64,000 nucleotides of DNA from Candidatus Nomurabacteria bacterium. GTDB taxonomy: Bacteria; Patescibacteriota; Patescibacteriia; HK-STAS-PATE-3. Below the pieces are notes generated by a model. The model was given only the letters and a program-made list of their open reading frames with translations, was not told the DNA's origin and searched no databases. The stretch lies in contig CP060223.1 in assembly GCA_023898465.1 (NCBI GenBank), positions 608,001 through 672,000 of the forward strand. The letters are read 5' to 3'. A program made the translations under genes and the position numbers. Shown piece after piece: positions 1 through 64,000 of this stretch (the first letter of the stretch is position 1; each line of letters starts with the position of its first letter).

Positions 1-1081
1 CTATGTTTTTGACGGATTAGAAAAAGGTAGCTACTGGCTAAATGAAACTATGCAAGACGGATGGGAACAAAGCTTCCCTCTTCTTGATCCGATTGGTCCG
101 TACAGCATTATCAGCGATGGCCAAGTGTTACAAGGAAGTGACTTTGGTAACCACGTAATTGATGATGGTGATAATCAAGGAGAGCGAACTCCTGTTATCA
201 CACTAGAGAAAGAGGCTCTGGCAAATGCTAGCGCAAGTGGTGCTAATGTTTCCTATCTCTTAAACTACACCGTTGCTGATGCTACAGCTACAAATCTGGT
301 CTTGGTAGATCAACTGCCACAGTACACAAACTTTATTAGCGCAAGTGACAGCGGCGTCTATGATGCAAATGCGCGAACAGTGACATGGAGCCTCGGCACA
401 GTGAATCCAGGCAGCTATTCTGTTTCCATCACCTTAGCGCTTGATGACACAATCCCGGATGGCACCGTGGTAACAAACACTGCCCTACTCTCCGGTGACC
501 GACTTACCCAAATCCAGGATAATGCAGAAGTGACTGTTTCATCTCAACCAGTCTTAAGCGTTGAAAAATTAGTAAACGTAAGTACAGCAAAAACTGGCGA
601 AACTCTGCTCTATACTGTTCGCATTAGCAACGAGGGTAGCGATGTTGCTCATAATGTTAGCTTGAGCGATGTACTGCCACAAGGATTCCTCACTACTGAA
701 AATAGCCTCGCCTCCTTCACTAAGAATTTGGGCGACCTGGCAGTTGGTGATTCCATTAGCACCTCATATGAAGTAACAGTCGGCAACAGCGTAAGCAGCG
801 GTGACTATGTAAACACTGCAACAGCCAGAGCTGACAACGCTGACCCAGTGACAGCAACTGCTACGGTAAGCGTCAGTGCTGGTCAAGTACTTGGCGTCTC
901 TGATGAAGCAAGTACAGAAGATACCAACACCGCGCAAGGTCAGGTGTTAGGTGCTGAGGACACGCTGCCAGAAACAGGTGCAGGAGTTATGGACTACCTC
1001 CTCCTCATCCTTGCTTCAGTAATTATTGTAGCTGGCGCGCTCACACTCCGCCGCAGCTACAGCCGCAGCCACCTTAACTAA
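1..1081 (+). CDS. Cell-wall-anchored surface protein (5'-partial) with DUF11-type repeat and C-terminal LPETG sorting signal
   Basis: The reading frame is open from the window edge, and the translated start has no signal peptide, so the gene begins upstream. It carries a DUF11-like motif (LLYTVRISNEGSDVAHNVSLSDVLPQGF). The C-terminus reads LPETG, then a hydrophobic stretch, then a basic tail (RRSYSRSHLN), which is a classic sortase substrate. Confidence 0.75.
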   Translation, partial: YVFDGLEKGSYWLNETMQDGWEQSFPLLDPIGPYSIISDGQVLQGSDFGNHVIDDGDNQGERTPVITLEKEALANASASGANVSYLLNYTVADATATNLVLVDQLPQYTNFISASDSGVYDANARTVTWSLGTVNPGSYSVSITLALDDTIPDGTVVTNTALLSGDRLTQIQDNAEVTVSSQPVLSVEKLVNVSTAKTGETLLYTVRISNEGSDVAHNVSLSDVLPQGFLTTENSLASFTKNLGDLAVGDSISTSYEVTVGNSVSSGDYVNTATARADNADPVTATATVSVSAGQVLGVSDEASTEDTNTAQGQVLGAEDTLPETGAGVMDYLLLILASVIIVAGALTLRRSYSRSHLN

Positions 1082-1087
1082 GAAACA

Positions 1088-2101
1088 ATGCGTACACGGC
1101 AAAACCTCACTGTCATCCTTATCACTTTAGGCCTTCTGACAGGAGGTTTTGCTTCTGCGCAGAGCATCGAGCGGCCAACCCAAACGCAAGTTCCAATTGT
1201 ACAGTTAGCGCTAGATGGCCCAAGCCAAGTAGATGCTGGGGCTACTTTTACCTACACACTTCGCTACTCAATTAGCGATTTCAGCACGAGTAATGTTGTC
1301 CTCTCTTTAGCGCTCCCGGCCCGAGCTATTCTGCTTGAGAATAGTGGTAATGGCGCAATCAACGATGTGACGCAAAGTGTAGAATGGAGTTACTCAAACA
1401 AGGAAATTGGCGACTATACCGAGACTGCCACATTTAGCGCCTTAACACCTGCGCCAAATGGTACGGAAATATCTTTTCAGGCAACACTAGACAGTGACGA
1501 GACTGAGGTAATTTCCGCGCAAGCAAACAGCGCAATAATGTCGAGCCCTAAGCTTGAATATCGCTCTCAGCTTTCCTCCCCTATTCTCCAGCCTGGTGGT
1601 GAAATAACCGTAACACTCACTATTGATAATTCTGGTTCTGATGATGCAAATGGTGTGCAATTACATGAAGTACTTCCAGAAGGACTGCATTCCGCTGATC
1701 AAGGAGAGTTGTCATACTCACTCGGCACAATTCCAGCTGGTCAGCAGGTCGAAGTAAGTTATCCGGTGCGCGCTGATGCAGGATTACTCAATCAAGAATA
1801 TATTGGCAAGTTAGCGTTAAGTGCTACAAATGTAGCAATGCAAACATCTGACCATATTTATATTGTTCGGCAGCCTCTCGTTCTAGGAGCAGAGGCTGAG
1901 GCTCTAAATCAAACAAGTCAGGAGTCTGCAGCTCAAGAAGGACAAGTACTCGGCGCAGAGACTGAGTTAAGTCCAACAGGTATGAGCTTCTGGGATTGGC
2001 TACTCATCTATGCTGCCGCTCTCTTATTAGCCCTAGGTGTAACGACTCTTATTTTCGCCCCTCACAGTAAAGAACACGATAAGCGCATTGAAGAAAAATA
2101 A
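1088..2101 (+). CDS. Secreted DUF11-repeat surface protein with non-canonical LSPTG sorting signal
   Basis: It has an N-terminal signal peptide (MRTRQNLTVILITLGLLTGGFASA) and a DUF11-like motif (ITVTLTIDNSGSDDANGVQLHEVLPEGL). The C-terminus is ...GQVLGAETELSPTG, followed by a TM helix and a charged tail. Its stop overlaps the sortase start (TAATG). Confidence 0.7.
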   Translation: MRTRQNLTVILITLGLLTGGFASAQSIERPTQTQVPIVQLALDGPSQVDAGATFTYTLRYSISDFSTSNVVLSLALPARAILLENSGNGAINDVTQSVEWSYSNKEIGDYTETATFSALTPAPNGTEISFQATLDSDETEVISAQANSAIMSSPKLEYRSQLSSPILQPGGEITVTLTIDNSGSDDANGVQLHEVLPEGLHSADQGELSYSLGTIPAGQQVEVSYPVRADAGLLNQEYIGKLALSATNVAMQTSDHIYIVRQPLVLGAEAEALNQTSQESAAQEGQVLGAETELSPTGMSFWDWLLIYAAALLLALGVTTLIFAPHSKEHDKRIEEK

Positions 2102-2793
2102 TGCCAAGCGATACCAAGGCCTCGGGGGAGCTCAAACAAACTAAGCAGAGCAGTAAGGCAATGCCACAGATTGGATGGAGTCAGCGACGACTTCGCACAG
2201 TGCGTATTCTGGCTATTGTACTTATTCTTATTGGAATTGGCGTTATCCTCTACCCCTTCTTCCCTGCCATTCGCTACGAGCTTTTTCATCCAGAACCCGC
2301 ATATCCCTACAGCACTAAACTACAAGAAACGAATGTCGAGGAAAATGGTGGACACCTCCCAGACGTTGCTGATACACTCCCCTCAGAAAGCCGCCTCGTC
2401 ATCCCAAAAATTGGGGTGAACATGCAGATTGTTGAAGGAGAGAATGAGTCCGCACTTTTCCGCGGATCATGGCGTTTGCCGCAAACTTCGACACCTGAAA
2501 AAGGCGGCAATACAGTCCTGACTGTGCATCGCTTCCAGTATCTCGCCGGACCCAATACCCTCGCCCTGGCTGATCGTTTAGAGGCTGGCGATATCGTGAT
2601 AGTGTATTGGAAAGGACAGGATGGACAAGTAAAAGAGTACGACTACCAAATAAGCAAAACGTATTTAGTCGACCCGCACCAGGTGGAAATCCTCGACAAC
2701 ACTGAGGAGCCTAAACTCACACTTTTCACCTGCGCCCCAATGTTTTCAACCAAACAACGACTCGTTATTGACGGAGCATTAATAGAAAATTAA
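2101..2793 (+). CDS. Sortase (transpeptidase)
   Basis: It has an N-terminal membrane anchor. The conserved His sits in VLTVHRF, the catalytic Cys in the TLxTC signature (KLTLFTCAP), and the Arg in KQRLVIDG. It lies immediately downstream of the two sorting-signal proteins. Confidence 0.8.
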   Translation: MPSDTKASGELKQTKQSSKAMPQIGWSQRRLRTVRILAIVLILIGIGVILYPFFPAIRYELFHPEPAYPYSTKLQETNVEENGGHLPDVADTLPSESRLVIPKIGVNMQIVEGENESALFRGSWRLPQTSTPEKGGNTVLTVHRFQYLAGPNTLALADRLEAGDIVIVYWKGQDGQVKEYDYQISKTYLVDPHQVEILDNTEEPKLTLFTCAPMFSTKQRLVIDGALIEN

Positions 2794-2805
2794 CTATTCA
2801 CCGAT

Positions 2806-3879
2806 ATGGCTATGACTAAACCGCAAACTGTTGGAGGGATGCGAACAATGTCGTGGCGAACTATGCTGAAAAGCATATTCATCGCTGCGTTCGTCTTAGT
2901 AAGTGCCAGCTGGACAAGCACCGTCCTGGCTGAAGAGGCAAATATTGACCTCGTAATCTCCCCTACTCAAGCAGGGATCACGGCGGGAGAAAGTATGCAA
3001 TTCAGCCTGCAGGCCACTAATCGCGATACTGGTGCAAGCTGGGATGCAACTAACTACGCGAGCTTTAGCACTACCGATCCAACCGGCACAATCACTGGGG
3101 GTCTTTATCAGGCTCGCAGTGCCGGGACCTGGACTATTAACGCTGACTACTCCGGCCGTACTATCAGCACGAAGGTAAATGTCACACCTGGCCCTGTTCA
3201 GCACATCGTAATTGATCCGAACTCTTATCCTGAGTATGTCACCGTGACGAAAGTGAAACAGTTCAGCGCTCGAGCCTATGACGCTTGGAATAACCAAATT
3301 TCAAATCCTGAGCTTCGTTGGTCATTAAGCGGAAATATCGGCACCCTCAGTACTGAGGGAGTCTTTACTGCTACGCAAGTTGGCGAAGGCACTATAACCG
3401 TAAGTTCTGAAACTGTCAGCGCCAAAGTAGACGTGGTTGGTCAAACCGCTCGAGTGGTAAATACAAATGTAAGCACTAGTAATGCCAACACATCAAATAG
3501 CAATGTGAGTGAAGAAAATGAGAGTACAAGCGGTGAAGTACTCGGTGAAAATGATGAAATGACTGGTGATGAAGAAATGATGACTGATGAGGAAGCGAAC
3601 GAAGCAAGTTGCTGGGATATCCACTGGTGGGGATGGCTACTCACTATGATCGTTTACTTCGTTCTCCTCTACGGATTCTACTACATGGTTCGAGGCACTG
3701 ATGACAGCTGGATCTGGATTGGACCCGTAGTTCTTACTGCCGCGGCTCTGGCAATCTTCTTTGCCTTCCGCTGCGACGGCACTGCAGCCTGGTTCCCCTG
3801 GCTAAGTATCATCGGCGGACTCTTGATCACGCTTTTCCGCCCATTAAAGTTCGTACCAAAAAACGGCGACTCTCTCTAA
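2806..3879 (+). CDS. Membrane-anchored surface protein (signal peptide, Ig-like/beta-rich ectodomain, acidic linker, C-terminal TM helices)
   Basis: It has a signal peptide. It carries an EVLGEN...MTG segment that resembles the QVLGAE...TG segment of the two upstream proteins. It has several C-terminal hydrophobic helices instead of an LPXTG motif. Confidence 0.5.
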   Translation: MAMTKPQTVGGMRTMSWRTMLKSIFIAAFVLVSASWTSTVLAEEANIDLVISPTQAGITAGESMQFSLQATNRDTGASWDATNYASFSTTDPTGTITGGLYQARSAGTWTINADYSGRTISTKVNVTPGPVQHIVIDPNSYPEYVTVTKVKQFSARAYDAWNNQISNPELRWSLSGNIGTLSTEGVFTATQVGEGTITVSSETVSAKVDVVGQTARVVNTNVSTSNANTSNSNVSEENESTSGEVLGENDEMTGDEEMMTDEEANEASCWDIHWWGWLLTMIVYFVLLYGFYYMVRGTDDSWIWIGPVVLTAAALAIFFAFRCDGTAAWFPWLSIIGGLLITLFRPLKFVPKNGDSL

Positions 3880-3896
3880 TTCGTCGCTACAAAAAA

Positions 3897-3921
3897 CCCT
3901 GGCAGAGCGTCAGGGTTTTTT
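3897..3921. terminator. Bidirectional rho-independent terminator between convergent genes
   Basis: The sequence is aaaaaa-CCCTG-gcagagcgt-CAGGG-tttttt, a GC stem flanked by an A-run and a T-run. Confidence 0.7.
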
Positions 3922-3933
3922 GTTTGTCGCTTT

Positions 3934-4749
3934 TTAAAGCCAGAATATGATAAGCAAGATGCCGAGTGCGATACGATACCAGGCAAATCCTCGTAAGGTG
4001 TGTGACTGAAAAAAACGAAGTAGGAAACGAATAGCAATAAGACCGGTAATGAAGGAGCTGGCAAAACCTAAAAGCATAGTAAATATCTCTTGACTGTCTA
4101 CGCCCTGGGATGCAAGCTCAGCTAAAACCTTCACTGCAGCCGCAAAGACAATCGGGACAGATAGCAAAAAGGAAAAGCGAGCTGCATCATAGTGACGTAA
4201 TCCAAGGAAGCGTCCTGCCACAATAGTGCTACCTGAACGGGAAATACCAGGCACCAGGGCTAAAGCTTGTGCTAAGCCAATCCAAATAACATCTTTAAAG
4301 GCAATGCTCTCCCCTGTGCGATTAGCCTCCTGACGATCTGCCCAGAAGAAAAAGAGACCGCCGATGAATAAAGTTACCCCAACGGAAACAGCGCTCCGGA
4401 ATGTATCAGCTAAGAAGGATTCAAAAAATAATCCAACGAGAGCGGCCGGAATACTGCCTACCACGAGATACCAAAACATACGACGTTCACGTGAATCTGA
4501 TTGATCAGGCCTCCGTGTTATTGATCGAATTCCTGCTAAGAAAATACGCCAAAGGTCGCGACGGAAAAAAACCAACAAGGCACATAAGGTACCCACGTGA
4601 AGAGCAACATCAAAAGCTAAAGCATCAGCAGCTGAAAAATCAGGCCAAATAGCATGGAGTACGACAAGATGACCAGAGCTCGATATTGGAAAGAATTCAG
4701 TAACCCCCTGCACTAGACCAAAGAGAATCGACAAGAGCGCATCAAACAT
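3934..4749 (-). CDS. uppP: Undecaprenyl-diphosphatase (BacA/UppP)
   Basis: The N-terminus (MFDALLSILFGLVQGVTEFFPISSSGHLVV) and the GISRSGSTI motif are characteristic of the UppP family. It is a multi-TM protein. Confidence 0.9.
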   Translation of the reverse strand: MFDALLSILFGLVQGVTEFFPISSSGHLVVLHAIWPDFSAADALAFDVALHVGTLCALLVFFRRDLWRIFLAGIRSITRRPDQSDSRERRMFWYLVVGSIPAALVGLFFESFLADTFRSAVSVGVTLFIGGLFFFWADRQEANRTGESIAFKDVIWIGLAQALALVPGISRSGSTIVAGRFLGLRHYDAARFSFLLSVPIVFAAAVKVLAELASQGVDSQEIFTMLLGFASSFITGLIAIRFLLRFFQSHTLRGFAWYRIALGILLIIFWL

Positions 4750-4761
4750 AGAAAAGTAAAC

Positions 4762-5631
4762 TTAATGAAGTACCTGACATTTGGGGCAATAGTGGGCTGA
4801 GCGTCCACCTATTTTTTCCCGCTTCAATATGGTACCACATTGGTGACAGTTTTGCCCGTCTCTACCATAGGCATGTAGATATTTTTGCATGCTTCCTCCC
4901 ATACCTTTCCCTTTACCAAAGTGGTGAAAGGTCGTCCCCTTTTTAGTCACGGCTAACTTTATTATTCTGAGTATTGCCCGATACAAGGCTAATAATTCTT
5001 GATTATTTAGACTGACCACTCGACGTCGTGGATGAACCCTAGCCGCGTAATTTACTTCATCGGCATATATATTACCCAGACCAGCCAAAACTCTCTGGTC
5101 CAATAGCGCATCTTTAATTCTCGCTTTAGGATGTCGATGTAGTCGTTCCAAAAAAGTCTGGAAGCGAAGCTGTTGATTAGGTTCAGGACCTAAGCCTAAA
5201 GATTGAAACCACGTAGCTAATTGACCAGTCTTACGACAATGCAGGTAGGCAAAGCGACGCTGATCATTAAAAAATAGTTGCGTGTTGTCGGAAAGCAAAA
5301 ACACAGCCCCAGTGAAGGTATTTGGCAAATTTTGCAAACCATTGTGAATTGGATGTCCCCCAACCCTTATTACACCTTCCGCGTTGCGATGAATAAGCTG
5401 GCCAGTCATTTTTAAATGCACACAAAGGGTGTAGCCATTATCAAGCTCTAGTAAAAATATTTTTGCTCGTCTTTTTACTGCGGTGATTTTTGCATGTACG
5501 GCGCGCTTAACTGAATATGGAGATTCTTTCACTAACTTCGGATGAAATATTTGGATAGATAAAATCTCCCGGTTTTTTAATACGGGCTGTAAAACTCGTC
5601 GGAGTGTCTCGACTTCCGGTAACTCAGGCAT
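4762..5631 (-). CDS. mutM: Formamidopyrimidine-DNA glycosylase
   Basis: The N-terminus MPELPEVETLRR carries the catalytic Pro2/Glu3. The C-terminus has a zinc finger (CxxCG...YCPKCQ). Confidence 0.85.
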   Translation of the reverse strand: MPELPEVETLRRVLQPVLKNREILSIQIFHPKLVKESPYSVKRAVHAKITAVKRRAKIFLLELDNGYTLCVHLKMTGQLIHRNAEGVIRVGGHPIHNGLQNLPNTFTGAVFLLSDNTQLFFNDQRRFAYLHCRKTGQLATWFQSLGLGPEPNQQLRFQTFLERLHRHPKARIKDALLDQRVLAGLGNIYADEVNYAARVHPRRRVVSLNNQELLALYRAILRIIKLAVTKKGTTFHHFGKGKGMGGSMQKYLHAYGRDGQNCHQCGTILKREKIGGRSAHYCPKCQVLH

Positions 5632-5637
5632 CCAAGA

Positions 5638-5973
5638 CTACTCGCTACTCAATCCTAAATCGCTCAACTGCAACTCGACCCACTCTCCACTTTCTGGGTC
5701 CTGGCGAAAGAGTTGCAAGAAATCAACTGTCTCGGTGTCGCTATACTCTTTTTCAATCTGCACATCTCCACCAATGCGCTTTGATACAATCGCCTTCTCT
5801 CCCACAAATCGTCCGCGTACGCTACGACTTAATTTCATGTTTCCTTGGGGGCCACGAAAAATAAGTGTCTCGGTAGCACCGTGTCCATCCTCGTCTGGCT
5901 CAGTCGACCTCGACTGTAAATCCAGCTTCTCCTCTATCATCTCACAAATTTCTTCCCATTTTTCATCAAGCAT
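5638..5973 (-). CDS. Hypothetical acidic protein
   Basis: The ORF overlaps the upstream receiver gene by 8 nt and is co-oriented with it. I recognised no family. Confidence 0.35.
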   Translation of the reverse strand: MLDEKWEEICEMIEEKLDLQSRSTEPDEDGHGATETLIFRGPQGNMKLSRSVRGRFVGEKAIVSKRIGGDVQIEKEYSDTETVDFLQLFRQDPESGEWVELQLSDLGLSSE

Positions 5974-6448
5974 ATTGTTTTTCTTCTGGACTCAATTTGT
6001 TATGCTCCTGATTTGCCCGCTCCTCTGCTTCTAAAAATCCAGCTATTTTTGGATCAACTTCCAATTTCGGAATCTTGCCTGCCAGGAAATCACGCACTCG
6101 ACTCACTAAAGCATGAGGGTCGAAATTTGACTTCACAATAAAATCATTACCACCTAGGTATGCCACACGCTGCTGACTTACCATATCCCCTAAGTTTGAA
6201 ATTACCATAATAGGCAATTTCTTTGTCTCAGGATCTGCACGCAAAATTCTAATTACCTCATAGCCGTCAATTTTAGGCATGAGTAAATCAGCTAAAACTA
6301 AATCTGGCTTAAACTCCTTTACCTCCGCTAATACTCGAGAAGCATCAGCTAAGGCTAGTACGGTAAAACCTGACTTCTCGAAAAGTACCCGGTAGAGTCG
6401 TCGGATCGTTTCAGTGTCTTCGAGAATAAGAATTCGTGTTGTAGCCAT
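5966..6448 (-). CDS. Stand-alone response-regulator receiver (REC) protein with short C-terminal tail
   Basis: It has the acidic pair (ILEDTE), the phospho-acceptor Asp in LVLADLLMPKIDG, Ser/Thr in VISNL and Lys in DFIVK. There is no output domain. Confidence 0.8.
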   Translation of the reverse strand: MATTRILILEDTETIRRLYRVLFEKSGFTVLALADASRVLAEVKEFKPDLVLADLLMPKIDGYEVIRILRADPETKKLPIMVISNLGDMVSQQRVAYLGGNDFIVKSNFDPHALVSRVRDFLAGKIPKLEVDPKIAGFLEAEERANQEHNKLSPEEKQYA

Positions 6449-6498
6449 ATATTTTCCTCCTGGAATTAGGATATCAAATGAATGCGTTCATGACCAGC

Positions 6499-7284
6499 TT
6501 ACTTGTCTTCGGGCAGCTCATTTTTCTCGATTTTTTGGAGAATTTTTGCCCAGGGTAATTTTACCAAGGCATAAATCAAAAAAACGAAAAGAAGAAATAA
6601 AAATGCATTCATTATTACGCTGCCAAGGGAAATTTCTGTGCTAAATACCACATCATGAGCAAAAAGACCCAGAATCGCAATGCCTAGTCCTGCAAGAATC
6701 TTGCCAAAAAGCATGGCGGGTATCAGGTGCCAGAGTGGATAACGTATCATACCCAAGGGTAAAGTGAGCATATCATCGGGTAGAGGTAAACTAGCAAAAG
6801 CAACAATCAAGACTTGAGTTACTACAGGGCGACGATGCACAAAGGCTCTAATAGCCTGATAAGAAGCTGGTCTTTTCCTTTTAAATAGACTTGAGCCAGA
6901 CCACCCCACACCATAACTCACTAATTCGCCCAGGGTTGCCCCCAGGCCGGTCAAAATACCTAGCCAAAGTGGATGGAGACCAAAAGCGGCCAGGAAAAAA
7001 ACGACCGCCGCATACGGTAAAGGACTAAAAACAGTAATATTGCCAATTATGGAAACAATGAAGGTGCCGAGATATCCATACCGAATAGCAGCATCTTGCC
7101 AAGCCTCTGACCACTCAGCCACGCTTCTCTGTGTAGCTGGGTGGGTAAGGAAGAAAACGCTCGCCCCAACAATACAAAGAAAGGAAATTAGTAAAAACCA
7201 CTCTTCCGCGCCCCAGTGTTTTTCAAACACGCCGAAGATATAGCGCTGTTGCTTCTCAGGATTTTCCCTTTTTTCCTCGTCCAC
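6499..7284 (-). CDS. DedA/VTT-family membrane protein
   Basis: It is multi-TM. It carries G-rich DedA-like motifs (GNITVFSPLPY...GATLGELVSYGVG, LGMIRYP...FGKILAG). Confidence 0.55.
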   Translation of the reverse strand: MDEEKRENPEKQQRYIFGVFEKHWGAEEWFLLISFLCIVGASVFFLTHPATQRSVAEWSEAWQDAAIRYGYLGTFIVSIIGNITVFSPLPYAAVVFFLAAFGLHPLWLGILTGLGATLGELVSYGVGWSGSSLFKRKRPASYQAIRAFVHRRPVVTQVLIVAFASLPLPDDMLTLPLGMIRYPLWHLIPAMLFGKILAGLGIAILGLFAHDVVFSTEISLGSVIMNAFLFLLFVFLIYALVKLPWAKILQKIEKNELPEDK

Positions 7285-8560
7285 GCTTTTGTCGATAACT
7301 AATATAATAGCGACGACCGGCTAGGCGGGCTGGTAAATAACTTTGTTTCCCCTCTTCTGCATCATAGTCATGCGAGTATTTGTAATCACGTCCATAACCT
7401 AAATCTTTCATTAGACTGGTTGGCGCATTACGTAAGTGTAAAGGCACGGCCTCGTTCATACTCTCACGCACATCCTTTTGCGCACGTAATAATGCTTGAT
7501 AGGTACTATTATTCTTAGGGGCGAGAGCGAGCGCAATCGCACAATGCGAGAGATTAAGGGCGCATTCTGGCAAGCCAATGCTTTGAACTGCTTGAAAGGC
7601 GGCAATAGCCAGCGGCAACGCATTTGGATCAGCTAATGACACATCCTCGGAAGCAAAAATAACCATACGACGAGCAATGAAAAGTGGGTCCTGGCCGACT
7701 TCCAACATTCGCGCAAGCCAATAGACGGCTCCATCTGGATCAGACCCACGCATCGATTTAATAAAAGCAGAAATAATGTTGTAGTGTTCCTCGCCCTTTT
7801 TATCAAAAAGCAGATGTCGTTTTTGTATAGCACTTTGCACATGCGCTAAGGTGAGATGCCGCACTCCTTTTGCATCAGGCGCCGCAGTTTTGACGGCGAT
7901 CTCTAAGCTATTAAGCAGGGCGCGAGCATCTCCATTAGCTTCTCCGAGGAGGAAATCAACGGCCTTGGGTGCAAGTTTTGCCTTATACTCTCCATACCCT
8001 CGCAACTTATCACTCAGTGCACGTTTCAACAGCTTTGCTAAATCCTCAGGGCTATGTCGCTCTAAAACATATACCTGACATCGAGAAAGAAGCGGGGCAA
8101 TAATTTCGAAAGAGGGATTTTCGGTCGTGGCACCAATTAACACAATTTCACCATTTTCAACATGTGGCAAAAAAGCATCTTGCTGGGCTTTATTCCAGCG
8201 ATGAATTTCATCCACAAAAAGAATAGTCCGACGACCATGAAATCGCCAGTCATCGCCAGCTTGCTGAACCACTTTACGCAAATCAGCAATGCCCGAAGTA
8301 ACGGCAGACATCTGGATAAATTTTGCCTGAGTCTGCTCAGCAATCAATCGAGCGAGCGTGGTTTTACCCGACCCGGGCGGCCCCCAGAGAATCATGGAAT
8401 AGAGCTCGTCGTTCTGAATCGCCTGCCGTAGGGCCGCTTCCTCTCCGGCCACCTGCTCCTGACCTAGGAACTCAGTAAAGCTCTTTGGCCGCATCCTATC
8501 AGCTAAAGGAGCAGTTCGATCTCGCTCAGGTGCGCGTGCATTCGTAAATAAGTCTTCCAT
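7256..8560 (-). CDS. rarA: Replication-associated recombination protein A (AAA+ ATPase)
   Basis: It has a Walker A motif ([17 protein letters not shown]), a Walker B motif (ILFVDEIHR) and the MgsA C-terminal region. Confidence 0.85.
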
Positions 8561-8612
8561 AGTACAACCGAAGAATAGCCAAAAACAGCCTTCCTGGCAA
8601 CGCCTGCCTTAG

Positions 8613-9293
8613 CTATTGAGGAAGGTTTTTCTGCTCAGGGTTAACCGGATAGACGTATGAAATAGCCTGGCCACTTAACCACCACGCAAAGCTCGCTACC
8701 ACGATTCCGGCTAATGGATCAAGCACATAGTGTTGCTTCAGGAGTACAGTGGAGAGGATGATGCTAAGTCCCAGTACTATGAAGAACGCTCGCCAATAAC
8801 GATTTCGCACTATGGTCAATGTCGAGAGCAATAATATGACAGTGGTGTAGGTATGACCTGATGGGAAGGAATTATACCGTCTCCCCTGCCCATAGACCCA
8901 CTTCAAAATTTGGTCAAAGCCGTTTTGAACTTCCAGATCTGGGCGTGGAACAGTTGATTGATAGCTTAAATAAATTATGTAAGCCATTACCACCGCGAAG
9001 AGCATGGCAAGCATGAAGCGAAGGTAGGCTTTTGGAAGTCGCCACAAGGTCCAAAGCACATAGGCTGCGCCCCAGCCAAAAAAGCCAAACACATAGACAA
9101 TGACAAATTCTGACACAATGGGAAGCTGATCATCAATAGGCAGCTTAAATGAATGCACTGTCCCCCAGGCTTGATTGATCGGAAAATATAGGGAAAAAAT
9201 TCCAGCCATTAAAACAAGAATTGCAAAACGACCTATGGGCGTACTTAGGTCGATGAAAAGCTTAGGTGATGTTTTTTTCTGCATGTGATTCAT
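8613..9293 (-). CDS. PAP2-family membrane phosphatase (candidate undecaprenyl-PP/lipid phosphatase)
   Basis: It has the PAP2 motifs PSGH (SFPSGHT) and the His/Asp region (KQHYVLDPLAG). It is multi-TM. Its start overlaps the uppS stop. Confidence 0.6.
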   Translation of the reverse strand: MNHMQKKTSPKLFIDLSTPIGRFAILVLMAGIFSLYFPINQAWGTVHSFKLPIDDQLPIVSEFVIVYVFGFFGWGAAYVLWTLWRLPKAYLRFMLAMLFAVVMAYIIYLSYQSTVPRPDLEVQNGFDQILKWVYGQGRRYNSFPSGHTYTTVILLLSTLTIVRNRYWRAFFIVLGLSIILSTVLLKQHYVLDPLAGIVVASFAWWLSGQAISYVYPVNPEQKNLPQ

Positions 9294-9979
9294 GAGCCGA
9301 AGCGACGTTGCCGCTTTTGAAAGTCTTGGATCACTCGAATAATATCACGTCGAGTCACGGCTGGCCAATGCTTCTTGAGAAAGAAAAATTCGGCGTATTC
9401 TGCTTGCCACAAGAGATAACCTGAGCTGCGCTGCTCGCCCGAAGTTCTTAGGATCAAGTCCGGCGACGGTAAATCTGGCTGATATAAATACTGGGCAATG
9501 GTTTTTTGATCTATCTTTTCAGCAGGAATTTTCTCCTTTACAATTTTTTTCACTGCATCAACAATCTCATTCCTCCCGCCATAATTCAAACAAAGCTGCA
9601 CAATACCTCGTTTGTTCTGAGCGGTCTTCTCTATAGCTGCCTGAAGTAGTTTTTGTAGCTTATTAGGAAATTCATCCATGCGACCAGACACACGGAGCTG
9701 GATACCCTGCTCATGAAAGCGATCAATCCGATCAGTTAATAGATGAGCAAACATGGCCAAGAGATATTGAACCTCACGTTTCGGGCGTGTCCAGTTTTCC
9801 GATGAAAAGCCCCAGAAGGTCATCACTTTTACGCCCTGGTCAATTGCCGCAAAACAAACCTCTTCGGTCACGTCAGCCCCACGACGGTGTCCTTCTAAGC
9901 TTGGCAAATGATTATCCTTTGCCCAGCGTCGGTTTCCGTCAGGGATAATCGCGATATGTTGGGGAACTTTCTGCGTCAT
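9290..9979 (-). CDS. uppS: Undecaprenyl-diphosphate synthase (cis-isoprenyl transferase)
   Basis: HIAIIPDGNRRWA is the signature N-terminal motif of the UPPS family. Confidence 0.9.
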   Translation of the reverse strand: MTQKVPQHIAIIPDGNRRWAKDNHLPSLEGHRRGADVTEEVCFAAIDQGVKVMTFWGFSSENWTRPKREVQYLLAMFAHLLTDRIDRFHEQGIQLRVSGRMDEFPNKLQKLLQAAIEKTAQNKRGIVQLCLNYGGRNEIVDAVKKIVKEKIPAEKIDQKTIAQYLYQPDLPSPDLILRTSGEQRSSGYLLWQAEYAEFFFLKKHWPAVTRRDIIRVIQDFQKRQRRFGS

Positions 9980-9981
9980 AA

Positions 9982-11079
9982 TTAAGCAGTACGATATACA
10001 CTTATATCGGCTAACACCGACAGCATGCTAGCACAATCAGCATCAATGTGTCGACTTTTTTGTAAAACTTGCTTGGCTTTCTCGGCCTGCGCATTTGCCA
10101 TGCTCTGCACCTCTTCCAGCGCCTTTGTCTTCCCGATAATGCGACGGACCTCTTTTATCTCTGTCTGCGTACGAACTGATTTTGCAAAAAGCGCATCAAG
10201 ATTCTGTCTATCTCGCTGTTTCAATTTTTTTCGGGCCCTTAAAATAATTTCGGTTACCTTCCCCTCTCGTATATCGTTCGAGGGTTTGCCACTGTGACGT
10301 TGCGGAGTAAAGCCCAATAAATCATCAGCTAATTGAAAACCAACGCCCACCGGGATCGCATAATGTTGAAGGTCTCGACGAGTCGCTGAATTCGCCCCTG
10401 CTAAAATTGCCCCCATGGTAAGTGGTAGCGAAAAAGTATATGAGGCAGTTTTCAGCTCTGCTATCGTCGTAATGACATTTTTATTTGTCCTATGCAACCA
10501 GGATTGCTCAATATCCATAAACTCGCCTACATAGGTTTCATGCTGAAGGCTTTTGAGTAAATACACAATCGCCTCCTGAAGCTTTTGAGCTGGCCAGCGC
10601 ATTAACATGAGATAGCGGAAAGCAAGTAGTGACGCATAATTTCCAGTAAACATTGCCATACTTACCCCTCGATGGTGTTTATCAGCACGGCTACCCGGAA
10701 TTGTCTTGCGAAAAGCCTCATGAACAGTTGATCCACCTCTACGAAATTCATCTCGATCAGCAATATCATCTAGGATAAGTAGGTAGTTATGCACTATCTC
10801 GATTACCGCAGCGAGTTGGGCTAGTTTTTTGGGAGCCCTCTTCCCTGTGCTTTCGTAGCCCAAATACACCAACATCGCGCGAACTCGTTTACTTGCCGGA
10901 CGCATAGTAAATTCCCTAAGCAGGTGAAAGCCTTGCTGAAGCGTTGGAGAATGCACTTTTTGCATGTGCACTGACTCGGCCTGAAAAATTTGTTTCAGGG
11001 CTTGATCAGTCTCTTGTCGAATGCGTATTTGCTTTTGCTTGAATCTGAGGGCAGCAGATGAATCTGATCGTGTGCTCAC
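9982..11079 (-). CDS. trans-Polyprenyl diphosphate synthase (FPP/GGPP-type)
   Basis: It has the first DDxxD motif (LILDDIADRD) and the second (FQLADDLLG). Confidence 0.8.
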   Translation of the reverse strand: MSTRSDSSAALRFKQKQIRIRQETDQALKQIFQAESVHMQKVHSPTLQQGFHLLREFTMRPASKRVRAMLVYLGYESTGKRAPKKLAQLAAVIEIVHNYLLILDDIADRDEFRRGGSTVHEAFRKTIPGSRADKHHRGVSMAMFTGNYASLLAFRYLMLMRWPAQKLQEAIVYLLKSLQHETYVGEFMDIEQSWLHRTNKNVITTIAELKTASYTFSLPLTMGAILAGANSATRRDLQHYAIPVGVGFQLADDLLGFTPQRHSGKPSNDIREGKVTEIILRARKKLKQRDRQNLDALFAKSVRTQTEIKEVRRIIGKTKALEEVQSMANAQAEKAKQVLQKSRHIDADCASMLSVLADISVYRTA

Positions 11080-11118
11080 AATGAATCTTGCTAATTACTA
11101 ATTTTTATTTCCCTTCCC

Positions 11119-11195
11119 TGGTCGGGGTGGGGAGACTCGAACTCCCGACCTCAGCGACCCGAACGCTGCGCGCTAGCCAACTGCGCTACACCCCG
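11119..11195 (-). tRNA. tRNA-Pro (anticodon CGG)
   Basis: I folded the reverse complement by hand. The acceptor stem is CGGGGTG/CACCCCG. The D-arm is GCGC-AGTTGGCTA-GCGC. The anticodon stem CAGCG/CGCTG carries the loop TTCGGGT. The T-arm is GGGAG-TTCGAGT-CTCCC and CCA is encoded. Confidence 0.8.
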
Positions 11196-11298
11196 AACAG
11201 AGAGAGAAAGGGCTCAAATAAGCCATATGCAAATCAACCAGCACATCCTAGCAACCCTAGCTCAAATGGTCAAAATGACCCAAAACTCAAGCTCTGGG

Positions 11299-11997
11299 CT
11301 AGAAGGAGAAACTCTGGGCAGTATCCTCAAAAATCTGATACTCGCTTGTGTCAGGCGCAAAATCAGTCAGCAGCACAAAAGTGTAGGCTCCTCGACTCAC
11401 GACATAACCGCGTTGTTCGCCATCAATACTTAGCATATGTGCATTTAACTGCACTTGGACGCCTAGGCTCTCGGTGTCATCAAGCTGAATGTAAGCGCGG
11501 TCGGAAAATTCTGCTTCTATTGCACTGGTCGGAAATACCTGCACCGCAAAGACTCGCCTATCCCCTGAACGGAGCGACCACTCGCTATACAAATTTCCCG
11601 AGACTGTGCTTGAGGCCACTGCAGTCAAATCTGTAGCCTGCGGGCCATACAATACTGAATAACCAAATTCAGGATTACGATAGGCGTTATCTGGTAATGA
11701 ACTTGAGGTGTCGACCGTGCTTGGCGTTGAGGTATCATCAACAGTCGTATTAGTATTTGCGCTATCGATGTTAAGGTTTTGATTGGCTGCTGTATTGGTA
11801 TTTGAAGTGTTTGCTACATTACCGTTTTCATTCGCAGCGTCTTGCGCTGGTCGCAAAACAAAATAATACAAAGCCCCAGCCGCAGCTACTGCCACAATCA
11901 AAATAAGCGTTATCACAAGAGGACTCATGGAGTGATGAGTCGTGTTTTGAGACTGCTGACCTGTTTGATTTGCCATATTCCCCCTACGATACCCCAT
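11299..11997 (-). CDS. Hypothetical membrane-anchored protein with Asn/Thr-rich low-complexity linker
   Basis: It has an N-terminal TM helix, a low-complexity N/T linker and a C-terminal globular region. I recognised no family. Confidence 0.4.
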   Translation of the reverse strand: MGYRRGNMANQTGQQSQNTTHHSMSPLVITLILIVAVAAAGALYYFVLRPAQDAANENGNVANTSNTNTAANQNLNIDSANTNTTVDDTSTPSTVDTSSSLPDNAYRNPEFGYSVLYGPQATDLTAVASSTVSGNLYSEWSLRSGDRRVFAVQVFPTSAIEAEFSDRAYIQLDDTESLGVQVQLNAHMLSIDGEQRGYVVSRGAYTFVLLTDFAPDTSEYQIFEDTAQSFSF

Positions 11998-12040
11998 TAA
12001 TTAATACTGCTTTATTATAGCAGAATGGTCATTCATGGGT

Positions 12041-12751
12041 CTACTCAAGGCTAGGTTGTAACCATTGCTCGGTCTTAATCACCTCTCTATTAAGCCCTAT
12101 TTCAACAAGTAAGCGAATAAAGCTTTGGACAAATTCCGGAGATCCACATAAGAAACATTCACTCTCCGTTAAATCCGGCACAAGTGCTAATAGACGCTCT
12201 TTTGTAAATCTTCCCAGTTCCCAATTCCGAGCAGACTGACTCGCTCTGGTTAATGTAACTGCAACTCTTATATTTGACTGGTCTTGCTTCCAGGTGAGGA
12301 GCTCATCTTGAAAAATAACATCCTCCTCCTCTCGGGCGCTATAACAAAGTGTAATAGGCCCAACATCCTGGGCAGCTAGAGAACGAAGCATCGACCGAAC
12401 CGGAGCAATACCTGTACCGCCGACTAAAAAGAAAAGGGGTCGGTCAATTTTTTCAGGTAAGCGAAATTTTCCCATTGGTGCACTTAAATGCAAGGTGTCC
12501 CCCACTTTGGCATTGTGTAATGCAGTGGTTATCTTCCCGGTCTTCTCAACAGTAATTTCTAAATTACTATCACTTGGAGCGGATGAAAAAGAAAAAGGTC
12601 GAGCCGGGATTCCACTCTCAGGAACGCTTACCATGGTAAAGGCGCCTGGAACAAAAGTATAAGGCTGTTCTTCGATAAGTGACATGCCAATGGTTTTTAC
12701 CGTCGGCGTCTCCTGTCGCGTGCTAACGATTTTAACTGGGAAGGAATTCAT
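12041..12751 (-). CDS. FNR-like oxidoreductase, FAD/NAD(P)-binding domain
   Basis: It has the flavin-binding motif RPFSFSS and the NAD-binding motif FLVGGTGIAPVRSML. It has no Fe-S Cys cluster. Confidence 0.6.
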   Translation of the reverse strand: MNSFPVKIVSTRQETPTVKTIGMSLIEEQPYTFVPGAFTMVSVPESGIPARPFSFSSAPSDSNLEITVEKTGKITTALHNAKVGDTLHLSAPMGKFRLPEKIDRPLFFLVGGTGIAPVRSMLRSLAAQDVGPITLCYSAREEEDVIFQDELLTWKQDQSNIRVAVTLTRASQSARNWELGRFTKERLLALVPDLTESECFLCGSPEFVQSFIRLLVEIGLNREVIKTEQWLQPSLE

Positions 12752-13914
12752 GCTCGCCGCAGACTAAGTACGTTTGCTAAGAAAAGAAGACTGAGTAATC
12801 CGGAAAAAGTAAAAAGGAATGGAAGCGGTGCTACGCTAAGTAAAACAGCGGCCAACAATGGCGCAGTCACTTGCCCTAAGCCCATTGCAGAACGAAAAAC
12901 ACTTAATCGCTCTACATCACGCTCTCCAGCTCGGCGAAAAAAAGCCGCAAAGGTAATCTGCTCGATGAAGCTTGTTCCGATTACCCCGATAAATAATCCT
13001 GCAATAATCCAGGGAAGGCTCGGGCCAAAGCCATAAAGAAAGCCTACCACACTTAATATACTGAAACCGGTAATAAGAAATGCTCGCTCCCCTTTTTTAT
13101 CAGCCCATCGGCCGATTGGATACTCAAGCACCACCCATGGAATAGCTGACAAGGAATAGAGTAGACCAAGATTAGCCACTGATAATCCATGACTGGTGAG
13201 GAGTACTGGTAGGAAATACCAAGTAGCGTACAGAAAATACAAACCAAATAATGCAAAATAAATCCGGGCAAGCTCTCTTTCTCGAAAAAACATTTTCAGA
13301 GATGTCCAGAAATTTTCATTCTCTGTCACAACCACCTCATGGTCATATGGTCGAAGTTCAAAAAACAGAATAAAGGCGATAAGTGTTATTAACGCTGCGG
13401 CAACAAAAACCGCCGGAAGGTCAAATCGCGTAGCTACCGCGCCGCCAATAAAAGGTGCCAACACAACACCAAGGTTCACAAATACACCTAGCTTACCCTC
13501 ATTGCCTGAGAGATGCTGAGCGTCTGAATTATGTTTCACATATAAATGCACATTAAACCAGACAAGTGTTACCGCAAAGGTATACAGAGAAAAAATAACC
13601 ACCAAAACCACGATATGACCGATATATCCCATGAGGAACAAGGCGATCGTGGTAAGTCCTAGGAAAAAAATCAATGCTCGCTGCTCATGCAGCTTTCGAA
13701 TAATTCGACCACCTAATAAGTTGGCTACAATACTGACAGTGAAAGAGGCTGAAATGATTAACCCAACAAACTGAAGCGGAACAAGGGTTTTTAAGTAGAG
13801 TGCCAAAAAAGGCTCAATAGTTGCAATGCCCAGAGCTGTTAAAAAGCTCAACGCATAAATAGCCCCGAGAGGTTGAGTTGGACGCAGGCGAAACCGTAGG
13901 TGCATTCTCGACAT
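12748..13914 (-). CDS. MFS transporter
   Basis: It has about 12 predicted TM helices and an MFS-like loop (GRWADKKGER). The ORF is open up to 14049, but that extension would overlap the divergent LigT-like gene. A start at the internal Met (MSRMHLRF) is more plausible. Confidence 0.6.
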   Translation of the reverse strand: MSRMHLRFRLRPTQPLGAIYALSFLTALGIATIEPFLALYLKTLVPLQFVGLIISASFTVSIVANLLGGRIIRKLHEQRALIFFLGLTTIALFLMGYIGHIVVLVVIFSLYTFAVTLVWFNVHLYVKHNSDAQHLSGNEGKLGVFVNLGVVLAPFIGGAVATRFDLPAVFVAAALITLIAFILFFELRPYDHEVVVTENENFWTSLKMFFRERELARIYFALFGLYFLYATWYFLPVLLTSHGLSVANLGLLYSLSAIPWVVLEYPIGRWADKKGERAFLITGFSILSVVGFLYGFGPSLPWIIAGLFIGVIGTSFIEQITFAAFFRRAGERDVERLSVFRSAMGLGQVTAPLLAAVLLSVAPLPFLFTFSGLLSLLFLANVLSLRRA

Positions 13915-13990
13915 AACGATGGCATTGTAGCGAGAAGCGACTCGCCAAGCAAGTAGGAGGCACAACCCCACTATGCTATAGTCACCACAT

Positions 13991-14599
13991 ATGCACCACA
14001 ATACTATTGCCCTCGATATCGTACTTTTTCCACCGGAGGAAATCGCCAAAGAGGCAAAGTCTTACAATGAGGAATTGTTGCAGCAAAATCCAGCGGGTTT
14101 ATGTTTAGACGCCACACACCTTCCTCATATGACGCTTATGCAGCTCTATGCAAACTCTGAGAAGCTGCCCGACATAGTAGACAGTATTAGGACCATCAGT
14201 CATCAATTCCAAGCACTGCCTTTACGAATAAATGGCATCAAGGGAATAGCGTTAGAAAATGAACGTGCTTTTTTCCTTACATTGGACCCACAGCCAGAGC
14301 TCTTCCGACTCCACCGTGATCTCATGAATAAACTTCAAACGTATGAAGTAGCGACTGATGCAAAGGCATTTCTACTTGATGCGGATGAGGAAGCTCGACC
14401 GAGCACTCTAGCCTATACCAAAAACTTCCGTGAGCAGGTAAGTTTTGATCACTTTGATCCTCATATAACCATTGGAACTGGTGAACAAATAGACTTTCGC
14501 AACCCAATGGAATTCCTAGCTAGTCAACTAGCAATCTGTCATCTAGGAAATTTCAATACCTGCCGAAAAATACTTTGGGAAACCCAATTAGGTAGATAG
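13991..14599 (+). CDS. 2H phosphoesterase superfamily protein (LigT/2'-5' RNA ligase-like)
   Basis: It has two H-x-T-x motifs (LPHMTLMQ and DPHITIGT) at the characteristic spacing. Confidence 0.6.
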   Translation: MHHNTIALDIVLFPPEEIAKEAKSYNEELLQQNPAGLCLDATHLPHMTLMQLYANSEKLPDIVDSIRTISHQFQALPLRINGIKGIALENERAFFLTLDPQPELFRLHRDLMNKLQTYEVATDAKAFLLDADEEARPSTLAYTKNFREQVSFDHFDPHITIGTGEQIDFRNPMEFLASQLAICHLGNFNTCRKILWETQLGR

Positions 14600-14632
14600 T
14601 GCAGATGCCACGCTAAAGGAGACTGAAGCGAT

Positions 14633-15871
14633 TTAGCGCTTTCTTTGATGAAGAAGGAGTTTCCAGGATAGCTTCTCGGTATACTCCATTGAGCCAATGC
14701 GAAACATCGCAAAAGCAAGATACAGACCAATCACAATGTAGAGGAACACTGCAGCAACGCCTAGGAGTAATTCCCCTATTCCTATTGCATCCACTGATGA
14801 ACGGAATAAGAGAACGAGCGGTGCGGTGAATGGAAAAAAGCTAAAGAAGCGAGCAATAGATCCACCAGGATCAGTCGCTAAAATACTCGCGAGATAAATC
14901 GGCAGAATTGAAAGCATAATAAAGATCGAGGAAAACTGTTGCGCATCTCGATAGTTTGGCATTGCCGCACCCACGCCAACCATAATACTCGCAATGAAGA
15001 AGAAGCCGGAAAAAACAAAGTACAGAGCAATAAGTATTTGTCCAAAGGAAATGTGAACCATTGACCAATTAATGTCGATCAGGGTTGCACTAGACACCAT
15101 GCCAATAGCGAGAATAATAGCGCTCAGAGTGAGGAGTTGTGTAAGCGCCACTGCGGTGAGTCCAAGCAACTTCCCCCATAACAATGTCCGCATTGGCACG
15201 ATTGAGCGAACAATCTCAATCATGCGATTTTCCTTTTCCTCAGAAATACTCATCAACATATAACTTGAGGACATCATCACGAGCAGGAAGTATATTACGA
15301 CAGCCACGATCGGCAGAACCAAGCTCTCAATTCCTCCTTGCACAACATCGCCGTCTTTGTAGAGTGTATGCGTTACCGCTATATCACTGTTAAATAACTC
15401 TATTTCCTGGTTATCACCTACTTTAGAAAGTATGCTTTGCTTTAATAAGTTTTTTGCTAAGTCATCAAAACGCCCGCGAGTTGCAAAGCTGGTATCCTCA
15501 ACCACCAACTCAACTTGTTTCGTCTCAGTCACATTTGCAGGCACAATAATCGCTGCATCCGCCTGCTTGTCTTGAACTGCGCTCCGGGCAGCGCTTGCAT
15601 CCATCGTCGAAACAATGGCACCCTGATAGTACTCTGGAAGAATAATCCCTGACTCATCAACAACGAGTATCTCTTTAGCATTTTTTACTTGCTCTTGGAT
15701 TTTCTTTTCTGCTGAACTGGCCGAGAGAGTTGATACGAGTAAGAGCACTACATAGAGCGCCGGAATAAGGAATATGACTGCCCAAAAAGATTTTTTGCGA
15801 ACAATTTTCCACCACTCCCGAAACGCAATAATCCAAAGCTTAGATTGCATTGTCTTGTTGGATACGAACAA
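14633..15871 (-). CDS. ABC-2 type transporter permease (NatB-like, large extracytoplasmic loop)
   Basis: It has an N-terminal TM helix, a ~150 aa loop and five C-terminal TM helices. Its start overlaps the ATPase gene. Confidence 0.65.
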   Translation of the reverse strand: MFVSNKTMQSKLWIIAFREWWKIVRKKSFWAVIFLIPALYVVLLLVSTLSASSAEKKIQEQVKNAKEILVVDESGIILPEYYQGAIVSTMDASAARSAVQDKQADAAIIVPANVTETKQVELVVEDTSFATRGRFDDLAKNLLKQSILSKVGDNQEIELFNSDIAVTHTLYKDGDVVQGGIESLVLPIVAVVIYFLLVMMSSSYMLMSISEEKENRMIEIVRSIVPMRTLLWGKLLGLTAVALTQLLTLSAIILAIGMVSSATLIDINWSMVHISFGQILIALYFVFSGFFFIASIMVGVGAAMPNYRDAQQFSSIFIMLSILPIYLASILATDPGGSIARFFSFFPFTAPLVLLFRSSVDAIGIGELLLGVAAVFLYIVIGLYLAFAMFRIGSMEYTEKLSWKLLLHQRKR

Positions 15872-16781
15872 AAATTTCCTGCAATGAAGGTAGAGCTAAG
15901 GAAAAATGAGAAACTGCAACATTTTGCTCAATTAAATAGCGCAGCACACTCTCTGGATTTACTTCAGGGCGTAAGGTTAACCGCGCAGCATCATTACCAA
16001 GCTCCACTTCATACAATTCTGCATTCCTTGGAAAATCACCCTTATAGCGTACATCCACCATTCGCTCACCAAAGCTTTCCTTCACTTCTCGGACACCTCC
16101 GTAGAGGACGCGCTTGCCATTCTTTAACATAACTAATCGATCGGCAATCCGTTCTACCTCATCCATGAGGTGAGTAATGAAGACTATGGTACTCCCCTGC
16201 GCTTTTAATCCATCCAACAAATCCATAAGTAGTGATCGGTTCACAGGGTCTAAGCCGCGGGTCGGCTCATCAAGTATGAGCAACTTTGGCTGATTAAGTA
16301 TGGCAATGCCTAGCTGTACCTTTTGCTGCTGTCCAGAAGAGAGACGCTTAATGCGCTCGTTCTTCTTATCAATCAGACCCACACGCTCTAAATATTCTTC
16401 GCTCTGCTTCTTAGCTTCCATTGAGCTCATCCCTCGCAGCTCGCCAAAATACTTGAGCGTCTCATATACACTCGCATCTGAATACAACCCCCGCTCCTCT
16501 GGGAGATAACCAACTTTCGGTGCCAGGGCTGGACCATAGTCTTGGTCAAAAATCCTCATGACACCCTTACTCGGCGTAAGTAAACCTAAGAGGCAACGAA
16601 TAGTCGTTGTCTTACCTGATCCGTTTGCACCGAGAAAAGCAAAGGTCTCTCCTGCGCCAACCTCAAAAGAGAGGTCACGAACAACCTCTTTTGATCCAAA
16701 TGATTTTGCAAAACCTTCGATGCGAATAACTGAATCACTCATATGCTTCCACGCTTCACCGTAACAAGCATAGCCTAACAA
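15840..16781 (-). CDS. ABC transporter ATP-binding protein (NatA-like)
   Basis: It has Walker A (GANGSGKTT), the ABC signature (LSSGQQQKVQL) and Walker B (LLILDEP). Confidence 0.85.
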   Translation of the reverse strand: MLGYACYGEAWKHMSDSVIRIEGFAKSFGSKEVVRDLSFEVGAGETFAFLGANGSGKTTTIRCLLGLLTPSKGVMRIFDQDYGPALAPKVGYLPEERGLYSDASVYETLKYFGELRGMSSMEAKKQSEEYLERVGLIDKKNERIKRLSSGQQQKVQLGIAILNQPKLLILDEPTRGLDPVNRSLLMDLLDGLKAQGSTIVFITHLMDEVERIADRLVMLKNGKRVLYGGVREVKESFGERMVDVRYKGDFPRNAELYEVELGNDAARLTLRPEVNPESVLRYLIEQNVAVSHFSLALPSLQEIFVRIQQDNAI

Positions 16782-16803
16782 AACAGACCGAAAGATTCAA
16801 GTA

Positions 16804-17178
16804 CTAGACGCCGAGTTTCGTTTTCACTTTTTCAACTAAATCTTCTAGCTTCCAGTCTGCCTTTACGAGAAAATCAAAAACCTTATTCTCAAGCGCTTTC
16901 TGCACTTTGTCAGCATCATTTAAGTTGGTCAACATCATAACCGGCACGTCGCTCCCCCACTCATCATCCCGTAATTGTGACAACATGGTAATCCCATCCA
17001 TCTTAGGCATGACAATATCGAGCAGAATGAGGTCAGGATGTTCCTGCATTGCTACTGATAGTCCCTGTATACCATCACTAGCTCGAAGCACTGTAAACTT
17101 TTCATGCTCTAACTTATCACCGAGTGCCCGAAGTAATGCTGAATCATCTTCAACAACGAGAATTTTTTTTACTGGCAT
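16804..17178 (-). CDS. Stand-alone REC-domain response regulator (paralog 1)
   Basis: It carries ILVVEDD, the phospho-acceptor Asp in LILLDIVMPKMDG, Thr/Ser in LTNL and Lys in DFLVK. It is 124 aa with no output domain. Confidence 0.85.
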   Translation of the reverse strand: MPVKKILVVEDDSALLRALGDKLEHEKFTVLRASDGIQGLSVAMQEHPDLILLDIVMPKMDGITMLSQLRDDEWGSDVPVMMLTNLNDADKVQKALENKVFDFLVKADWKLEDLVEKVKTKLGV

Positions 17179-17180
17179 AA

Positions 17181-17555
17181 TTATTTTAACCCTTCCTTAA
17201 TTTTTTTAATTATATCTTCTAAAGTCCATTCTGATTTCACTATAAACTGACTCACCCCGCCGGCGATTGCCTTATCTTTTTCCCCGGCATAATCTAAATT
17301 GGTCAATATCATGACTTTGACATTTTTACCCCAATCATCCTCACGGAGTTTTTCCAACATTGTCATCCCGTCCATCTTAGGCATGACAATATCGAGCAGG
17401 ATGAGATCGGGATGTTTACTAAAGGCAACATTTAAACCCGCCATACCATCAGGAGCCTCCAAGCAAGTGTACTTTTCTTTTGACAACTTTTGACAAAGCG
17501 CCTGACGAATTGACGGATCATCCTCGATAACCAGTATTGTTTTTGTACTCTGCAT
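17181..17555 (-). CDS. Stand-alone REC-domain response regulator (paralog 2)
   Basis: It is about 60% identical to paralog 1, with the same motifs (ILVIEDD, LILLDIVMPKMDG, LTNL and FIVK). Confidence 0.85.
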   Translation of the reverse strand: MQSTKTILVIEDDPSIRQALCQKLSKEKYTCLEAPDGMAGLNVAFSKHPDLILLDIVMPKMDGMTMLEKLREDDWGKNVKVMILTNLDYAGEKDKAIAGGVSQFIVKSEWTLEDIIKKIKEGLK

Positions 17556-17557
17556 AG

Positions 17558-17956
17558 TTACTCCTTAAGGTCTAACGAGCGCTCGATTGCATCGACAATT
17601 GCATCGAGTCGATGGTCGGTTTTAGTGAAATAATTTTGAATACCAAGTTGAAGATAGGCTTTTTGCGCATCAGCACTTGCAGTATTTGAAACGACAAAAA
17701 CTGGGATATTTTTCCAGCGGGAATCTTCAGCCTTTATCTTTGCCAGGAAATGAAGGCCATTATCACTTCCTAATAAATAATGATCTAGCCAAATCACATC
17801 AATACGATCAATCTCTTCAATGTAATGCAAGGCCTGTTCAGATGTTCGGGCGCATACTACAGAAAAATCTCGACTTTCAAGTTTTTTTTGGATTGCGCTG
17901 GCGAGAGGGCGCTCATCCTCAACTACAAGTATAACCTTATCAATTTTTTGTACCAT
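17558..17956 (-). CDS. Stand-alone REC-domain response regulator (divergent paralog 3)
   Basis: It carries ILVVEDE, an Asp in VIWLDHYL, Ser/Thr in VVSNT and Lys in YFTKT. It is 132 aa. Confidence 0.75.
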   Translation of the reverse strand: MVQKIDKVILVVEDERPLASAIQKKLESRDFSVVCARTSEQALHYIEEIDRIDVIWLDHYLLGSDNGLHFLAKIKAEDSRWKNIPVFVVSNTASADAQKAYLQLGIQNYFTKTDHRLDAIVDAIERSLDLKE

Positions 17957-17965
17957 AGCGTAATA

Positions 17966-20389
17966 TTATGAACTTATTAAACCCTTATTTCCCTGCTGTG
18001 CTCGCATACCTTTAATAGGCAGACTTACTAAAAATGTCGTACCCTTTCCCTCTTCTGAAACAAAGCTGATTTTCCCTCCGGCCATTTCTACGACCGCTTT
18101 TGCAATATAGAGACCTAGACCAGTACCGTCTGTCTCCCTTACTTTTACATTATCAGCTCGGAAAAGTTTTGTGAAGATCTTATCTTGCTGTTTCTGAGGT
18201 ATGCCATAACCGTTATCTTTAATTTCCACGATGGCATTTTTTTGTTCAAGATACATTTTAACCCAAATTTTACCTTTTTCGGGGGTATACTTTACTGCAT
18301 TGCTAAGGAGATTATCAAACACTATCTGAATCAATTTTGGATCAAGATGGATTAATGGGATCCCCTTTTTAGTTTGCATCACTAACTTAATTTCTTTTTC
18401 ATTGATCATTGGTTGAAGTAGCGACGCGCTCACTCGACACAGCTCGGTAATATCCGTTGGTTGAGGATCTACAGCTAAAGTTCCTAGCTCTATGCGAGAG
18501 ACATTTAATAATGCATTTACCAAATCCACCATGCGTTGATTACCGTGGTATATTTCCTTCACATATTCAAGCTGATTTTTTTTCAGCTTACCCACGTCAC
18601 CATCTAGCAGCATTTCAGCATACCAATTAATCGCTGAAATAGGCGTACGTAATTGATGAGAAGCTAGAGAAACAAACTCAGTTTTTGCTCGATCGATTTC
18701 TTTTTCCTTTGTAATATCTCTTTCAATACCTACAAAGAATAACACATTGTTATCGTCATCTAATACCGGACTAACTGTCACCGATGCTTCATATATCTCA
18801 CCGTTCTTGCGCTTATTTTTTACCTCACCTTTAAAAGTAAGCTTCTTTTGAAAAATTGTAGTCCAAAACTTGCTATAAAATGCTTTTGGCATGAGGCCGC
18901 CCCAAAGCTCTCGCCCACCCGCCTTCTTACCTATTATCTCATTGGCTGAAAAACCAGTTATTTTTGTTGTTGCGTCATTAGCATATACAATAATCCCATC
19001 CGGATTTGTAATTACTATTTGATCGGAAGCCTGATCTACCGCTAAGCCAAATTTCTTTAAGTCCTGAGCTAAGAGTAAGGATCGATCTTTTTCTTGCTTC
19101 ACATCCTTCAGAGACTGGGTTAGTTTAGCTTTTGATTCAGCTAAACCTTTTTTTTGACGCTCTACAAGGGTGAGATTTCGACTAAGTTCAGCGGTACGAT
19201 CTGCTACTCTTTTTTCTAAAGTACTGCGATTCTTTTCTACTACGCCACGCATTTTCTCAAACGATTTTGCTAAGAGAGAAATCTCGTTGCTTGCACTAAA
19301 ACGATTAAGCGGTAGAGGTTTTGAAAAATTATTTTGCGCTATGGCATTAGATGCCTCAGTGAGGGTGCGCAACGGTGAGGTGATAAGGCTCGCGAGCAGA
19401 AAAGTGATCGCGGTAATGGCAATAAGACTTAACACACCAATCCGAATCGCCTCATTACTAAGCACGGTGACTGGTGCGAACAAACTACTCTCCGTGTACA
19501 CAGAGATGAGCGCCCAATAACGTTCAGGATGAGCTGGGTCATAAAAAACCTTCTTCCAAGTACGGAACTCTTGATCATCGCTATCTCGCTCAATCGCCTC
19601 ATCAAACGCGGCTACACGATCCTTCATTTCTGGATGAAGTACAAAATAATTTGCTCGGTTAGGCAGGACAAAGCCGTAAAGCAAATAAGAATCCGGATGT
19701 ATAAGTATATTTCCCTCACTATCAATGAGGACCTCGTACTGAGTTTCGGTGCTTACACTTCGGAGACCTTCCTGAATAACATCATTTGCATGCAAGTTGA
19801 GCACAACATAGCCCTCAATGACTTTAGTCTCGTCGTTTCGAACCTTGGCTACAACTCTCAGCACTGGCACATAGGGCTCTTGTATTTTTCCATACGCGAT
19901 ATTTAAATCATATGGGGAAATGAAAACATCAGTATTAGAACTTTGCGCTTCCTGAAAGTACTCCCACGCTGATTCATCCTCAAGTTGAGATCCTTCTACT
20001 ATTTGAACAACCCCGTTATCTCCGTCTACACGCACCATCTCTTTGCCATCCAGATCGAGATACTTTATACGAAAAATTCTTGGGTCGGCCTTTAGAAAAG
20101 ATTGAAATATTTGTTGAGTCTCGGTAATCGCCTGAGTACGAGCCTCGTTTTCACTGCCTGGTAATTTTGTGAGGCTTGGATAATCACGCAAAGAAAGCAC
20201 AAGGCGGTAATACGTTTCTAGTTCATCTTCCACATGTACAGCCTCTGACTCCACTACCCCTTTTTCTTGTTCTAAGATTCTGGCTTCTAAATTTGTCCTA
20301 GCCTGAAAAAATACTAAAAACCCCAGCACAAGCATAGGAATAGCAGCGAGTACTAGAAATATGAGCGCAAGTCGTATTCGTATACCCAT
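17966..20389 (-). CDS. Sensor histidine kinase with a large extracytoplasmic sensor domain, HAMP, coiled coil, PAS, HisKA and HATPase_c
   Basis: It has TM1 at residues ~7-28, a ~280 aa periplasmic domain, TM2 and a HAMP-like linker. The PAS-like segment is NPDGIIVYANDAT...GFSANEIIG. The H-box is ASHQLRTPISAI and N/G-box motifs are present (DNGYGIP, GTGLGL). It has no receiver domain. Confidence 0.85.
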   Translation of the reverse strand: MGIRIRLALIFLVLAAIPMLVLGFLVFFQARTNLEARILEQEKGVVESEAVHVEDELETYYRLVLSLRDYPSLTKLPGSENEARTQAITETQQIFQSFLKADPRIFRIKYLDLDGKEMVRVDGDNGVVQIVEGSQLEDESAWEYFQEAQSSNTDVFISPYDLNIAYGKIQEPYVPVLRVVAKVRNDETKVIEGYVVLNLHANDVIQEGLRSVSTETQYEVLIDSEGNILIHPDSYLLYGFVLPNRANYFVLHPEMKDRVAAFDEAIERDSDDQEFRTWKKVFYDPAHPERYWALISVYTESSLFAPVTVLSNEAIRIGVLSLIAITAITFLLASLITSPLRTLTEASNAIAQNNFSKPLPLNRFSASNEISLLAKSFEKMRGVVEKNRSTLEKRVADRTAELSRNLTLVERQKKGLAESKAKLTQSLKDVKQEKDRSLLLAQDLKKFGLAVDQASDQIVITNPDGIIVYANDATTKITGFSANEIIGKKAGGRELWGGLMPKAFYSKFWTTIFQKKLTFKGEVKNKRKNGEIYEASVTVSPVLDDDNNVLFFVGIERDITKEKEIDRAKTEFVSLASHQLRTPISAINWYAEMLLDGDVGKLKKNQLEYVKEIYHGNQRMVDLVNALLNVSRIELGTLAVDPQPTDITELCRVSASLLQPMINEKEIKLVMQTKKGIPLIHLDPKLIQIVFDNLLSNAVKYTPEKGKIWVKMYLEQKNAIVEIKDNGYGIPQKQQDKIFTKLFRADNVKVRETDGTGLGLYIAKAVVEMAGGKISFVSEEGKGTTFLVSLPIKGMRAQQGNKGLISS

Positions 20390-20410
20390 AAAACCCCTCT
20401 TATGAGCTAA

Positions 20411-21094
20411 TTATCGCTCCTTTTTACGGAAATCGTAACGCAAGCAGCCCTCGCAGCTGCAATTAAGAAAATTTGTCATACTGGCTAAACGTCGACCAAG
20501 GAGCCGGGCTACCTTCTTATCGCCCTGACTCAACTTCTTCTCTCCTCGATGCCCACTTACAAAAATACCCCCATATGGACTGCCGGCATCAAAATCAACA
20601 CCCTCCCCTTGTACTGGATAAGGGATACCTACTGGAATCATGCCTAGATTTAATAAAGGAATAATCAATGAAAGTAATGTTGCTTCTTCACCAGAGTGAA
20701 TACTACCACCTGAACAGAATACTGCAGCTGGCTTATTCACCAACTTCCCCTCTAACCATATAGGTGATAAACCATCAAGGAATTGCTTCAACTGAGAAGC
20801 AAAAGAACCAAAATGCACCGGGGTTCCCAGCGCGACTCCATCAGCGTTAATAAAATCGTCTAAACTTGCTTCAGGGAACTCTTTAGTCAAGCTATTATGC
20901 ACTTTTTTTAACTTTGGGTTTTTTCGAAAAAAAGAAGCGGGCAAAAGCTCGGGAACTCTCATTACCTTCACTTCAACATCACCTATCTCTCGTGCTCCCT
21001 GCGCAATAATTTTAGCCAACTCTGCTGTCTTACCGGTAAAACTATAAAAAAGCACGAGCACTGAAAGCTTTTTTGTATGAATTTTTGTTTGCAT
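20411..21094 (-). CDS. Flavodoxin-like fold protein (WrbA/NAD(P)H-flavin oxidoreductase-like) with C-terminal Cys cluster
   Basis: It has the flavodoxin-type phosphate-binding motif (YSFTGKTAELAK) and a C-terminal NCSCEGC motif. It is first in the co-oriented run of kinase, receivers and ABC genes. Confidence 0.45.
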   Translation of the reverse strand: MQTKIHTKKLSVLVLFYSFTGKTAELAKIIAQGAREIGDVEVKVMRVPELLPASFFRKNPKLKKVHNSLTKEFPEASLDDFINADGVALGTPVHFGSFASQLKQFLDGLSPIWLEGKLVNKPAAVFCSGGSIHSGEEATLLSLIIPLLNLGMIPVGIPYPVQGEGVDFDAGSPYGGIFVSGHRGEKKLSQGDKKVARLLGRRLASMTNFLNCSCEGCLRYDFRKKER

Positions 21095-21196
21095 AGATGA
21101 ATTGTAGCTTTTGCTAATAAAAAAAGCAAAATTGACTTTTTCATAAGGATAACATAAGCTCCTAATGACTTACATTTCCTACATGTATGACATAAT
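21095..21196. promoter_or_regulatory. Divergent promoter region with a 7-bp inverted repeat
   Basis: The plus-strand promoter is TTGACT (21132-21137), a 17 nt spacer and TAAGCT. The minus-strand promoter is TTGCTT, a 17 nt spacer and TACAAT. Its -10 ends only 6 nt before the ATG of the flavodoxin-like gene, so that transcript may be leaderless. An inverted repeat TTTTGCT-N9-AGCAAAA (21109-21131) lies between and over the two promoters. Confidence 0.45.
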
Positions 21197-21448
21197 ATGA
21201 AGACCATGAAAAATACACATCATGATGCTCACCACTTCTTTGGAACGACCACGCTAGGTGAAAAAGGTCAGGTGGTAATACCGGCCGAGACGAGAAAGGC
21301 GCTGAATTTAAAGCCAGGCGACAAACTGCTAGTCTTTGGCATGGGTAAAAATATGATCACGCTGACAAAGTTTGAACAGCTCGAGAAATTTACCAATATT
21401 ATGAGCAAGCGACTCGACGGCCTGCGTAAAATCCTCCGAGACGCTTAA
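21197..21448 (+). CDS. AbrB/MazE/SpoVT-family DNA-binding protein
   Basis: It has a swapped-hairpin AbrB-type motif (GEKGQVVIPAETRKALNLKPGDKLLVFGMG). It lies directly upstream of two ABC exporter genes. Confidence 0.6.
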   Translation: MKTMKNTHHDAHHFFGTTTLGEKGQVVIPAETRKALNLKPGDKLLVFGMGKNMITLTKFEQLEKFTNIMSKRLDGLRKILRDA

Positions 21449-21449
21449 T

Positions 21450-23216
21450 ATGCGCACACTCCTCCGCTTCGTCCGTCCTTATACATGGACCATAGTTTTA
21501 TTGGTTGGCTTTGTGTATGCCAGCGTGGCTGCCAACCTGGCTTTGCCCGATTATATGGCCAATATTATTAATAATGGCATTGTGGGTAAGGATATTGGCC
21601 TGGTCTGGCGAACAGGGTTGGAGATGCTCGCAATATCACTTGGTGGAGCAGCGGCCAGCTTCTTTGTTACCCTACTCGCCTCTCGTATTGCCAGTGGGTT
21701 TTCCCGTGACGTGCGAGAAGCGCTTTTTAGTAAGATCGAAAGCTTTTCTTTAAGCGAATTTAATACCTTCTCAACCGCTTCACTCATTACCCGCTCAACA
21801 AACGATGTCCAACAGTTGCAAACGGTGCTAGTCATCCTCCTACGTATGGCCCTAATGGCGCCAATTATGGGTATCTGGGCGATTATTAAAGCCTACACAA
21901 ACGCTCCGTCAATGACCTGGCTCATGGGTCTAGCAGTCGGTGTATTATTAGTGATTATTTCAGTTATTCTGGCTATTGCGATTCCGAAGTTTACTGCCCT
22001 GCAAAAGTTAGTTGATAAGTTAAACCTTGTTACTCGCGAGTTACTCACTGGACTTCGGGTTATCCGGGCCTTTCACCGCGAAGAAGCTGAGGAAACAAAA
22101 TTTGATAAAGCGAATGTTGAGCTTACGCAGCTTAACCTCTTTGTGAATCGACTCATGATCCTCCTGCAGCCAATTATGATATTCATCATGAATGTTACTA
22201 CATTGGCAATTGTTTGGTATGGCGCAAAGTTAGTTGATGCAGGAGACCTCCAAATCGGTCAAATGATTGCCTTTATGCAGTATGCCATGCAGGCCGTCTT
22301 TGCTTTCCTGTTGATCACTATGGTCTTTATTATGGTCCCTCGGGCTTCTGTCTCGGCTAAGCGCATTGGCGAAGTATTACGAACCAAGGCCACTATTCTT
22401 GACCCGGAAAAACCTGAGCAAGTTGAAAAACTGCAAAACGGAAAAGTGGAATTTGACCACGTTACCTTTTCCTACGGCCAAGCTGACACTCCTGTGCTGC
22501 ACGATATTTCCTTCACCGCTGAATCAAATCAAACCACGGCCTTTATCGGAAGTACTGGGAGCGGCAAGTCTACTTTGATCAACCTTATCCCCCGCTTTTA
22601 TGATGTGAGCTCCGGGGCTATTCGTATCGATGGTCTAGATATTCGACAACTACGCCAAGAGGATCTCTACAGTCGGATCGGTTTTGTTCCACAGAAGGGC
22701 GTCTTATTCTCCGGCACGGTGCGTAGTAATCTCACCTATGGGGCTCCAGATGCCAGTGAAGAGGAAATTCGCCGAGTTGCCCACATTGCCCAAGCTGATG
22801 AATTCATTGAGAAACTTGAAGGTGCTTATGGCGCGCCTATTTCTCAGGGCGGTACAAATGTTTCCGGTGGACAAAAACAACGCCTCTCCATCGCCCGAGC
22901 AATTCTGCATAAGCCACTCATCTATATCTTCGATGATAGTTTTTCAGCACTTGATTTCGCCACAGACGCAAAATTACGAAATGCGCTACGCAATGAGACA
23001 AGAAACAAAACGGTCTTGATTGTTGCCCAACGCATTAGCACTATTATGAATGCTGACAAGATTGTCGTGTTAAACGAAGGTCGGATTGTTGGACAAGGCA
23101 AGCACGCTGAGCTCATGGAAACTTGCCAAGTCTATCGTGAGATCGCACTATCTCAACTCTCAGAGGAAGAACTACAGGGCTCAGGAATAAAGACACTAAG
23201 TGCAGCAAACGCATGA
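21450..23216 (+). CDS. ABC exporter, fused permease/ATPase (heterodimer half 1)
   Basis: It has six N-terminal TM helices, Walker A (GSTGSGKST), the signature LSGGQKQRLSIAR and Walker B (IYIFDDSFSALD). Confidence 0.85.
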   Translation: MRTLLRFVRPYTWTIVLLVGFVYASVAANLALPDYMANIINNGIVGKDIGLVWRTGLEMLAISLGGAAASFFVTLLASRIASGFSRDVREALFSKIESFSLSEFNTFSTASLITRSTNDVQQLQTVLVILLRMALMAPIMGIWAIIKAYTNAPSMTWLMGLAVGVLLVIISVILAIAIPKFTALQKLVDKLNLVTRELLTGLRVIRAFHREEAEETKFDKANVELTQLNLFVNRLMILLQPIMIFIMNVTTLAIVWYGAKLVDAGDLQIGQMIAFMQYAMQAVFAFLLITMVFIMVPRASVSAKRIGEVLRTKATILDPEKPEQVEKLQNGKVEFDHVTFSYGQADTPVLHDISFTAESNQTTAFIGSTGSGKSTLINLIPRFYDVSSGAIRIDGLDIRQLRQEDLYSRIGFVPQKGVLFSGTVRSNLTYGAPDASEEEIRRVAHIAQADEFIEKLEGAYGAPISQGGTNVSGGQKQRLSIARAILHKPLIYIFDDSFSALDFATDAKLRNALRNETRNKTVLIVAQRISTIMNADKIVVLNEGRIVGQGKHAELMETCQVYREIALSQLSEEELQGSGIKTLSAANA

Positions 23217-25294
23217 GCGACCAAGAACGTAAAACCCAAAACAGCGGAGCTAGCACCCAATCTGGTCGTCCTATGATGCGACCAATGGGTGGTGGCAACC
23301 CTATGGCAATGATGCAGGCCGCAGCGAAGCCAAAAAACTTCAAGCGGACTATGCGTCAACTCGCCACCTATCTTAAGCCGTATTGGAAAAAGATTATTCT
23401 GGTACTAGTCTTGGCCATGGCGAGCACGGTTTTCTTAATCGCTAGCCCAAAAATACTCGGGCGTATGACCAATCAAGTAGTGGATGATTTTGTAGATGTC
23501 ACTGTATATAAGCAGCTGGTGGCAAAACTCCCGGCCGGTACTACTTTCCCAGAAGGTACTACCGGGGCTGATGTGCTCGCCCAACTCCCTCCCGAAACTA
23601 TTGAAAGCATGCCTGATTTTGCGAAAAGCGCATTAGAAAAACTGGACTTATCACAGGCCCCAAGTTTTCACTATGACATACTGCGCAACATTGCGCTTGA
23701 ACTCATGATCCTCTACCTCTTAAGCGCGCTTTTTAGCTACATACAAGGATGGATTATTACCGACGTATCGCAGAAAGTTACTTATCAGTTTCGTCGCGAT
23801 ATTTCCACAAAGATTGGCCGGATGCCTTTACGCTATTTTGATAAAACAACTCATGGTGAAGTACTTAGTCGAGTAACGAATGATGTCGATACCGTGAGTC
23901 AAACTCTCAATCAATCATTAGCGCAAATTATTACCGCCGTCACAGCGCTGATTGGCATACTTATCATGATGTTCTCGATCAGTTGGGAAATGACTCTCGT
24001 GTCTTTAGTCACCCTGCCAATGAGTTTTGGATTGCTTCGCGTCATTGTTGTGCGCTCGCAGCGTTTCTTTAAGCAGCAGCAAGATACGCTTGGACATTTG
24101 AATGGACATATCGAGGAAATGTTTAGCGGCCACACCGTTATGAAAGTGTTTAATGGTCAGAAGCGTTCGGTGGCCAAATTCACTAAAAATAATGACGAGC
24201 TCTATGGGAGTGCCTGGAAGTCGCAATTCCTTTCTGGGCTCCTCTTCCCGCTTACCAACTTTGTCGGCAACTTGGGCTATGTTGGCGTGACCGTCGTTGG
24301 CGGCTATTTAGCTCTGCATGGTCGGGTGAACATTGGCGATATCCAGGCCTTTATCCAATACGTCAACCAATTCAATCAACCAATTATCCAAACCGCAAAT
24401 GCGGCAAATGTGCTGCAGTCCACAGCTGCTTCAGCTGAGCGGGTATTTGAATTCCTGGCTGAAGAAGAGCAGAGCCCTGAAGCTCATCTGGAGAAAAAAG
24501 TATCGCAGGTCACCGGATCGGTCGAGTTTGAAGATGTAGTTTTTGGCTACACTCCAGGGCAAACGATTATTAAGAATTTCACTGCGCATATCAAAGCTGG
24601 TCAACGGGTAGCCATCGTAGGTCCGACCGGTGCAGGTAAAACCACCATCGTGAACTTGCTTATGCGCTTCTATAATGTAGACAGTGGGACTATTAAAATT
24701 GATGGAATCGACACACGCACAATGTCGCGCGCTGAAGTCCGAGAGCTCTTTGGTATGGTATTACAAGACACTTGGCTCTTCCATGGCACGATTAGAGAAA
24801 ACCTCCTCTACGGCAAGCCACAGGCAAGTGAAGAAGAGCTCATCGAAGCTGCGAAGGCCGCGCATGTTGATCACTTCATCCACTCACTCCCCCATGGCTA
24901 TGACATGGTACTTGATGAAGAGGCGAATAATATCTCGCAAGGTGAAAAACAATTACTCACCATTGCACGAGCAATGCTCATTAAATCACCAATGTTGATA
25001 TTAGATGAGGCGACCAGCTCGGTTGATACTCGCACCGAGATCCTTATTCAAAAGGCTATGGATCGACTGATGCATGCAAAGACAAGCTTCATTATCGCCC
25101 ATCGTCTGTCCACTATTAAGAATGCTGACCTCATCTTAGTCATGCGTGATGGTAATATTGTTGAGCAAGGCAAGCACGAGGAACTGCTCAAGCAGCAAGG
25201 CTTCTACGCCTCTCTCTACAACAGTCAGTTCGTGGCACCACTGATCGAAGAAGCAGAGCCCGTCACTCAAAAGCTGCATTCAGTCCCGGCCTAG
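23213..25294 (+). CDS. ABC exporter, fused permease/ATPase (heterodimer half 2) with Met/Pro/Gly-rich N-terminal extension
   Basis: It overlaps half 1 by 4 nt (ATGA). It has Walker A (GPTGAGKTT), the signature ISQGEKQLLTIAR and Walker B (LILDEATSSVD). It has a ~45 aa low-complexity N-terminus (MMRPMGGGNPMAMMQAAAKPK). Confidence 0.85.
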   Translation: MSDQERKTQNSGASTQSGRPMMRPMGGGNPMAMMQAAAKPKNFKRTMRQLATYLKPYWKKIILVLVLAMASTVFLIASPKILGRMTNQVVDDFVDVTVYKQLVAKLPAGTTFPEGTTGADVLAQLPPETIESMPDFAKSALEKLDLSQAPSFHYDILRNIALELMILYLLSALFSYIQGWIITDVSQKVTYQFRRDISTKIGRMPLRYFDKTTHGEVLSRVTNDVDTVSQTLNQSLAQIITAVTALIGILIMMFSISWEMTLVSLVTLPMSFGLLRVIVVRSQRFFKQQQDTLGHLNGHIEEMFSGHTVMKVFNGQKRSVAKFTKNNDELYGSAWKSQFLSGLLFPLTNFVGNLGYVGVTVVGGYLALHGRVNIGDIQAFIQYVNQFNQPIIQTANAANVLQSTAASAERVFEFLAEEEQSPEAHLEKKVSQVTGSVEFEDVVFGYTPGQTIIKNFTAHIKAGQRVAIVGPTGAGKTTIVNLLMRFYNVDSGTIKIDGIDTRTMSRAEVRELFGMVLQDTWLFHGTIRENLLYGKPQASEEELIEAAKAAHVDHFIHSLPHGYDMVLDEEANNISQGEKQLLTIARAMLIKSPMLILDEATSSVDTRTEILIQKAMDRLMHAKTSFIIAHRLSTIKNADLILVMRDGNIVEQGKHEELLKQQGFYASLYNSQFVAPLIEEAEPVTQKLHSVPA

Positions 25295-25905
25295 GCTCTC
25301 CCTTGTAGTCCAATGAGAGTGAGATAAGTGAGTAGTGATGCGATATTAGCTAAAAAGGTAATGAGGCCCCACTTAGCCCACTTCTGCTGGGACTTTTTAA
25401 AATCTTCCACACTTGCCCATCGATTTGCCTTCCATGCCATTTCATTTCCTTTGATACCCATAACTATCCACCATACATAATTAATCAATGGGATGTATGC
25501 AAAAAAACCAAACCAAACTCGATATGCGATGCTCCATGCCGGAGTAAGAAATGCGGCTGCCCAATTCCATCCTTTTACTTCTTCTGGCACTTGAGCTAAC
25601 TCATCCCCTGAACGAGCGTCATACCCCGACAAAACCACTTTCTCTTTCCGACGAAAATATACAACACAAACTATGACACCAACTATGGTGGCAGGCACCA
25701 TTAAAAGTATAAGCACGCTAAGTGTCAATTGAATTGGCACAAGTATATCCTCTCTGTCTTGTAAGAGGTACACTGTTACGCTCCAAATAAAAATTAAAAC
25801 AGCTACTAAAAGTTGTGGAATAAAAAATGCTAAAGCGCCCTTTACACGATTTCGATAAGGTACTTCTATATACTCTTGTGCTTTTGTGGTTTTTCTTTCA
25901 GCCAT
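25291..25905 (-). CDS. Hypothetical membrane protein (Trp-rich C-terminal domain)
   Basis: It has 3-4 TM helices and conserved aromatic residues (GWNWAAAFL...YRVWFGFFAY). I could not assign a family with confidence. Confidence 0.4.
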   Translation of the reverse strand: MAERKTTKAQEYIEVPYRNRVKGALAFFIPQLLVAVLIFIWSVTVYLLQDREDILVPIQLTLSVLILLMVPATIVGVIVCVVYFRRKEKVVLSGYDARSGDELAQVPEEVKGWNWAAAFLTPAWSIAYRVWFGFFAYIPLINYVWWIVMGIKGNEMAWKANRWASVEDFKKSQQKWAKWGLITFLANIASLLTYLTLIGLQGRA

Positions 25906-25916
25906 GAATATTCAAC

Positions 25917-26114
25917 CTAAAAATAACGACTGGCGATTTTGTAGCCAGCCCAAATACCGAGTATACCACCTATCCCACTAAACACAGTCGCGGTAAACGA
26001 AAGCCAACTTACTCCCCAAAGTCCGGGAATGGCGCCGCCAATCGTCGTACCCAGGATCGCACCGATCATGACAAAGGGTTTTTTATTCACTGTATTCCTA
26101 GTTAATAAACTCAC
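25917..26114 (-). CDS. Small Gly-zipper membrane protein
   Basis: It is 65 aa and hydrophobic, with GxxxG repeats (GAILGTTIGGAIPGLWG). Confidence 0.35.
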   Translation of the reverse strand: MSLLTRNTVNKKPFVMIGAILGTTIGGAIPGLWGVSWLSFTATVFSGIGGILGIWAGYKIASRYF

Positions 26115-26862
26115 TGAGTTCCTGCTCCCCTCCTAGTGGGGTCACCATAGCGGGCAGAGAACCAAGTAGATAGGCCGCGTTATCAGTGTATTGCAAATCA
26201 TCAATACGGAAACCAGGAACTGCAGCAATCTCTCGATTAAGCACGTCTTGAGCAGCTTCTTCGATTTGATTATAGTATTTCTCTGGCACAGTCAGACGGC
26301 CAACTTTGGCTTTTTGTAAATTCAAGGAAACCGATTGAGTGCCAGTGCGCGTTACGTCTACATCAACATAGACCGGTGCTTTGATATAGGGCGAAACAAA
26401 AGCGGAAATCTCCATGCCGCCTTCGCGAAAGCGAACTTGAATGTCACGGACAAAACGCCCATCGCCATGATAGTGTTGAATAAAAGCTGTCACCTCTTCG
26501 GAACTATGTTCATCGTCAATGGCCACCTGACCCGCAAAGCTTTTATTTTGTGACCAATAAAATGTACCTGGCTCAGCCTCAATCATCATCGGATTATCCG
26601 CTAAGGCACTGGCTAAATCGGCTTCGGTAGGATGGACCCCTAAATCAATCGGCTTATCAGAGCCAAAGAGTTGTGTCAGACCTGGGATATGCCATACGCC
26701 TGAATACCCTAGGGCCAGGAGAGGCAATATTATCAATACCACCACGAGAGTCACGAGCGTCCATCGTAAGCGATGACGCTTTGGTTTAGGTAGTGATTCC
26801 TGATGCTCGCCCTGTGGCAGCTCATGTGCAGGATTGAGATCAGCTTTTACTTCATTTGGCAT
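26098..26862 (-). CDS. Hypothetical membrane-anchored protein
   Basis: It has a single N-terminal TM helix after a charged N-terminus and a soluble C-terminal domain. I recognised no family. Confidence 0.4.
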   Translation of the reverse strand: MPNEVKADLNPAHELPQGEHQESLPKPKRHRLRWTLVTLVVVLIILPLLALGYSGVWHIPGLTQLFGSDKPIDLGVHPTEADLASALADNPMMIEAEPGTFYWSQNKSFAGQVAIDDEHSSEEVTAFIQHYHGDGRFVRDIQVRFREGGMEISAFVSPYIKAPVYVDVDVTRTGTQSVSLNLQKAKVGRLTVPEKYYNQIEEAAQDVLNREIAAVPGFRIDDLQYTDNAAYLLGSLPAMVTPLGGEQELSEFIN

Positions 26863-26931
26863 ACTCGTTTAGTAAATTCTAAGACCTCCTTAGGTATTGT
26901 GCCCTGAGAGGCTCCTTTGGTCAATTCTCTC

Positions 26932-27297
26932 CTAGGTGAATAAAAATCGCAGGACCAACAATAGCGCCCCAAGTACACATAACACCGCCCAATTGCGAAA
27001 ACCGTAAGGAGCGTATCGCTTGCCAGCCACTAATTCAAATAATGTCTTTTCATCACCGTAGCGAGCGTGCACAACCCCCAAGGGACAATTTCCATGATTC
27101 AACATCACAATAATCCACTGCCCTGCAAGTAGGGCTATACTGGCAATCGTCCATAAATTAAGCGCCCGGAAAAGACCTGAGTACCAAAGATACCCAGTGG
27201 CTAAAGTCATGCTTATGCCAATAATAAAATGACCAAAGCGCACCACATATACCATTCGCTGATAAGGCTTTGCGGACGACACTGTATTCATATACAT
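26932..27297 (-). CDS. Small hypothetical membrane protein
   Basis: It is 121 aa with 3-4 TM helices. It lies immediately downstream of element A and tRNA-Trp. Confidence 0.4.
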   Translation of the reverse strand: MYMNTVSSAKPYQRMVYVVRFGHFIIGISMTLATGYLWYSGLFRALNLWTIASIALLAGQWIIVMLNHGNCPLGVVHARYGDEKTLFELVAGKRYAPYGFRNWAVLCVLGALLLVLRFLFT

Positions 27298-27316
27298 ATC
27301 CTAGCACAAAGCAGGA

Positions 27317-27494
27317 TGCAAACGCCGAAGACTTGGGCCCGAAGGGTTAAGTCTTCTAGGGGGCCCCGCTGCAAACCAAGGACCTCGAGCCTGCCGAGAG
27401 GGACTGTTTGCAGTGGGGAAAAGGGACATCCTTGCAAAGGGCGCAGTGAAGACAATTTGTTGTCGTCACGGAGCCCACAGCAAGTGATGGCCCG
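27317..27494. repeat. Conserved GC-rich structured element, copy A (candidate ncRNA or tRNA-linked repeat)
   Basis: It is about 58% GC in AT-richer surroundings. It shares a 20-mer (gcaaacgccgaagacttggg) and several other blocks with copy B. It abuts the 3' end of tRNA-Trp. It contains hairpins GAAGACTT...AAGTCTTC and CTGCAAAC(27368-75)/GTTTGCAG(27405-12). Confidence 0.5.
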
Positions 27495-27568
27495 TGGCAG
27501 GGGCGGAAGGTGTCGAACCCTCGTTACCGGTTTTGGAGACCGGTGTTCTACCGTTGAACTACGCCCCC
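27495..27568 (-). tRNA. tRNA-Trp (anticodon CCA)
   Basis: I folded it by hand. The D-arm is GTTC-AACGGTA-GAAC. The anticodon stem CCGGT/ACCGG carries the loop CTCCAAA. The T-arm is GAGGG-TTCGACA-CCTTC. The acceptor stem has a G1-U72 wobble and CCA is encoded. Confidence 0.75.
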
Positions 27569-27592
27569 ACAGATTCGTAGAATCAATGAAGA

Positions 27593-27748
27593 CTATTTTG
27601 TCTCTTTATGGAGAGTATGCTTTTTGCACCACTTACAGTGCTTTTTCATCTCAAGTCGACCTTTGAGGGTCTTCTTGTTTTTGAAGCTGTGATAGTTGGT
27701 GCGCTTGCACACCGTGCATTCCAGCTTAATAAGATTATCTTGGGACAT
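27593..27748 (-). CDS. rpmG: 50S ribosomal protein L33
   Basis: I translated it by hand as [51 protein letters not shown]. It is a 51 aa CxxC...CxxC zinc ribbon. It falls below the 60 aa cutoff of the ORF track. Confidence 0.85.
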
Positions 27749-27787
27749 AGCAGTATATTATTTATGCGTATATTCTTGCCGACCGCC

Positions 27788-27863
27788 TGGAGCCGATGGT
27801 CGGATTCGAACCGACGACCTTCACTTTACAAAAGTGTTGCTCTACCAACTGAGCTACATCGGC
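27788..27863 (-). tRNA. tRNA-Thr (anticodon UGU)
   Basis: The acceptor stem is GCCGATG/CATCGGC. The D-arm is GCTC-AGTTGGTA-GAGC. The anticodon loop is TTTGTAA. The T-arm is GTCGG-TTCGAAT-CCGAC and CCA is encoded. Confidence 0.85.
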
Positions 27864-27880
27864 GCCCGGCGCTTGGCAAG

Positions 27881-28189
27881 TTATGAAAGCTCTAAGCGAG
27901 GAAAAATATCGATGGCTGGTTCTTCATAAGGGTGCGCCTGCTTCAACGCTATTATTACCTCCTCTACTTTTTCCTTATGACAGAGCATGCGAATCACTTC
28001 CTCTTCCACAATCTCTTCCTGACCAATCTCCCCTATGGCAGGATGCGCTCCCTCTTGCGGGATGAAACGTCCAGTAGTGCGATAGCTTCCACTACAGTGT
28101 GAATAGTTGCCCATCTTCCCTGCGCCAGCATCACCCATTGCCTTACGAACTGCATCAGCTTGGGGCACTGGCACCGAGGTGCGAATCAT
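27881..28189 (-). CDS. NIF3-family fragment ORF (motif GNYSHC...HPYEEP only; ~100 aa, lacks the rest of a NIF3 protein)
   Basis: The translation MIRTSVPVPQADAVRKAMGDAGAGKMGNYSHCSGSYRTTGRFIPQEGAHPAIGEIGQEE...HPYEEPAIDIF matches a conserved segment I recall from YqfO/YbgI-type NIF3 proteins. The ORF is open up to 28264 but would run into element B. A full NIF3 is 250-370 aa. Confidence 0.45.
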   Translation of the reverse strand: MIRTSVPVPQADAVRKAMGDAGAGKMGNYSHCSGSYRTTGRFIPQEGAHPAIGEIGQEEIVEEEVIRMLCHKEKVEEVIIALKQAHPYEEPAIDIFPRLELS

Positions 28190-28228
28190 AACGTATTCTG
28201 ATTCTTGAAGTGACATAAGGAATAGAGT

Positions 28229-28456
28229 GCAAACGCCGAAGACTTGGGATTTTTGGGGCTCCATTTGAAACCAAGGATCTCGAGCCTGTCGAAAGAGACT
28301 GTTTCAAATGAGGAAAGGGACATGCGCCGTAAGGGCTTTCAAACGCCGAGCGCTTGGGCCGACAGGTTAAGTGCGAGGCGTAAAGGCACACGCTGGCAAA
28401 GGGTGGAGTGTTCTCGTTTTAACGAGGACACGCAACCCGCAGCCAGCGATGGGCCG
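28229..28456. repeat. Conserved GC-rich structured element, copy B (candidate ncRNA or tRNA-linked repeat)
   Basis: It is the second copy of element A, at roughly 70% identity, and abuts the 3' end of tRNA-Tyr. The hairpin equivalent to the one in copy A is TTTGAAAC(28264-71)/GTTTCAAA(28301-08). Three base pairs differ from copy A in a compensatory way. It also contains an internal partial duplication of its 5' block. Confidence 0.5.
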
Positions 28457-28543
28457 TGGTGGGCCGGGTAGGATTCGAACCTACGAAGGCGCAAGGCCAG
28501 CAGATTTACAGTCTGCCCCCGTTGACCGCTTGGGTACCGACCC
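28457..28543 (-). tRNA. tRNA-Tyr (anticodon GUA), class II with long variable arm
   Basis: The anticodon stem GCAGA/TCTGC carries the loop CTGTAAA. The variable arm is 15 nt. The T-arm is GTAGG-TTCGAAT-CCTAC. The acceptor stem is GGGTCGG/CCGGCCC and CCA is encoded. Confidence 0.8.
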
Positions 28544-28571
28544 TCATGTGAGGAAATGATCTCACCACTCC

Positions 28572-28647
28572 TGGAGCCGATGAGCGGATTTGAACCGCTG
28601 ACCTACTCCTTACCATGGAGTTGCTCTACCAACTGAGCTACATCGGC
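28572..28647 (-). tRNA. tRNA-Thr (anticodon GGU)
   Basis: The acceptor stem is GCCGATG/CATCGGC. The anticodon stem ACTCC/GGAGT carries the loop ATGGTAA. The T-arm is AGCGG-TTCAAAT-CCGCT and CCA is encoded. Confidence 0.85.
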
Positions 28648-28694
28648 ACAATGTAGCACCAGAAGTAATAAGACCATTATTTTTTATGAATGAA

Positions 28695-29552
28695 CTACAG
28701 TGCTTTTACCTGCTCATCAAATTCACTAAGGCGCTGATTTTCCGGATTCACTTCCTTAAGCTTATCAAAGACTCGTATAGCGAGTAGCTTCTTCTTTGCC
28801 TCAATGGCTAGCTCAAGCGTGCCGTGAAGAAACTTAGGATTATTTGGCATGAGCTCCAAAGCGCTTTCGCAACTATCTACCGCATCATCGTACTCACCCA
28901 AGCCTCGTTGTGCCATGCAAAGATCGTAACGGAGTTCGGCCATTTCTGAGCTGTAACCACCGATGTTTTGACTTGGCTGACCATTTGGCTGCTGAACACC
29001 TTTTACCTGATAGGTACGCTGAGCTAAATCAAGCGCATGACGGAAAACATCTCTGGCTTGTGCGTGCTCTTTCATTCGCAGATACACATCACCGAGAATT
29101 CGATACGCATCAATACTCTTCGGCTCAATCGCGATAGCTTCGATACAGCGCTGCTCAGCCTCACTATATTGCTCGTTCTTACTTAGGCTTTCCGCTTCTT
29201 CGATGAGTAAGACCACTTTACGCTGCGCTTCAGCTCGCTCACTTGGAGATCGCTCTGAGTGCGCTCGCTGGCGATACTGTCGTTCAATGGATTGTAAACG
29301 GGCGTAGAAACTTCGAGCCGCTCCCCTACCTCGATTCACTAGACCATGCAATCTTCCAATAGTCTTTTCATGCACTCCATCAAGTTTACGCTGCAAGCGG
29401 CGCTCGATCAGATCAAGCTTACGCTGTGTCTCCTGCTCACTCTTAATCTTACGCGTATCAATCGATGTGAGGCTCGGAAGCTTTCGAAACAGTACCACCG
29501 CAATGACGGCGATACCGGCAACGATCAGGATAATGAGTGCGATGTCGAGCAC
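28695..29552 (-). CDS. Membrane-anchored TPR-repeat protein
   Basis: It has an N-terminal TM helix, a charged coiled-coil region and several TPR-like units (AIAIEPKSIDAYRILGDVYLRMKEHAQA...). Confidence 0.55.
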   Translation of the reverse strand: MLDIALIILIVAGIAVIAVVLFRKLPSLTSIDTRKIKSEQETQRKLDLIERRLQRKLDGVHEKTIGRLHGLVNRGRGAARSFYARLQSIERQYRQRAHSERSPSERAEAQRKVVLLIEEAESLSKNEQYSEAEQRCIEAIAIEPKSIDAYRILGDVYLRMKEHAQARDVFRHALDLAQRTYQVKGVQQPNGQPSQNIGGYSSEMAELRYDLCMAQRGLGEYDDAVDSCESALELMPNNPKFLHGTLELAIEAKKKLLAIRVFDKLKEVNPENQRLSEFDEQVKAL

Positions 29553-29562
29553 GTGGGTAGGA

Positions 29563-30144
29563 TTATAACTCGAAACGAATGAAGCGACCTATTTGAATAT
29601 TTTCCCCAAACTTTGTAACCGCTTCAGCAACGTATTCCTCAACCGTCTTGCTATCGTCCATAATGAGAGGCTGCTTCATGAAACAGATTTCACTATAGAA
29701 ACGGGCAAGCTTTCCATCAATAATCTTCTGCACAATCTGCTCTGGCTTACCTTCAATATCTTTTGAAGTAGCAGCCAATTCGCGCTCCCTTGCTACCAAA
29801 TCCTCTGGAGCATCCTCTGGTCGTAAACACTGTGGGTTAGCAGCTGCGATGTGCATTGCCAGCTCATACGCAAAACGTTGGAAATCATCAGTCCGTGAAA
29901 CAAAATCTGTTTCGCAGCTTACCTCAACCATGGCGCCAATTCGCTTATTTGCATGAATGTAAGAAGCAACCACACCTTCTTTTGTCTCGCGTCCCTGCTT
30001 TTTCACAGCTCGGGCCTGTCCCTTCTTGCGGAGAACGAGTAAGGCAGCCTCATAATCATCTTTAGCTTCCGTTAAAGCTTCTTTTGCTTCAACTACACCG
30101 GCGCCGGTTTCTTCTCGTAATTTTTTAATGAGTGCTAAGTCCAT
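29563..30144 (-). CDS. tsf: Elongation factor Ts (short form)
   Basis: Its N-terminal UBA-like motif is LIKKLREETGAGVVEAKEALTEAKDDYEAALLVLRKKG. It is adjacent to rpsB, as expected. Confidence 0.85.
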   Translation of the reverse strand: MDLALIKKLREETGAGVVEAKEALTEAKDDYEAALLVLRKKGQARAVKKQGRETKEGVVASYIHANKRIGAMVEVSCETDFVSRTDDFQRFAYELAMHIAAANPQCLRPEDAPEDLVARERELAATSKDIEGKPEQIVQKIIDGKLARFYSEICFMKQPLIMDDSKTVEEYVAEAVTKFGENIQIGRFIRFEL

Positions 30145-30161
30145 GAATACGTACCTAGAGA

Positions 30162-30965
30162 TTAATTATCGTTGGAGCTATCCTTTTGCTTATCCTCTAC
30201 TTCGGCAGCTGCCTCTTCCTTCGCAGCCTCCGCTTTCTTCTCTTTGGTTTCGCTTACCTGGATATCAGCCTTTTGCTTACCAGAGAGGATTTCATCAGTC
30301 ATGACACTGAGGATAAGATCAAGCGCTTTGGTGGCGTCATCATTTGAAGGAATCGGATACGTAACGCCCTTAGGGTTTACATTAGTATCGACTATGGCGA
30401 TTACCGGAATGCCGACCTTCAAAGCTTCTTTCATGGCGGTGCGCTCTTGCTTCACATCAACGATGAAGACTGCGGCTGGCAAGGCATCAAGCGTGCTGAT
30501 ACCACCTACGAGACCTTCTAAACGTTCCAGCTCTTCTTTGAAGCCTAATTGCTCGCGCTTGGTATAACGGCCTAGCTGACCGCCTTCTACTTCTGATTTC
30601 AACTTCTTATATTTGGCAATCACGCGGCTAACAGTTGGGAAATTGGTGAAAGTTCCACCAATCCAACGATTCGTCACATAAGGCATGCCTACGCGTTGCG
30701 CTTCACGCTCTACAATTGCCTTGGCTTGTCGCTTGGTACCAATGTAAAGGACCTTGCCTCCCTTGGCTGCTAACTCACCAGCAAAATTGGCGGCTCGCTC
30801 CAAACGCTCCTTGGTCTGCTCGAGATCAAGGATATAAATGCCATTTCGAGCAGCAAAAATGAATGGTTTCATTTTTGGATGCCAACGGCTGACCTGGTGG
30901 CCAAAGTGTACACCAGCTTTCAATAACTCTGAGAGGGTAACTTCTCGCATATTGTTTCCTTTCAT
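30162..30965 (-). CDS. rpsB: 30S ribosomal protein S2
   Basis: It carries LLKAGVHFGHQVSRWHPKMKPFIF and has an acidic/Lys-rich C-terminal tail. Confidence 0.9.
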   Translation of the reverse strand: MKGNNMREVTLSELLKAGVHFGHQVSRWHPKMKPFIFAARNGIYILDLEQTKERLERAANFAGELAAKGGKVLYIGTKRQAKAIVEREAQRVGMPYVTNRWIGGTFTNFPTVSRVIAKYKKLKSEVEGGQLGRYTKREQLGFKEELERLEGLVGGISTLDALPAAVFIVDVKQERTAMKEALKVGIPVIAIVDTNVNPKGVTYPIPSNDDATKALDLILSVMTDEILSGKQKADIQVSETKEKKAEAAKEEAAAEVEDKQKDSSNDN

Positions 30966-31229
30966 CCTATCTGGATAGTTCTCTCAATGACTATCTCAGT
31001 AGGTCCACTATCGACCTAGCGGCTGGGACCTCGGCATGAGGCAGGATCCAGTCGACAGTCTTAGCTGGGTGGCTAAAGGGTCGATATGAGTGATAAATAA
31101 CGAATAAATGAACGGTGTAGACTCTACCATAGAAGCAAAAATCCCGCAAGGGTGGCTCAGGGGCTTCTGGAGACTTGCAAAGTATTCCCTATTCTGCTAA
31201 GCTTAGCCACGCTTTTCCTAAGAAATGCT

Positions 31230-31514
31230 ATGAAAAAATCCATCCACCCAAACTATACACACGAAAGCAAGGTTATCTGTGCTTGCGGTAATACCTTTAG
31301 CACCGGCTCTACCCAGGATGAAATTCGTGTAGAAATTTGCTCAAATTGCCACCCTTTTTACACTGGTAAGCAAAAACTCGTTGATACGGCCCGCCGTATT
31401 GACCGCTTTAACCGTCTCCGGGAAAAAACCGAAACGGTCAGCGCTGCCCGCAAAACCAAGCAAGCTACAAAGGCAAAGCCAGCAAAGAAGACAGACGAAA
31501 AGAAGAGCAAATAG
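31230..31514 (+). CDS. rpmE: 50S ribosomal protein L31 (Zn-ribbon type)
   Basis: It reads [48 protein letters not shown]. The track ORF starts 78 nt upstream at a spurious in-frame Met. Confidence 0.85.
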
Positions 31515-31547
31515 CTGCTTGGCGGTATTACTCCCGCCTCAAAAACT

Positions 31548-32606
31548 ATGGACACGCAGCTTCAGCAACTTCGCACCCGTCATCAGGAACTCGCCGTTCA
31601 GCTTCAGCAACCGGAGCTCATGCAAAACCCGGACAAGCTTCGCACACTTTCAAAAGAGTTTGCCGAGCTTAGTGAAGTCGTGAACTTAGCTGATCAGCTT
31701 GATCAGGTGCATTCTTCGCTTACGCAAACGCAGGAAAGTCTCAAGGATGAACAGGATCCTGAGATGCTTGCCCTTGGTGAAGAGGAGATCGCCAAACTGA
31801 ATGCCCAGAGAGATGAGCTACAGCAAAAACTCAATGCGGAATTAAACCCACCTGACCCACTGGATAAGAAGGACGTTATTGTGGAAATTCGGGCCGGGGC
31901 TGGCGGTGATGAAGCGGCTCTTTTTGCGGCTGAGCTTTTCCGCGCCTATGCACGCTACGCCGAAGAGCATGATTGGAGCACTACCCTACTCTCGATGAGT
32001 CGGATAGGCATTGGTGGTATTAAGGAAGTTGTTTTTGAAATGAACGGTACGAATGTATATCGCGACATGAAATATGAGGCTGGAGTACATCGAGTGCAGC
32101 GTGTACCAGAAACGGAAAAGAGTGGAAGAGTGCATACCTCGACGATCACAGTAGCTGTCATGCCAGAAGCGGAGGAAAAAGATTTTGAAATTAAACCAGA
32201 GGAAGTCCGTATTGAAGCAACTACAGCGGGCGGTCATGGCGGACAAAGCGTGAATACCACCTATTCAGCTATTCGATTGCATCATATCCCAACTGGATTA
32301 ATAGTCGTTTGCCAAGACGAACGCTCACAAAAGCAGAATAAGGAAAAAGCCTTCCGCGTCTTGCGAGCACGCCTCTTTGCACTTGAGCAAGAACGCCGAC
32401 AAAAAGAAGCTTCTGAGACTCGAAAAAGCCAGGTCGGCTCGGGTGATCGTTCAGAAAAAATTCGTACCTATAACTTCCCGCAAGATCGGGTGACTGACCA
32501 TCGCATCAATCAAAACTTTTCCAACTTGAAAGTAATCATGGACGGTGGCTTTGACCCAATTATCCAAGCGATCCAAGCAAAAGCCCAGCAAGCAAACAAT
32601 AGCTAA
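31548..32606 (+). CDS. prfA: Peptide chain release factor 1
   Basis: It has the GGQ motif (AGGHGGQSVNTT), an RF1-type tripeptide region (RVPETEKSGRVHTS) and an N-terminal coiled coil. Confidence 0.85.
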   Translation: MDTQLQQLRTRHQELAVQLQQPELMQNPDKLRTLSKEFAELSEVVNLADQLDQVHSSLTQTQESLKDEQDPEMLALGEEEIAKLNAQRDELQQKLNAELNPPDPLDKKDVIVEIRAGAGGDEAALFAAELFRAYARYAEEHDWSTTLLSMSRIGIGGIKEVVFEMNGTNVYRDMKYEAGVHRVQRVPETEKSGRVHTSTITVAVMPEAEEKDFEIKPEEVRIEATTAGGHGGQSVNTTYSAIRLHHIPTGLIVVCQDERSQKQNKEKAFRVLRARLFALEQERRQKEASETRKSQVGSGDRSEKIRTYNFPQDRVTDHRINQNFSNLKVIMDGGFDPIIQAIQAKAQQANNS

Positions 32607-33429
32607 GCTACTAGTCCTGGGTGAGCAAAAATTATACAAAGTAGCCAAGCAGCATGCCAGACAAGATGCTGAAGCACTTTTACGCATAGTGCTGAAAAAA
32701 GATGTGGCTTGGCTTTTTGTGCATAGTGAAAAAACACTGACCCAGAGACAATATCTAGCCTATCAACAAATCCTCAAGCGCCGGGCAAAAAACACCCCAC
32801 TCGCCTATCTGCGTGGCTGGCAAGACTTTTACGGACGCAGATTTCATGTTGGTCCAGGCGTGCTGATTCCACGTCCAGAAACTGAAGCACTTATTGACTT
32901 AGCGCTGCAGTATTTCCCAGCCGCGAAAAAACTGCAGGTGGCCGACCTAGGCAGCGGCTCCGGCTGTATAGCCCTTAGCTTAGCCTGCGAGCGACCAAGG
33001 TGGCAGATCTATGCAACCGAACTATCCTCATCAGCAATCCACTATGCCCGTAAGAATGCCAAGCATTGGCAGCATAAAAATCTCCACATCATGCAAGGAA
33101 ATATGCTTCAACCATTACGCACAACAGCGCTCGACCTTATCGTGGCAAATCTCCCCTACCTTAAACCAGGAGAGGCAAAAGACGACAGCGTGGCGAAAGA
33201 GCCGAGGAAAGCTCTCGTAGCAGGTCAGGATGGCCTAAACGCTTTTCGTGTGTTATTCCAGCAAGTACAAAAACGTCCTGATACACCTACACTGCTTTTG
33301 GAAATCGATCCGCGGCGTAAGAAGGATTTACAAAAACTCCATCGTCAACTCCTGCCACAGTATCGGGCCAAATGGAAAAAAGACCTCAGCGGCCATTGGC
33401 GAGTCCTGGTCCTCGAATCGAAAATTTAA
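32545..33429 (+). CDS. prmC: Release-factor glutamine N5-methyltransferase
   Basis: It has a SAM motif (VADLGSGSGCIALSLA) and the catalytic NLPY, a variant of NPPY (IVANLPYL). It lies immediately downstream of prfA. The start is uncertain because no in-frame alternative to the first ATG avoids overlapping prfA. Confidence 0.75.
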   Translation: MALTQLSKRSKQKPSKQTIAKLLVLGEQKLYKVAKQHARQDAEALLRIVLKKDVAWLFVHSEKTLTQRQYLAYQQILKRRAKNTPLAYLRGWQDFYGRRFHVGPGVLIPRPETEALIDLALQYFPAAKKLQVADLGSGSGCIALSLACERPRWQIYATELSSSAIHYARKNAKHWQHKNLHIMQGNMLQPLRTTALDLIVANLPYLKPGEAKDDSVAKEPRKALVAGQDGLNAFRVLFQQVQKRPDTPTLLLEIDPRRKKDLQKLHRQLLPQYRAKWKKDLSGHWRVLVLESKI

Positions 33430-34571
33430 TGGTACGGGAAACCTCGTCCGTCAGGAATCACTTCAACCCAGCTTTGTCCTCGATTGAACTTCATTTCTGT
33501 CCCGTCATCAGCGTAAAAAACCGTGCGGTCAGTTCGGGTTGGTTTTTCCCAATGTCCTTCTATCACTAAACCGTCCCGGAAAAGCACGGCTTTACCCTGA
33601 CCGGTCACATTTAGGGTGAGACGTCCTTTTTCACCAATAGCAACGATTTCTGGAATCACTTGTACGACAACATTCTTTGGAGCTATTTGCACATTTTGTG
33701 CACGATCCATGTGGGGATCATTCGCATTGAAACGCAGGTACACATTACGTTCGCGATCATATTCATAGTGCGGATTATAGGTACCGCTGGAATATTGTAA
33801 GCTCAGTTCAGTAAAATTCCCTCGTGCCTCTATAGCATCCTCATCTTTAAAACGCCAGGAACGAAAATCAGGCTGCACATCTTCATATTGTAGGTCGCGC
33901 ATTGCAAAAGTGAGCTTTTCAGTATTTGTATAAAGATTATGCGGAGCATAGCCAGCGCCGCGATAACAGTATCGGGCAGCGTTTGTTAAACAATTCAAAT
34001 CACGCAAGCTAAACCCGGATAACTCTTGCAGAGCCTCGGGACTCCCTCCCGCGTGCATATACGCAGCATTATACTCTGACAACCACTCAATATAGACAGG
34101 ACGAGCACTACGTACCGGACCCAACTCTCCACTCACATTATCAGGACTAAAGACCGCCATGATACGAGTCGCTCCTCCTTCTACCAAAGTATTGTAAGCA
34201 ACTGAGGCTTTACTTAAGTTTGCATGAGGGCGGGCATCCGGATGATTATCAAACATGATGATCCACGGCAGTAGATTTGCCTTCTCTTTTGCTACCAAGA
34301 CTCCATCAAGCTGACGTGGCAATTCAGTCGCTTCAGTCTCCGGTAAATGATTTGCATCTTCGTTTGTGAAAGCAGCATTTACTGTAACAGCGTTTTCAAT
34401 TCCAATACCATTGTTAGCATCACTATTGCCAGTAAAGGCAACCGCAGCCCATAACAGGGATCCACTCAAGACCACTAAAACAGCTAAGCTAATACCAATC
34501 ACCCTGGGATTATTCCAGGGGTGGTTTTTTGGCTTAGCGTGATGTTCCTTTGTGTGTGCTTTCTCTTTCAC
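33426..34571 (-). CDS. Secreted/membrane-anchored protein, paralog B of a tandem pair (possibly DUF3048/YerB-like)
   Basis: It has an N-terminal TM helix. It carries the conserved block GPVRSARPVYIEWLSEYNAAYMHAGGSPEAL, shared with the upstream paralog. The family assignment is tentative. Confidence 0.45.
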   Translation of the reverse strand: MKEKAHTKEHHAKPKNHPWNNPRVIGISLAVLVVLSGSLLWAAVAFTGNSDANNGIGIENAVTVNAAFTNEDANHLPETEATELPRQLDGVLVAKEKANLLPWIIMFDNHPDARPHANLSKASVAYNTLVEGGATRIMAVFSPDNVSGELGPVRSARPVYIEWLSEYNAAYMHAGGSPEALQELSGFSLRDLNCLTNAARYCYRGAGYAPHNLYTNTEKLTFAMRDLQYEDVQPDFRSWRFKDEDAIEARGNFTELSLQYSSGTYNPHYEYDRERNVYLRFNANDPHMDRAQNVQIAPKNVVVQVIPEIVAIGEKGRLTLNVTGQGKAVLFRDGLVIEGHWEKPTRTDRTVFYADDGTEMKFNRGQSWVEVIPDGRGFPYH

Positions 34572-34580
34572 TCAAATCCC

Positions 34581-35705
34581 CTAATAGGTGACCTGTCGAT
34601 CATCTGGAAAAACCTGTACCCAGGTTTGCCCGGCGTTAAAAATGAGTTGTTGGCCTTCTAAATCGGTAAAAATTGTGCGGGCGCTGGTGGAAGATTTTGA
34701 CCAGCGTGCCGGAATCGCCTCACCGTCGCGGAAAAGAATAGCATCACCGGATCCAACAACATCCATGCTTAAGCGGGTCGCATCAGCTAAACGTGTACCA
34801 ACATATTGCACCAGCACATTCTTTGGGCTAATTTGCTCACCAGTATTCTGATCCGTATGCGCCTCATCGCCCTGGAATCGCAGATAAGTATTTTCTTCAC
34901 GATTATAGGTGTACTTTACCTCATAACTCTTGCTCGAGTAATCAAGCACAATCGGATTTACTTCAAGTGGCCTATCTGCTAAAGCAGCTTCCTCTTTAAA
35001 CTTCCAACCTGTGTAATCCCCTGTCATTGTTGCCTCTTTATCCCGCAAAGCAAATTGCAGGAGCTCAGTGGAAGTGAAAAGTGTATGTTCGGTCGCTCGT
35101 GGAAGATTTTTTCTCCAGTAATACTGGGAGTTATAGAATTGATCAAGGTCAAACACATCTTTGGAGCGAATATCTGCCAAAGCGGTAGGACTACCACCAG
35201 CGTGAGCATATATCGCGCCTAGCTCGTTTGCCCAATCAACATAATATGGTCGAGCACTGCGTACTGGTCCTAACTCAGGAATATCATCGGTTAAGAGGTA
35301 GACTGCTAGGAATCGTGTAATGCCGCCTTCAACTAAGGCCTCGTATACCACATTTGCTTGGCCAAGACCGCTTTGGGGGCGGACAATTGAAAGATTCTCT
35401 ATCATCACGCCAACTGGTCGTGGATTTTTATTCGCAGCAACATCAAGCACGCCATCAAGCACTCGTCGAACTTTTTGCTCGCTAGGCTGATTTGTATTAG
35501 TGACAATTACTTGCCCGTCATCGCTATCATCCGTTCGAGTAAGCAAAAAACCTGCTAATGCAACGACCGCAAGCACGACAACAACAAGAGTGATCTGGAC
35601 CGGCCTTTTCTTTAACCAAAGCGTCATTTTACCCTGCGGTTTGGCTGGTACTGCTACCTGCTCTACCCCCTCTTTCATCTCTCCTTTGGTATCCCCCTTA
35701 GGCAT
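34581..35705 (-). CDS. Secreted/membrane-anchored protein, paralog A of a tandem pair (possibly DUF3048/YerB-like)
   Basis: It has an N-terminal TM helix. It carries GPVRSARPYYVDWANELGAIYAHAGGSPTAL. The paralogs are collinear and about 40% identical. Confidence 0.45.
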   Translation of the reverse strand: MPKGDTKGEMKEGVEQVAVPAKPQGKMTLWLKKRPVQITLVVVVLAVVALAGFLLTRTDDSDDGQVIVTNTNQPSEQKVRRVLDGVLDVAANKNPRPVGVMIENLSIVRPQSGLGQANVVYEALVEGGITRFLAVYLLTDDIPELGPVRSARPYYVDWANELGAIYAHAGGSPTALADIRSKDVFDLDQFYNSQYYWRKNLPRATEHTLFTSTELLQFALRDKEATMTGDYTGWKFKEEAALADRPLEVNPIVLDYSSKSYEVKYTYNREENTYLRFQGDEAHTDQNTGEQISPKNVLVQYVGTRLADATRLSMDVVGSGDAILFRDGEAIPARWSKSSTSARTIFTDLEGQQLIFNAGQTWVQVFPDDRQVTY

Positions 35706-35726
35706 AGGTCCCCCTAGATAATTGTA

Positions 35727-36431
35727 TTATTCCTTAGCTTCTTTGGCGCCGGCATCAGGCTTGGCATCACCAGATGCTTCTTCGCCTTCTTCTTCAGCTT
35801 TCTTTGGCTTGGTAGATTCAACGCCACTCACATCTTCAACCACTTCGCTATCAAGTGCTTTCAATTCTTCTTCTGAACGTGGAGGTGTGACCACAGCGAC
35901 TACCGCGTCAGCCTTGTCGAGAATAGTAATGCCTTGCGGCGCTGGAATATCGCTAATATGAATCTGATCTTCAAAGGTCTTTAAGCTGCTCAAATCAACC
36001 TCGATTTCGTGTACCAAATCACCAGGCAAACAAGAAACTTCTACGCTCTCGATGCTGGTCACCAAAGTACCGCTCAATTCAGCCACCGCAGGAGCAGCGC
36101 CAACAAATTTGAGGTTAATCTCAGTTTCAATCTTCTGAGTCATATCAACCTGCAGCAAATCAGCGTGCAAGATACGATCAGTAACTGGATGATGCTGCAC
36201 ATCATGAATAAGCACCTTGACTGGCGCCTCATTCTCGACTGCTAAATCAATCAGCGTGGATTCTCCAGCCTCAATGAATACTTTAGTAAATTCGCGTGCA
36301 TTTAAACTTAGGGATTCTGTTTCACGCTTATTCCCATAAATAACTGCTGGAACAATATCGCTTTGTCGCAGCTTCTTTACTTGTTTACCGAGCGACGAAC
36401 GCCGCTGAGCTTGTAATACGTACGTTTTCAT
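35727..36431 (-). CDS. rplY: 50S ribosomal protein L25 / general stress protein Ctc
   Basis: Its N-terminus is MKTYVLQAQRRSSLGKQVKKLRQSDIVPAVIYG. It has an acidic/Lys-rich C-terminal extension. Confidence 0.8.
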   Translation of the reverse strand: MKTYVLQAQRRSSLGKQVKKLRQSDIVPAVIYGNKRETESLSLNAREFTKVFIEAGESTLIDLAVENEAPVKVLIHDVQHHPVTDRILHADLLQVDMTQKIETEINLKFVGAAPAVAELSGTLVTSIESVEVSCLPGDLVHEIEVDLSSLKTFEDQIHISDIPAPQGITILDKADAVVAVVTPPRSEEELKALDSEVVEDVSGVESTKPKKAEEEGEEASGDAKPDAGAKEAKE

Positions 36432-36444
36432 GAATTTCGAGAAA

Positions 36445-36798
36445 TTAACTGATCAATTCGCCTGATGCATCTTGAACCCATTCATGCACATCGAGGACAT
36501 CGTTCGCATCGATTTCCTTGCCTAGGCGGAATTTCATCACATCTTCAGCAGTTAAATCGGTTAATAGGCCGACTGAACTTACTCCCACCATACTTGCCAC
36601 AATAATGGCGAGTACTGAGGATCCACACCGAGTACATTCGAGGTGGATAAGATGCGCATCCTCACTTGTTACGAGAATTCGCGAGGTGCTTGGCTGATAA
36701 AAAGCCTGGCAAAGCGGACAATGCGAAAGAGCATGAGTGGTCCCCCTGAAACGACCGCCCGAAGCATTATTGAAAAATGACGGGGTTGCGTAGGCCAT
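36445..36798 (-). CDS. Hypothetical zinc-ribbon protein with a hydrophobic segment
   Basis: It has CPLCQ...CTRCGS (CxxC...CxxC) followed by a hydrophobic stretch. Confidence 0.35.
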   Translation of the reverse strand: MAYATPSFFNNASGGRFRGTTHALSHCPLCQAFYQPSTSRILVTSEDAHLIHLECTRCGSSVLAIIVASMVGVSSVGLLTDLTAEDVMKFRLGKEIDANDVLDVHEWVQDASGELIS

Positions 36799-36883
36799 AC
36801 CGACACTACGATATTAATTTTTGTCCGTCAAGTACTTGCATCTGACCGGTATAGTATAGCATATTTTTGGCCTGGGTCAAGTT

Positions 36884-37999
36884 TTAACTGTTCGCATTTG
36901 CCGGTTGGCGCATGCTAATACTCTGCAAAATACCCAGGATAAAGAAATTGGCGAGTAAAGCACTCCCACCTGAGCTTACAAAAGGTAAGGGAATACCAGT
37001 AACCGGTAGTAAGCCAAGATTCATGCCAATATTAATAAAGGTTTGCAGGAAAAGAAGGAGTAAGAGCCCGGTCAACAAATAGGTCGTATACATATCCCGC
37101 GAACGACGAATAATAGCCAAAATTCGGAAAAAGAGTATAGAGAAGGCGCCAATAACCAGCATTGCACCCACAAAACCAAGTTCCTCGGCAATTGCCGCGA
37201 AAATAAAGTCGGTAGCTTGTTCAGGCAAGAAGTTTAACTGACTCTGCGGTCCTAAGCCCAAACCGCGACCAAATAACTGGCCTGAACCTACTGCTACTAT
37301 CGATTGCGTCACATTATACCCATCCCCTAATTGATCCTGCTCAGGACTGAGGAAAGTAAGCACGCGAGCTTTTTGATAATCCTCCAAAACAAAAAACCAG
37401 CTAAATACCATTGCTGCCATAAAACCCAGGATCACTAGGGCGAATTGCCAACGAGGTATACGCTGGAAAAAAAGTAACACCAACCAAGCTCCCATCAGTA
37501 CGGCGGAATATCCAAATTCAGGTTCTAATGCCAACAAGCCCACATATAAGGCAACCATAAGTCCTGACCAGATGATCGTCTTCATTGTCCCCTGCCCTAT
37601 ATCTCGACTGGCAAAAAAGCGAGCCATAGCAAGGACAAGGAAGATACGCACAAACTCCACCGGCTGGAAGGTGCGACCAAAAATAACAAACCACCCGCGA
37701 GTCCCACGAATTGTTTCACCGAAGAAGAGTACCGCAAGCAAAAGGAGTATGCCAAGGATGTAAAGAGGCCAAGCGCTGTTCCACCATACTCGATAATCAA
37801 GAATCGCAATTGCTAACATGATGGCAATGCCTACAATAGCAAAAGTTGCCTGACTCAAAAATTGATCGTAGCTGGGATTCTCAACATTAATGGTCACACT
37901 ATAAAGCGCCGCCAAGCCAAAGGCGGTTAAAAGAATGGTTACCGCAAATAAAGACCAATCGAGGCGCCGGAGCGCCCCAAATCTACTCAATAAAGACAT
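36884..37999 (-). CDS. SEDS-family peptidoglycan glycosyltransferase (FtsW/RodA)
   Basis: It has about 10 TM helices and conserved SEDS blocks (LGLGPQSQLNFLPEQATDFIFAAIAEELGFVG, PFVSSGGSALLANFFILGIL). Confidence 0.8.
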   Translation of the reverse strand: MSLLSRFGALRRLDWSLFAVTILLTAFGLAALYSVTINVENPSYDQFLSQATFAIVGIAIMLAIAILDYRVWWNSAWPLYILGILLLLAVLFFGETIRGTRGWFVIFGRTFQPVEFVRIFLVLAMARFFASRDIGQGTMKTIIWSGLMVALYVGLLALEPEFGYSAVLMGAWLVLLFFQRIPRWQFALVILGFMAAMVFSWFFVLEDYQKARVLTFLSPEQDQLGDGYNVTQSIVAVGSGQLFGRGLGLGPQSQLNFLPEQATDFIFAAIAEELGFVGAMLVIGAFSILFFRILAIIRRSRDMYTTYLLTGLLLLLFLQTFINIGMNLGLLPVTGIPLPFVSSGGSALLANFFILGILQSISMRQPANANS

Positions 38000-38011
38000 A
38001 CGTGCGCATCA

Positions 38012-38878
38012 TTACAGGTTCATATAATTCTGCTGGTCAAATATGTCAACCTCTGGCAACACCTCGACCGTCACGCTACTAGGCAGGGAGCGAAACCACT
38101 GCGCGTCAATCGACTTTGTTGTACCCGCCTCAAAAGACCGTAAAAGTACTGTGGTAAGCGCAATGGGGGTACTATTTTGCAATAGCACGACGGGAACCCG
38201 CACCGACCAGAATCCGTAGAGTGAATCGTTTTGAATATTTGCTGTGACTCGCGCAAAGGTCTGACCGGAATTTGGCACTGTCACAGTAGCAGTGTAACTC
38301 ACATCACTCACGGTAAAGCCAATATTCTCAAGGAGTTGAATATCACTTAGACGCTGCCACGTTAAGGAGATAACCTGAAACTGCACTTTTTTACTATCAC
38401 GACTGCCTTGCCAATCTTCTGCCAAGCGGTACACATAGCTTGACTGTCCTGGCGCCAAACGAGTGGTCTGAGTCGCAGTGCTAGAAACTCCATCGCTAAA
38501 AGTACTTGTAATACTGGCTACCCAGGTCGTGTTTGGATTCTCTATTTTGGTAACAAGGTCAACTCCGTCATTCGCGGCTGATAAGAGTGTGACATCATCA
38601 ATAACGAGAGTCTCTGGTGCCACATCACTCAAGGCGCTGGGAGCAGTTAAGGCTTGTGCGCGTTCCACAAAACCACGCTCTATCCCCCGCCCCTGTACCA
38701 AGTAGAGAAAAACTGAAGTAATGACAAAGGCAAAGAGTAAGGTGTCAGCCACAAGAATAGCTAAAACCCACCATTTACGAAGCTGAAAACGGTGGACCAA
38801 AAACCACTCGCGTAAACGCAAAGGCAAATCATTGAAACGAAAGCCGCTGCTTGGATAGTCTGATTGCTCGGAATCCAT
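38012..38878 (-). CDS. Hypothetical membrane-anchored protein upstream of the SEDS gene
   Basis: It has one TM helix near the N-terminus and a beta-rich C-terminal domain. I recognised no family. Confidence 0.4.
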   Translation of the reverse strand: MDSEQSDYPSSGFRFNDLPLRLREWFLVHRFQLRKWWVLAILVADTLLFAFVITSVFLYLVQGRGIERGFVERAQALTAPSALSDVAPETLVIDDVTLLSAANDGVDLVTKIENPNTTWVASITSTFSDGVSSTATQTTRLAPGQSSYVYRLAEDWQGSRDSKKVQFQVISLTWQRLSDIQLLENIGFTVSDVSYTATVTVPNSGQTFARVTANIQNDSLYGFWSVRVPVVLLQNSTPIALTTVLLRSFEAGTTKSIDAQWFRSLPSSVTVEVLPEVDIFDQQNYMNL

Positions 38879-39001
38879 GCGTATATTGTAGCAGAGCCTG
38901 CCCAGACATGATAGCCGCTTTGCGATGAGACGCCTCTATGGTATAGTAAGCCTGTTTGAACGTCACTTTTTGAGGCTTACCCGCACTTCGGGCCACCTCA
39001 T

Positions 39002-39331
39002 TTGGAGAAAAGCGGTATGTACTTCTCAACCAGTCAAGATCTCTTCTTCTTTGTGCTCGCAGTTGCGATTGCGATTTTGACGGCCTTCATGGTATGGGCC
39101 TTGTTTTACATTATCATGATTCTCCGCAAGGGCTATAACGCGGTCAATGAAATTGAAGAAAAGCTTGCCTCACTTGATGCGCTCTTCACCACAGTGAAAG
39201 AACATCTCATACACTCTAGCTCTTCTCTGAAGGTGCTAGTAGGAGTGGTGACCAAGTTGATTGAGGTCATCCAAAAACGCAAACAGAAAAAAACTACTAA
39301 GGGGGACAAAAAATCCACTGACAGCGCTTGA
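39002..39331 (+). CDS. Small membrane protein (one TM helix plus a coiled coil)
   Basis: It is 109 aa, ends 6 nt before dnaE and has a Lys-rich tail. Confidence 0.35.
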   Translation: MEKSGMYFSTSQDLFFFVLAVAIAILTAFMVWALFYIIMILRKGYNAVNEIEEKLASLDALFTTVKEHLIHSSSSLKVLVGVVTKLIEVIQKRKQKKTTKGDKKSTDSA

Positions 39332-39337
39332 TAACAC

Positions 39338-42300
39338 ATGCGCTTCGCCCACCTTCACGTCCATAGTCACTATAGTCTGCTTGACGGTCTACCAAAAATA
39401 GACGAGCTTGTTGCACGTGCAGTCGAATTGGATATGCCAGCAGTCGCCCTCACCGATCACGGCGTCTTATATGGAGCGGTAGAGTTTTATCAAAAAGCCA
39501 CTGCCGCTGGAATCAAACCCATCATAGGTATTGAGGCCTATTTAGCACGCAACAGTCGTCACTCAAAACAAGCAAAGGTTGATGAGCGCCCTTACCACCT
39601 CATCCTCCTAGCTGAGAATAATACGGGATATAAAAACCTAATTGCCCTAACTACCCGAGCGCATCTGGAAGGTTACTATTATCGCCCGCGCATAGACTGG
39701 GAGTTGCTTGAGCAGTACTCAGAAGGGCTTATTGCTATGACCGCCTGCATTGGCGGACATATCCCCTCCCTTATCCTAAGTGGTGAAGAAGAGGAACTGA
39801 AGCGAACTATTGAGCGATATAAAAAAGTATTTGGCCCTGATCACTTTTACTTTGAATTACAAAGCAATCCTAGTCTACCGCAGCAACAAACTGTGAATAC
39901 TCGACTGATTGAGTTGAGTCGGGAATATGACGTGCCATTGGTAGTCACAAATGACTGTCACTATCTAAGCACCGAGGATGCAGACGCACAGGATATCCTG
40001 CTCTGCCTCCAAACCAAATCAAAGAAGAATGATAAGGATCGCATGAGCTACCTGGGGGAAAATTTTGCCCTGCGTTCTACCGAAGAAATGGCCTCCCTCT
40101 TCCCTGACCTTCCCGAAGCGATTGCCAATACTGCCGCAATTGCTGAACGCTGTAATGTCACTCTCGAGCTCGGCAAAATTCACTTGCCGCACTACGAGGT
40201 ACCACAGGGAAAAACTGCGAACGCCTACCTGCGGGAACTCTGCATGCGCGGACTGCGCGACCGTTACGATACCAAGCCTGATAAAGAAGTCCTAGATCGA
40301 CTCGACTACGAGCTTTCGGTTATTGAAAAAACTGGTTTTGCAACTTACCTGCTCATCGTGCAAGACTTCATTACCTGGGCAAAGGAAAATCGTATCGTTG
40401 TCGGACCTGGTCGTGGATCAGCTGCTTCCAGTCTTGTTTGCTATCTACTCAACATCACTGACATCGACCCCTTACGCTACGATCTCCTGTTTGAGCGTTT
40501 CTTGAATCCGGAGCGTATCTCCATGCCTGATATTGATACCGACTTTTCTGACGTCCGGCGTGATGAGGTGATCCGCTATGTGGAATCAAAATACGGTAAA
40601 GATCATGTGGCGCAGATTATTACCTTTGGAACAATGGCTGCACGAGCTGCTATTCGCGATGTTGGCCGGGTGCTCGATCTGCCCTATATGTATTGCGATC
40701 GAGTAGCTAAACTCATTCCTATGGGCATGACCATTGATGAAGCGGTCAGCTCGGTTCCGGAATTGCGCGAGATTAATGATAACGATCCACAAGCAAAAGA
40801 GTTGCTCGACAATGCTCGGAAGCTTGAAGGTGTTGCGCGTCATGCTTCTACGCACGCCTGTGGTGTGGTGATTACCAAAGAGCCGCTGGAAGAGTATGTG
40901 CCAGTGCAGTTTGCTTCAGCCAGCGACCAAACTGTTATCACACAATACTCACTCCATCCGATCGAGGACCTCGGTCTCTTGAAAATGGACTTCCTTGGTT
41001 TGTCCAACCTCACCATTATTGAAACGACTTTAAAGATTGTTGAAAAGACTCGAGGCGAACATATCGTACTGCAGGATTTACCGCTCGATGATAAAAAAGC
41101 CTATTCCCTACTCCAGCGCGGTAACACCATTGGCGTGTTCCAACTTGAATCTTCGGGCATGCGACGTTATCTCATCAGCTTGAAGCCGAACGAATTAGAA
41201 GACCTCATCGCTATGGTGGCACTCTATCGTCCTGGTCCAATGGAACTTATCCCGGAATTCATTGACGGCAAACATGGACGTCGTCAGGCGCAATATCTCC
41301 ATCCGAAACTGAAGCCTATCCTCGACAAAACATATGGCGTAGCAGTCTACCAAGAACAGGTGCTGCAAATGGCTCGCGACCTGGCCGGCTTTAGCATGGG
41401 TGAAGCAGATGTGCTGCGTAAAGCTGTAGGTAAAAAAATTGGGAAGTTGCTGCAAGAGCAAAAAGAAAAGTTTGTCGAGGGATGTGTGAAAAACGATATT
41501 AAAGAAGCCACGGCTAAGAAGATTTTTGATTTCATCGAGCCTTTTGCCCGCTATGGTTTTAACCGTGCACACGCGGCCTGCTATGGCCTGATCGCCTACC
41601 AAACCGCCTTCCTGAAAGCAAACTATACTGCTGAATTCATGGCTGCATTAATGACTTCGGATCATGGCTCAACTGATCGCATTGCTTTAGAGATTGAAGA
41701 ATGCCGGCACCTTGGTATAGAGGTATTACCGCCTGACATTAATGAAAGTTTTGCCACCTTTACTGTGGTTACTCAGAAAGATCAAGATGCTGAGCCAAAT
41801 CGCATTCGCTTTGGACTTAATGCTATCAAGAATGTTGGTGAAGGTGTCGTCGAGGCAATAATTGCTGAGCGTAAACAAAACGGTTCCTTTGCGAATCTCG
41901 AGGATTTCCTAGAACGAGTACAAAGCAAAGACGTGAACAAAAAATCTCTGGAGGCCCTTATCAAGGCGGGAGCTTTAGACTGCGTTGGTGGGCGAAGCGC
42001 GCTGCTCCATAACTTGGAAACGATCCTCTCCTTTGCCAAGCAAGTGGGGCAAGAAAAAGATCAGCGACAAACCAACCTTTTTGGCATGCTTCCAAATACA
42101 CACGCACGTAAATTAACATTGATGGAGGCTGAACCTCTAGATAAAATGCAGCGACTCTCCTGGGAACGAGAATTGCTAGGGCTCTACTTATCCGATCATC
42201 CGCTTTCTCAATATCGTGAGGCTCTGGCAAAAATTTCCACACCTATCCTCGGCTTGGATCAAGCACCTCGCAGTCGCATGATCAGCATCGCAGGGATAGT

Positions 42301-42784
42301 CACCCAAGTGCAAAGGATCACCACGCGTAAAGGCGATGCAATGCTCTTTGTGCGGATAGAAGACATGTCAGGTTCTGTTGAAGTGCTGGTTTTTCCGAAG
42401 CTCTACCTCGACACCTCTCATGAATGGATTGAGGAATCACTTGTCCTGGTAAAAGGAAAGGTCAGCGACAAGGACGGCATACCAAAAATTCTAGCTGACT
42501 CGGTCAAAGCGCTTGACCCGAATAAGCTGCAAGCAGCGTCCCCTGCTCTTCCGAGAAACACTGACTCACCAATGCAGGAATACGTGATTCGCTTACCAAA
42601 GAACATTAGTCCTGCTACACTTGATGCATTGAAACAAGTACTGCAAGCGCATGAGGGTGACGCTCGAGTCCGTCTCACTATGGAGGGAACGAACGGTCAG
42701 AGTAAAGAGACAAATTACTACGTGCGTGACTCAGAAGCCTTACGTAATGAGGTAGCAGCAACCTTGGCCAGTCTACAAGACTAA
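39338..42784 (+). CDS. dnaE: DNA polymerase III alpha subunit
   Basis: It has the PHP domain start MRFAHLHVHSHYSLLDG and is 1148 aa. Its blocks are collinear with DnaE, including an OB-fold C-terminus. Confidence 0.9.
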   Translation: MRFAHLHVHSHYSLLDGLPKIDELVARAVELDMPAVALTDHGVLYGAVEFYQKATAAGIKPIIGIEAYLARNSRHSKQAKVDERPYHLILLAENNTGYKNLIALTTRAHLEGYYYRPRIDWELLEQYSEGLIAMTACIGGHIPSLILSGEEEELKRTIERYKKVFGPDHFYFELQSNPSLPQQQTVNTRLIELSREYDVPLVVTNDCHYLSTEDADAQDILLCLQTKSKKNDKDRMSYLGENFALRSTEEMASLFPDLPEAIANTAAIAERCNVTLELGKIHLPHYEVPQGKTANAYLRELCMRGLRDRYDTKPDKEVLDRLDYELSVIEKTGFATYLLIVQDFITWAKENRIVVGPGRGSAASSLVCYLLNITDIDPLRYDLLFERFLNPERISMPDIDTDFSDVRRDEVIRYVESKYGKDHVAQIITFGTMAARAAIRDVGRVLDLPYMYCDRVAKLIPMGMTIDEAVSSVPELREINDNDPQAKELLDNARKLEGVARHASTHACGVVITKEPLEEYVPVQFASASDQTVITQYSLHPIEDLGLLKMDFLGLSNLTIIETTLKIVEKTRGEHIVLQDLPLDDKKAYSLLQRGNTIGVFQLESSGMRRYLISLKPNELEDLIAMVALYRPGPMELIPEFIDGKHGRRQAQYLHPKLKPILDKTYGVAVYQEQVLQMARDLAGFSMGEADVLRKAVGKKIGKLLQEQKEKFVEGCVKNDIKEATAKKIFDFIEPFARYGFNRAHAACYGLIAYQTAFLKANYTAEFMAALMTSDHGSTDRIALEIEECRHLGIEVLPPDINESFATFTVVTQKDQDAEPNRIRFGLNAIKNVGEGVVEAIIAERKQNGSFANLEDFLERVQSKDVNKKSLEALIKAGALDCVGGRSALLHNLETILSFAKQVGQEKDQRQTNLFGMLPNTHARKLTLMEAEPLDKMQRLSWERELLGLYLSDHPLSQYREALAKISTPILGLDQAPRSRMISIAGIVTQVQRITTRKGDAMLFVRIEDMSGSVEVLVFPKLYLDTSHEWIEESLVLVKGKVSDKDGIPKILADSVKALDPNKLQAASPALPRNTDSPMQEYVIRLPKNISPATLDALKQVLQAHEGDARVRLTMEGTNGQSKETNYYVRDSEALRNEVAATLASLQD

Positions 42785-42786
42785 GT

Positions 42787-43968
42787 ATGGAAAAACGTCA
42801 TTCAACTCAAGGTCAGCTTCCAAAGTCTTATGCTCGAGCAGCAATCATTTTTATTTTTATTGTACTCATCGCTGGCGGCGGCGTACTTTATCTCTCCTTA
42901 TCGCGTACGATTGTCACAATCACCCCTCGCCAACAAGAATACTCAGTAACTGTGCCCGTGGCAGTGAGGGAAGATGAAATCGCAGAAGGTGGCGAACGAA
43001 GCGACAACTCAACTATCCAAGGCATGATCCTCACAGCTACTCGCACTCGACAAGGCACCTTCACGAGTTTAGGTGAAGGAAGCAGCGTGGCTGATACCGC
43101 CACCGGTCGAGTAACTATTTATAATAACTGGAACCAAACGCAGCCCTTGGCAGCTACCACTCGCTTCTTAACTGAAGATGGCGTGCTTTTTAGACTCAAA
43201 GAACGAGTTGATGTACCGGCTGCTTCATCGATTGAGGCGGAGGTATACGCTGATGAAAAAGGAGCCATCGGAAACATTGGACCAAGTCGCTTCACGCTGC
43301 CTGGTCTCTGGCCCGGCCTGCAGGAAAAAATCTATGCGGAGAGCACTACAGCAATGACAGGAGGATTAAAAGAAGTGAAGAGCGTCTCAGCAGAAGATTT
43401 ACGACAAGCTGAAAACACCCTACGATCGCAAATCGTTGAAGATGTACGCAGCTTTTTTCAAGACAGCTTAGCTGGTGAAGAAACCAAGTGGCAACTTCTC
43501 GATGACGCGCTTATCGGAACTATTACGGAAAAGGATTTCAGCGCCGAGGTTGGCGACCAAGTAGAAGACTTCACGGGCAGTCTCACGCTTAAGGTGGACG
43601 GCGTTGCTATACTTCCTAGCGATATCGCTGCCCTGGCTGCCACGCGACTCACTGAAGAAATTCCAGACAACACCATTCCCCTCTCCTCTGATGCCGAGGA
43701 AATTGAAACCACGGTTACAAAAATTAACACTGATACACAAACGGCTGAGTTAAGCATCACCGGAACTATCGACGCGAGCACGACCCTTGCGAATCCAATT
43801 TTTTCACGAAGCAATCTGGTCAGCCGTAGCCGACAAGAGATTCTCGAATACTTCTCTTCCTTCCCAGAGGTTGCTGCTGTCTCTATTCGCTTCTCCCCCT
43901 TTTGGGCCACTCAGGCTGCATCGCTTGAGGATCATATTGAAATTCGTTTTAATCAGCCTGAGCAATAA
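42787..43968 (+). CDS. Hypothetical membrane-anchored protein co-transcribed with dnaE
   Basis: It has an N-terminal TM helix and a large extracytoplasmic domain. I recognised no family. Confidence 0.4.
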   Translation: MEKRHSTQGQLPKSYARAAIIFIFIVLIAGGGVLYLSLSRTIVTITPRQQEYSVTVPVAVREDEIAEGGERSDNSTIQGMILTATRTRQGTFTSLGEGSSVADTATGRVTIYNNWNQTQPLAATTRFLTEDGVLFRLKERVDVPAASSIEAEVYADEKGAIGNIGPSRFTLPGLWPGLQEKIYAESTTAMTGGLKEVKSVSAEDLRQAENTLRSQIVEDVRSFFQDSLAGEETKWQLLDDALIGTITEKDFSAEVGDQVEDFTGSLTLKVDGVAILPSDIAALAATRLTEEIPDNTIPLSSDAEEIETTVTKINTDTQTAELSITGTIDASTTLANPIFSRSNLVSRSRQEILEYFSSFPEVAAVSIRFSPFWATQAASLEDHIEIRFNQPEQ

Positions 43969-44188
43969 TTTATTGACAAGAAGGCTGGTCCAGATATAGG
44001 ATGAGAGTGTTGTGATTGGCTGAGCTACCAACTCAGCGCTCCCTCGGGAGTCCAATAAGCTAAGCAACAAGACAATATATAGAGTGTTCTCCCTAGCCTT
44101 GGCGAAGGAGGAAATCTGGGTGGAACCGTCCTAAACCCTGTCGAAGGACCCCAACGTTCATAACGATGGGATTAATTTATTTACACCT
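43969..44188 (+). promoter_or_regulatory. thrS 5' leader: sigma70-like promoter and a structured 220-nt leader
   Basis: The promoter is TTGACA (43974-79), a 16-17 nt spacer and TATAGG. The leader contains the hairpin GCTGAG-ctaccaa-CTCAGC. An AAGGAGG sits 75 nt upstream of the ATG, followed by only a 4-codon uORF (GTG GAA CCG TCC TAA). Confidence 0.35.
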
Positions 44189-45940
44189 ATGAAAGAACAA
44201 GCAGAAAAACTCCAACATATTCGTCACTCCTTTGCTCACCTACTCGCAGCTGCCGTACTACGTTTATGGCCTGATACAAAGCCTACTATTGGACCAGCCA
44301 TCGAAAACGGCTTCTATTATGATTTCGAATTTAAGTCACCAATCTCTGATAAGGATTTGCCAAAAATAGAAAAAATGATGCGCAAAACTTTGCAGGATTG
44401 GAAAGGCTTCGAGCGTTTTGAAGTATCTGCCAATGAAGCAAAGAAAGAATTTAAAACAAACGACTTTAAGCTCGAGTTGATTAAGGATCTGGAAAAAGAA
44501 AAACAAGCCATAACCATTTATCAATCTGGACACTTCAGAGATCTCTGCCGTGGTGGCCATGTTGAAGATATGAAAGAAATGAATCCTGAAGCATTTGGCT
44601 TGGCAAAGACCGCTGGAGCTTATTGGCGTGGCGATGAAAAGAAGCCAATGCTGACCCGCATTTACGGCTATGCCTTTGCTACAAAAGATGAGCTGGAAGC
44701 ATACAAAAAAATGCTTGAAGAAGCTGAGAAACGTGATCACCGTAAACTGGGTCAAGAGCTCGATCTCTTCACCTTCTCGGAATACGTTGGTGCGGGACTC
44801 CCCCTCTACACTCCCCGAGGTACTGTGCTCATCCGTGAAATTAGCGCGTACTTAAATGAACTAAAAGCCTCCAAGGGTTATGACTTCGTTGATATTCCTC
44901 ATATTGCGAAATCTGAACTCTATAAGACCTCCGGGCACTGGGACAAATTCAAGGATGGCATTTTTAAAGTGCAGGGACAGTCTGAGGAATTTGTGCTGAA
45001 GCCAATGAACTGCCCACACCATACGCAGATCTATGCCTCGCAGTTACGCAGCTACCGCGACCTGCCACTCCGCTATGCTGAGATTACCAAGCAATATCGC
45101 GATGAACAAAGCGGTGAGCTGCATGGATTATCCCGAGTGCGTTCAATTACTATCGACGATACGCATATCTTCTGCCGGCAGGATCAAATGCTGGAGGAAG
45201 CAAAAAACGCCTTTGCCATTATTGCTGAATTTAGTAAAACCCTAGGTTTACATTATCGAGTTACCCTGTCCGTTCGCGATCCGAAGCGCAAAAAAGATTA
45301 TCTCGGCAGCGACGAGGTATGGGAAAAAGCTGAGCAGGCCCTCGCACAGGTACTGAAAGATGAAGGTCAGGAATTTACCGTTGAGGAAGGTGAGGCAGCC
45401 TTCTATGGCCCAAAGATTGACTTCCATCAACTGGACGCTATTGGTCGTACTTGGCAGCTCTCCACTATTCAACTTGATTTTAACCAACCTGAACGCTTCA
45501 AGCTTGAATACACTGATACAAAAGGAGAGAAGGTGCGTCCGGTCATGCTTCATATTGCGGTCGCTGGATCACTGGAACGCTTCCTTTCAATTGCGATTGA
45601 ACACTTTGCCGGCGCCTTCCCGCTCTGGCTCTCACCAAGTCAGGTGCAGTTAATTCCAGTTACCAGTAAGCATGAAGAGTTTGTGCTTCAAATGGCGGAT
45701 GAATTTCGTACGCAAGGCATCCGCGTCGATGTGGACCTGATGAACGAAACCGTAGGGAATAAAATTCGCAAAGCAATTAAACGCAAAGTCCCCTACCTGC
45801 TTGTCATCGGTGATAAAGAACTTGCTTCGCCAAAACTGCATGTACGGAAACGCGGCAGTGAAGAGGTGCATGAATATACCAAGAAGAAATTCTTTGAAGA
45901 TATTCAAGAAAAGATCGCCCAACGCTCGCTCGAGCTGTAA
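44189..45940 (+). CDS. thrS: Threonyl-tRNA synthetase (lacks the N-terminal TGS domain)
   Basis: It begins at the editing-domain motif HIRHSFAHLLAAAVLRLWPDTKPTIGPAIENGFYYDF. It has class II core motifs and a C-terminal anticodon-binding domain. Confidence 0.85.
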   Translation: MKEQAEKLQHIRHSFAHLLAAAVLRLWPDTKPTIGPAIENGFYYDFEFKSPISDKDLPKIEKMMRKTLQDWKGFERFEVSANEAKKEFKTNDFKLELIKDLEKEKQAITIYQSGHFRDLCRGGHVEDMKEMNPEAFGLAKTAGAYWRGDEKKPMLTRIYGYAFATKDELEAYKKMLEEAEKRDHRKLGQELDLFTFSEYVGAGLPLYTPRGTVLIREISAYLNELKASKGYDFVDIPHIAKSELYKTSGHWDKFKDGIFKVQGQSEEFVLKPMNCPHHTQIYASQLRSYRDLPLRYAEITKQYRDEQSGELHGLSRVRSITIDDTHIFCRQDQMLEEAKNAFAIIAEFSKTLGLHYRVTLSVRDPKRKKDYLGSDEVWEKAEQALAQVLKDEGQEFTVEEGEAAFYGPKIDFHQLDAIGRTWQLSTIQLDFNQPERFKLEYTDTKGEKVRPVMLHIAVAGSLERFLSIAIEHFAGAFPLWLSPSQVQLIPVTSKHEEFVLQMADEFRTQGIRVDVDLMNETVGNKIRKAIKRKVPYLLVIGDKELASPKLHVRKRGSEEVHEYTKKKFFEDIQEKIAQRSLEL

Positions 45941-46001
45941 AAATTGCTGCAGGTAACGCAGGTAATTAAATGTTTACTCGTCTGCGTCTACTCAATCCAT
46001 C

Positions 46002-46030
46002 TTGACAGAAAGTGGGACTGCTCGTATCTT
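46002..46030 (+). promoter_or_regulatory. sigma70-like promoter of the 46094 gene
   Basis: It is TTGACA, a 17 nt spacer and TATCTT. A GGGAGG Shine-Dalgarno sits 7 nt before the ATG at 46094. Confidence 0.4.
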
Positions 46031-46093
46031 CACCTTATCCGACCTCGGTTGGATATTGCACATCATAATACACCCACTGCCCGGGAGGTCAGT

Positions 46094-46501
46094 ATGTCCC
46101 CGCAGAACGATCGAACAACTGGAGTGCCCCATCCGGCGTTTTGGTATCGACAAACCCTCATGGCGCGTCTCGCCTGCTTTGGTGTAACGCCTGATCGTTT
46201 GGCTCAGCTACGCACGCTCATCTCGCCGGATGACGAAATCACTCTCTACGGACTGATGAATAGCAAGCTCTTTGCTCTGCCGAGCACCTTGTATGATGGG
46301 GGCTTCCCTGCCGACAAGGTAGCACAGGCAACCCAAAGCGCTGAGGAAGAGCTTCGTCACGTCACTGATTGGATTGTCACGCTGCATCGGCAACATGCCG
46401 TACCATTGACCATCGTGCCGGCAACGGACACGAGCACCGAGCACACTGATACAGGACAAGGGGTTGGAGATGGCGGTAACGACGTGGACCTGGCGGTGTA
46501 A
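46094..46501 (+). CDS. Hypothetical protein (high-GC gene, ~57% GC)
   Basis: It has a good Shine-Dalgarno (GGGAGG) and a terminator-like hairpin after the stop (46508-46545). Its composition differs from the neighbouring genes. I recognised no family. Confidence 0.45.
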   Translation: MSPQNDRTTGVPHPAFWYRQTLMARLACFGVTPDRLAQLRTLISPDDEITLYGLMNSKLFALPSTLYDGGFPADKVAQATQSAEEELRHVTDWIVTLHRQHAVPLTIVPATDTSTEHTDTGQGVGDGGNDVDLAV

Positions 46502-46594
46502 CTCTCAAAAACCCTTCGGCGTTGCATAAACAAAGAAGGGTTTTTCCATTGACGCAAAATACTTTTTTCCCTAGACTCACTTTGGAGGTGAGTC

Positions 46595-46765
46595 ATGCCC
46601 TTTTCGAAAGACGACATTGCCCATATCCTTCGTGGCATCTGCTTTTCCCTTGGTCACCGAGGCTCTGTAGCAGAGGATCTCATGATGCTTCGTGATGACC
46701 GTAGGAGGACGAAGGAGAAGATGCGGAACAAGGCAGCAACCGCACCTGAATCAAGGGAAAAATAA
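46595..46765 (+). CDS. Small hypothetical protein (56 aa, basic C-terminus)
   Basis: It has its own promoter-like TTGACG, a 17 nt spacer and TAGACT. A GGAGGTG Shine-Dalgarno sits 5 nt before the ATG. I translated it by hand as MPFSKDDIAHILRGICFSLGHRGSVAEDLMMLRDDRRRTKEKMRNKAATAPESREK. Confidence 0.35.
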   Translation: MPFSKDDIAHILRGICFSLGHRGSVAEDLMMLRDDRRRTKEKMRNKAATAPESREK

Positions 46766-46811
46766 TCTACACCTACAAGCTTCTGGCTCGCTCAGAAGCT
46801 TCTTCCTAGCT

Positions 46812-47717
46812 ATGTCCCTCACACAAGTTATAATCATCCTGGGCCCCACCGCCTCTGGTAAATCATCTCTGGCTATTGCTCTGGCTAAGCGCTTCAAAGG
46901 GGAAATTATTTCCGCTGACTCTCGCCAGGTCTATCGTGGTCTTGATATTGGGACAGGCAAAGTGACAAAGAGAGAGATGCAAAGTATCCCCCATTATCTC
47001 TTGGATATTGCTAGTCCAACACGACAATACACTGTAGCGCAATTTCAAAAAGAGACTCAAAAGACTATTCGCAAGATTACTCGAAATAATAATTTGCCTA
47101 TCATCTGCGGTGGCACTGGTTTTTATATTGATGCAGTTGTTTCTGGTACAACACTTCCAGAGGTAAGGCCGAATAAAAAACTGCGAAAGCAACTGGTCAA
47201 AAAAACACCTGCGCAACTATTTCATATGCTGCAAAAGCTTGATCCTATTCGAGCGAAAAGTATTGACCCTCAAAATCCCGTGCGTCTGATTCGAGCAATT
47301 GAAATTGCCCAAAGCCTTGGCCGCGTACCTCAACTTCACGTAAAATCTCAATACGACGCATTGAAAATTGGTATCACTCTATCAAAAGAAAAACTGCACG
47401 ATAACATCCATCGTCGTTTACACGCTCGGATGCGGCAAGGCATGCTGGCCGAAGCAAAACGTTTGCATCGTCAGGGTCTAAGCTATCGTCGCATGGAAGC
47501 ACTTGGTTTGGAGTATCGCTATCTTGCCTATCACCTGCAGGGTAAATTAACAAAAAGTGAGATGCTGCAGCAGCTGGAGAAAGCTATCCAGCACTATGCC
47601 AAACGACAGATGACCTGGTTCAAGCGGGATAAAAATATACATTGGGTGAAAAGCGCCAAAGAGGCACAGGTGCTTACCAGGCAGTTTCTCAAAAAAGAAA
47701 ACTCTCCCCAGTCCTAG
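46812..47717 (+). CDS. miaA: tRNA dimethylallyltransferase
   Basis: Its P-loop N-terminus is MSLTQVIIILGPTASGKSSLAIALA, with DSRQVYRGLDIGTGK. The track ORF starts 120 nt upstream at a spurious Met. Confidence 0.85.
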   Translation: MSLTQVIIILGPTASGKSSLAIALAKRFKGEIISADSRQVYRGLDIGTGKVTKREMQSIPHYLLDIASPTRQYTVAQFQKETQKTIRKITRNNNLPIICGGTGFYIDAVVSGTTLPEVRPNKKLRKQLVKKTPAQLFHMLQKLDPIRAKSIDPQNPVRLIRAIEIAQSLGRVPQLHVKSQYDALKIGITLSKEKLHDNIHRRLHARMRQGMLAEAKRLHRQGLSYRRMEALGLEYRYLAYHLQGKLTKSEMLQQLEKAIQHYAKRQMTWFKRDKNIHWVKSAKEAQVLTRQFLKKENSPQS

Positions 47718-47735
47718 ACCAGGGAGAGCACATGT

Positions 47736-49262
47736 TCAGTCAACCAGCACTTCCCTCCTATCAAAGTGCTGTTCGCAGTAGTGGCAGGCCAGGACTTCCC
47801 GCCCTTCTCCGTTCACATGAAAGTGAGGATAGAGCGCTGCCTCCGCATCACACCTGGTCACGCAAGCCGGGTTGGGACAAGATCCGATACCGGTGATCTC
47901 ACGCACGGTCGCCACCCGCCGCTTCGTTAGCACACCATCACGAATTTCGTTGATGGTCACTTGAGGCACCAAGATGCCGATGGCAGAGAGCTCCCTTGCA
48001 TTCAAGAAAACATCTTCCAGCCGGAGCGTATCCTTCTTGCCGCCCTGACCATTAGACCGCAGTCCCTGATCAAGTCCCACGTAGTGCGCATTTGGATCCA
48101 GACCGAGCACCGACTGAATCCTCCTGCCAAAACCTACAGGCAAATGATCAAGTACCGTCCCGTTACTGATGGGCAAGAAGCGCTGCTGCGCCAACTGCTT
48201 GCGAGCAATCGCTTCATCAGCCGACCCACTTCGCACATCCTCGATCTCCGGCCCAATCACCTCAAGAGGTGTCTCCGCACAGCGACTATGGAGCGCCTCA
48301 TTCAAAAGGGCCATCCTGATCGGCACGCCGTTCGCTGCCTGAGCGTCGATGATGACTCGTGGGTCACCGAGGACAGAAGGATGAATCTCATTGTCACCGA
48401 TCGGCAGGGGGTGCATCACCAAGACCTTAGACCCAAGCATGTCTAGGGCCGCCTGGTCAATCGTGAAACGACCGGCAACCCTGTGGTATTCGTACTCGCT
48501 CGGGAAACGCTCTCGTTGCACCCGAGTCGCATAGACCAAGTGGCACCCTGCCAGCGTCTCCAAATCACTCGCCACGGTGACATTGTACATGCCTCTCGTA
48601 TACCACCACTGCAACTGTGCTTCCGGTGCTGAGACTAGTACAATCTCCACACCCTCTAGCAGGCGCAGTGCGCGAATCAAGGAATGCACCGTGCGAGAAT
48701 ACTTGAAATCACCCACGAAACCAATCTTGAAACCATTCAGTCGACCCAAATGGCGCCGAATGGTGTAGAGATCAAGAAGGGTCTGGCTGGGATGCTCATT
48801 CGCACCGTCGCCAGCATTGAGTACGCAGAGTTGCATACCTCGCCGTGCAGCCATCTCAGCCACCCAACGAGGAGCACCCTCCACTTTTGTCCGCATCACC
48901 AGGGCTGACCCATTGTAGCCGCAGAACATTCGTGCGGTTGCCCCGAGTGTCTCCCCCTTTACCAAGGAAGTTCCCTCGGCCCCTGAGGTCAGCACATGCG
49001 GCAGACCCAGCAGACGCGCTGCCTCCTCGAATGATCCGGCGGTCCTAGTGCTCGGCTCTCCAAAGAGAAGCCGCACAACACCTTGATCGCTAACACTCGG
49101 CAAAGGCTCGCCCTTCTCCCAAGTCATTCGATAGGACTCAGCACTTGCCAAAACCCCATCGATGAAAGGAAGATCGAAATCACCAACCGAGATCACATGC
49201 TTCACTGCTTGCCTCCTTGTCAACCCAAGCAACAACTTCGATGTTAAACACAGAAGGTTCAC
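47736..49262 (-). CDS. pyrBI: Aspartate carbamoyltransferase catalytic chain fused to regulatory chain (PyrB-PyrI single polypeptide)
   Basis: Residues 1-330 carry the STRT carbamoyl-phosphate motif (FGEPSTRTAGSFE) and the HPxQ motif (HPSQTLLDLYTI). Residues ~355-508 match PyrI (GTVLDHLP, zinc domain CPNPAC...CHYCEQHF). The frame has no internal stop. The gene is about 58% GC. Confidence 0.7.
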   Translation of the reverse strand: MNLLCLTSKLLLGLTRRQAVKHVISVGDFDLPFIDGVLASAESYRMTWEKGEPLPSVSDQGVVRLLFGEPSTRTAGSFEEAARLLGLPHVLTSGAEGTSLVKGETLGATARMFCGYNGSALVMRTKVEGAPRWVAEMAARRGMQLCVLNAGDGANEHPSQTLLDLYTIRRHLGRLNGFKIGFVGDFKYSRTVHSLIRALRLLEGVEIVLVSAPEAQLQWWYTRGMYNVTVASDLETLAGCHLVYATRVQRERFPSEYEYHRVAGRFTIDQAALDMLGSKVLVMHPLPIGDNEIHPSVLGDPRVIIDAQAANGVPIRMALLNEALHSRCAETPLEVIGPEIEDVRSGSADEAIARKQLAQQRFLPISNGTVLDHLPVGFGRRIQSVLGLDPNAHYVGLDQGLRSNGQGGKKDTLRLEDVFLNARELSAIGILVPQVTINEIRDGVLTKRRVATVREITGIGSCPNPACVTRCDAEAALYPHFHVNGEGREVLACHYCEQHFDRREVLVD

Positions 49263-49518
49263 TCCTGTGCCCTCTAGAAGAACTGAGTCCCGCGTACCGA
49301 AGCATCAAGAATGCTCCCGGGTACGAAATCTATTTAACCCACATGAACCCATATGCGACTCACTGGGTTATGCGGAGGTATGTCAACGAGCACAAAAAAT
49401 CCGCCACTGGGCGGATCAAATCAGCCTTATTGCCTCCGAAATATCTGGTACAGAGTATTTCATTCCTACGAGAGTGTAAACCGGACAACCTACAGCGTCA
49501 AGTGGAAAAAGTAAATGA

Positions 49519-49547
49519 TTGACATTTCCGCAAAAATGCCCTAAAAT
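49519..49547 (+). promoter_or_regulatory. Strong sigma70-type promoter of nhaA
   Basis: It is TTGACA (49519-24), a 17 nt spacer and TAAAAT (49542-47). A GGGAGGG Shine-Dalgarno sits before the ATG at 49599. Confidence 0.55.
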
Positions 49548-49598
49548 GCGCCCGAACTTGAGCTATACGAGGCTCCGCAACACCGAGGGAGGGTTTGT

Positions 49599-50738
49599 AT
49601 GCGGCAACTCAGCCGTGGTATTGATTTCTTGTTCGAGAACTCGATCTTTCTCATTCTATCGGCCGTGATTGCCCTAATCTGGGCCAATCACGACTACGAG
49701 GCCTACGAGAACTTTGTCTACCCGGTGCACTTCTGGATCAACGACGTCGCCATGTGCTTCTTCTTTGGCATGGCGGCCAAGGAAATCTGGGAGTCTTTTC
49801 TCCCGGGAGGCGCGCTGTCATCACCCAAACAAGCATCCCTTCCGATTATCGCCACACTCGGCGGTATGACTGGACCTGCAGTGCTCTACCTCATCTCCTG
49901 CAGTCTCTTCAAGTTGGAAGTGCTGCAGGTTGGGTGGGCAATTCCTTGCGCCACCGACATCGCCTTCTCCTACCTCTTCGCACGGATGATCTTTGGCAAA
50001 GGACATCCGGCAATCCCCTTCCTGCTCCTCCTCGCTATCGCCGACGACGCGCTCGGACTCATTGTCTTGGCAGTCTTTTACCCCAACGGCGATGTCTCTC
50101 TGCTGCACTTCCTCGGCTGGGTAGCTCCTGCCATGGGAATCGCCTATGTCATGCGTCGCAAGCGCGTGCTCAGCTTCTGGCCCTATCTACTGATCCCGGG
50201 AGTCATGAGCTGGTACGGCTTCTTCCGCGGCGGCATCCATCCGGCTCTGGCCCTAGTGGTCATCGTCCCGCTGATGCCAAGCGCCAAAGCTGACCTGGGA
50301 CTCTTTGCGGAGAACGAGGAAAATCGCCAAGACACCCTGGACCGCTTCGAGCACTGGTGGAAGAAACCTGTCGAGCTGATTCTTGGTCTCTTCGGTCTCG
50401 TGAATGCTGGAGTACTCTTTGGCAACGCTGGCATCGCTACTGGCATCGTGATGGTCTCATTGCTGCTGGGCAAACCACTGGGCATTACCATCTTTACGCT
50501 GATCGGCATGGGCTTCGGCCTGAGTCTACCGCGCAGGATGTCGATGCGAGACGTCATCGTCCTTGGCTCTGTTGCTGGCGTAGGATTCACCGTTGCGCTC
50601 TTTGTAGCCACGGTGGCTCTGCCAGCCGGACCTCTGCTCGATGCGGCCAAGCTGGGAGCCCTTGCCTCCATGCTAGCCGCTGTACTTTCTCTCATCTTGG
50701 CAAAAATGCTGGGCGTCCGGCGTATCAGCCAAGCCTAA
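49599..50738 (+). CDS. nhaA: Na+/H+ antiporter NhaA
   Basis: It has NhaA-family blocks (FFFGMAAKEIW; AIPCATDIAFSY; LLLAIADDALG) and about 11 TM helices. The gene is high-GC. Confidence 0.8.
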   Translation: MRQLSRGIDFLFENSIFLILSAVIALIWANHDYEAYENFVYPVHFWINDVAMCFFFGMAAKEIWESFLPGGALSSPKQASLPIIATLGGMTGPAVLYLISCSLFKLEVLQVGWAIPCATDIAFSYLFARMIFGKGHPAIPFLLLLAIADDALGLIVLAVFYPNGDVSLLHFLGWVAPAMGIAYVMRRKRVLSFWPYLLIPGVMSWYGFFRGGIHPALALVVIVPLMPSAKADLGLFAENEENRQDTLDRFEHWWKKPVELILGLFGLVNAGVLFGNAGIATGIVMVSLLLGKPLGITIFTLIGMGFGLSLPRRMSMRDVIVLGSVAGVGFTVALFVATVALPAGPLLDAAKLGALASMLAAVLSLILAKMLGVRRISQA

Positions 50739-50748
50739 ATCTCAACCC

Positions 50749-50780
50749 GAAGCCACGGACACTCGTTCGTGGCTTCTTTC
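50749..50780 (+). terminator. Hairpin terminator after nhaA
   Basis: It is a 9-bp stem, GAAGCCACG...CGTGGCTTC, followed by TTTCT. The T-run is weak. Confidence 0.45.
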
Positions 50781-50782
50781 TA

Positions 50783-51958
50783 CTACAATGCTAAGGGATT
50801 AACCCAAGGAGTGAGAGCGGCCTCACTCTGTACATAGCCAGCAATATCAGTCACAGACCCTAGGTGAATACCAAAGTGCAAATGCTTTCGCTCACCATCA
50901 GTTTCGCTTGTTCCACCTTTCCCTAAATATCCGAGCTCTTGTCCAGCCAGCACCTGCGCACCAAGCCTTGGTAAACTGTCTGGCGCAATATGTCCATAGA
51001 CTGCGGTGTAGGTCTCGCTCTGCCATTGAAAGCGTAAAACAAAAACACCGCCGTATCCTGAGGCAGTGCGTGAGAGGATGATTTCCCCGGGCCCAATTGC
51101 CCGCACTGGTATAGGAATATCATCGGTGTCACCAAACTCAACATCAACAGCAGTATGAAAACCACTGAATCGTTCGGGTTGAACTGGAGAGTTTTGCGCA
51201 GTGATGTACTGACCAAAATGTTTCAAGGTTATACGATCACGAAACTGCTCAATTGGTTCAAGGAGATGCGCAGTCGGAAGTGCTGCAGTGTCAACGACAA
51301 GTGACTCTAAAAAACGATCATACACGGACTGATCTAAATCTGGGTGTTTGGCAATGACATAAAAAACCGAGGGGCTATCATCACTCACTCGCACATCAGT
51401 TACCATATGTCGTTGATTACGCCAAGCTGGTTGGGCAGGAAAATTTCCCACCCCGGCCTTTTTCTCAATGTCATAGCGCACTGCTGGACGCCCAACAACC
51501 GTTAATTCTTCACGTGAGTGAATAGTCACTGTGGAAAGCGTAAGAAAATCGTTGGCAGTGAAGCTGCGTAAAAAGATTTGTGATTGCGCCAACGTGTTCT
51601 CACCCGCTGCGGCTGGGTCGTAAATATTGAGTGCGGCAATTTCCTTGACGGCCTCAGCTTGCCAAGTTGGAGGAATCTCTGCGCTAAACTGAAAATCAGC
51701 GCTGCTATCACTTAGCTCCTGGGCAAGTAAGACTTTAGTGCTTGGTCGGGTTGTAGGATCAGTGATCTCAGTATTTATATCAGCCACATCCTCATCCACA
51801 TTCACTGACTCTTCAGCATTTGGTAAACCAGTTAACCCTACCACTACAACGATAACTGCAACTATAGCAACAACGGTCCAGATGGTAGAAAACCCTCTAG
51901 GCGATTCGGCTCTATGCTGCGTAAATAACCAAAATCGACGTAGCATTGACTTTAGCAT
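50783..51958 (-). CDS. M23-family metallopeptidase with N-terminal membrane anchor
   Basis: Its C-terminal LytM-type motifs are HTAVDVEF, GIHLG and HLHFGIH. It has an N-terminal TM helix. Confidence 0.7.
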   Translation of the reverse strand: MLKSMLRRFWLFTQHRAESPRGFSTIWTVVAIVAVIVVVVGLTGLPNAEESVNVDEDVADINTEITDPTTRPSTKVLLAQELSDSSADFQFSAEIPPTWQAEAVKEIAALNIYDPAAAGENTLAQSQIFLRSFTANDFLTLSTVTIHSREELTVVGRPAVRYDIEKKAGVGNFPAQPAWRNQRHMVTDVRVSDDSPSVFYVIAKHPDLDQSVYDRFLESLVVDTAALPTAHLLEPIEQFRDRITLKHFGQYITAQNSPVQPERFSGFHTAVDVEFGDTDDIPIPVRAIGPGEIILSRTASGYGGVFVLRFQWQSETYTAVYGHIAPDSLPRLGAQVLAGQELGYLGKGGTSETDGERKHLHFGIHLGSVTDIAGYVQSEAALTPWVNPLAL

Positions 51959-51978
51959 AGCATAGGAATGAAGAAACT

Positions 51979-53469
51979 CTAAGCGCTTGTCAAGCGTTCT
52001 TCAAGAAGCTTTTCTAAGACTTTAGGGTCAGCTCTCCCCTGTGTCTCTCGCATAGCCTGGCCCAGGAAGAACTTGAGTAAAGCGATTTTACCTTTGCGAT
52101 ACTCTTCAGCTTTCTCTGGATGCGCATCGAGCACTTTTTGCACCACGTCTCGTAAAGCACCCTCATCGCTCACCTGCCCTAAACCTTTCTGCGCGACAAT
52201 ATCAGAAGGATCGCCACCAATTTTTACCATTTCCTCGAGAAGTTGTTGAGCAGCCGGCGCATTGACCGCACCTGATTGCACAATCTTCACATACTCAGCG
52301 AAATTCTCTGGTGTGATATCTTTAGCATTCGACACTTCATTGCGAAGTTTTTCATAGCGATGCACAAGCAGATTGGCAACTTGCTTGGCATACTTTCCTT
52401 TTTCCTGCTCCCAAACCAGCCCCGGCTCGTTCTCTGCTTCCATCCAAGCGCGCAGCTCTGAAACAACCTCTTCAGCAAATTTCCCTAAATGCTGGTCAGT
52501 CACTAAACGCTCTATCACTTCGACCGGGAAGCCTAATTCTGACTGATAACGCTGACGACGTGCAGCCGGAAGCTCGGGCATAGCAGCAGCAATTTTTTCG
52601 AGATACTCAGCGCTAAAATGTAGAGGTGGAATATCCGGCTCAGGGAAATAGCGGTAGTCGGCTGCTTCTTCTTTCGTACGCTGCTCGACTGTTTCATTCT
52701 TTGTCTCTTCCCAACCGCGAGTGGCTAACTGCATCGGCGGCATGCCTGCCTCCCATAATTTTGTCTGACGCTCGACTTCAAAAGTTAACGCGCGCTCGAC
52801 TGAACGGAAGGAATTCAGGTTTTTAATCTCGGTTTTGGGATAGAGCTCAGTATCACCCTCTGGACGCAATGAAATGTTTGCATCAACACGCAGTTGACCT
52901 TTTTCCATATCAGCATTCGATACGCCAAGGTAACGCATGAGTAAGCGTAATTCAGTTAAGAAGATGCGCGCTTGAGCTGGGGTCTGAATATCCGGCTTGG
53001 TGACAATCTCAGCTAAGGGGGTGCCTGCTCTATTAAAATCGATTTGCGTCATCTCCTGACCCGGTTCGTGTAAAAGCTTGGCTGAATCCTCTTCTAAATG
53101 CAGACGCTCAATCCGCACCCGATGCGCTTGCTCGCCCTCAACCACATCCAGGTAACCATTCTCCCCAATCGGCTGATCCAACTGAGAGATTTGATAACCT
53201 TTCGAGAGATCGGGGTAAAAATAGTGTTTACGGTCAAACTTTGACTCAGTGTTTATTTTGCAGTTGAGGCCGAGGGCAGCCAAAACTGACCAGTCAATCG
53301 CTTGCTGATTAGGCACAGGGAGAGTACCTGGCTGCGCAGTACAAATCTCACAGATAGTAGTGTTGGGGGCTTGTCCTTCACCGGTATTATCACAAGCGCA
53401 AAAGAGTTTGCTCTTCGTTTTTAGCTGTACGTGAATTTCTAATCCAATAATTGTTTCGTAGGTAGCCAT
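51979..53469 (-). CDS. gatB: Asp-tRNA(Asn)/Glu-tRNA(Gln) amidotransferase subunit B
   Basis: Its N-terminus is MATYETIIGLEIHVQLKTKSKLFCAC. It has a C-terminal YqeY-like tail. Confidence 0.9.
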   Translation of the reverse strand: MATYETIIGLEIHVQLKTKSKLFCACDNTGEGQAPNTTICEICTAQPGTLPVPNQQAIDWSVLAALGLNCKINTESKFDRKHYFYPDLSKGYQISQLDQPIGENGYLDVVEGEQAHRVRIERLHLEEDSAKLLHEPGQEMTQIDFNRAGTPLAEIVTKPDIQTPAQARIFLTELRLLMRYLGVSNADMEKGQLRVDANISLRPEGDTELYPKTEIKNLNSFRSVERALTFEVERQTKLWEAGMPPMQLATRGWEETKNETVEQRTKEEAADYRYFPEPDIPPLHFSAEYLEKIAAAMPELPAARRQRYQSELGFPVEVIERLVTDQHLGKFAEEVVSELRAWMEAENEPGLVWEQEKGKYAKQVANLLVHRYEKLRNEVSNAKDITPENFAEYVKIVQSGAVNAPAAQQLLEEMVKIGGDPSDIVAQKGLGQVSDEGALRDVVQKVLDAHPEKAEEYRKGKIALLKFFLGQAMRETQGRADPKVLEKLLEERLTSA

Positions 53470-53473
53470 GAGA

Positions 53474-54163
53474 TTATTTTAGCACTTCTTGTACAGTCTT
53501 CCAGACTTGCTCAGCAATATGTTCGCGATCCTGCATCACGCCATTTTTGGTACACGTTATCACCTTCCAGGAAAAACGTGCTGATAAGCGATGCGCCATT
53601 TCCCAACTCGTCTGCTGATGACGTTTATTCTTTTCCAGACTATCGACAGCCTTTCCGCCCAGGTAATTACGATGACCTTTTGCTCGTACGAGCTTACGTC
53701 CTATGGTATGCGGCACGGAGAGAAAAACAGTCAGATCAGGCTTGAGCACTCCAAGTATGTGATACTCCATTTCTTCTAACCAATGGAGATACTCCTTCTG
53801 CTCCAAAGCTGTTTGAAACTTGGCCGCCTGATGCATCATGCTTGAGGAAGTATAGCGATTACAGACAACTACTTTCCCTTGCGCTAACCATTTATTCAAC
53901 TGATCCTTTGCCTGCCAACGATCAAGTGCATACAAGAGTGAGGCAAGATAAGGATTCACTTTTAGTGTCGGTCCAAATTTGCCCTGAATGAATTGACCGA
54001 CCATGGCCCCAAAGAAACTTTCATCATAACGAGGAAAATCAGCTAAGGCAGTCTGATACCCCTGCTTTTTTAGACGCTGAATAAGGAGACCAGCTTGCGT
54101 TGCCTTGCCAGATCCATCCACCCCGTCGAGTACGATCAGTTTTCCGCTTTGCTTCTTTTTCAC
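53474..54163 (-). CDS. tmk: Thymidylate kinase
   Basis: Its P-loop is LIVLDGVDGSGKATQAGLL, matching the Tmk signature. It has a DR(Y/W) motif region. Confidence 0.75.
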   Translation of the reverse strand: MKKKQSGKLIVLDGVDGSGKATQAGLLIQRLKKQGYQTALADFPRYDESFFGAMVGQFIQGKFGPTLKVNPYLASLLYALDRWQAKDQLNKWLAQGKVVVCNRYTSSSMMHQAAKFQTALEQKEYLHWLEEMEYHILGVLKPDLTVFLSVPHTIGRKLVRAKGHRNYLGGKAVDSLEKNKRHQQTSWEMAHRLSARFSWKVITCTKNGVMQDREHIAEQVWKTVQEVLK

Positions 54164-54223
54164 AGGCCAAGTTTAGCATACGCAAGAGCCAAATTCCAAG
54201 TTTTTTATCCAATGATGCATCAC

Positions 54224-54252
54224 TTGAAAAAAGCTGTAAAAACACCTACAAT
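54224..54252 (+). promoter_or_regulatory. sigma70-like promoter of the thyX-like gene
   Basis: It is TTGAAA, a 17 nt spacer and TACAAT, 18 nt upstream of the ATG at 54271. Confidence 0.45.
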
Positions 54253-54270
54253 CCCCATGCTTTTCCGCTA

Positions 54271-55974
54271 ATGATTCCACCCATGCCTACATTCACACCC
54301 GAAGAAATCGAAGTGCTCAAAAAGTATATCACCGACCCCACGGGTGATGTTTTTTGTATTAAAAACATGCCTGGTCTGGTTGGAGCAGCCTATGCCCGCT
54401 ACAGCCGTGCCCGTGGCGGATTTCGAGAAGTACTACTCAAAGAATTTATTAGCGAAGGGGTGGTAGACGCCGAGCATGCGGAAGATCTTATCGAGCGTGT
54501 CTTAATTGCCTATGGCGATGATTCAGTTGGCGAATTAGAAGGCGCTCACATCTCTTTTGAAAATATCTCCATACTTGCCACGAAAGAAATTGAAGAATGT
54601 CGCATTGGTGGCTCCCCCATCGAGCAATCCACTCGTTATGTTTTCTACGACCAAAAAGATGCGCAGGGAAAATATAAATACATTGTCCCGCCTGAACTAG
54701 AAGGAAGCGATTTAGCAAATGAATATACCGAGGCCATGGACTTCCTCTTTGACACCTACTGCCGCCTCATCGAACCCATGAAGGAATTTTATAAGAAGCG
54801 ATTGCCCCTGAAGCAAGCTGAATATGATGTGCTAGGAAATGGCAATAAGCAGCACTATGAAGAGCTGGAAAATGAAAAAGACCAAAAAGCCTTTAAGACA
54901 ACTTATAACATGGATATTCGCACAAAGGCCTGCGACACTTTGCGCTATATCCTCCCACTAGCAACGACCACCAACGTCGGTATTTTTGGCAATGGCCGAT
55001 TCCATCAAAGCATGATCTCTGCTCTACTCTCCAGTCATTTTCGAGAAACCCAAAGGCTGGGCGATGCGGCTTTGCGAGAGCTGAGTAAAATAATTCCGGT
55101 CTATGTGCGGCGCGCCAAGCGAGATGAATATCGCACCACGATTGAACATGACATGGAACGCTTAGTAAGCGACTTACTCGCCAATGTGGAGGCAGAAACC
55201 CCGACTGAAGAAATACACCTTATGGACGAAGGCGAGGCGTATATTGCGAAACATTTGAACGGCCAAAGCGACCCTGCGGCGCTTCGTCAAGCTATAGCCC
55301 GATATCGTGATACTTCCCTCCTGGCCCACATCCTCTATGCCTACGCCCAGCATCCTTTGTCACAGCTAATGGATTTTGTTGAGCAACTTTCAGAAGAAAA
55401 ACGTAAAGAGATTATTGATACCTACATTGGTCAGCGCCGCACCCGTCGTGACCGCCCTTATCGTGCTTTTGAAAGCGGCTACCCCTACACCTTTGACCTG
55501 GTTACCGACTTTGGCAGCTACAAAGATCTCATGCGCCATCGCATGACCACGCAGCTACGTCAGCGCTTCTCGCCTGAGCTGGGCTTTGCCATGCCGCAAG
55601 ATATTATTGAGGCAGGCTTCAGCGAAGAGATTCAGGCTTGTCATGAGCGCTCACAAGAACTTTATCGCAAGCTAGCCAAGCAACTTCCTCAGATTGCTCA
55701 ATATGCTGCCCTGCACGGCTCTAAAGTGCGCTGGGTGATTGGGATGAACGAACGAGAGGCCTATCACCTACTTGAACTCCGCACCACTCCACAGGGCCAT
55801 CCTGCCTATCGTAAAGTCGGCCAGGAGATGCACAAACGTATTCAGGAGCGTTCAGCTTGGCGCGCCGCCCGTATGAGCTTTGTTGACCACAACAGCTACA
55901 CCTCTGCTCGCGGCGACTCAGAGGCAAAGCAGCGAGTCAAAGAACGCAAATACGAAGAAACGCACGGCGCCTAA
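54271..55974 (+). CDS. Flavin-dependent thymidylate synthase-like protein (Thy1/ThyX family, double-length ~567 aa)
   Basis: Its ThyX-like N-terminus is MPGLVGAAYARYSRA. It has an RHR-containing segment (YKDLMRHRMTTQLRQRF) resembling the ThyX motif RHRxxSxxxLxQRY. The track ORF begins upstream at 54100 and overlaps tmk. I place the start at the internal Met that has a promoter. Confidence 0.5.
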   Translation: MIPPMPTFTPEEIEVLKKYITDPTGDVFCIKNMPGLVGAAYARYSRARGGFREVLLKEFISEGVVDAEHAEDLIERVLIAYGDDSVGELEGAHISFENISILATKEIEECRIGGSPIEQSTRYVFYDQKDAQGKYKYIVPPELEGSDLANEYTEAMDFLFDTYCRLIEPMKEFYKKRLPLKQAEYDVLGNGNKQHYEELENEKDQKAFKTTYNMDIRTKACDTLRYILPLATTTNVGIFGNGRFHQSMISALLSSHFRETQRLGDAALRELSKIIPVYVRRAKRDEYRTTIEHDMERLVSDLLANVEAETPTEEIHLMDEGEAYIAKHLNGQSDPAALRQAIARYRDTSLLAHILYAYAQHPLSQLMDFVEQLSEEKRKEIIDTYIGQRRTRRDRPYRAFESGYPYTFDLVTDFGSYKDLMRHRMTTQLRQRFSPELGFAMPQDIIEAGFSEEIQACHERSQELYRKLAKQLPQIAQYAALHGSKVRWVIGMNEREAYHLLELRTTPQGHPAYRKVGQEMHKRIQERSAWRAARMSFVDHNSYTSARGDSEAKQRVKERKYEETHGA

Positions 55975-56312
55975 CTAAAAGCGCTGAACCGAGCAAAGGC
56001 TTGCCCTTCAAGAAAAGAACTGCTAGGGTGGTTTTGTTCTTTCCGGTGTTGTGGATGAAGTCTGGCGAAGTCTTAGGACTCGCTGGATATACGTAGAGTC
56101 CCTTTTTCCCTCTCATTCGGGGTATCTCGTATCCGAGCTTAGGATCTGTCCGATGGACTAGGGAAATACCCTCCTTACGCGGGACAGCGCGGTTTCCTGA
56201 TGTGAGCCCATTGTCTGATTGTCTCCCCCACTCTCACAAGGTCGGAGAGGAGCGATCACGCAAGTAACTCACAAGATCGGCACACCAGGCCCTCGGCATT
56301 CACAACAAACCA

Positions 56313-56343
56313 CCCCTTGCTCTGTCCAAGCAGGGGGTGTTTT
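56313..56343 (+). terminator. Strong rho-independent terminator (plus-strand orientation) abutting the coaE stop
   Basis: It is CCCCTTGCT-ctgtcca-AGCAGGGGG followed by TGTTTT. The 9-bp stem contains one G-U pair. It lies 340 nt after the thyX-like stop. Confidence 0.6.
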
Positions 56344-56943
56344 CTATCCTTCGAGCTTCTTCAACACTGTATCAACTTTTTGATAAAGCTCATCCTGCCC
56401 TCCATTATTCTCAATCCGATAATCTGCCATTGCAACACAGCGATGAATGTTCTGTTTATGCGGATCATCGCTTCGCATCTCCCGCTCCTCCTCAGCTACA
56501 AACTCCGCAAAGGTGACGTTATCGGTATCAGTTAATCCCCGCTTATACAAGCGCTCATAACGCAGCTTTTGATCAGCATCTAAAGCAATAACCACGCCGC
56601 CCATTTTTTGCACTGCCTCCACTTCAGCTGGCACGCGGATGCTCTCCACAATCACCCGGTCAGATTCAGCTAAACCCCTTCGGGCCATAGTGGCGATAAC
56701 ATAGTCAGGACCAAACTGCCGCCGCAAATCATTTCCTACCTGCACCAACATATCACGGTTTTCTGCTAAGCCGCGCTTTTGAATTTCGGCGCGAATAAAT
56801 TCACGTGCTGAGTAATGTTGATACCCTTTTTGAATGAGATACTCCGAAACAGCACCTTTACCAGCTGCCAGCGTGCCGGTCAAACCAATGAGTTTTGGAG
56901 CCGGTTTAGGGATTTCTGCCGGACGAGTTGAGATGCATACCAT
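56344..56943 (-). CDS. coaE: Dephospho-CoA kinase-like P-loop kinase
   Basis: It carries IGLTGTLAAGKGAV (compare GLTGGIxSGKST). Its C-terminus ADYRIENNGGQDELYQKV resembles the CoaE C-terminus. Confidence 0.55.
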   Translation of the reverse strand: MVCISTRPAEIPKPAPKLIGLTGTLAAGKGAVSEYLIQKGYQHYSAREFIRAEIQKRGLAENRDMLVQVGNDLRRQFGPDYVIATMARRGLAESDRVIVESIRVPAEVEAVQKMGGVVIALDADQKLRYERLYKRGLTDTDNVTFAEFVAEEEREMRSDDPHKQNIHRCVAMADYRIENNGGQDELYQKVDTVLKKLEG

Positions 56944-56945
56944 AC

Positions 56946-57554
56946 TTAATCGGTATTATGGTCAACCAGGCAGAATGGGGGGTTGCCTCCACTTCGCTCA
57001 AAATAGAGTGGCGCAGTACCGCTATCCCCTTCGGCATACTCTAAGCTCTTTTCAATACGACAGTGCATTAAATATGACTGCACGTTATTCACATCTCGCT
57101 CAGATTGCTGCACCACATAGCGGCAATTATATGGCGTGTCTTGTACCTCTTGGCCAAGCGGATCAAAAAAGCCCGTGATGTTGATGTAGTCTGGATAGAG
57201 AATATCGAGGAAACCGTCTGAGGCAGAATTCTCAAACTTCAGGTTTGGATAATTGCCAGTGCAACTGCCATCCAGCTGTGTGTAACCATAGTGGAAGTGA
57301 AAATAGTTGTTCCCGGCTGGAAAGGTATAGGTTGCACCGCCCACTCCGAGTCTTTGACCCGGATAACGCTGATTGTCGTCATAGTACAAAACTAAAGCAT
57401 CAGCAAAATCATTGAGCCAAGATACCCGCTCAGTATCCCTGGTCTTGGCCCGAACCGTTTCGTAATTAAGTGCAATGACAATACTCGAGAGGATGCCAAT
57501 AATAGCGATAACAATGAGGAGCTCAATTAAGGTAAATCCAGAAGTGTTTTTCAT
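56946..57554 (-). CDS. Type IV pilin / pseudopilin (prepilin-type N-terminal methylation domain)
   Basis: Its N-terminus is MKNTSGFTLIELLIVIAIIGILSSIVI, which is a class III signal and methylation motif. Confidence 0.8.
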   Translation of the reverse strand: MKNTSGFTLIELLIVIAIIGILSSIVIALNYETVRAKTRDTERVSWLNDFADALVLYYDDNQRYPGQRLGVGGATYTFPAGNNYFHFHYGYTQLDGSCTGNYPNLKFENSASDGFLDILYPDYINITGFFDPLGQEVQDTPYNCRYVVQQSERDVNNVQSYLMHCRIEKSLEYAEGDSGTAPLYFERSGGNPPFCLVDHNTD

Positions 57555-57609
57555 ACGCTAAAGTACACTCAGTATATCATGAGTTACTCTACTTGTAAGA
57601 AAGGCCAGG

Positions 57610-58038
57610 TTAACTACGACCAGTGCTTCCGAAACCACCCTCACCACGGGCGGTAGCTGAGAGCTCGGCTGCTTCCTCAATTTCTACATGACCGGACTGG
57701 AATATGAGGAACTGCGCGATACGCTCACCCTTTTCTACAGTGTAATCCTCACCACTAGTATTCAGCAGCATCACTTTAATTTCACCGCGATAGCCAGGAT
57801 CAATCATGCCGCCAAGGATGGTAATGCCGTGCTTGAATGCCAATCCAGAACGATCCCAGACAAGACCGACATGACCTAAGGGAATTTCAAAAGCCAGCCC
57901 GGTGCCAAAACCGCGCGCTTGTCCAGCAGGAATCACACCTGCCTCGGTTGTGCAGAGATCAATCGCCGCATCTTCTTCACCATGTGCATACTCTGGTAAC
58001 TTCGCATCCTCGTGCAGTTTCTGAACTCGTACTTTCAT
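57610..58038 (-). CDS. dut: dUTP diphosphatase
   Basis: It has dUTPase motifs (AAIDL; GLVWDRSG; GMIDPGYRGEI; RIAQ). Confidence 0.85.
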   Translation of the reverse strand: MKVRVQKLHEDAKLPEYAHGEEDAAIDLCTTEAGVIPAGQARGFGTGLAFEIPLGHVGLVWDRSGLAFKHGITILGGMIDPGYRGEIKVMLLNTSGEDYTVEKGERIAQFLIFQSGHVEIEEAAELSATARGEGGFGSTGRS

Positions 58039-58039
58039 A

Positions 58040-58516
58040 TTATTTTTCCTCTTTAGCTAATTGACTACGATACTGTCTATATTTCACTCCAGCAGCATCA
58101 AGTATGCGGCGAGAAGCAACCCAAACCGGCCGGTCGTGATTGCGATCGCTCTCAAATACCACTTCCTTAATTCCTGTTTGCACTATTGTTTTAGCGCATT
58201 CATTGCATGGGAAAAGTAAGCAGTAGAGAATTCCACCCTTGGTGCTCTGATTTGCGTTGTAGATAGCGTTCTCCTCAGCGTGGACCACATAGGTATTTTT
58301 CACGTTGAGAAAATCACCTTCGCTATCCCAAGGGAAATCGTGCTCAGTCCCCCGCGGCCAGCCATTATAGCCCATACCGACGATGACGTTGTCTTGATTT
58401 ACAATCACCGCTCCGGTCTGGGTAGACGGATCCTTGGAGCGCTGGCTAATCACATGCGCCATCTGCATCAGGCATTCGTCCCAGGAAAGATAGTTTTCTC
58501 GTGGAGGACGCGCCAT
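58040..58516 (-). CDS. dCMP deaminase (ComEB-like)
   Basis: It has the zinc-binding H(A)E motif (VVHAEENAI) and the PCxxC motif (LFPCNECAKTIV). Confidence 0.8.
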   Translation of the reverse strand: MARPPRENYLSWDECLMQMAHVISQRSKDPSTQTGAVIVNQDNVIVGMGYNGWPRGTEHDFPWDSEGDFLNVKNTYVVHAEENAIYNANQSTKGGILYCLLFPCNECAKTIVQTGIKEVVFESDRNHDRPVWVASRRILDAAGVKYRQYRSQLAKEEK

Positions 58517-58521
58517 CGGGT

Positions 58522-59208
58522 TTAATCCAGGCTTACTTTGATGCCCGGCCCCATTGAGGAGCTCAGGGTCACTGACTTCATGAATGTGCCCTTAGCCTCG
58601 CTTGGCTTTGCTCGACGTACTGCGTCAACAAAAGCGTCAATATTCTCGCGCAGTTGTGCGTCAGCGAAAGAAACGCGACCAACTAGTTGATGCACATTCC
58701 CAGTGGTGTCAGAGCGGAAAGTAGCTTTACCTTTTTTCAAGGCCTTCACTGCTTCAGCAGGGTTTGCAGTAACTGTTTCGTTGCGTGGGTTTGGCATGAG
58801 ACCTTTTTGTCCAAGCGTCTTCGCAATTGGACCAAGTGCTTTCATTAAGGTTGGATGCGCAACTGCGACATCAAAGTTTGTCTTATTGGTGGTCTTAATT
58901 TCCTTTACCAGCTCTTCACCGCCAACCACATCCGCACCAGCTGCTTTTACCTCTTCTACCATATTCGCAGGCACAAAGGCGGCCACTTTTAAGGTCTTGC
59001 CAGTGCCGTGGGGCAACTGCACTGTACCACGGACAATTTGATCGGCCTTTTTAGCATCAATGCCGAGACGGAAATGCAGCTCAACACCTTCATCAAATTT
59101 TGTAGATGCTTGGCTTTTAATAAGTTGCAGCGCCTCATCAATAGTGTAAAGCTTGGCTGCTTCAATTTTTTCATTATTAGCGTTATAGCGCTTTGATCGA
59201 CTGCTCAT
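58522..59208 (-). CDS. rplA: 50S ribosomal protein L1
   Basis: It carries KFDEGVELHFRLGIDAKKADQIVRGTVQLPHGTGK, which is typical of L1. Confidence 0.9.
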   Translation of the reverse strand: MSSRSKRYNANNEKIEAAKLYTIDEALQLIKSQASTKFDEGVELHFRLGIDAKKADQIVRGTVQLPHGTGKTLKVAAFVPANMVEEVKAAGADVVGGEELVKEIKTTNKTNFDVAVAHPTLMKALGPIAKTLGQKGLMPNPRNETVTANPAEAVKALKKGKATFRSDTTGNVHQLVGRVSFADAQLRENIDAFVDAVRRAKPSEAKGTFMKSVTLSSSMGPGIKVSLD

Positions 59209-59231
59209 ACAATACTTTCAGGATTCAAGAA

Positions 59232-60200
59232 TTAAGAAGTAACTGACGGGTTCGATGCGTCTGGACTTAGGTCATCCTCATCTTTGCGCACCCGCATCCA
59301 ATGATAGAGGAAGAGTGGCAAACCAACTAAAAGGAATGGAATGCTCACGGAAAGCTCGTTCTGTATCCGGCTCGGTCGAGCGTTTTCTTCAACCTGAGCA
59401 TAAGCGGCATCGTAATCAAGCAACCACTGCTTAGCTAGCTGCACATCAGCTTCGCTAAACTCACAAGCCTCAGCACAATCAATCACTGACTGTACGCCCT
59501 GCGACTCGAGAGAGTCTGGCCGCGCAACAACTGCCACTGATTGATTCTCATAGCTTTCTGGATAGATCCAGGCCCGTAAAGCGGTATTAATGAGGAATCC
59601 GCTTGAAATCACGATTGCCAAGAGTCCAACGAGAGAGAAAGACCAGTAATAAATCGCTCGGGTGACATGCGGCGAATCAGTCTGCTTTTGCTCATTCTTC
59701 CGCACCATGCGCCAGTGCAAGAAGTAGGTTATTCCGGCAACGATCAAGAGAGAAATTGCCGTAACCAATGCCATTGGATTCTGAGTCGTGGAATTATCCT
59801 GAGACTCTTGCCATTGCACGTAGCTTGATTTCCATTCGGTAAATGCGGTTGCATTATCGCCTTCAAAAGCGCAATTCTCACTGCAGTCCAAAGTAGCACT
59901 ACCAAGCTTTGTTTCAGGCAAATACATGCCAGGAGGAACATTCGCACCGTACTCTACGCCGTCGGCCTCAGGCAAAAAAGTTGCCTTGGCACCAAGATTG
60001 AGCAGCGTAGCTACCGAGAAGGTAATAATCAACAAAGTGACAAAAGATACCAAATACAGGTAGATGTGCTTCACAATTGAAGCCTTTTTGCCACTGCTTT
60101 TTGTGTCTTGTCCAGCGCCAATGAAAAAAGCAATCGCCGTTATGGCCGTGAGAGCTCCACCAATTGGAATGAGCATAATGAGGATCGCTTCGCTTGGCAT
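59232..60200 (-). CDS. Membrane protein with internal duplication, inserted between rplK and rplA
   Basis: It has two repeated units. Each is TM-TM followed by an ectodomain with DCxExCxF...W...Y (TLDCSENCAFEGD... and VIDCAEACEFSEAD...). I recognised no family. Confidence 0.45.
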   Translation of the reverse strand: MPSEAILIMLIPIGGALTAITAIAFFIGAGQDTKSSGKKASIVKHIYLYLVSFVTLLIITFSVATLLNLGAKATFLPEADGVEYGANVPPGMYLPETKLGSATLDCSENCAFEGDNATAFTEWKSSYVQWQESQDNSTTQNPMALVTAISLLIVAGITYFLHWRMVRKNEQKQTDSPHVTRAIYYWSFSLVGLLAIVISSGFLINTALRAWIYPESYENQSVAVVARPDSLESQGVQSVIDCAEACEFSEADVQLAKQWLLDYDAAYAQVEENARPSRIQNELSVSIPFLLVGLPLFLYHWMRVRKDEDDLSPDASNPSVTS

Positions 60201-60204
60201 ATGG

Positions 60205-60630
60205 TTATCCTTCTATGGTAATACCCATGTTACGGGCAGTACCCTCAATGATTTTCATAGCTGCTTCGATATCGCGGGCATTCAGGTCAGGCATTTTCTT
60301 TTCGGCGATTTCTCGCACCTGTGCTTTGGTAATTTTGCCCACTTTATTTTTTAACTGATCACCGGAACCTTTTGGCACGCCAGCTGCTTTGATAATTAAG
60401 ACAGAGGCCGGTGGAGTCTTTAATACAAAGTCAAAGGTGCGGTCTTCGTAGATGGAAATGACTACCGGGGTAGTCTCCCCCATCCGATCGCGAGTCGCAT
60501 CATTGAATTGCTTCACAAAGTCGCCAATGTTGACGCCATGTGGTCCGAGCGCGGTACCGACTGGTGGCGCTGGTGTAGCTTGTCCCCCAGGGATCTGTAC
60601 CTTTACTTGTGTCTTCAGTTTCTTTGCCAT
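60205..60630 (-). CDS. rplK: 50S ribosomal protein L11
   Basis: Its N-terminus is [35 protein letters not shown]. Confidence 0.9.
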
Positions 60631-60632
60631 AG

Positions 60633-61178
60633 TTATAATTTCTTAATCTGGAGAAAGTCGAGTTCAACGGGAGTTTCACGGCCGAACATTGAGACGAGGA
60701 CCTTTACCTTACCTCGTGCTTCATCGACCTCAGAAACTTTACCTTCAAATTCCTTAAACGGACCATCAACGATCCGGACCGGACTACCCACACCCACGTC
60801 AATCTTATACTTCGGTTCTTCAACACCCATACGGCGTTGCAATTCCTTCACTTCATTTTCAGAAATTGGGGTCGGGGTCGTACCAGTACCTACGAATCCA
60901 GTTACATTCGGTGTGTTACGCACCACGTACCAGGAATCGTCAGTCACAATCATCTCCACCAAGACATATCCTGGGAAGATTTTTTCTGTCACTACTTTAC
61001 GTTTACCGTTTTTAATACGGATTTTGTTCTCGGTCGGAATCAAGACGCTAAAAATCTTGTCTTCCATATCCATGGATTCGATACGTTGTCGCAGGTTGCG
61101 AGCTACGTTTTCTTCGTATCCGGAGTAAGTGTGGAGCACATACCAACGGCGCCCCATTTGCAGTGTCTGCTTTGGCAT
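60633..61178 (-). CDS. nusG: Transcription termination/antitermination factor NusG
   Basis: Its NGN domain start is [12 protein letters not shown]. It has a KOW motif ([14 protein letters not shown]). Confidence 0.9.
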
Positions 61179-61182
61179 ATCC

Positions 61183-61368
61183 TTATGTTAGGAAAGTTTC
61201 CAATAGAAAGTTTAAAGTATAGTCGACAATCCCTAAAAATGCAGCCACGCCTAGACTGACAGCAATAACCATCAGGGTATGGCGGGTAGTTTCACCGCGA
61301 GTCGGCCAGACGACCTTTTTTAGCTCGTCACGCGATTCACGGATGTAATTTACTAGGTGAAATGCCAC
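61183..61368 (-). CDS. secE: Preprotein translocase subunit SecE
   Basis: It is 61 aa and carries KVVWPTRGETTRHTLMVIAVSLGVAAFLGIVD, a single C-terminal TM helix. It lies immediately upstream of nusG. Confidence 0.8.
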   Translation of the reverse strand: MAFHLVNYIRESRDELKKVVWPTRGETTRHTLMVIAVSLGVAAFLGIVDYTLNFLLETFLT

Positions 61369-61545
61369 TATTGAAGCTCTTAAAAACCGCCCAATCCGGG
61401 CAGATGTCCACAGGATACGATATTTTTACCAAGTCGTCAAGTAGTCTCGGTAAACCATAGTAAAAAGAAAATCTGGATATATACACCTTCCCGTTTCACT
61501 GAGTCCCTGCCCGCCAAAGTCCAGCAAAACCGGACGAGGGCGTGG

Positions 61546-62538
61546 TCAAGTAGCCCTCTCTCGTATGCCAGTCCCTTCCCCTATCCATGTCACGAGCAGG
61601 TGTAAGGCAAAACCTAAGGCCAGCATAGTAAACATGTGCGAGAGTGAAGGAAGATACACAAAAGCGCCAAAGGCTATGCCTCCCACGATGTAATCAATCT
61701 GATCAAAGGGAAACCAGGACTGACCTGGGGCAATGTTCACTCGACGCTTAAAAAAGCTCTTAAGCAGATCGCCAGCTAGAGCCCCGAAGCCGAGTAAAGC
61801 TCCAAAGGAGAGACTCTGCGAGGTATAAGAAAAAAGGCTAATATCCTGCACCCAAGTATACTTGAGGTAAAGAAAGCGCTGCAGCCAAAATGTCAGCACA
61901 GCTCCAAGCACGCCGGCCAATATCCCTCGGTAGGTTTTATGGCTGCCGAACAAAGGCTGGCCATGAAAGTAGGCGCCAAAATCAACTGGCCAATTAGAAC
62001 GTGGGAAAAGCTTGACCGCAAAGATGGGAAACATATTTGCCACACCCATGGGTAAAAGCAACCAAAAACTGCTGAGTATGAGCGTGAGTGGATTTGCCTC
62101 AACATGCAGGAGTAGGGCGAGTAAAAAGATGAACCTGCCAGGCAAGGCAATGCTTTTGTGAAAGAAAATACCTACCAAAGAAAGAAGGGTGTTCACACAC
62201 CAGAGTGCAGCCCAAAATACGCCGAGTGGTAAGAAGATAACTGCCTCGGAAAAACGATCAAGGCCAATATCCACCAGCCAGCCATGTTGACTCCCCCGTT
62301 GATACTGTCGAGCCACAGCTCCGTCCAGCCAATCGAGAAAGAGGATAAAGATGAGCAGAGCGATAGTCCAAGCTCGACTGATGCTAAAGACTGGTATAAC
62401 AAACAAGCTTAAGCAGAAACCTACTAAGCTGATAGCATCGGGCGAAACATTTGGTAAGCGAAAAATCCAGAGCCGGCGAATCCAGGCACGGTATGTCTGC
62501 ACCCAAGTAAATCGCTGTGGGGCAGTCTGACTCTCCAT
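61546..62538 (-). CDS. Fused CDP-alcohol phosphatidyltransferase / CdsA-like (cytidylyltransferase-family) membrane protein
   Basis: The N-terminal half has the exact CDP-OH transferase motif D-x2-DG-x2-AR-x8-G-x3-D-x3-D (DWLDGAVARQYQRGSQHGWLVDIGLD). The C-terminal half carries HKTYRG...SFFKRRVNIAPGQSWFPFDQIDYI, resembling the CdsA signature SxFKR..G.KD....PGHGG..DR.DS. Confidence 0.55.
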   Translation of the reverse strand: MESQTAPQRFTWVQTYRAWIRRLWIFRLPNVSPDAISLVGFCLSLFVIPVFSISRAWTIALLIFILFLDWLDGAVARQYQRGSQHGWLVDIGLDRFSEAVIFLPLGVFWAALWCVNTLLSLVGIFFHKSIALPGRFIFLLALLLHVEANPLTLILSSFWLLLPMGVANMFPIFAVKLFPRSNWPVDFGAYFHGQPLFGSHKTYRGILAGVLGAVLTFWLQRFLYLKYTWVQDISLFSYTSQSLSFGALLGFGALAGDLLKSFFKRRVNIAPGQSWFPFDQIDYIVGGIAFGAFVYLPSLSHMFTMLALGFALHLLVTWIGEGTGIRERAT

Positions 62539-62547
62539 CGACCTCGC

Positions 62548-64000
<1,453 letters not shown>

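What the first reader, a model, noticed from the sequence alone, without database searches (positions are those of the whole stretch)
1..3879. Sortase locus whose substrates share an extended (Q/E)VLGAE pre-motif and use LPETG and the atypical LSPTG
Two DUF11-repeat surface proteins lie immediately upstream of a sortase, and the second protein's stop overlaps the sortase start. Their C-terminal sorting signals are ...GQVLGAEDTLPETG and ...GQVLGAETELSPTG, each followed by a TM helix and a basic tail. The conserved GQVLGAE block 2-3 residues before the pentapeptide is not part of the classical LPXTG signal. The second pentapeptide, LSPTG, has a small residue at position 2 and Pro at position 3, which is closer to LAxTG (class E-like) than to LPxTG. 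A third downstream protein carries a related EVLGENDEMTG segment but ends in polytopic TM helices rather than an LPXTG motif. Together these suggest a lineage-specific extended recognition motif for this sortase.
Basis: partly seen in the sequence, partly recalled or inferred. Interest (0 to 1): 0.5.

Follow-up and report, generated by a model that had tools for sequence, protein, structure and literature searches.

The report
CPR sortase operon, extended sorting signal
This is a four-gene surface-protein anchoring operon from an ultra-small (Patescibacteria/CPR) bacterium whose cargo proteins carry a longer, clade-specific version of the classical LPXTG sorting signal, including a conserved "VLG" block that is real but is not proven to be read by the enzyme.

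Summary
Window 1-3879 holds a tight operon: two CLIPPER/DUF11 stalk proteins, a sortase and an Ig-like/3-TM membrane protein. The two stalk proteins end in ...GQVLGAEDT-LPETG and ...GQVLGAETE-LSPTG, each followed by a TM helix and a tail. The substrate-2 stop overlaps the sortase start (TAATG). The organism is a Patescibacteria MAG.

The sortase belongs to a CPR-specific clade and fails every NCBIfam class A-F cutoff.

In 47 related loci, 46 of 65 sortase-adjacent substrates have VLG within 12 residues of the pentapeptide, against 1.2% of background windows. The clade signal is [G/P]xVLG, then 0-7 residues, L-x-x-T-G, x[G/S]xx[D/E], a TM helix and a basic tail. Position 2 is nearly free (A, P, V, T, E, S, G). 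LSPTG is therefore one tolerated variant, not a class-E hallmark.

VLG is not exclusive to the cleavage site. It also sits in the linker before the last CLIPPER domain. It recurs in the juxtamembrane linker of the conserved downstream protein, which lacks any conserved xTG.

The "lineage-specific pre-motif" is supported. "Extended recognition motif" remains unproven; I favour a docking or juxta-anchor linker motif. This is a new variant of a known kind, of moderate interest.

The parts
2..1081 (+). Substrate 1, C-terminal 359 codons of a 790-aa secreted CLIPPER/DUF11 stalk protein (the gene starts upstream of the window)
   Evidence: In-frame translation; DUF11 at 78.3 bits; full gene with signal peptide in L001 4677-7049
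884..901 (+). VLG block 1 of substrate 1 (QVLGVS), directly after the last beta-strand of the last CLIPPER domain
941..958 (+). VLG block 2 of substrate 1 (QVLGAE), 3 residues before the pentapeptide
   Evidence: invariant in alignment A3
965..979 (+). Pentapeptide LPETG of substrate 1 (predicted cleavage between T and G)
   Evidence: cleavage is inferred from sortase family chemistry
980..1078 (+). Rest of sorting signal 1: AGVMD (the clade's x-G-x-x-D), TM helix 995-1048, basic tail RRSYSRSHLN 1049-1078
   Evidence: clade consensus x[GS]xx[DE]
1088..2101 (+). [quoted passage not shown]
   Evidence: DUF11 at 40.5 bits; AF2 model with sandwiches 37-151 and 156-260 and TM helix 301-322
1877..1894 (+). 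VLG block 1 of substrate 2 (LVLGAE, residues 264-269), just after the last strand (249-260)
1943..1960 (+). VLG block 2 of substrate 2 (QVLGAE), in the pLDDT<50 linker, 4 residues before the pentapeptide
1967..1981 (+). Pentapeptide LSPTG of substrate 2
   Evidence: orthologues have LTETG (L002) and LPASG (L003)
1982..2098 (+). Rest of sorting signal 2: MSFWD, TM 1997-2056, tail APHSKEHDKRIEEK. Orthologues share F[AY]P[HF]SK instead of an Arg cluster.
2101..2793 (+). Sortase, 230 aa. N-terminal TM (2200-2253), conserved juxtamembrane YPFxPxIxY..PxPxxPYxT segment (2251-2322), catalytic His143 (within 2521-2535), Cys211 (within 2722-2739), Arg220 (within 2752-2766). The start overlaps the substrate-2 stop.
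   Evidence: PF04203 at 72 bits; no class cutoff reached; invariant H/C/R; AF2 pLDDT 83 and sortase barrel; overlap
2806..3879 (+). Sortase-linked membrane protein ('protein 4'), 357 aa: signal peptide, two Ig-like domains (Big_2 in a relative), N/S/T-rich linker with GEVLGE (3535-3552), then a 3-TM domain. The TM domain has invariant Cys269 (within 3607-3618), Cys323 (within 3766-3780) and W-F-P-W (3790-3801).
   Evidence: Immediately downstream (<170 nt) of the sortase in 19 related loci and 1.7-4.9 kb downstream in 9 more. 26 full-length family representatives. Big_2 in L027.

Best explanation
What it is (shown). Window 1-3879 is a co-directional, tightly packed operon from a Patescibacteria (CPR) genome labelled 'Candidatus Nomurabacteria' by NCBI. 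It encodes four proteins:
- two secreted CLIPPER/DUF11 beta-sandwich stalk proteins;
- a membrane-anchored sortase from a CPR-specific clade that fits none of the curated classes A-F;
- a conserved partner protein with Ig-like domains and a three-helix membrane domain.

How it works (inferred from sortase family chemistry, not shown here). Both stalk proteins are exported by Sec and held in the membrane by their C-terminal helix and charged tail. The sortase Cys211 then attacks the Thr-Gly bond of LPETG / LSPTG. The Thr carboxyl is passed to a peptidoglycan precursor, which fixes the stalks to the wall.

The sorting signal (shown by comparison). The signal used by this clade is longer and differently weighted than the classical one. 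It reads [G/P]-x-V-L-G, then 0-7 residues, then L-x-x-T-G, then x-[G/S]-x-x-[D/E], then a TM helix and a basic tail. Only Leu, Thr and Gly of the pentapeptide are constrained.

The VLG block (shown). VLG is a true short linear motif of this system, conserved at peptide level in predicted disordered linker. It is not confined to the cleavage site. It also precedes the last CLIPPER domain, and it occurs in the juxtamembrane linker of the partner protein.

My commitment on its role (inferred, roughly 35-40% likely). VLG is a docking or positioning element bound outside the active-site groove by the sortase or by a sortase-partner complex. It is not extra residues of the pentapeptide read by the catalytic cleft. 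The main alternative is a passive stalk-linker motif that merely travels with the terminal domain and anchor module.
For: Operon and domains.

Organism and clade: all 101 sortase homologues and all 80 genomic loci are Patescibacteria MAGs or unlabelled metagenome sequences.

Sortase class:
- The catalytic triad is invariant.
- Class models fall far below cutoff: C 63.5/160, E 53.2/160, D 52.7/165, F 17.5/166. No class A or B model matched at E<=0.1.
- The best solved relatives are class C (81 bits), yet 0/37 homologues have a DP[FWY] lid or a C-terminal TM.
- The fold is a generic sortase barrel, about equally close to classes C, A and E.

Sorting signal statistics:
- 65 substrates from 47 loci were curated.
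- VLG lies in the 14-aa window in 46/65, against 1.2% background.
- V[LKQRA][GAS] occurs in 61/65, against 6.1% background.
- Thr is present in 62/65, Gly in 65/65, Leu at position 1 in 55/65.
- Position 2 is A27/P17/V9/T5/E3.
- [GS] is at +3 in 54/65 and [DE] at +6 in 61/65.

Other VLG evidence:
- The pentapeptide-proximal GQVLGA is invariant while the pentapeptide drifts.
- VLG is also present on a non-CLIPPER cargo, L044 with DUF4215.
- About 35 of 61 internal VLGs sit in '...VxVRVPQ-VLG-ETTxP-xLxIxK' just before the last domain.
- Ten non-CPR CLIPPER proteins show no VLG at their domain junctions, by inspection.
- AF2 places VLG#1 just past the last strand and VLG#2 in pLDDT<50 linker.
- The copies use different codons and there is no DNA repeat.

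Partner protein:
- It is syntenic directly downstream of the sortase in 19 loci.
- A V[LAK]G[AETD]-type block preceded by Gly lies in the linker of 15/26 family representatives (13 by regex plus 2 close variants). The same regex gives 1 hit in 5,527 body residues.

Precedent: residues flanking the pentapeptide matter for B. anthracis SrtB (PMC11987632).
Against: - No biochemical evidence exists for this clade. Cleavage site, nucleophile and any VLG contact are all inferred.
- VLG-to-pentapeptide spacing varies from -2 to +7, with outliers at 8-13. Two spacings coexist in one locus, for example VLG-LATTG and VLGAEDE-LPATG in L009. This is awkward for any fixed binding geometry.
- 19/65 substrates lack strict VLG. 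Substrates next to more distant CPR sortases (L052, L068, L076) lack it altogether.
- The occurrence at an internal domain junction fits a purely structural or evolutionary linker role equally well.
- The comparison set consists almost entirely of CLIPPER cargo next to the sortase gene, so the motif and the cargo family are confounded. Only one non-CLIPPER cargo carries VLG.
- The sequences are phylogenetically related, so the enrichment P-values are inflated.
- The AF2 model of substrate 2 used only 14 sequences.
Confidence: 0.65

Rival explanations
1. First reader's reading. (Q/E)VLGAE is part of an extended recognition sequence that the sortase active-site region reads together with the pentapeptide. 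This compensates for the weak, variable pentapeptide (LPETG, LSPTG and others).
For: VLG is more conserved than the pentapeptide among orthologues. It is strongly enriched in position. It lies in disordered linker rather than in the fold. It is present on one non-CLIPPER cargo. Within individual subclades the spacing is fixed: VLGLATTG in 14 proteins, and RVLG[EA]xVDTG in the L024/L026/L028/L030 group. Flanking residues matter for baSrtB.
Against: Spacing differs between substrates of the same locus (0 versus 4). The motif also occurs about 160 residues upstream, and in the partner protein without any xTG. It is absent from 19/65 substrates. Known sortase-peptide complexes engage essentially the pentapeptide (background knowledge).
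Confidence: 0.2
2. VLG is only a structural or evolutionary by-product. On this view it is a CPR-specific inter-domain linker of CLIPPER stalks that flanks the terminal domain. It ends up next to the pentapeptide because these proteins have no long wall-spanning spacer, and it plays no part in sorting.
For: About 35 internal VLGs lie at the junction before the last CLIPPER domain, with the same [P/G]-x-VLG-[AE]-[ET] context. The first VLG copy always follows the last strand. Nearly all cargo in the comparison set is CLIPPER-type.
Against: A second VLG copy, detached from any domain, is kept right before the pentapeptide in at least 11 proteins, and it is the best conserved element. The motif is present on DUF4215 cargo. 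It is present in the low-complexity linker of the Big_2-type partner protein in 15/26 divergent representatives. An 81-aa protein with no passenger domain still carries it (P0103). The non-CPR CLIPPER proteins retrieved here lack it at their junctions.
Confidence: 0.3
3. The locus is a pilus-like polymerisation cassette. A class-C-like sortase would join the two stalk proteins covalently, with the odd LSPTG / F-x-P-x-SK signal marking a basal subunit.
For: The best sequence and structure matches are class C pilus sortases. The sortase sits in an operon with two or three dedicated substrates. These carry two distinct signal subtypes, including a conserved special tail in the sortase-proximal one.
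Against: The class C model scores 63.5 against 160. No DP[FWY] lid and no C-terminal TM appear in 0/37 homologues. No pilin-type domains were detected, and I did not screen for a YPKN pilin motif or E-box. CLIPPER domains are described as stalks of monomeric fibrillar adhesins (10.1101/2025.04.25.650565).
Confidence: 0.08
4. VLG is a protease or shedding site (V at -3 and G/A/S at -1, as in the signal-peptidase rule) that releases the stalks or the partner ectodomain.
For: The accepted variants are VLG, VKG, VQG, VRG, VAG, VLA and VLS. All lie in exposed linkers near the membrane. In Actinobacteria, signal peptidase and sortase are functionally linked through SafA (PMC9282373).
Against: Leu at the middle position is itself strongly conserved (55/61), which the -3/-1 rule does not predict. 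There is no preceding hydrophobic h-region. There is no evidence of processing. This explanation is purely pattern-based.
Confidence: 0.05

Closest known systems
Classical LPXTG cell-wall sorting (class A sortase with a tripartite sorting signal)
   Same: N-terminal signal peptide on the cargo. C-terminal pentapeptide ending in TG, a hydrophobic helix and a charged tail. A membrane-anchored Cys transpeptidase with the His-Cys-Arg triad and TLxTC-type motif (LTLFTC).
   Different: No class A model matches the enzyme. Position 2 of the pentapeptide is not restricted to Pro. There is a conserved VLG block upstream and x[GS]xx[DE] downstream. Both curated anchor models miss the signals: TIGR01167 scores 15.1 against 15.9 for substrate 1 and gives no hit for substrate 2; PF00746 scores 16.4 against 20.
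Class E sortases of Actinobacteria (LAXTG) with the downstream sortase-associated factor SafA
   Same: N-terminally anchored enzyme without a lid. Many clade substrates have Ala at position 2 (LATTG, LAATG, LAETG; about 25/65). [quoted passage not shown] PGAP names some homologues 'class E sortase'.
   Different: The class E HMM scores 53 against 160. The loop I take to be beta3/beta4 (LPQTSTPEKGG) has no conserved Tyr. The same loci also use P, T, S, E and V at position 2. The partner is a 320-530-aa Ig-like plus 3-TM protein, not a 52-aa single-pass peptide. The FPW resemblance is three residues and remains untested.
Class C pilus-specific sortase gene clusters
   Same: Highest sequence and structural similarity. 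A dedicated sortase is embedded among its own substrates, which carry distinct signal subtypes.
   Different: No lid and no C-terminal anchor, and the HMM is below cutoff. The cargo consists of CLIPPER stalk proteins rather than recognised pilins.
Sortase B recognition beyond the pentapeptide (B. anthracis SrtB; PMC11987632)
   Same: [quoted passage not shown]
   Different: A different class and motif (NPKTG). There the flanking residues are immediately adjacent. No separate, repositionable upstream block has been described.
CLIPPER (DUF11) fibrillar-adhesin stalk domains (10.1101/2025.04.25.650565)
   Same: Tandem CnaA-like beta-sandwiches followed by a sorting domain. Substrate 1 shows the A-strand Lys context (PVLSVEK) and the ADN context typical of isopeptide-forming repeats.
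   Different: That survey does not mention CPR. Its sortase-motif regexes (LP.T[GAND], LA.TG and others) would miss LSPTG, LTETG, LVDTG, TVDTG and LEETG. The VLG junction motif is not seen in the non-CPR CLIPPER proteins retrieved here.

Membership tests
Sortase superfamily (PF04203 / peptidase C60) | Pfam domain above the gathering score | tested here: met
   72.2 bits against 26.6; TIGR01076 at 55.7 against 39.35
Sortase superfamily (PF04203 / peptidase C60) | Catalytic His-Cys-Arg triad with a TLxTC-type motif | tested here: met
   H143, C211 (LTLFTC) and R220 are invariant in 37 homologues
Sortase superfamily (PF04203 / peptidase C60) | Eight-stranded beta-barrel fold | tested here: met
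   AF2 pLDDT 83. Foldseek gives E about 1e-12 to 1e-13 and TM about 0.6-0.77 (normalised to target) against solved sortases
Class A (housekeeping) sortase | Match to a curated class A model, with substrates restricted to LPXTG | tested here: not met
   No class A model matched at E<=0.1. Clade substrates carry A, V, T, E, S or G at position 2.
Class C (pilus) sortase | NF033745 above cutoff | tested here: not met
   63.5 bits against 160
Class C (pilus) sortase | Lid with a DP[FWY] motif before the catalytic domain, and a C-terminal TM anchor | tested here: not met
   0/37 homologues have either feature
Class E sortase | NF033747 above cutoff | tested here: not met
   53.2 bits against 160
Class E sortase | Substrates with LAXTG (Ala at P3) | tested here: inconclusive
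   The window substrates are LPETG and LSPTG. Clade-wide, Ala occupies this position in 27/65 but Pro in 17/65, and both occur within single loci.
Class E sortase | Conserved Tyr in the beta3/beta4 loop (PMC5148588) | tested here: inconclusive
   The loop assigned from the AF2 model (residues 126-136, LPQTSTPEKGG) has no conserved Tyr in alignment A1. No structure-based alignment to SrtE1 was possible.
Class D / F / GN sortases | Curated model above cutoff | tested here: not met
   D 52.7/165, SrtD 57.7/140, F 17.5/166, GN 38.9/158
LPXTG cell-wall anchor domain (TIGR01167 / PF00746) | Curated model above cutoff | tested here: not met
   Substrate 1: 15.1 against 15.9 and 16.4 against 20. Substrate 2: no hit.
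LPXTG cell-wall anchor domain (TIGR01167 / PF00746) | Tripartite architecture: xxxTG pentapeptide, hydrophobic helix, charged tail at the extreme C-terminus of a secreted protein | tested here: met
   Read directly from the sequence. AF2 gives a helix at residues 301-322 in substrate 2.
LPXTG cell-wall anchor domain (TIGR01167 / PF00746) | Cleavage at T|G and amide linkage to peptidoglycan | not testable with these tools
   Needs biochemistry or mass spectrometry
CLIPPER / DUF11 (PF01345) | Pfam domain above the gathering score | tested here: met
   78.3 bits (two stretches) and 40.5 bits against 24.6. TIGR01451 gives 48.9 and 24.9 against 24.
CLIPPER / DUF11 (PF01345) | Intramolecular Lys-Asn isopeptide bond | not tested
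   Sequence context only: PVLSVEK and ADN in substrate 1. The equivalent A-strand position of substrate 2 reads PKLEYR.
SafA (sortase-associated factor, Actinobacteria) | Small single-pass protein encoded immediately downstream of the sortase, with an exoplasmic FPW motif that binds the sortase TM | tested here: inconclusive
   Position downstream of the sortase is met in 19 loci. A W[FWVI]PW motif at the predicted exoplasmic start of the last helix is conserved. Size and architecture differ completely, no sequence comparison with SafA was possible, and binding is untested.

The most novel reading that the evidence does not exclude
In this CPR sortase clade, cargo selection may have shifted from the pentapeptide, which has decayed to L-x-x-T-G, to a separate docking motif, G-x-V-L-G-[A/E]-[E/T], that binds an exosite. 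The conserved downstream Ig-like/3-TM protein carries the same motif but no cleavable site. It would then act as an uncleavable pseudo-substrate or SafA-like scaffold that holds or regulates the sortase at the membrane. This would be a docking-motif-driven sortase system, not described for classes A-F in the literature I could search.
Probability: 0.2. Interest if true: 0.65.

Novelty: new variant of a known kind. Interest (0 to 1): 0.45.

Why it matters
Patescibacteria (CPR) bacteria may account for a large share of bacterial diversity and live attached to other cells, so how they display surface proteins is central to their biology. Sortases are known to be enriched in CPR (PMC6744442). I found no description of their sorting signals in the searchable literature.

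The practical consequence is this. The clade's signal (VLG ... L-x-x-T-G ... x-G-x-x-D) falls below the curated LPXTG anchor models. It is also missed by the regexes commonly used for sortase motifs. CPR wall-anchored adhesins are therefore likely under-annotated.

A dedicated HMM for this roughly 45-residue C-terminal domain, paired with the sortase clade and its conserved membrane partner, would give a usable marker for CPR surface proteomes. If VLG proves to be a docking motif, it would also be a new handle for sortase specificity and for orthogonal sortase-ligation tools.

Tried and rejected
1. Same-genome test for other VLG-bearing substrates. The 64-kb window has none. A profile of 27 C-terminal signals against the 5.8-billion protein set returned only 2 hits, probably through HMMER bias filtering of the TM segment. 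A profile of the last 200 residues returned 13 hits and no further protein from the 1,082,586-bp contig. The test could not be run.

2. Metagenome DNA pattern scan for VLGAE-xx-LPxTG. It returned 55 loci, of which only 3 are real signals (L096, L115, L118). The rest are chance matches or wrong-frame matches.

3. 'VLG is a DNA repeat or recombination cassette'. Rejected: there is no DNA repeat at these sites and the five copies use different codons.

4. 'VLG is the vestigial A-strand of a lost CLIPPER repeat'. Substrate 1 suggested this (PVLSVEK against QVLGVSD). I dropped it because at internal junctions VLG precedes a separate, complete A-strand: VLG-ETTxP-xLxIxK.

5. 'VLG is the second half of the last beta-strand'. 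AF2 does not support this, with the caveat of a shallow alignment.

6. Class C and class E membership. Both rejected.

7. Foldseek of substrate 2. It gave only generic tandem Ig-like stalk plus TM matches such as integrin legs.

8. Rfam and tRNA scans. Nothing relevant to the locus.

9. Literature string searches for VLGAE, VLGLATTG and similar. No relevant paper.

10. My recollection that gut Clostridia carry 'VLGARR...TGD' C-termini could not be tested.

Full report
**1. What is in the window**

The ORF table and in-frame translations show four co-directional genes with almost no intergenic space.
- Substrate 1 occupies 2..1081 and enters from the left edge.
- A 6-nt gap separates it from substrate 2 (1088..2101).
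- The sortase (2101..2793) has a start codon that shares one base with the preceding stop (TAATG).
- A 12-nt gap separates the sortase from a fourth gene (2806..3879).

An identical 17-kb Logan contig (L001) supplies the missing 5' part. Substrate 1 is 790 aa with a signal peptide and several CLIPPER/DUF11 repeats. NCBI labels the identical sortase 'MAG: Candidatus Nomurabacteria bacterium', on a contig of 1,082,586 bp. The organism is therefore a Patescibacteria/CPR bacterium.

**2.

Both upstream proteins score as DUF11, now called CLIPPER: 78.3 and 40.5 bits against a cutoff of 24.6.
- GQVLGAEDT-LPETG-AGVMD-TM-RRSYSRSHLN
- GQVLGAETE-LSPTG-MSFWD-TM-APHSKEHDKRIEEK.

Each also has a second VLG about 20 residues upstream, right after the last beta-strand (QVLGVS and LVLGAE). 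The fourth protein contains GEVLGENDEMTGD followed by three TM helices.

Across the 64-kb window, the motif occurs five times in these three genes. Elsewhere it appears only in three short ORFs of 32-87 aa. The copies use different synonymous codons and no DNA repeat underlies them. The conservation is therefore at peptide level.

**3. The sortase**

It has PF04203 (72 bits) and the invariant His143/Cys211/Arg220 triad with LTLFTC. The AF2 model (pLDDT 83) is a standard sortase barrel behind an N-terminal TM helix.

It does not classify.
- NCBIfam class models score C 63.5/160, E 53.2/160, D 52.7/165 and F 17.5/166. No class A or B model matched at E<=0.1.
- The best solved relatives by profile are class C enzymes (81 bits), ahead of SrtE1 (53) and streptococcal SrtA (about 48).
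- Foldseek finds classes C, A and E about equally close.
- None of 37 homologues has the class C lid motif DP[FWY] or a C-terminal anchor.
- The loop I assign as beta3/beta4 lacks the conserved Tyr that class E enzymes use to read Ala at P3 (PMC5148588).

All 101 detectable homologues come from Patescibacteria or from unlabelled metagenomes. The clade has its own conserved juxtamembrane segment, YPFxPxIxYxxFxPxPxxPYxT. That CPR genomes are rich in sortases is already known (PMC6744442).

**4. The sorting signal across the clade**

A scan of one genome per species returned 80 loci, all Patescibacteria MAGs. I extracted every ORF ending in [TS]G + hydrophobic helix + K/R tail. I kept the 65 that lie on the sortase strand and end at or just before the sortase gene, covering 47 loci.

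Anchored on the scissile Thr, the signal looks like this:
- Thr in 62/65 and Gly in 65/65.
- Leu at position 1 in 55/65.
- Position 2 is A27/P17/V9/T5/E3, and position 3 is E19/T15/D12.

The pentapeptides seen include LATTG (14), LPETG (8), LAETG (6), LAATG (5) and TVDTG (3). Also present are LTETG, LVDTG, LPDTG, AVDTG, LEETG, LPQTG, LPASG, LGITG, LAPTG, LPPTG and LSPTG. LSPTG is unique to the window, but it lies inside this spread. The orthologues of substrate 2 in the two closest loci read LTETG and LPASG.

Downstream, [G/S] at +3 (54/65) and [D/E] at +6 (61/65) are nearly fixed.

Upstream, VLG lies within 12 residues of, or overlaps, the pentapeptide in 46/65 proteins (33/47 loci). The background rate in the same proteins is 1.2% of windows. 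The looser V[LKQRA][GAS] occurs in 61/65, against 6.1%. The motif is preceded by [G/P]-x.

The VLG-to-pentapeptide spacing distribution is:

| Spacing (residues) | -2 | 0 | 1 | 2 | 3 | 4 | 5-7 |
|---|---|---|---|---|---|---|---|
| Proteins | 2 | 14 | 7 | 8 | 3 | 8 | 1 each |

In an alignment of the last 200 residues of the window proteins and their closest relatives, the pentapeptide-proximal GQVLGA is invariant. The passenger domains in the same alignment are only 24-47% identical, and the pentapeptide itself varies.

**5. VLG is not only a pre-pentapeptide motif**

Three further contexts emerged.

(a) Internal junctions. The substrate bodies contain 61 VLGs where composition predicts about 30. 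Roughly 35 of these sit at one place, the linker before the last CLIPPER domain. There the sequence reads '...VEVRVPQ-VLG-ETTxP-xLxIxKTV', that is, VLG, a short linker, and then the complete A-strand of the next domain (also P0106). The terminal domain is thus flanked by VLG on both sides. The ten non-CPR CLIPPER proteins retrieved show no VLG at their junctions (by inspection).

(b) Non-CLIPPER contexts. A DUF4215 cargo (L044) has GEVLGEATTR-LPETG. An 81-aa protein with no passenger domain reads signal peptide-GSVLGED...LPFTG-TM-RRRSRD (P0103).

(c) The fourth gene. This is covered in section 6.

The AF2 model of substrate 2 (pLDDT 78.6) has two beta-sandwiches (37-151 and 156-260) and a last strand at 249-260. 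VLG#1 (265-267) lies just beyond the fold at pLDDT about 59. VLG#2 (287-289) lies in a pLDDT<50 linker. A TM helix spans 301-322. VLG therefore behaves as a short linear motif in flexible, wall-proximal linkers, not as a core structural element.

**6. The fourth gene is a conserved partner**

tblastn finds homologues in 28 related loci. In 19 of them the gene starts within 170 nt of the sortase stop. An exhaustive search found 2,181 proteins at E<=1e-3. Most of these are giant Ig-repeat proteins that match only the Ig-like domains. 26 are full-length family representatives.

The family has the following features:
- a signal peptide;
- two or three Ig-like domains (Big_2 in L027);
- a low-complexity N/S/T-rich linker;
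- a three-helix membrane domain with two invariant Cys and nearly invariant W-x-P-W at the predicted outer face of the last helix.

In the otherwise unconserved linker, 15 of 26 representatives carry G-x-V-[L/A/K]-G-[A/E/T/D]-[E/D/S]. The regex found 13, and two more end in -EN or -EQ. The same regex gives one hit in 5,527 residues of their Ig-like bodies.

There is a known parallel. In Actinobacteria the gene immediately downstream of the class E housekeeping sortase encodes SafA. SafA is a small membrane protein whose exoplasmic FPW motif binds the sortase TM and shields it from signal peptidase (PMC9282373). The positional parallel and the [F/W]PW parallel are leads only.

**7. Interpretation**

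Shown:
- the operon;
- the CPR-specific, unclassified sortase clade;
- the extended and re-weighted sorting signal;
- the wide tolerance at pentapeptide positions 2 and 3;
- the recurrence of VLG in three linker contexts of proteins encoded around this sortase.

Inferred from family chemistry: cleavage at T|G and transfer to a peptidoglycan precursor.

The role of VLG is open. A rigid 'longer recognition sequence' fits poorly, given the variable spacing and the copies that have no pentapeptide. A purely passive linker also fits poorly. That view does not explain the detached second copy kept next to the pentapeptide, the invariance of that copy, or its SLiM-like recurrence in the partner's low-complexity linker.

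I therefore favour a docking or positioning motif bound outside the catalytic groove by the sortase or by a sortase-partner complex, at about 35-40%. The passive-linker explanation comes second at about 30%. A pilus-like polymerisation cassette and a protease site are minor alternatives. There is precedent that residues flanking the pentapeptide matter, in B. anthracis SrtB (PMC11987632).

**8. Novelty and limits**

No paper in the searchable library describes sorting signals of CPR sortases or these strings. The CLIPPER survey does not cover CPR, and its motif regexes would miss many of these pentapeptides. The curated anchor models miss both window substrates. This is a new variant of a known kind of system, not a new kind.

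The limits are these:
- The comparison set is confounded by cargo family.
- The sequences are related, so P-values are inflated.
- The same-genome test and any enzyme-peptide co-folding could not be run.
- The metagenome pattern scan added only three real examples.

Noticed in passing
window 2806-3879 (+); homologues in L002-L035 directly after the sortase: A conserved sortase-linked protein family: signal peptide, 2-3 Ig-like domains, a low-complexity linker and a 3-TM domain. The TM domain has two invariant Cys and W-x-P-W at the predicted outer face of the last helix. By position and motif it resembles the actinobacterial sortase-associated factor SafA (FPW), but it is about seven times larger.
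   Followed up: partly
window 3934-4749 (-), about 8613-9293 (-), about 9290-9979 (-), 9982-11079 (-); relatives e.g. L004 5283-5867: Genes for the undecaprenyl lipid carrier cluster beside the sortase operon: BacA/UppP, a PAP2 phosphatase, UppS and a polyprenyl synthase. Many related loci instead carry a DUF212 'divergent PAP2' gene 1-2 kb downstream of the sortase. This may be a functional link between anchoring and lipid-II carrier recycling.
   Followed up: partly
window 2371-2394 (+), sortase residues 91-98: The sortase's own pre-catalytic linker reads DTLPSESR, next to RLVIPKIG. Across the clade it is [L/I/V]-P-x-[D/E]-[N/S]-R, which resembles the substrates' DT-LPETG. It could be a cis pseudo-substrate or lid-like segment. 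AF2 confidence there is low (pLDDT 55-63).
   Followed up: no
window 1982-2098 (+); L002 6879-7976; L003 7062-7997: The sortase-proximal small substrate forms its own orthogroup with a distinct signal subtype. The pentapeptide drifts (LSPTG, LTETG, LPASG), followed by x-[S/T]-F-x-D-W-L, and the tail is F-[A/Y]-P-[H/F]-S-K instead of an Arg cluster. It may be a poorly cleaved or membrane-retained base component.
   Followed up: partly
window 1991-2006 vs 3628-3643: The only DNA-level similarity between substrate 2 and the fourth gene is a 16-nt match. It encodes WDWLL (pre-TM of substrate 2) against WGWLL (TM1 of the fourth protein). This is consistent with TM1 of the partner resembling a sorting-signal helix, but it may be coincidence.
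   Followed up: no
P0103 (JGI, 81 aa); L115 around 3394: A minimal 81-aa protein consists only of signal peptide, GSVLGED, a short linker, LPFTG, a TM helix and RRRSRD. A metagenome protein has tandem VLGAET...VLGAET-S-LPATG. Both show the motif without a CLIPPER domain immediately attached.
   Followed up: no
window 47736-49262 (-): A single 507-aa ORF combines aspartate carbamoyltransferase catalytic domains (OTCace_N and OTCace) with the regulatory chain (PyrI and PyrI_C). This is a PyrB-PyrI fusion.
   Followed up: no
window 54100-55974 (+): An unusually long (624-aa, TTG start) ThyX/Thy1 protein with two matched stretches. It may be duplicated or fused.
   Followed up: no
window 27495-28647 (-): A cluster of four tRNA genes (Trp-CCA, Thr-TGT, Tyr-GTA, Thr-GGT). 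A separate tRNA-Pro(CGG) lies at 11119-11195.
   Followed up: no

Follow-up and report, generated by a model that had tools for sequence, protein, structure and literature searches.

In Bacillus subtilis the NatAB pump pairs an ABC ATPase with an ABC-2-type permease that has a large external loop, and is encoded near NatK-NatR. NatKR is composed of a LytTR-type regulator and a LytS-like kinase that control the pump genes. Much of bacterial diversity falls to the Patescibacteria, yet to our knowledge almost none of their regulation has been studied experimentally. In the HK853-RR468 system of Thermotoga maritima (PDB 3dge), a HisKA/HATPase kinase gene lies beside the gene of a receiver of ~122 aa without an output domain, as in the locus described here. 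For archaeal stand-alone REC proteins, signalling via protein-protein contacts has been proposed (Galperin et al. 2018, PMC5847659). Bce modules, in which a two-component system is coupled to an ABC transporter for peptide resistance, have FtsX-type BceB permeases, sensorless kinases, OmpR-type DNA-binding regulators and co-evolving conserved neighbours (Dintner et al. 2011, as cited in PMC7567580). One such module has been reported in a Saccharibacteria genome (PMC7567580).

Here a run of seven genes from a Candidatus Nomurabacteria genome (GCA_023898465.1, CP060223.1:608001-672000) is compared with these systems. "The window" denotes the whole stretch of 64,000 nucleotides that was analysed. 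The kinase of this run and its three receivers are a signalling cassette that is found throughout the Patescibacteria (CPR), and the cassette is a conserved variant of the two-component system, apparently undescribed. The explanation we consider probable is that the cassette is a real system, and that the adjacent flavoprotein and pump are neither its conserved partners nor its targets. No description of CPR systems of a kinase and receiver-only proteins, or of the HQLRTP H-box, was found in the literature searched, which counts CPR kinases without describing their signalling targets.

Gene run and domain content

Seven minus-strand ORFs were confirmed at positions 14633-21094 of the window, and the same seven genes were obtained in an independent gene call from the source metagenome contig (Logan). 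They form a directon, with strand switches at both ends. The genes and the kinase domains are as follows.

20411..21094, minus strand: WrbA-type NAD(P)H:quinone oxidoreductase, 227 aa; FMN_red/Flavodoxin fold, NCBIfam; first gene of the directon
17966..20389, minus strand: membrane sensor histidine kinase, 807 aa; Pfam, hydropathy
19640..20290, minus strand: periplasmic sensor domain of the kinase, aa 34-250; dCache_1 PF02743, 58.6 bits; HK_sensor_dom_bact PF21623, 64.9 bits
18485..18688, minus strand: HisKA (DHp) domain of the kinase; PF00512, 58.2 bits
18014..18343, minus strand: HATPase_c domain of the kinase; PF02518, 97.5 bits; N, G1, F and G2 boxes intact
17558..17956, minus strand: REC1, stand-alone R1-type receiver, 132 aa; Response_reg and weaker REC-clan matches
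17181..17555, minus strand: REC2, stand-alone core R3-type receiver, 124 aa; Response_reg only
16804..17178, minus strand: REC3, stand-alone core R3-type receiver, 124 aa; Response_reg only
15840..16742, minus strand: ABC ATPase, 300 aa from ATG 16742; ABC_tran and DrrA1-3_C
14633..15850, minus strand: ABC-2 permease, 405 aa from ATG 15850; ABC2_membrane_3 PF12698, 113 bits

The ATPase ORF extends to a TTG at 16781 (15840-16781), with 300 aa also in the Logan gene call, and the permease ORF extends to 15871 (14633-15871). The seven co-oriented genes and domains of the initial annotation are thus borne out by ORFs, Pfam, NCBIfam and the second gene call. This includes a flavodoxin-like first gene with a C-terminal Cys cluster, an 807-aa kinase with periplasmic sensor, HAMP, PAS, HisKA and HATPase domains, three stand-alone REC proteins, and, at the end of the run, an ABC ATPase and an ABC-2 permease with a large external loop. 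Spacing is short as proposed, but the gap between REC3 and the ATPase is 61 nt from the likely ATG at 16742, not at most 22 nt. Same-strand gaps in the 64-kb window have a median of 9.5 nt, and 34 of 46 are of 25 nt or less. Short gaps are therefore the norm in this genome; spacing carries little information, and it is not evidence of an operon. An intergenic scan revealed no terminator-like hairpin between genes of the cluster, including between REC3 and the pump genes, and thus co-expression is possible. In a promoter scan no strong sigma-70-like sites were found in the cluster, promoter-like sites were fewer than in shuffles, and terminator-like matches were intragenic. The Rfam matches in the window are all tRNAs, and the cluster has neither riboswitch nor leader matches. 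The seven genes are one co-directional run in a very compact genome, and they probably comprise three unrelated units. These would be the WrbA-type oxidoreductase, the cassette of the kinase and REC1-3, and the ABC ATPase/ABC-2 permease pair.

The order of elements in the kinase is TM1, periplasmic dCache-type sensor, TM2, HAMP, coiled coil, PAS, HisKA and HATPase_c, with one hydrophobic segment on each side of the sensor by hydropathy and no receiver domain by Pfam. A ribosome-binding site, AGAGGGG, is found upstream of the ATG. The phospho-acceptor His578 (codon 18656-18658) lies within the clade-specific H-box S-H-Q-L-R-T-P, and with the four boxes of HATPase_c it marks the protein as a two-component kinase. 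The best NCBIfam scores of the PAS-HisKA-HATPase core are to WalK, PnpS and PhoR, far below the curated cutoffs (WalK 235 vs 725; PhoR 191 vs 334). The sensor domain has very few detectable relatives and is common to P0002/L003, whose kinase is 43% identical over 97% of the length. This 43% is the best non-self match of the kinase (that of the permease is 51%). The kinase of locus L053 has the same domain architecture, in a locus that consists of kinase and R3 only.

The acceptor residues of the receivers are Asp58 of REC1 (codon 17783-17785, within an invariant W-L-D-H-Y-L), Asp55 of REC2 (codon 17391-17393) and Asp54 of REC3 (codon 17017-17019). REC3 displays the signature E10, D11, D54, T84, N85 and K106, with W74-G75 and D108-W109; REC2 has the equivalent residues, and the pocket of REC1 is E13, D14, D58, S90 and K112. 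The acidic pocket, acceptor Asp, Thr/Ser and Lys of a receiver are thus kept in all three proteins, which supports the earlier presumption that the signal passes to the REC-only proteins. No winged helix (Trans_reg_C) is found in REC1-3, which have 124-132 aa and Response_reg, and they do not fall into the OmpR/PhoB family. The gaps of 2-9 nt leave no room for a split DNA-binding domain.

REC3 has 862 matches at E<=1e-10, and the top matches, 55-63% identical, are from Falkow-, Magasanik-, Davies- and Sungbacteria, Paceibacterota and others. The R3 family, for which species-representative genomes gave more than 580 confirmed matches, has the signature W74-G75, N85 and K106-x-D/E-W. REC2 and REC3 are about 53-55% identical to each other, and REC2 shares 53-54% identity with R3 proteins from other genomes. 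The two had been described as tandem duplicates of about 60% identity; they are 54-55% identical and represent two old R3 copies, of which REC2 is the more diverged. REC1, described as a third, divergent copy, belongs by clustering and alignment to a separate conserved R1 family of 15 members with the signature W-L-D-H-Y-L and S-N. REC1 has a cREC_REC Pfam match; such a match is present in 13 of 14 R1 proteins and is taken as general receiver-clan similarity. A tie of the REC1 match to a nearby 2H phosphoesterase was considered and rejected; a 2H phosphoesterase is found at no other R1 locus.

Models of named single-domain regulators do not claim these proteins: REC3 scores 60.3 vs 160 for DivK-like NF045717 and 53.3 vs 200 for haloarchaeal CheY NF041367, and REC2 scores 47.7 vs a cutoff of 180 for CpdR NF046022. 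The R3 profile matches the receiver domains of PhoP, ArlR, RpaA, DrrD, YycF and MtrA. It should be noted that some R3 proteins are labelled "OmpR family" by JGI.

Kinase-receiver cassettes in Patescibacterial genomes

A sample of 80 Patescibacterial genome loci anchored on R3 receivers, 1.06 Mb in all, was used to define the cassette: a kinase, an optional R1 and then at least one R3, with an HQ H-box and the R1 and R3 signatures. The window agrees in gene order, H-box and both signatures. A kinase lies directly upstream in 57 of the 80 loci, and the REC genes of these relatives are linked, directly after kinases, and not scattered. The architecture is kinase-R3 in 33 loci, kinase-R1-R3 in six and in two more with two kinases, and kinase-R3-R3 in three; kinase-R1-R3-R3 is found in the window and in locus L046. 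R1 genes are directly after the kinase in every locus. Several kinase-R3 cassettes can be present in one genome (L014, L067, L030, L074). DHp-receiver mutual information in 57 kinase-R3 pairs has a mean above that of shuffled pairings (z = 5.9), although this value is confounded by shared phylogeny and the pairs are too few for contacts.

There are 130 REC-only genes in the 80 loci, and two more REC proteins with extra sequence. The initial annotation had found no DNA-binding regulator in the cluster; this holds by Pfam, and a DNA-binding Pfam domain is found in 0/132 receiver proteins of the sampled loci.

No conserved neighbour that could be a candidate output was seen among the 63 downstream and 61 upstream neighbours, which are heterogeneous. 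The sole recurrent cassette neighbour is PilB/T2SSE (5/63), and it follows a different receiver subgroup, 31-41% identical to REC2/REC3. PilB, the type IV pilus ATPase, may be mentioned in connection with an output to a cellular machine, a reading that is discussed below.

The adjacent flavoprotein and pump genes

The product of 20411-21094 scores above the curated cutoffs of NF002999 (161.8 vs 141 bits) and TIGR01755 (139.9 vs 132.5), and is thus a type IV NAD(P)H:quinone oxidoreductase (WrbA). Its C-terminal tail has Cys212, Cys214 and Cys217 as C-x-C-x-x-C, a motif kept in 76 of 120 Patescibacterial homologs; the Cys-rich tail is typical of the WrbA-type family. WrbA homologs are present in 0 of the 80 cassette loci, and on this count a role of WrbA as redox input for the PAS kinase was rejected. 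The WrbA-type gene is most likely an independent neighbour and not a conserved cassette partner, its adjacency being specific to this genome.

The permease has a loop of ~120 aa after TM1, separating its first two hydrophobic segments, and a PDB search gave no sequence relative. The ATPase scores 192.8 vs a cutoff of 312 for drrA (TIGR01188). No curated model places the pump in NatAB; matches are at superfamily level only. From the permease side, 80 metagenome loci were covered. In the 38 loci with orthologs of the pump, the ATPase always occurs together with the permease, the permease orthologs are 31-51% identical, the neighbours are heterogeneous, and no conserved regulator is found beside them. 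Thus ATPase and permease are most likely an autonomous two-gene pump, independent of the cassette.

The initial annotation suggested that the signal may pass from the kinase and REC-only proteins to the adjacent pump directly or post-transcriptionally, in one seven-gene operon; one form of this would be the binding of REC~P to the ATPase. The single directon, the short gaps, the lack of a terminator-like hairpin before the pump and the lack of a DNA-binding regulator in the cluster favour it. However, short gaps are normal for this genome, and the pump is found in 0/80 cassette loci. Locus gene calls were ORF-based, so that very divergent ABC-2 permeases could slip below the phmmer threshold, but ABC ATPases could not, and these are not enriched near cassettes: there are 0.07 per 10 kb at distances of up to 3 kb from a cassette, against 0.11 per 10 kb beyond that. 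From the pump side, a receiver gene is found beside 0/38 pump orthologs. A conserved kinase-pump linkage was thus rejected from both sides, with receiver-anchored genome loci and permease-anchored metagenome loci, and the view of kinase, receivers, pump and flavoprotein as one functional system is not supported.

The proposal is also favoured by two loci in which a related kinase and an ABC-2-type pump lie no more than 2 kb apart; both were considered and rejected as linkages. L003, which has the only full-length kinase ortholog, carries an ABC ATPase/ABC-2 pair ~1.4 kb downstream, but these are only 21%/31% identical to the window's proteins and thus not orthologous. L122, found by anchoring on the pump, has a kinase and, 0.5 kb downstream of it, a pump whose permease is 34% identical; however only the cytoplasmic core of the kinase is related (47% identical), the sensor is unrelated, no receiver gene is present, and a pilin-like gene lies between kinase and pump. 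From L003 and L122 there may be a loose, lineage-specific association of kinases and pumps. In addition, genomes without such a neighbouring pump have R3 receivers of 55-63% identity, and this speaks for a shared target elsewhere. An action of the receivers on the transporter is thus unsupported, and the regulation of the pump by the cassette improbable. The flavoprotein and pump genes are most likely chance neighbours of the cassette in a tightly packed genome, though they may be co-transcribed with it.

Signal transfer and comparison with known systems

In the explanation favoured here, i.e., a cassette independent of flavoprotein and pump, an extracellular ligand would bind the dCache-type domain of the kinase, and the domain order suggests that the signal would reach the HisKA/HATPase core by way of HAMP and PAS. 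The kinase would then set the phosphorylation of Asp58, Asp55 and Asp54 of REC1, REC2 and REC3. The R3-type REC2 and REC3 appear to be the universal partners of this kinase clade. Since R3 receivers have no output domain, they most likely act by phosphorylation-dependent binding, probably to an unlinked conserved cellular target. The R1-type REC1, always encoded between kinase and R3, would be an optional accessory, most plausibly a competing phosphate acceptor or a modulator of the kinase.

The residue after the phospho-His of the window kinase is Gln579, and not Glu or Asp. HQ is present in 19 of 19 CPR-like kinases, whereas 85 of 101 others have HE or HD; the motif HQLRTP is found in 64/66 recognisable H-boxes of cassette loci, and Thr is at H+4 in 67/67 HQ kinases. 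In tested HisKA kinases, the acidic residue after the phospho-His is needed for autokinase activity, and phosphatase activity needs Thr/Asn at H+4 (PMC3510030). CrdS E372Q and NtrB E140Q are kinase-negative, CrdS E372 mutants have full phosphatase activity, and HK853 E261A is kinase-dead and likewise phosphatase-competent (PMC3510030). These precedents, with the clade-wide HQ and Thr at H+4, would fit a phosphatase-biased sensor, in which a weak autokinase would act mainly as a signal-controlled phosphatase on receivers charged by acetyl phosphate or another kinase. However, 51/67 HQ kinases retain the complete set of N, G1, F and G2 boxes, and 63/67 retain G1, F and G2. A loss of ATP-dependent autophosphorylation is hard to explain with ATP-binding boxes retained, and the acidic residue after His is naturally missing in some kinase families (bioRxiv 10.64898/2026.02.27.708494). 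We regard a phosphatase-biased sensor as unlikely.

In a phosphorelay, Spo0F-like receivers would hand phosphate to an unlinked histidine phosphotransferase, and this in turn to a terminal regulator that carries an output domain and is encoded elsewhere. This is consistent with receivers that lack such a domain but have every phospho-acceptor residue. Spo0F is one of many receivers matched by the R3 profile (~1e-20), and multiple kinase-R3 cassettes in one genome could converge on one terminal regulator. However, no Hpt or Spo0B-like family recurs among the cassette neighbours (63 downstream, 61 upstream), the 1.06 Mb around cassettes contain no receiver that has a DNA-binding domain, and the only further REC protein in the 64-kb window (5966-6448) has no recognised output domain. 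We consider a phosphorelay unlikely.

A bolder extension of the cassette explanation is that signalling throughout the Patescibacteria relies on this single undescribed cassette type, with Gln kinases, R3 (and optional R1) as the only partners, and output to a conserved cellular machine and not to DNA. We consider it an unlikely generalisation. If true, the sensors would use a non-canonical autophosphorylation or would mainly dephosphorylate receivers charged by another donor. Whether or not H-Q kinases autophosphorylate would bear on the generality of the accepted HisKA mechanism.

To reject a system of kinase, three receivers and ABC-2 pump prevents a false lead. The sampled loci display receiver-only partners, no DNA-binding regulators, and one kinase clade with an atypical H-box. 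The R3 family, 55-63% identical group-wide, is an experimental handle in the few cultivable, genetically tractable Saccharibacteria, and its binding partner could reveal how reduced epibionts convert external signals into behaviour.

Compared with known systems, the locus resembles NatK-NatR/NatAB in an ABC-2-type pump with a large loop near two-component genes. However, the window kinase is of the dCache/HAMP/PAS HisKA type and not LytS-like, no LytTR or His_kinase (PF06580) is found in the cluster or its flanks, and the pump linkage is not conserved. Bce modules are alike in that two-component genes adjoin those of an ABC transporter, with a large extracellular domain in its permease; the window differs by an ABC-2 type permease, a kinase sensor of ~280 aa, the lack of an OmpR-type DNA-binding regulator and a co-occurrence of 0/80 and 0/38, and thus has none of the Bce features named above. 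PhoR/WalK/PnpS-type kinases share the PAS-HisKA-HATPase core and give the best NCBIfam scores, but, unlike these kinases and their OmpR-family partners, the window has receivers without a winged helix and Gln instead of Glu in the H-box.

RR468 is among the best PDB matches of the receivers, with 88 bits to the R3 profile and 61 bits to the R1 profile. In contrast to the HK853-RR468 system, which has a canonical H-E H-box, the Patescibacterial clade has H-Q, and the window has three receivers from two families. R3 also has W74-G75, N85 and D108-W109 as additional invariant residues, and the Pro that usually follows the conserved Lys is missing. The archaeal stand-alone-REC systems are similar in that kinases and receiver-only proteins are present and classical DNA-binding response regulators are absent (PMC5847659). 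The Patescibacterial systems are however bacterial; most of their kinases are membrane sensors, from a single HisKA clade, and their receivers form one highly conserved family (55-63%) in place of many diverse ones. In addition, most archaeal REC-only genes are without a conserved neighbourhood (PMC5847659), whereas the Patescibacterial ones adjoin kinases.

Seven minus-strand genes in a single directon

The seven minus-strand open reading frames proposed for this locus are borne out, with window ORFs matching their coordinates exactly, and gene calls on an independent metagenome assembly from this organism (NCBI annotation: Candidatus Nomurabacteria) give an identical set.

Genes of the cluster in order of transcription, with domain scan assignments
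20411-21094 (-), WrbA-type NAD(P)H:quinone oxidoreductase, with scores over the two curated equivalog cutoffs
17966-20389 (-), 807-aa kinase with dCache_1/HK_sensor, HAMP, PAS, HisKA and HATPase_c domains, without a receiver
17558-17956 (-), REC1, 132 aa, receiver domain alone
17181-17555 (-), REC2, 124 aa, receiver domain alone
16804-17178 (-), REC3, 124 aa, receiver domain alone
15840-16742 (-), ABC ATPase with a DrrA1-3_C tail
14633-15850 (-), ABC2_membrane_3 permease, with a ~120-aa loop following the first membrane segment

The kinase has intact ATP-binding motifs and its HisKA H-box carries His578; all three receivers have complete acceptor sites (Asp58 in REC1, Asp55 in REC2 and Asp54 in REC3). 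Two figures of the initial annotation need correction. REC2 and REC3 are 54-55% identical, not about 60%, and if the ATPase starts at its probable ATG, REC3 is followed by a spacer of 61 nt and not by a gap of 22 nt or less.

Short spacing is not an indicator of an operon in this genome, because tight gaps are the norm in the window (coding density 92%; same-strand gaps with a median of 9.5 nt, 34 of 46 being 25 nt or less) and a 12-gene run just upstream of the cluster is a mixture of clearly unrelated housekeeping genes. The seven genes form a single directon, with strand switches at 14599/14633 and 21094/21197, and no terminator-like hairpin was found in its intergenic spacers. Thus co-transcription of the seven genes is possible, and a shared function would not follow from co-transcription alone. 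The WrbA gene is preceded by a divergent intergenic region of 102 nt (21095-21196) with the sequence TTGCTT-17 nt-TACAAT, which ends 7 nt before the ATG and could be a candidate promoter for a leaderless directon transcript; an obvious ribosome-binding site is absent there, and a consensus promoter scan did not call the motif. An Rfam scan of the window matched tRNAs alone.

Several features of the surrounding genes should also be noted. The C-terminal tail of the WrbA-like protein (20411-20476) has a Cys cluster that is conserved in a widespread Patescibacterial WrbA family (~222 aa, 60-70% identical): C-x-C-x-x-C is present in 76 of 120 homologs and a four-Cys form, C-x-C-x-x-C-x-x-C, in 58, with three Cys in the window copy. 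Classical WrbA (~198 aa) is not known to have such a tail, and the motif suggests a metal-binding or redox-active function. Divergent from the cluster (21197-25294, +) are a gene for an 83-aa AbrB/MazE-type (SpoVT-AbrB) protein, the sole DNA-binding candidate near the cluster, and two ABC exporter genes (each ABC_membrane + ABC_tran; 588 and 693 aa), the first of which is abutted by the AbrB/MazE-type stop codon. The small protein may be a regulator, or resemble an antitoxin, and be coupled to a heterodimeric exporter. Further away, a 393-aa ORF directly behind the DNA polymerase III alpha gene (42787-43968, +) has a borderline Baseplate_J match (21.2 bits, cutoff 21.1) that is probably noise.

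The kinase-receiver cassette

REC3 is a member of a very large receiver-only family (~125 aa; 862 matches at E<=1e-10) and is 55-63% identical to members in Falkowbacteria, Magasanikbacteria, Daviesbacteria, Sungbacteria, Paceibacterota and other Patescibacteria. In the alignment of this family, termed R3, the phospho-acceptor set is complete (E10, D11, D54, T84, K106); W74-G75, N85 and D108-W109 are family-specific invariant or near-invariant residues, and Pro is absent after the Lys. Confirmed R3 matches numbered more than 580 in a pattern scan across species-representative genomes, and the best 80 loci, totaling 1.06 Mb, were analysed.

Gene order in the 80 R3 loci, with R1 denoting a second receiver-only family
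kinase-R3: 33 loci
R3 alone: 19 loci, several at contig ends
kinase-R1-R3: 6 loci; a further 2 have two kinases and another 2 are truncated by contig edges
kinase-R3-R3: 3 loci
kinase-R1-R3-R3: the window and locus L046

A same-strand kinase lies directly upstream of the R3 anchor in 57 of the 80 loci. When all 135 receiver-only ORFs are clustered, REC2 and REC3 fall in the core R3 group. The third receiver had been regarded as a divergent member of the tandem; REC1 is instead a second conserved component, from the separate R1 family. It is not a decayed duplicate, because it has its own cluster of 15 members, each R1 gene comes directly after a kinase gene, and the family displays an invariant signature of its own (E-D-E, W-L-D-H-Y-L, S-N, K). 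By these sequence comparisons the receiver trio of the window is an ordinary, slightly expanded case of a group-wide cassette.

REC1 and 13 of 14 R1-type proteins are also matched above its Pfam cutoff by cREC_REC ("cyclic-phosphate processing receiver"), and a LigT-like 2H phosphoesterase gene (13991-14599, +) is convergent to the pump genes of the window. The link looks coincidental, since none of the other R1 loci has a 2H phosphoesterase. A fourth, orphan receiver of 160 aa (5966-6448, -), a Response_reg domain with a ~40-aa tail without a recognised domain, is found among unrelated housekeeping genes; it is a singleton at 40% identity, outside R1 and R3.

The reading that the cluster has no DNA-binding regulator is supported and extends to the cassette loci in general. 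Among the non-kinase receiver-containing proteins of the cassette loci, 130 of 132 are receiver-only, and the remaining two have no recognisable DNA-binding domain.

The kinase domain order and the conserved kinase-receiver adjacency are directly observed; the mechanism is a proposal. The dCache domain would sense an external ligand, and the kinase would set how far the receivers are phosphorylated. R3 would be the universal, highly conserved partner and may pass the signal on through binding to a conserved target encoded elsewhere, and the optional R1, always between kinase and R3, may modulate the flux, perhaps by competing for phosphate as an alternative acceptor. The specificity analysis suggested in the initial annotation shows co-variation above that of shuffled pairings in 57 kinase-R3 pairs (z = 5.9), a result that shared ancestry alone predicts as well and that comes from a set too small for contact-level inference.

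Many species-representative MAGs with typical kinase-R3 cassettes (L011, L013, L018, L019, L024, L032, L033 and others) are titled "uncultured Gammaproteobacteria" or "Bdellovibrionales", and the record of one protein carries the title "Helarchaeota". These records are probably mislabelled or mis-binned, and source names are thus unfit for defining the taxonomic range of the family.

Neighbours of the cassette and of the ABC pump

The proteins flanking the cassettes (63 downstream, 61 upstream) are heterogeneous. The kinase of locus L053 has the same domain architecture as the window kinase, including the sensor type, and its cassette is kinase-R3 only, its neighbours being a CHASE-PAS protein and a glyoxalase. 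One neighbour alone recurs, a T2SSE ATPase of the PilB type that carries an MshEN domain. It is found downstream in five loci (L013, L017, L046, L082, L085), and in all five it comes directly behind an additional receiver-only gene whose product is from another subgroup, 31-41% identical to REC2/REC3. Such REC-PilB pairs hint that receiver-only proteins control type IV pili in Patescibacteria. The same pair heads a pilus operon in L006 (3080-5091), the end of which adjoins a related kinase.

No homolog of the window permease or of WrbA is present in the 80 cassette loci, and ABC ATPase genes are not enriched near cassettes (0.07 per 10 kb within 3 kb vs 0.11 per 10 kb further off). A metagenome scan with the permease yields 38 loci with orthologs (31-51% identity). 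Wherever the upstream flank is present, the gene immediately before that of the permease encodes the ATPase; a receiver gene adjoins the pump in none of the 38, and no recurring regulator is found among their heterogeneous neighbours.

Two loci might appear to link kinase and pump. L003 has the sole full-length ortholog of the window kinase (43% identity), one R3 gene and, ~1.4 kb further on, an ABC ATPase/ABC-2 pair that is separated from the R3 gene by Fur- and VIT1-like genes. However, these are 31% (ATPase) and 21% (permease) identical to the window pump, well under true orthologs. In L122, a locus obtained by anchoring on the pump, the pump, which has a permease with 34% identity to that of the window, is preceded at a distance of 0.5 kb by a kinase; only the cytoplasmic HAMP-PAS-HisKA-HATPase core of this kinase is related (47%), a receiver gene is absent, and a pilin-like gene intervenes. 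It should be noted that this kinase with its window-type core is situated (L122 1868-7039) among type IV pilin-like genes with N-terminal methylation-type leader motifs, and no receiver gene was found near it.

From these comparisons, neither the pump nor WrbA is judged to be a conserved partner of the cassette: the permease and WrbA occur in 0/80 cassette loci, a receiver gene adjoins 0/38 pump loci, and L003 and L122 are only apparent counter-examples. The proposal that a kinase, three receivers and an ABC-2 pump form a new system is not supported, the linkage being absent from the cassette side and from the pump side.

The kinase H-box and comparison with known systems

In HisKA kinases the residue after the phospho-accepting His is normally Glu or Asp. 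The kinases of the cassette clade (those in L003 and L007-L086) have Gln, in the H-box S-H-Q-L-R-T-P; in the window His578-Gln579 is encoded at 18653-18658. HQLRTP is found in 64 of 66 recognisable H-boxes of the loci, with an invariant Thr at H+4, and H-Q in 19/19 CPR-like kinases from a homolog search. In 101 more distant kinases the pair is H-E in 79, H-D in 6, H-Q in 1 and H-R in 1, with no match in 14. All four ATP-binding boxes are kept in 51 of 67 kinases, and G1, F and G2 in 63 of 67. No paper in the searchable literature contains the string HQLRTP. A change from Glu to Gln at the residue after the phospho-His abolishes kinase but not phosphatase activity in CrdS (E372Q) and NtrB (E140Q), both mutants being kinase-negative, and phosphatase activity requires Thr or Asn at H+4 (PMC3510030). 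The H-Q clade may either autophosphorylate by a slightly different chemistry or be biased to phosphatase activity.

The papers found on sensing in CPR bacteria tally kinases and leave regulator outputs aside. The window receivers score far under the cutoffs of the curated DivK-like, CpdR and CheY families. The locus also differs from NatKR-NatAB, as it has no LytTR regulator, a different kinase class and no conserved linkage, and from Bce-type modules, as it has no FtsX-type permease or OmpR-type regulator, its kinase has a large sensor, and two-component/transporter co-occurrence is absent. Among the nearest solved examples by sequence to the receivers is T. maritima RR468, the stand-alone receiver that partners HK853. 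Archaeal stand-alone-receiver systems likewise lack classical DNA-binding regulators, and their proposed logic matches that of the cassette (PMC5847659). The two-component system of the cluster is of a known general kind, that of stand-alone receivers, and the conserved, Patescibacteria-specific variant made up of an H-Q kinase, R3 and optional R1 has apparently not been described before.

Follow-up and report, generated by a model that had tools for sequence, protein, structure and literature searches.

A candidate family of modular palindromic elements abutting tRNA genes in Patescibacteria and Bacteroidales

Background

The REP/BIME sequences of proteobacteria are repetitive extragenic palindromes that are moved by RAYT transposases. 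The BOX elements of Streptococcus pneumoniae, organized as boxA-boxB(n)-boxC, are intergenic, contain no ORF and are predicted to form stable structures. Non-autonomous elements derived from IS200/IS605 carry subterminal hairpins, have no terminal inverted repeats and generate no target duplication, and mobile double-hairpin elements are found in the mitochondria of Allomyces. Integron attC sites are recognized by their RYYYAAC and GTTRRRY consensus boxes. Among RNAs, the 3' external transcribed spacer (3'ETS) of leuZ in E. coli is a spacer RNA of a tRNA transcript that base-pairs with small RNAs. According to PMC3733652, REPs are 20-40 bp long and have a GTAG or CGTC tag at one end. The GC clusters of yeast mitochondria are mobile, short, GC-rich palindromic elements of the organelle genome (PMC4478555), and group I introns are common in the tRNA genes of Patescibacteria, where they are inserted in the anticodon loop (PMC13011429).

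Here we compare with these systems two related elements, A and B, that each abut a tRNA gene in a 64,000-nt stretch of DNA (hereafter, the window) from Candidatus Nomurabacteria bacterium. We put at roughly 0.5 the probability that A and B are copies of a modular palindromic insertion element that resides in the transcribed spacers flanking tRNA genes. Judging from the sequence comparisons, in which no described family matched, the element family appears to be new; it is represented in two bacterial phyla.

The locus and the two elements

The elements belong to a block of genes on one strand with the order rpsB-tsf-TPR-tRNAs-ORF-tRNA-rpmG-tRNA-ORF. The features of the relevant part of this block, in window coordinates, are as follows.

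28572..28647, minus strand: tRNA-Thr(GGU), the first tRNA of the cluster (ARAGORN and Rfam tRNA, 72.2 bits)
28457..28543, minus strand: tRNA-Tyr(GUA); the encoded CCA ends at 28457 and element B begins at 28456
28229..28456, minus strand: element B, whole (alignment to A; model R1 matches of 80.5 and 50.7 bits)
28385..28456, minus strand: H1 of B, a 72-nt rod-like hairpin (MFE fold; covariation on A2 helices 1-3)
28320..28384, minus strand: B-specific insert (gap in the A-versus-B alignment; repeat family D7)
28259..28313, minus strand: hairpin H2 of B (invariant core AAAC-AGUC ... UCCUUG-GUUU)
28229..28248, minus strand: 20-mer of B, CCCAAGUCUUCGGCGUUUGC, the same as in A (alignment, repeat family D7)
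27881..28216, minus strand: hypothetical ORF of 111 aa downstream of B (no Pfam family)
27788..27863, minus strand: tRNA-Thr(UGU) (ARAGORN and Rfam tRNA)
27593..27748, minus strand: rpmG, ribosomal protein L33 (Pfam PF00471, E = 1e-18)
27495..27568, minus strand: tRNA-Trp(CCA); the encoded CCA ends at 27495 and element A begins at 27494
27317..27494, minus strand: element A, whole, consisting of H1, H2, H3 and a tail (model R1 match of 155.9 bits)
27423..27494, minus strand: H1 of A, a 72-nt rod-like hairpin that begins at CCA+1 (fold and covariation)
27364..27418, minus strand: H2 of A, CCCCACUGCAAAC-AGUC-(apical hairpin)-UCCUUG-GUUUGCAGCGGGG (fold and covariation)
27317..27356, minus strand: hairpin H3 of A (GAAGACUU...AAGUCUUC) and tail GGCGUUUGCA (fold; includes the 20-mer common with B)
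26932..27297, minus strand: ORF of 121 aa, hypothetical membrane protein, downstream of A (no Pfam family)

Neither element contains an ORF. Element B consists, in this order, of H1, whose 5' edge is 1 nt past the CCA of tRNA-Tyr, an inserted H3-like module, H2 and the 3' half of H3. The insert comprises an imperfect H3-like module (CGCCUCGCACUUAACCUGUCGGCCCAAGCGCUCGGCG) and a third copy of the word shared by the two elements, and CCCAAGUCUUCGGCGUUUGC corresponds to the 3' half of H3, whose partner arm is missing here, and ends 12 nt ahead of the ORF start. The 121-aa ORF probably starts with the ATG at 27291; the NCBI form of the 111-aa ORF is 102 aa long. An exact-protein look-up gave no match on record for the 121-aa ORF or for the L33 of the window. 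In the same cluster, rpmG also follows a tRNA, yet without such a hairpin, and no element is present downstream of tRNA-Pro (11119-11195) in the window.

An earlier note on this DNA had reported two GC-rich elements located between a tRNA 3' end and a small ORF. The order holds at both sites, running from the CCA of a minus-strand tRNA through the element to a minus-strand ORF, and so does the GC content, which is 0.58-0.59 in 200-nt windows over the elements versus 0.469 for the whole 64 kb. The exact word shared by the elements (repeat family D7) is the 21-mer TGCAAACGCCGAAGACTTGGG, which occupies 27317-27337 and 28228-28248; a third copy, 81% identical, lies within B at 28338-28358. The relatedness of A and B, put in the note at about 70% outside the shared 20-mer and collinear blocks, is confirmed, with a mean column identity of 74% and an insert of about 65 nt in B relative to A in the alignment. 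The 8-bp helix, CUGCAAAC/GUUUGCAG in A and UUUGAAAC/GUUUCAAA in B, differs by exactly the three compensatory changes described. In addition, the 64 kb contain a conserved 21-nt block, CAGGCTCGAGRTCCTTGGTTT, at these two sites and nowhere else, against a chance expectation of 0.01. The supposed GNRA hairpins have to be abandoned: GCAA in A and GUAA in B occupy non-homologous positions, in the 3' arm of H1 and in the B-specific insert, respectively, and neither is a loop in the covariation-supported structure. The hairpin GAAGACTT...AAGTCTTC is complete only in A; the ORF-proximal end of B retains only its 3' half; an imperfect full copy is found in the middle of B.

Copies in other genomes

Five further copies were found, namely, L015, L016 and L021 in Patescibacteria, and two in L025, a Bacteroidales contig with an S21 gene of the Bacteroidales/Paludibacteraceae type. 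The adjoining tRNA is tRNA-Trp in L015, tRNA-Tyr in L016 and tRNA-Lys in L021. The two copies in L025 flank tRNA-Leu, in an orientation to the tRNA that is reversed relative to the Patescibacteria copies, and one of them is on the 5' side of its tRNA. Across the two phyla, the H2 hairpins of L025 and L016 are 88% identical over 52 nt. The alternative that the earlier note had allowed, that of decaying DNA confined to this genome, does not apply: homologues exist outside this genome and covary.

With only two copies in the 64-kb window and only two other contigs from the public-data scans, the family is rare. The exact-pattern scan with AGGCTCGAGNTCCTTGGTT, a pattern that proved too specific to A and B, covered 185,579 species genomes; the 4 AGGCTCGAGNTCCTTGGTT matches in unrelated phyla were chance matches, confirmed as non-matches by the model. 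In viral contigs, three patterns gave 0, 52 and 4 matches, all of them chance matches in coding sequences without flanking stems, and BLAST against phage and plasmid collections gave no match. A candidate third copy in the window (35257-35381; 16 bits, E = 0.05) was rejected because it lies inside a DUF3048 coding sequence. A full-text search of the literature found no description of such an element.

Hairpin structure and covariation

Both strands of A and B fold far better than do their dinucleotide-shuffled counterparts (z between -3.0 and -6.9; for element A, minus strand -5.1 and plus strand -6.9). The core of the family is H2, with a stem of the form CCCC..NCAAAC / GUUUGN..GGGG and a variable apical hairpin. 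Across the 7 copies of H2, AAACAGUC...UCCUUGGUUU is invariant, as are the internal loop, whose two sides are AGUC (5') and UCCUUG (3'), and the AAAC/GUUU pairs that close it, and 8 of the 15 pairs have changed on both sides. In the Patescibacteria copies, H2 is preceded by H1, a rod-like hairpin of 72-75 nt that starts 1 nt after the CCA, in the tRNA orientation, in all five of these copies, behind three different tRNAs. When H1 and H2 are considered together in 5 sequences, 17 of 42 pairs have changed on both sides, none of 500 shuffles was as good, and 93.6% of the cells pair versus 41-47% with the partners slid.

The extra modules (H3, M4 and mini-H2) have been gained, lost or reordered among the copies. 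The H3-like module is located between H1 and H2 in B and after H2 in A; the M4 module is 95.6% identical between L016 and L021, with only about 73% identity in H1 and H2 of the same pair. A tertiary pairing of H3 with H2 (CCAAG/CUUGG) was dropped, being absent from L016 and L021.

Few broken pairs and an internal loop that is invariant across two phyla are expected of a structure that is selected at each site. Such a structure would be either a functional RNA or single-stranded DNA that is recognized by a protein. As an RNA, the element would be released by cleavage at the tRNA 3' end and would begin with H1, serving as a stabilizer of the mRNA 5' end or an RNase III-type site, or else as a trailer-derived small RNA with a protein-binding AGUC/UCCUUG loop. 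This is a tenable explanation to which we assign distinctly less than even odds. The compensatory changes that keep the hairpins, the invariant loop with its closing pairs and the placement of H1 at CCA+1 speak for it, and so does the lack of a promoter-like site from the tRNA to the ORF in the window. The hairpin-free spacer ahead of rpmG tells against it, as does L021, where the stretch from the element to the next ORF has, on direct reading, a good extended -10 (TGGTATACT), so that the element is not the leader of that ORF.

Strand and transcription

Because the elements lie inside a long block of genes on the same strand, they are probably transcribed as the trailer of the tRNA and the 5' leader of the next ORF. 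Between the tRNAs, elements and ORFs, the minus strand has no promoter-like or terminator-like site save a weak terminator-like match in H2. Around A and B, no sigma-70-like promoter or U-tailed terminator was detected on either strand, by scan rules that may not suit this phylum; in particular, no U-tailed terminator follows A or B. No recognizable Shine-Dalgarno sequence is present at B or at the L016 copy, and in A, the fold places a local AUCCU...AGGAU hairpin over the likely ribosome-binding site.

In each of the five Patescibacteria copies, the better fold is that of the plus strand, which is antisense to the tRNA (z of -5.2 to -6.1 vs -3.4 to -4.8); this asymmetry counts against an RNA processed from the tRNA transcript. 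The assignment of the structure to the minus strand from G.U pairs in the apical stem of H2 was withdrawn, given that the 7-copy alignment allows an alternative register without G.U and the fold energies favour the other strand; G.U pairs are present on both strands. The same asymmetry would be explained if the plus strand carried a small RNA gene of its own, running antisense to the tRNA operon here and in the direction of tRNA-Leu and rpsU in the Bacteroidales contig. The two G.U pairs that H3 gains on the plus strand, the GUAAAC/GUUUGC with G.U on that strand in both L025 copies, and the second L025 insertion, which folds better in the operon sense (z = -4.0 vs -1.2 for the other strand), are also consistent with such a gene. 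However, neither A nor B has a promoter-like or terminator-like site for a plus-strand unit, the transcript would run into the antisense of a tRNA, and the asymmetry may partly reflect composition, the plus strand being G-rich; we consider this explanation quite unlikely.

Presence, absence and recombination among relatives

The data show that, among close relatives, gain or loss concerns the element as one discrete block. Compared with its close relatives, L025 carries both copies as clean insertions, 220 and 240 nt long, with boundaries set by comparison with L093 and L094; the indels may be gains or losses. In L093-L097, the promoter, tRNA-Leu and rpsU are contiguous without the element, with a flank identity of 90-99%. 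Where the window has B, L009-L012 have just 25 nt from tRNA-Tyr to the homologue of the 111-aa ORF, and B forms a compact block of about 210 nt that separates two genes adjacent in L009. The empty site in L009-L012 argues against a processed RNA, and so does the inversion of the L025 copies relative to the tRNA operon, which makes the complement the transcribed strand there. In favour of a functional RNA, B and the L016 copy share an orthologous site and have diverged with H1 and H2 kept.

L015 matches the window at 86.8% identity overall. Over element A and the initial ~90 nt of the ORF, the identity in 50-column windows is 92-100% (about 96% for this part as a whole), and H1 is 99% identical, whereas tRNA-Trp is identical at only 62 of 74 positions, compared with 70 of 74 for the tRNA of the more distant L009; the leap in identity, from 84% to about 99%, coincides exactly with the tRNA/element junction. 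Element A is thus more conserved between these two genomes than the flanking coding DNA, which can be counted in favour of a functional RNA. The data demonstrate several copies per genome, in two phyla, with the element acting as a recombination boundary.

The leap at the junction, together with the start of the element sequence exactly at the tRNA end, could also stem from a prophage or island with its attachment site at the tRNA 3' end, the DNA after the CCA being the incoming arm. Fragments of tRNA genes adjoin intact tRNAs in the relatives L009 and L016, which is a known mark of integration into tRNA genes, and the usual tuf and secE neighbours appear to be missing at this locus. Nevertheless, searches with the last 12 or 16 nt of tRNA-Trp and tRNA-Tyr, over 2.5 kb past tRNA-Trp and past tRNA-Tyr up to the next tRNA, found no downstream repeat even with up to 3 mismatches (3 in 12 nt), and no integrase is present among the window ORFs scanned. 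The compactness of B between genes adjacent in L009, the recurrence of the same modules behind three different tRNAs and the L025 copy located 5' of its tRNA fit poorly as well, so that an integrative remnant seems unlikely. The old integration repeat that the earlier note had suggested thus finds no support in the classic sense, although insertion at tRNA ends is compatible with the presence/absence data.

The note had also suggested a cis-regulatory leader of the small ORFs, which we take to cover a riboswitch or any other gene-specific regulator. The elements are directly upstream of these ORFs, on the same strand, and highly structured, and the AUCCU...AGGAU hairpin of A covers the likely ribosome-binding site. 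This explanation is largely refuted by synteny and is highly improbable: in L001-L004, the homologues of both ORFs are preceded, at about 10-35 nt, by other upstream genes with no element, the other copies of the element sit ahead of unrelated genes, and the modules are shuffled and match no Rfam family. There is, then, no conserved tie to one downstream gene family of the kind that a riboswitch or gene-specific leader has.

Comparison with described families

The Rfam search yielded no family match for either copy on either strand. At the gathering threshold of Rfam 15, only tRNAs pass in the window; at E up to 10, on both strands of 27200-28700, the elements are overlapped only by sub-threshold noise, namely run-ons from the adjoining tRNAs (sX4, 19.7 bits with a threshold of 70; Tymo_tRNA-like, 17.9 with a threshold of 40) and a mir-2004 match (17.9 bits vs a threshold of 100). 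The L015, L016, L021 and L025 loci have no Rfam family match either.

The 46 window ORFs scanned include no transposase, integrase or reverse transcriptase, and specifically no Y1 transposase, TnpA, TnpB or RAYT gene. There are no terminal inverted repeats or target duplications at the L025 insertion boundaries, which rules against a MITE, and the ends of A and B do not form inverted repeats with one another. The elements do not qualify as the remnant of an integrase attachment site, having no tRNA 3' direct repeat and no integrase family. Nor are they REP/BIME palindromes of 20-40 bp with a GTAG or CGTC head: on the element strand, A and B contain neither tag, and their hairpins measure 55-75 nt. 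The foot sequences NGCAAAC and GTTTGCN fit neither box of integron attC by direct reading. A group I intron does not apply, the tRNAs being intact (55-74 bits), the elements lying outside them and no intron model matching. As in IS200/IS605-type elements, hairpins are present and inverted repeats and duplications absent, and CCA flanks the 5' side of each of the five Patescibacteria copies, but of neither L025 copy.

A proposed modular palindromic element in tRNA-flanking spacers

Variable presence, shuffled modules, both orientations and an identity of 88% between two phyla point to a mobile or recombining palindromic element, and the reversed orientation to the tRNA in L025 fits a DNA palindrome better than a strand-specific RNA. 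The structured RNA gene proposed in the earlier note, whose hairpins are indeed kept by compensatory changes, is possible but fits this variability less well. A palindromic element would spread as DNA, through recombination or through the action in trans of an enzyme that is not encoded nearby, and would survive beside tRNA genes because the spacers there are removed in tRNA processing. Cleavage at the tRNA 3' end would leave H1 at the extreme 5' end of the downstream mRNA, where it could serve as a 5' protective hairpin or as a double-strand processing site.

Several observations weigh against mobility. The exact start at CCA+1, in the tRNA orientation, in the five copies that bear H1 is not explained by random insertion and tolerance; the family is rare, the 46 window ORFs scanned include no transposase, integrase or reverse transcriptase, and there are no terminal inverted, target or tRNA-end repeats. 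A more novel view, which we find unlikely, is that of an undescribed, horizontally transferable structured RNA, H1-H2, that uses the tRNA as a processing handle and binds through its loop a partner conserved in both phyla; its 5' end would come from cleavage after the CCA, and its 3' end, if upstream of a tRNA, from RNase P. The sequence of the AGUC/UCCUUG loop, read on one strand, is similar to the 3' tail of 16S rRNA and, read on the other, to a Shine-Dalgarno sequence (CCAAGGAG).

If A and B are indeed palindromic insertion elements, they represent a new non-coding, hairpin-built insertion family whose home is the exact boundary of tRNA genes and which is common to the Candidate Phyla Radiation and Bacteroidales. 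Such a family would offer a marker of DNA that an episymbiotic lineage has exchanged with other bacteria, would help to explain the breaks in gene order at tRNA genes in these small genomes, and would raise the question of how tRNA 3' ends are processed with a stable hairpin at CCA+1. If the element functions as an RNA instead, it would establish a new class of RNAs, one with a defined putative protein-binding loop. There is a warning for annotation, too: in one public assembly, spurious ORFs annotated over the element and tRNAs displaced rpmG.

Relationship to known systems

REP/BIME sequences are similar to the A/B family in being intergenic, ORF-less, imperfect palindromic hairpins with mosaic modules that are transcribed with neighbouring genes and can affect RNA stability. 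They differ in occurring in hundreds of copies, compared with two in 64 kb here, where no RAYT is found in the window and the copies strictly abut tRNA genes. BOX elements share with the A/B family a modular construction, in which the number and order of modules vary by copy, but have no sequence similarity to it, no tie to tRNA ends, and are confined to one genus.

The GC-rich elements of organelles are likewise GC-rich hairpins in a lower-GC genome, are present or absent among close relatives, and are often found by tRNA genes or in transcribed spacers, where they have been proposed to be RNA processing sites. However, they are much shorter, belong to other sequence families and reside in organelles, and no exact CCA+1 junction is known to have been described for them. 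With elements of the IS200/IS605 type, the CCA junction would follow from insertion immediately 3' to a fixed short sequence, and the CCCC..GC / GC..GGGG stems recall the end hairpins of IS608, as a lead only. Unlike what such insertion implies, the L025 copies do not follow a CCA, no TnpA or TnpB is present in the window, and the right-end boundary is undefined here. Finally, the leuZ 3'ETS resembles the RNA proposed for the element in being released from a tRNA precursor by processing and in that it may have a function of its own, but it is short and confined to a single locus, in contrast to the multi-copy, modular, horizontally spread hairpin element described here.

Gene order around the elements

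The source is a Candidatus Nomurabacteria (Patescibacteria) metagenome-assembled genome in which all genes in the neighbourhood of the two GC-rich elements, A and B, lie on the minus strand.

Gene order around elements A and B
rpsB, tsf and TPR protein gene, minus strand, start of the gene order, ahead of tRNA-Thr(GGU)
28647-28572, minus strand, tRNA-Thr(GGU)
28543-28457, minus strand, tRNA-Tyr
28456-28229, minus strand, element B, directly after tRNA-Tyr
27881-28216, minus strand, ORF of 111 aa (ORF111), after element B
27863-27788, minus strand, tRNA-Thr(UGU), after ORF111
rpmG, minus strand, between tRNA-Thr(UGU) and tRNA-Trp
27568-27495, minus strand, tRNA-Trp
27494-27317, minus strand, element A, directly after tRNA-Trp
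ORF of 121 aa (ORF121), minus strand, after element A

A simple scan revealed no promoter-like sites between the minus-strand genes of this locus, and its sole terminator-like match on that strand is weak and lies inside the hairpin module H2 of the element, from which we infer that A and B are transcribed together with the tRNAs. The usual companions of the tRNA-Thr/Tyr ... Thr-rpmG-Trp cluster are tRNA-Gly, tuf, secE and nusG. The cluster at 27495-28647 is without all four, and the breaks in what we take to be the usual gene order coincide exactly with the positions of A and B.

In the public annotation, ORF111 starts at the second ATG, and this 102-aa form (27881-28189) is identical to the NCBI protein with locus tag H6760_03175. 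The start at 28216 appears more likely, given that the homologues are 110-111 aa long and have the common N-terminus M(S/P)L(Q/R)ESE(Y/F)V; it leaves just 12 nt, without a Shine-Dalgarno sequence, between element B and the ORF. A public Logan assembly that represents the same organism (L013 601-1258, about 27229-27886 of the window, plus strand) has two spurious ORF calls, of 92 and 145 aa, which run over the tRNAs, rpmG and element A on the other strand; rpmG is uncalled, hence the lack of a match in an exact-protein look-up for L33.

Anatomy of the elements

The coordinates, GC contrast, shared exact word and overall similarity of A and B given in the earlier note are all correct, as is its 8-bp helix with three compensatory changes between the copies. 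The hairpins that it described as GNRA-type in both copies occupy non-homologous positions, and the GAAGACTT/AAGTCTTC hairpin, complete in A, is incomplete in B.

Hairpin modules of element A
H1, 72 nt, starts one base after CCA, rod-like with small internal loops
H2, 55-nt hairpin, CCCC-A-CUGCAAAC / GUUUGCAG-C-GGGG
H3, after H2 in the tRNA direction, then the tail GGCGUUUGCA

Inside H2 of A are an apical hairpin and an internal loop, the latter with AGUC as its 5' and UCCUUG as its 3' side. Element B has H1 and H2 as in A, with an imperfect H3-like module inserted between them, and its ORF-adjoining end holds the 3' half of H3 alone.

Both strands of the element fold because the stems are near-palindromic. 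Wobble pairs are present on both strands, and the H2 apical stem of A and B can also pair in another register that avoids them. In each of the five Patescibacteria copies, the tRNA-antisense strand gives the better fold (z of -5.2 to -6.1 vs -3.4 to -4.8).

Family members and covariation

A search via neighbouring proteins and with one degenerate DNA pattern yielded five copies beyond A and B, so that the family is known from 7 copies on 6 contigs. When the alignment was turned into a covariance model, neither the window nor some 140 kb of related loci gave another hit.

Further copies of the element
L015, one copy, after tRNA-Trp, in a close relative with ORF121 98% identical
L016, one copy, after tRNA-Tyr, at the site orthologous to B, ORF111 76% identical
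L021, one copy, after tRNA-Lys
L025, two copies

In the five-sequence alignment of H1 and H2, 93.6% of cells hold standard pairs, compared with 41-47% when the partners are slid by 1-3 columns, and both sides have changed in 17 of the 42 pairs, values reached by none of 500 shuffles. For H2 alone, across 7 copies, both sides have changed in 8 of 15 pairs. These counts show that the hairpins are real and maintained. AAACAGUC and UCCUUGGUUU are invariant in H2 of all 7 copies, and the junction CCA|CGG(G/C) recurs in 5/5 copies that bear H1.

The invariant internal loop, the small number of broken pairs and the start exactly at CCA+1 speak for an RNA with a function, or for single-stranded DNA that a protein recognises; we regard this explanation as possible, if less likely than not.

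Rejected identities

Neither strand of A or B matches any Rfam family, which rules out a known RNA family. A gene-specific leader, one suggestion of the earlier note, is rejected because homologues of ORF111 and ORF121 in other Patescibacteria closely follow other genes, and other copies of the element sit ahead of unrelated genes; in L009-L012, the spacing from tRNA-Tyr to the ORF is 25 nt. The note's integration scar at a tRNA 3' end fails in the classical form, since the tRNA end is not repeated downstream. The 46 window ORFs scanned include no integrase, transposase or reverse transcriptase, so an element accompanied by a mobility gene of its own is also rejected. The hallmarks of REP, MITE and attC are each absent.

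Module shuffling, recombination and unstable spacers

Module content and order vary from copy to copy. An extra 45-nt module common to L016 and L021 is 95.6% identical, vs about 73% for their H1/H2. The window and L015 are 86.8% identical overall, compared with 92-100% per 50-column window in the stretch made up of element A and the ORF's first 90 nt (about 96% overall there, 99% over H1). The tRNA-Trp genes of the closest relative, L015 (29-102), and the window (27495-27568) share 62 of 74 positions (84%), against 70 of 74 (95%) for the more distant L009. High identity of element A beside lower identity of tRNA-Trp places a recombination boundary at the tRNA/element junction. The tRNA-Trp differences, compensatory in three stems, suggest that the tRNA allele or its flank was exchanged.

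In L009 (2699-2888, 3817-4058) and L016 (700-800, 882-940), intact tRNAs have pieces of tRNA genes beside them, along with other GC-rich palindromes; evidently, the tRNA-adjoining spacers are unstable in this lineage. The fragments of relatives include a 23-nt match to tRNA-Thr (L009 2748-2770, 96%), a second ...CACCCCTGCCA after tRNA-Trp and, in L016, a T-arm plus acceptor after tRNA-Thr. ARAGORN calls one of these regions a pseudo-tRNA on the opposite strand, and some of the palindromes are perfect, e.g., CCTGCCGGCAGG.

Copies in Bacteroidales

The contig L025 is assigned to Bacteroidales by its S21, of Paludibacteraceae/Bacteroidales type. Five close relatives, whose S21 is 98% identical, have promoter, tRNA-Leu and rpsU in one uninterrupted run; by comparison, L025 has two clean extra blocks, each with one H2, and we infer the polarity of these indels (gain versus loss).

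Extra blocks of L025
block 1, 220 nt, replaces a 9-nt stretch just upstream of tRNA-Leu
block 2, 240 nt, begins right after tRNA-Leu

The orientation of these copies relative to the tRNA is opposite to that of the Patescibacteria copies. The operon-sense strand of L025 is the same element strand as the Patescibacteria tRNA-antisense strand, and it gives the better fold for one insertion. Despite the different phyla, H2 of L025 and L016 is 88% identical over 52 nt.

Downstream of rpsU, L093-L097 have a same-strand ThiF-family gene (2249-2923); in L025 (226-1017) it is found upstream of rpsU on the opposite strand, where it adjoins one inserted element. The two versions are only 72-78% identical, and the difference could reflect inversion, replacement or a paralogue.

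Other genes in the window

Three tandem single-domain response-regulator genes (16804-17956, minus strand; 124, 124 and 132 aa), the first two a DNA duplication 73% identical (repeat family D1), adjoin a Cache/PAS histidine kinase of 807 aa. Tandem DUF3048 paralogues of 381 and 374 aa occupy 33426-35705 (minus strand), and one 508-aa ORF (47736-49262, minus strand) joins the catalytic (PyrB) and regulatory (PyrI) domains of aspartate carbamoyltransferase. A ThyX-like ORF of 624 aa (54100-55974, plus strand), far above the usual length, matches Thy1 in two separate stretches, which might reflect a fusion, an insertion or a mis-joined ORF.

Interpretation

A palindromic insertion element that is non-autonomous and broadly of the REP/BOX/GC-cluster type gives the best fit to what the copies show together: they are several, lie in two phyla and in either orientation, are present or absent as discrete units, have shuffled modules and mark a recombination boundary. 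An unusual feature is that the element sits at exact tRNA gene ends. It probably persists there because processing removes the spacers that flank tRNAs. In the source genome, it would be part of the transcript, as the trailer of the tRNA and the leader of the mRNA, and cleavage at the tRNA 3' end would leave H1 placed to fold at the 5' terminus of the downstream mRNA.
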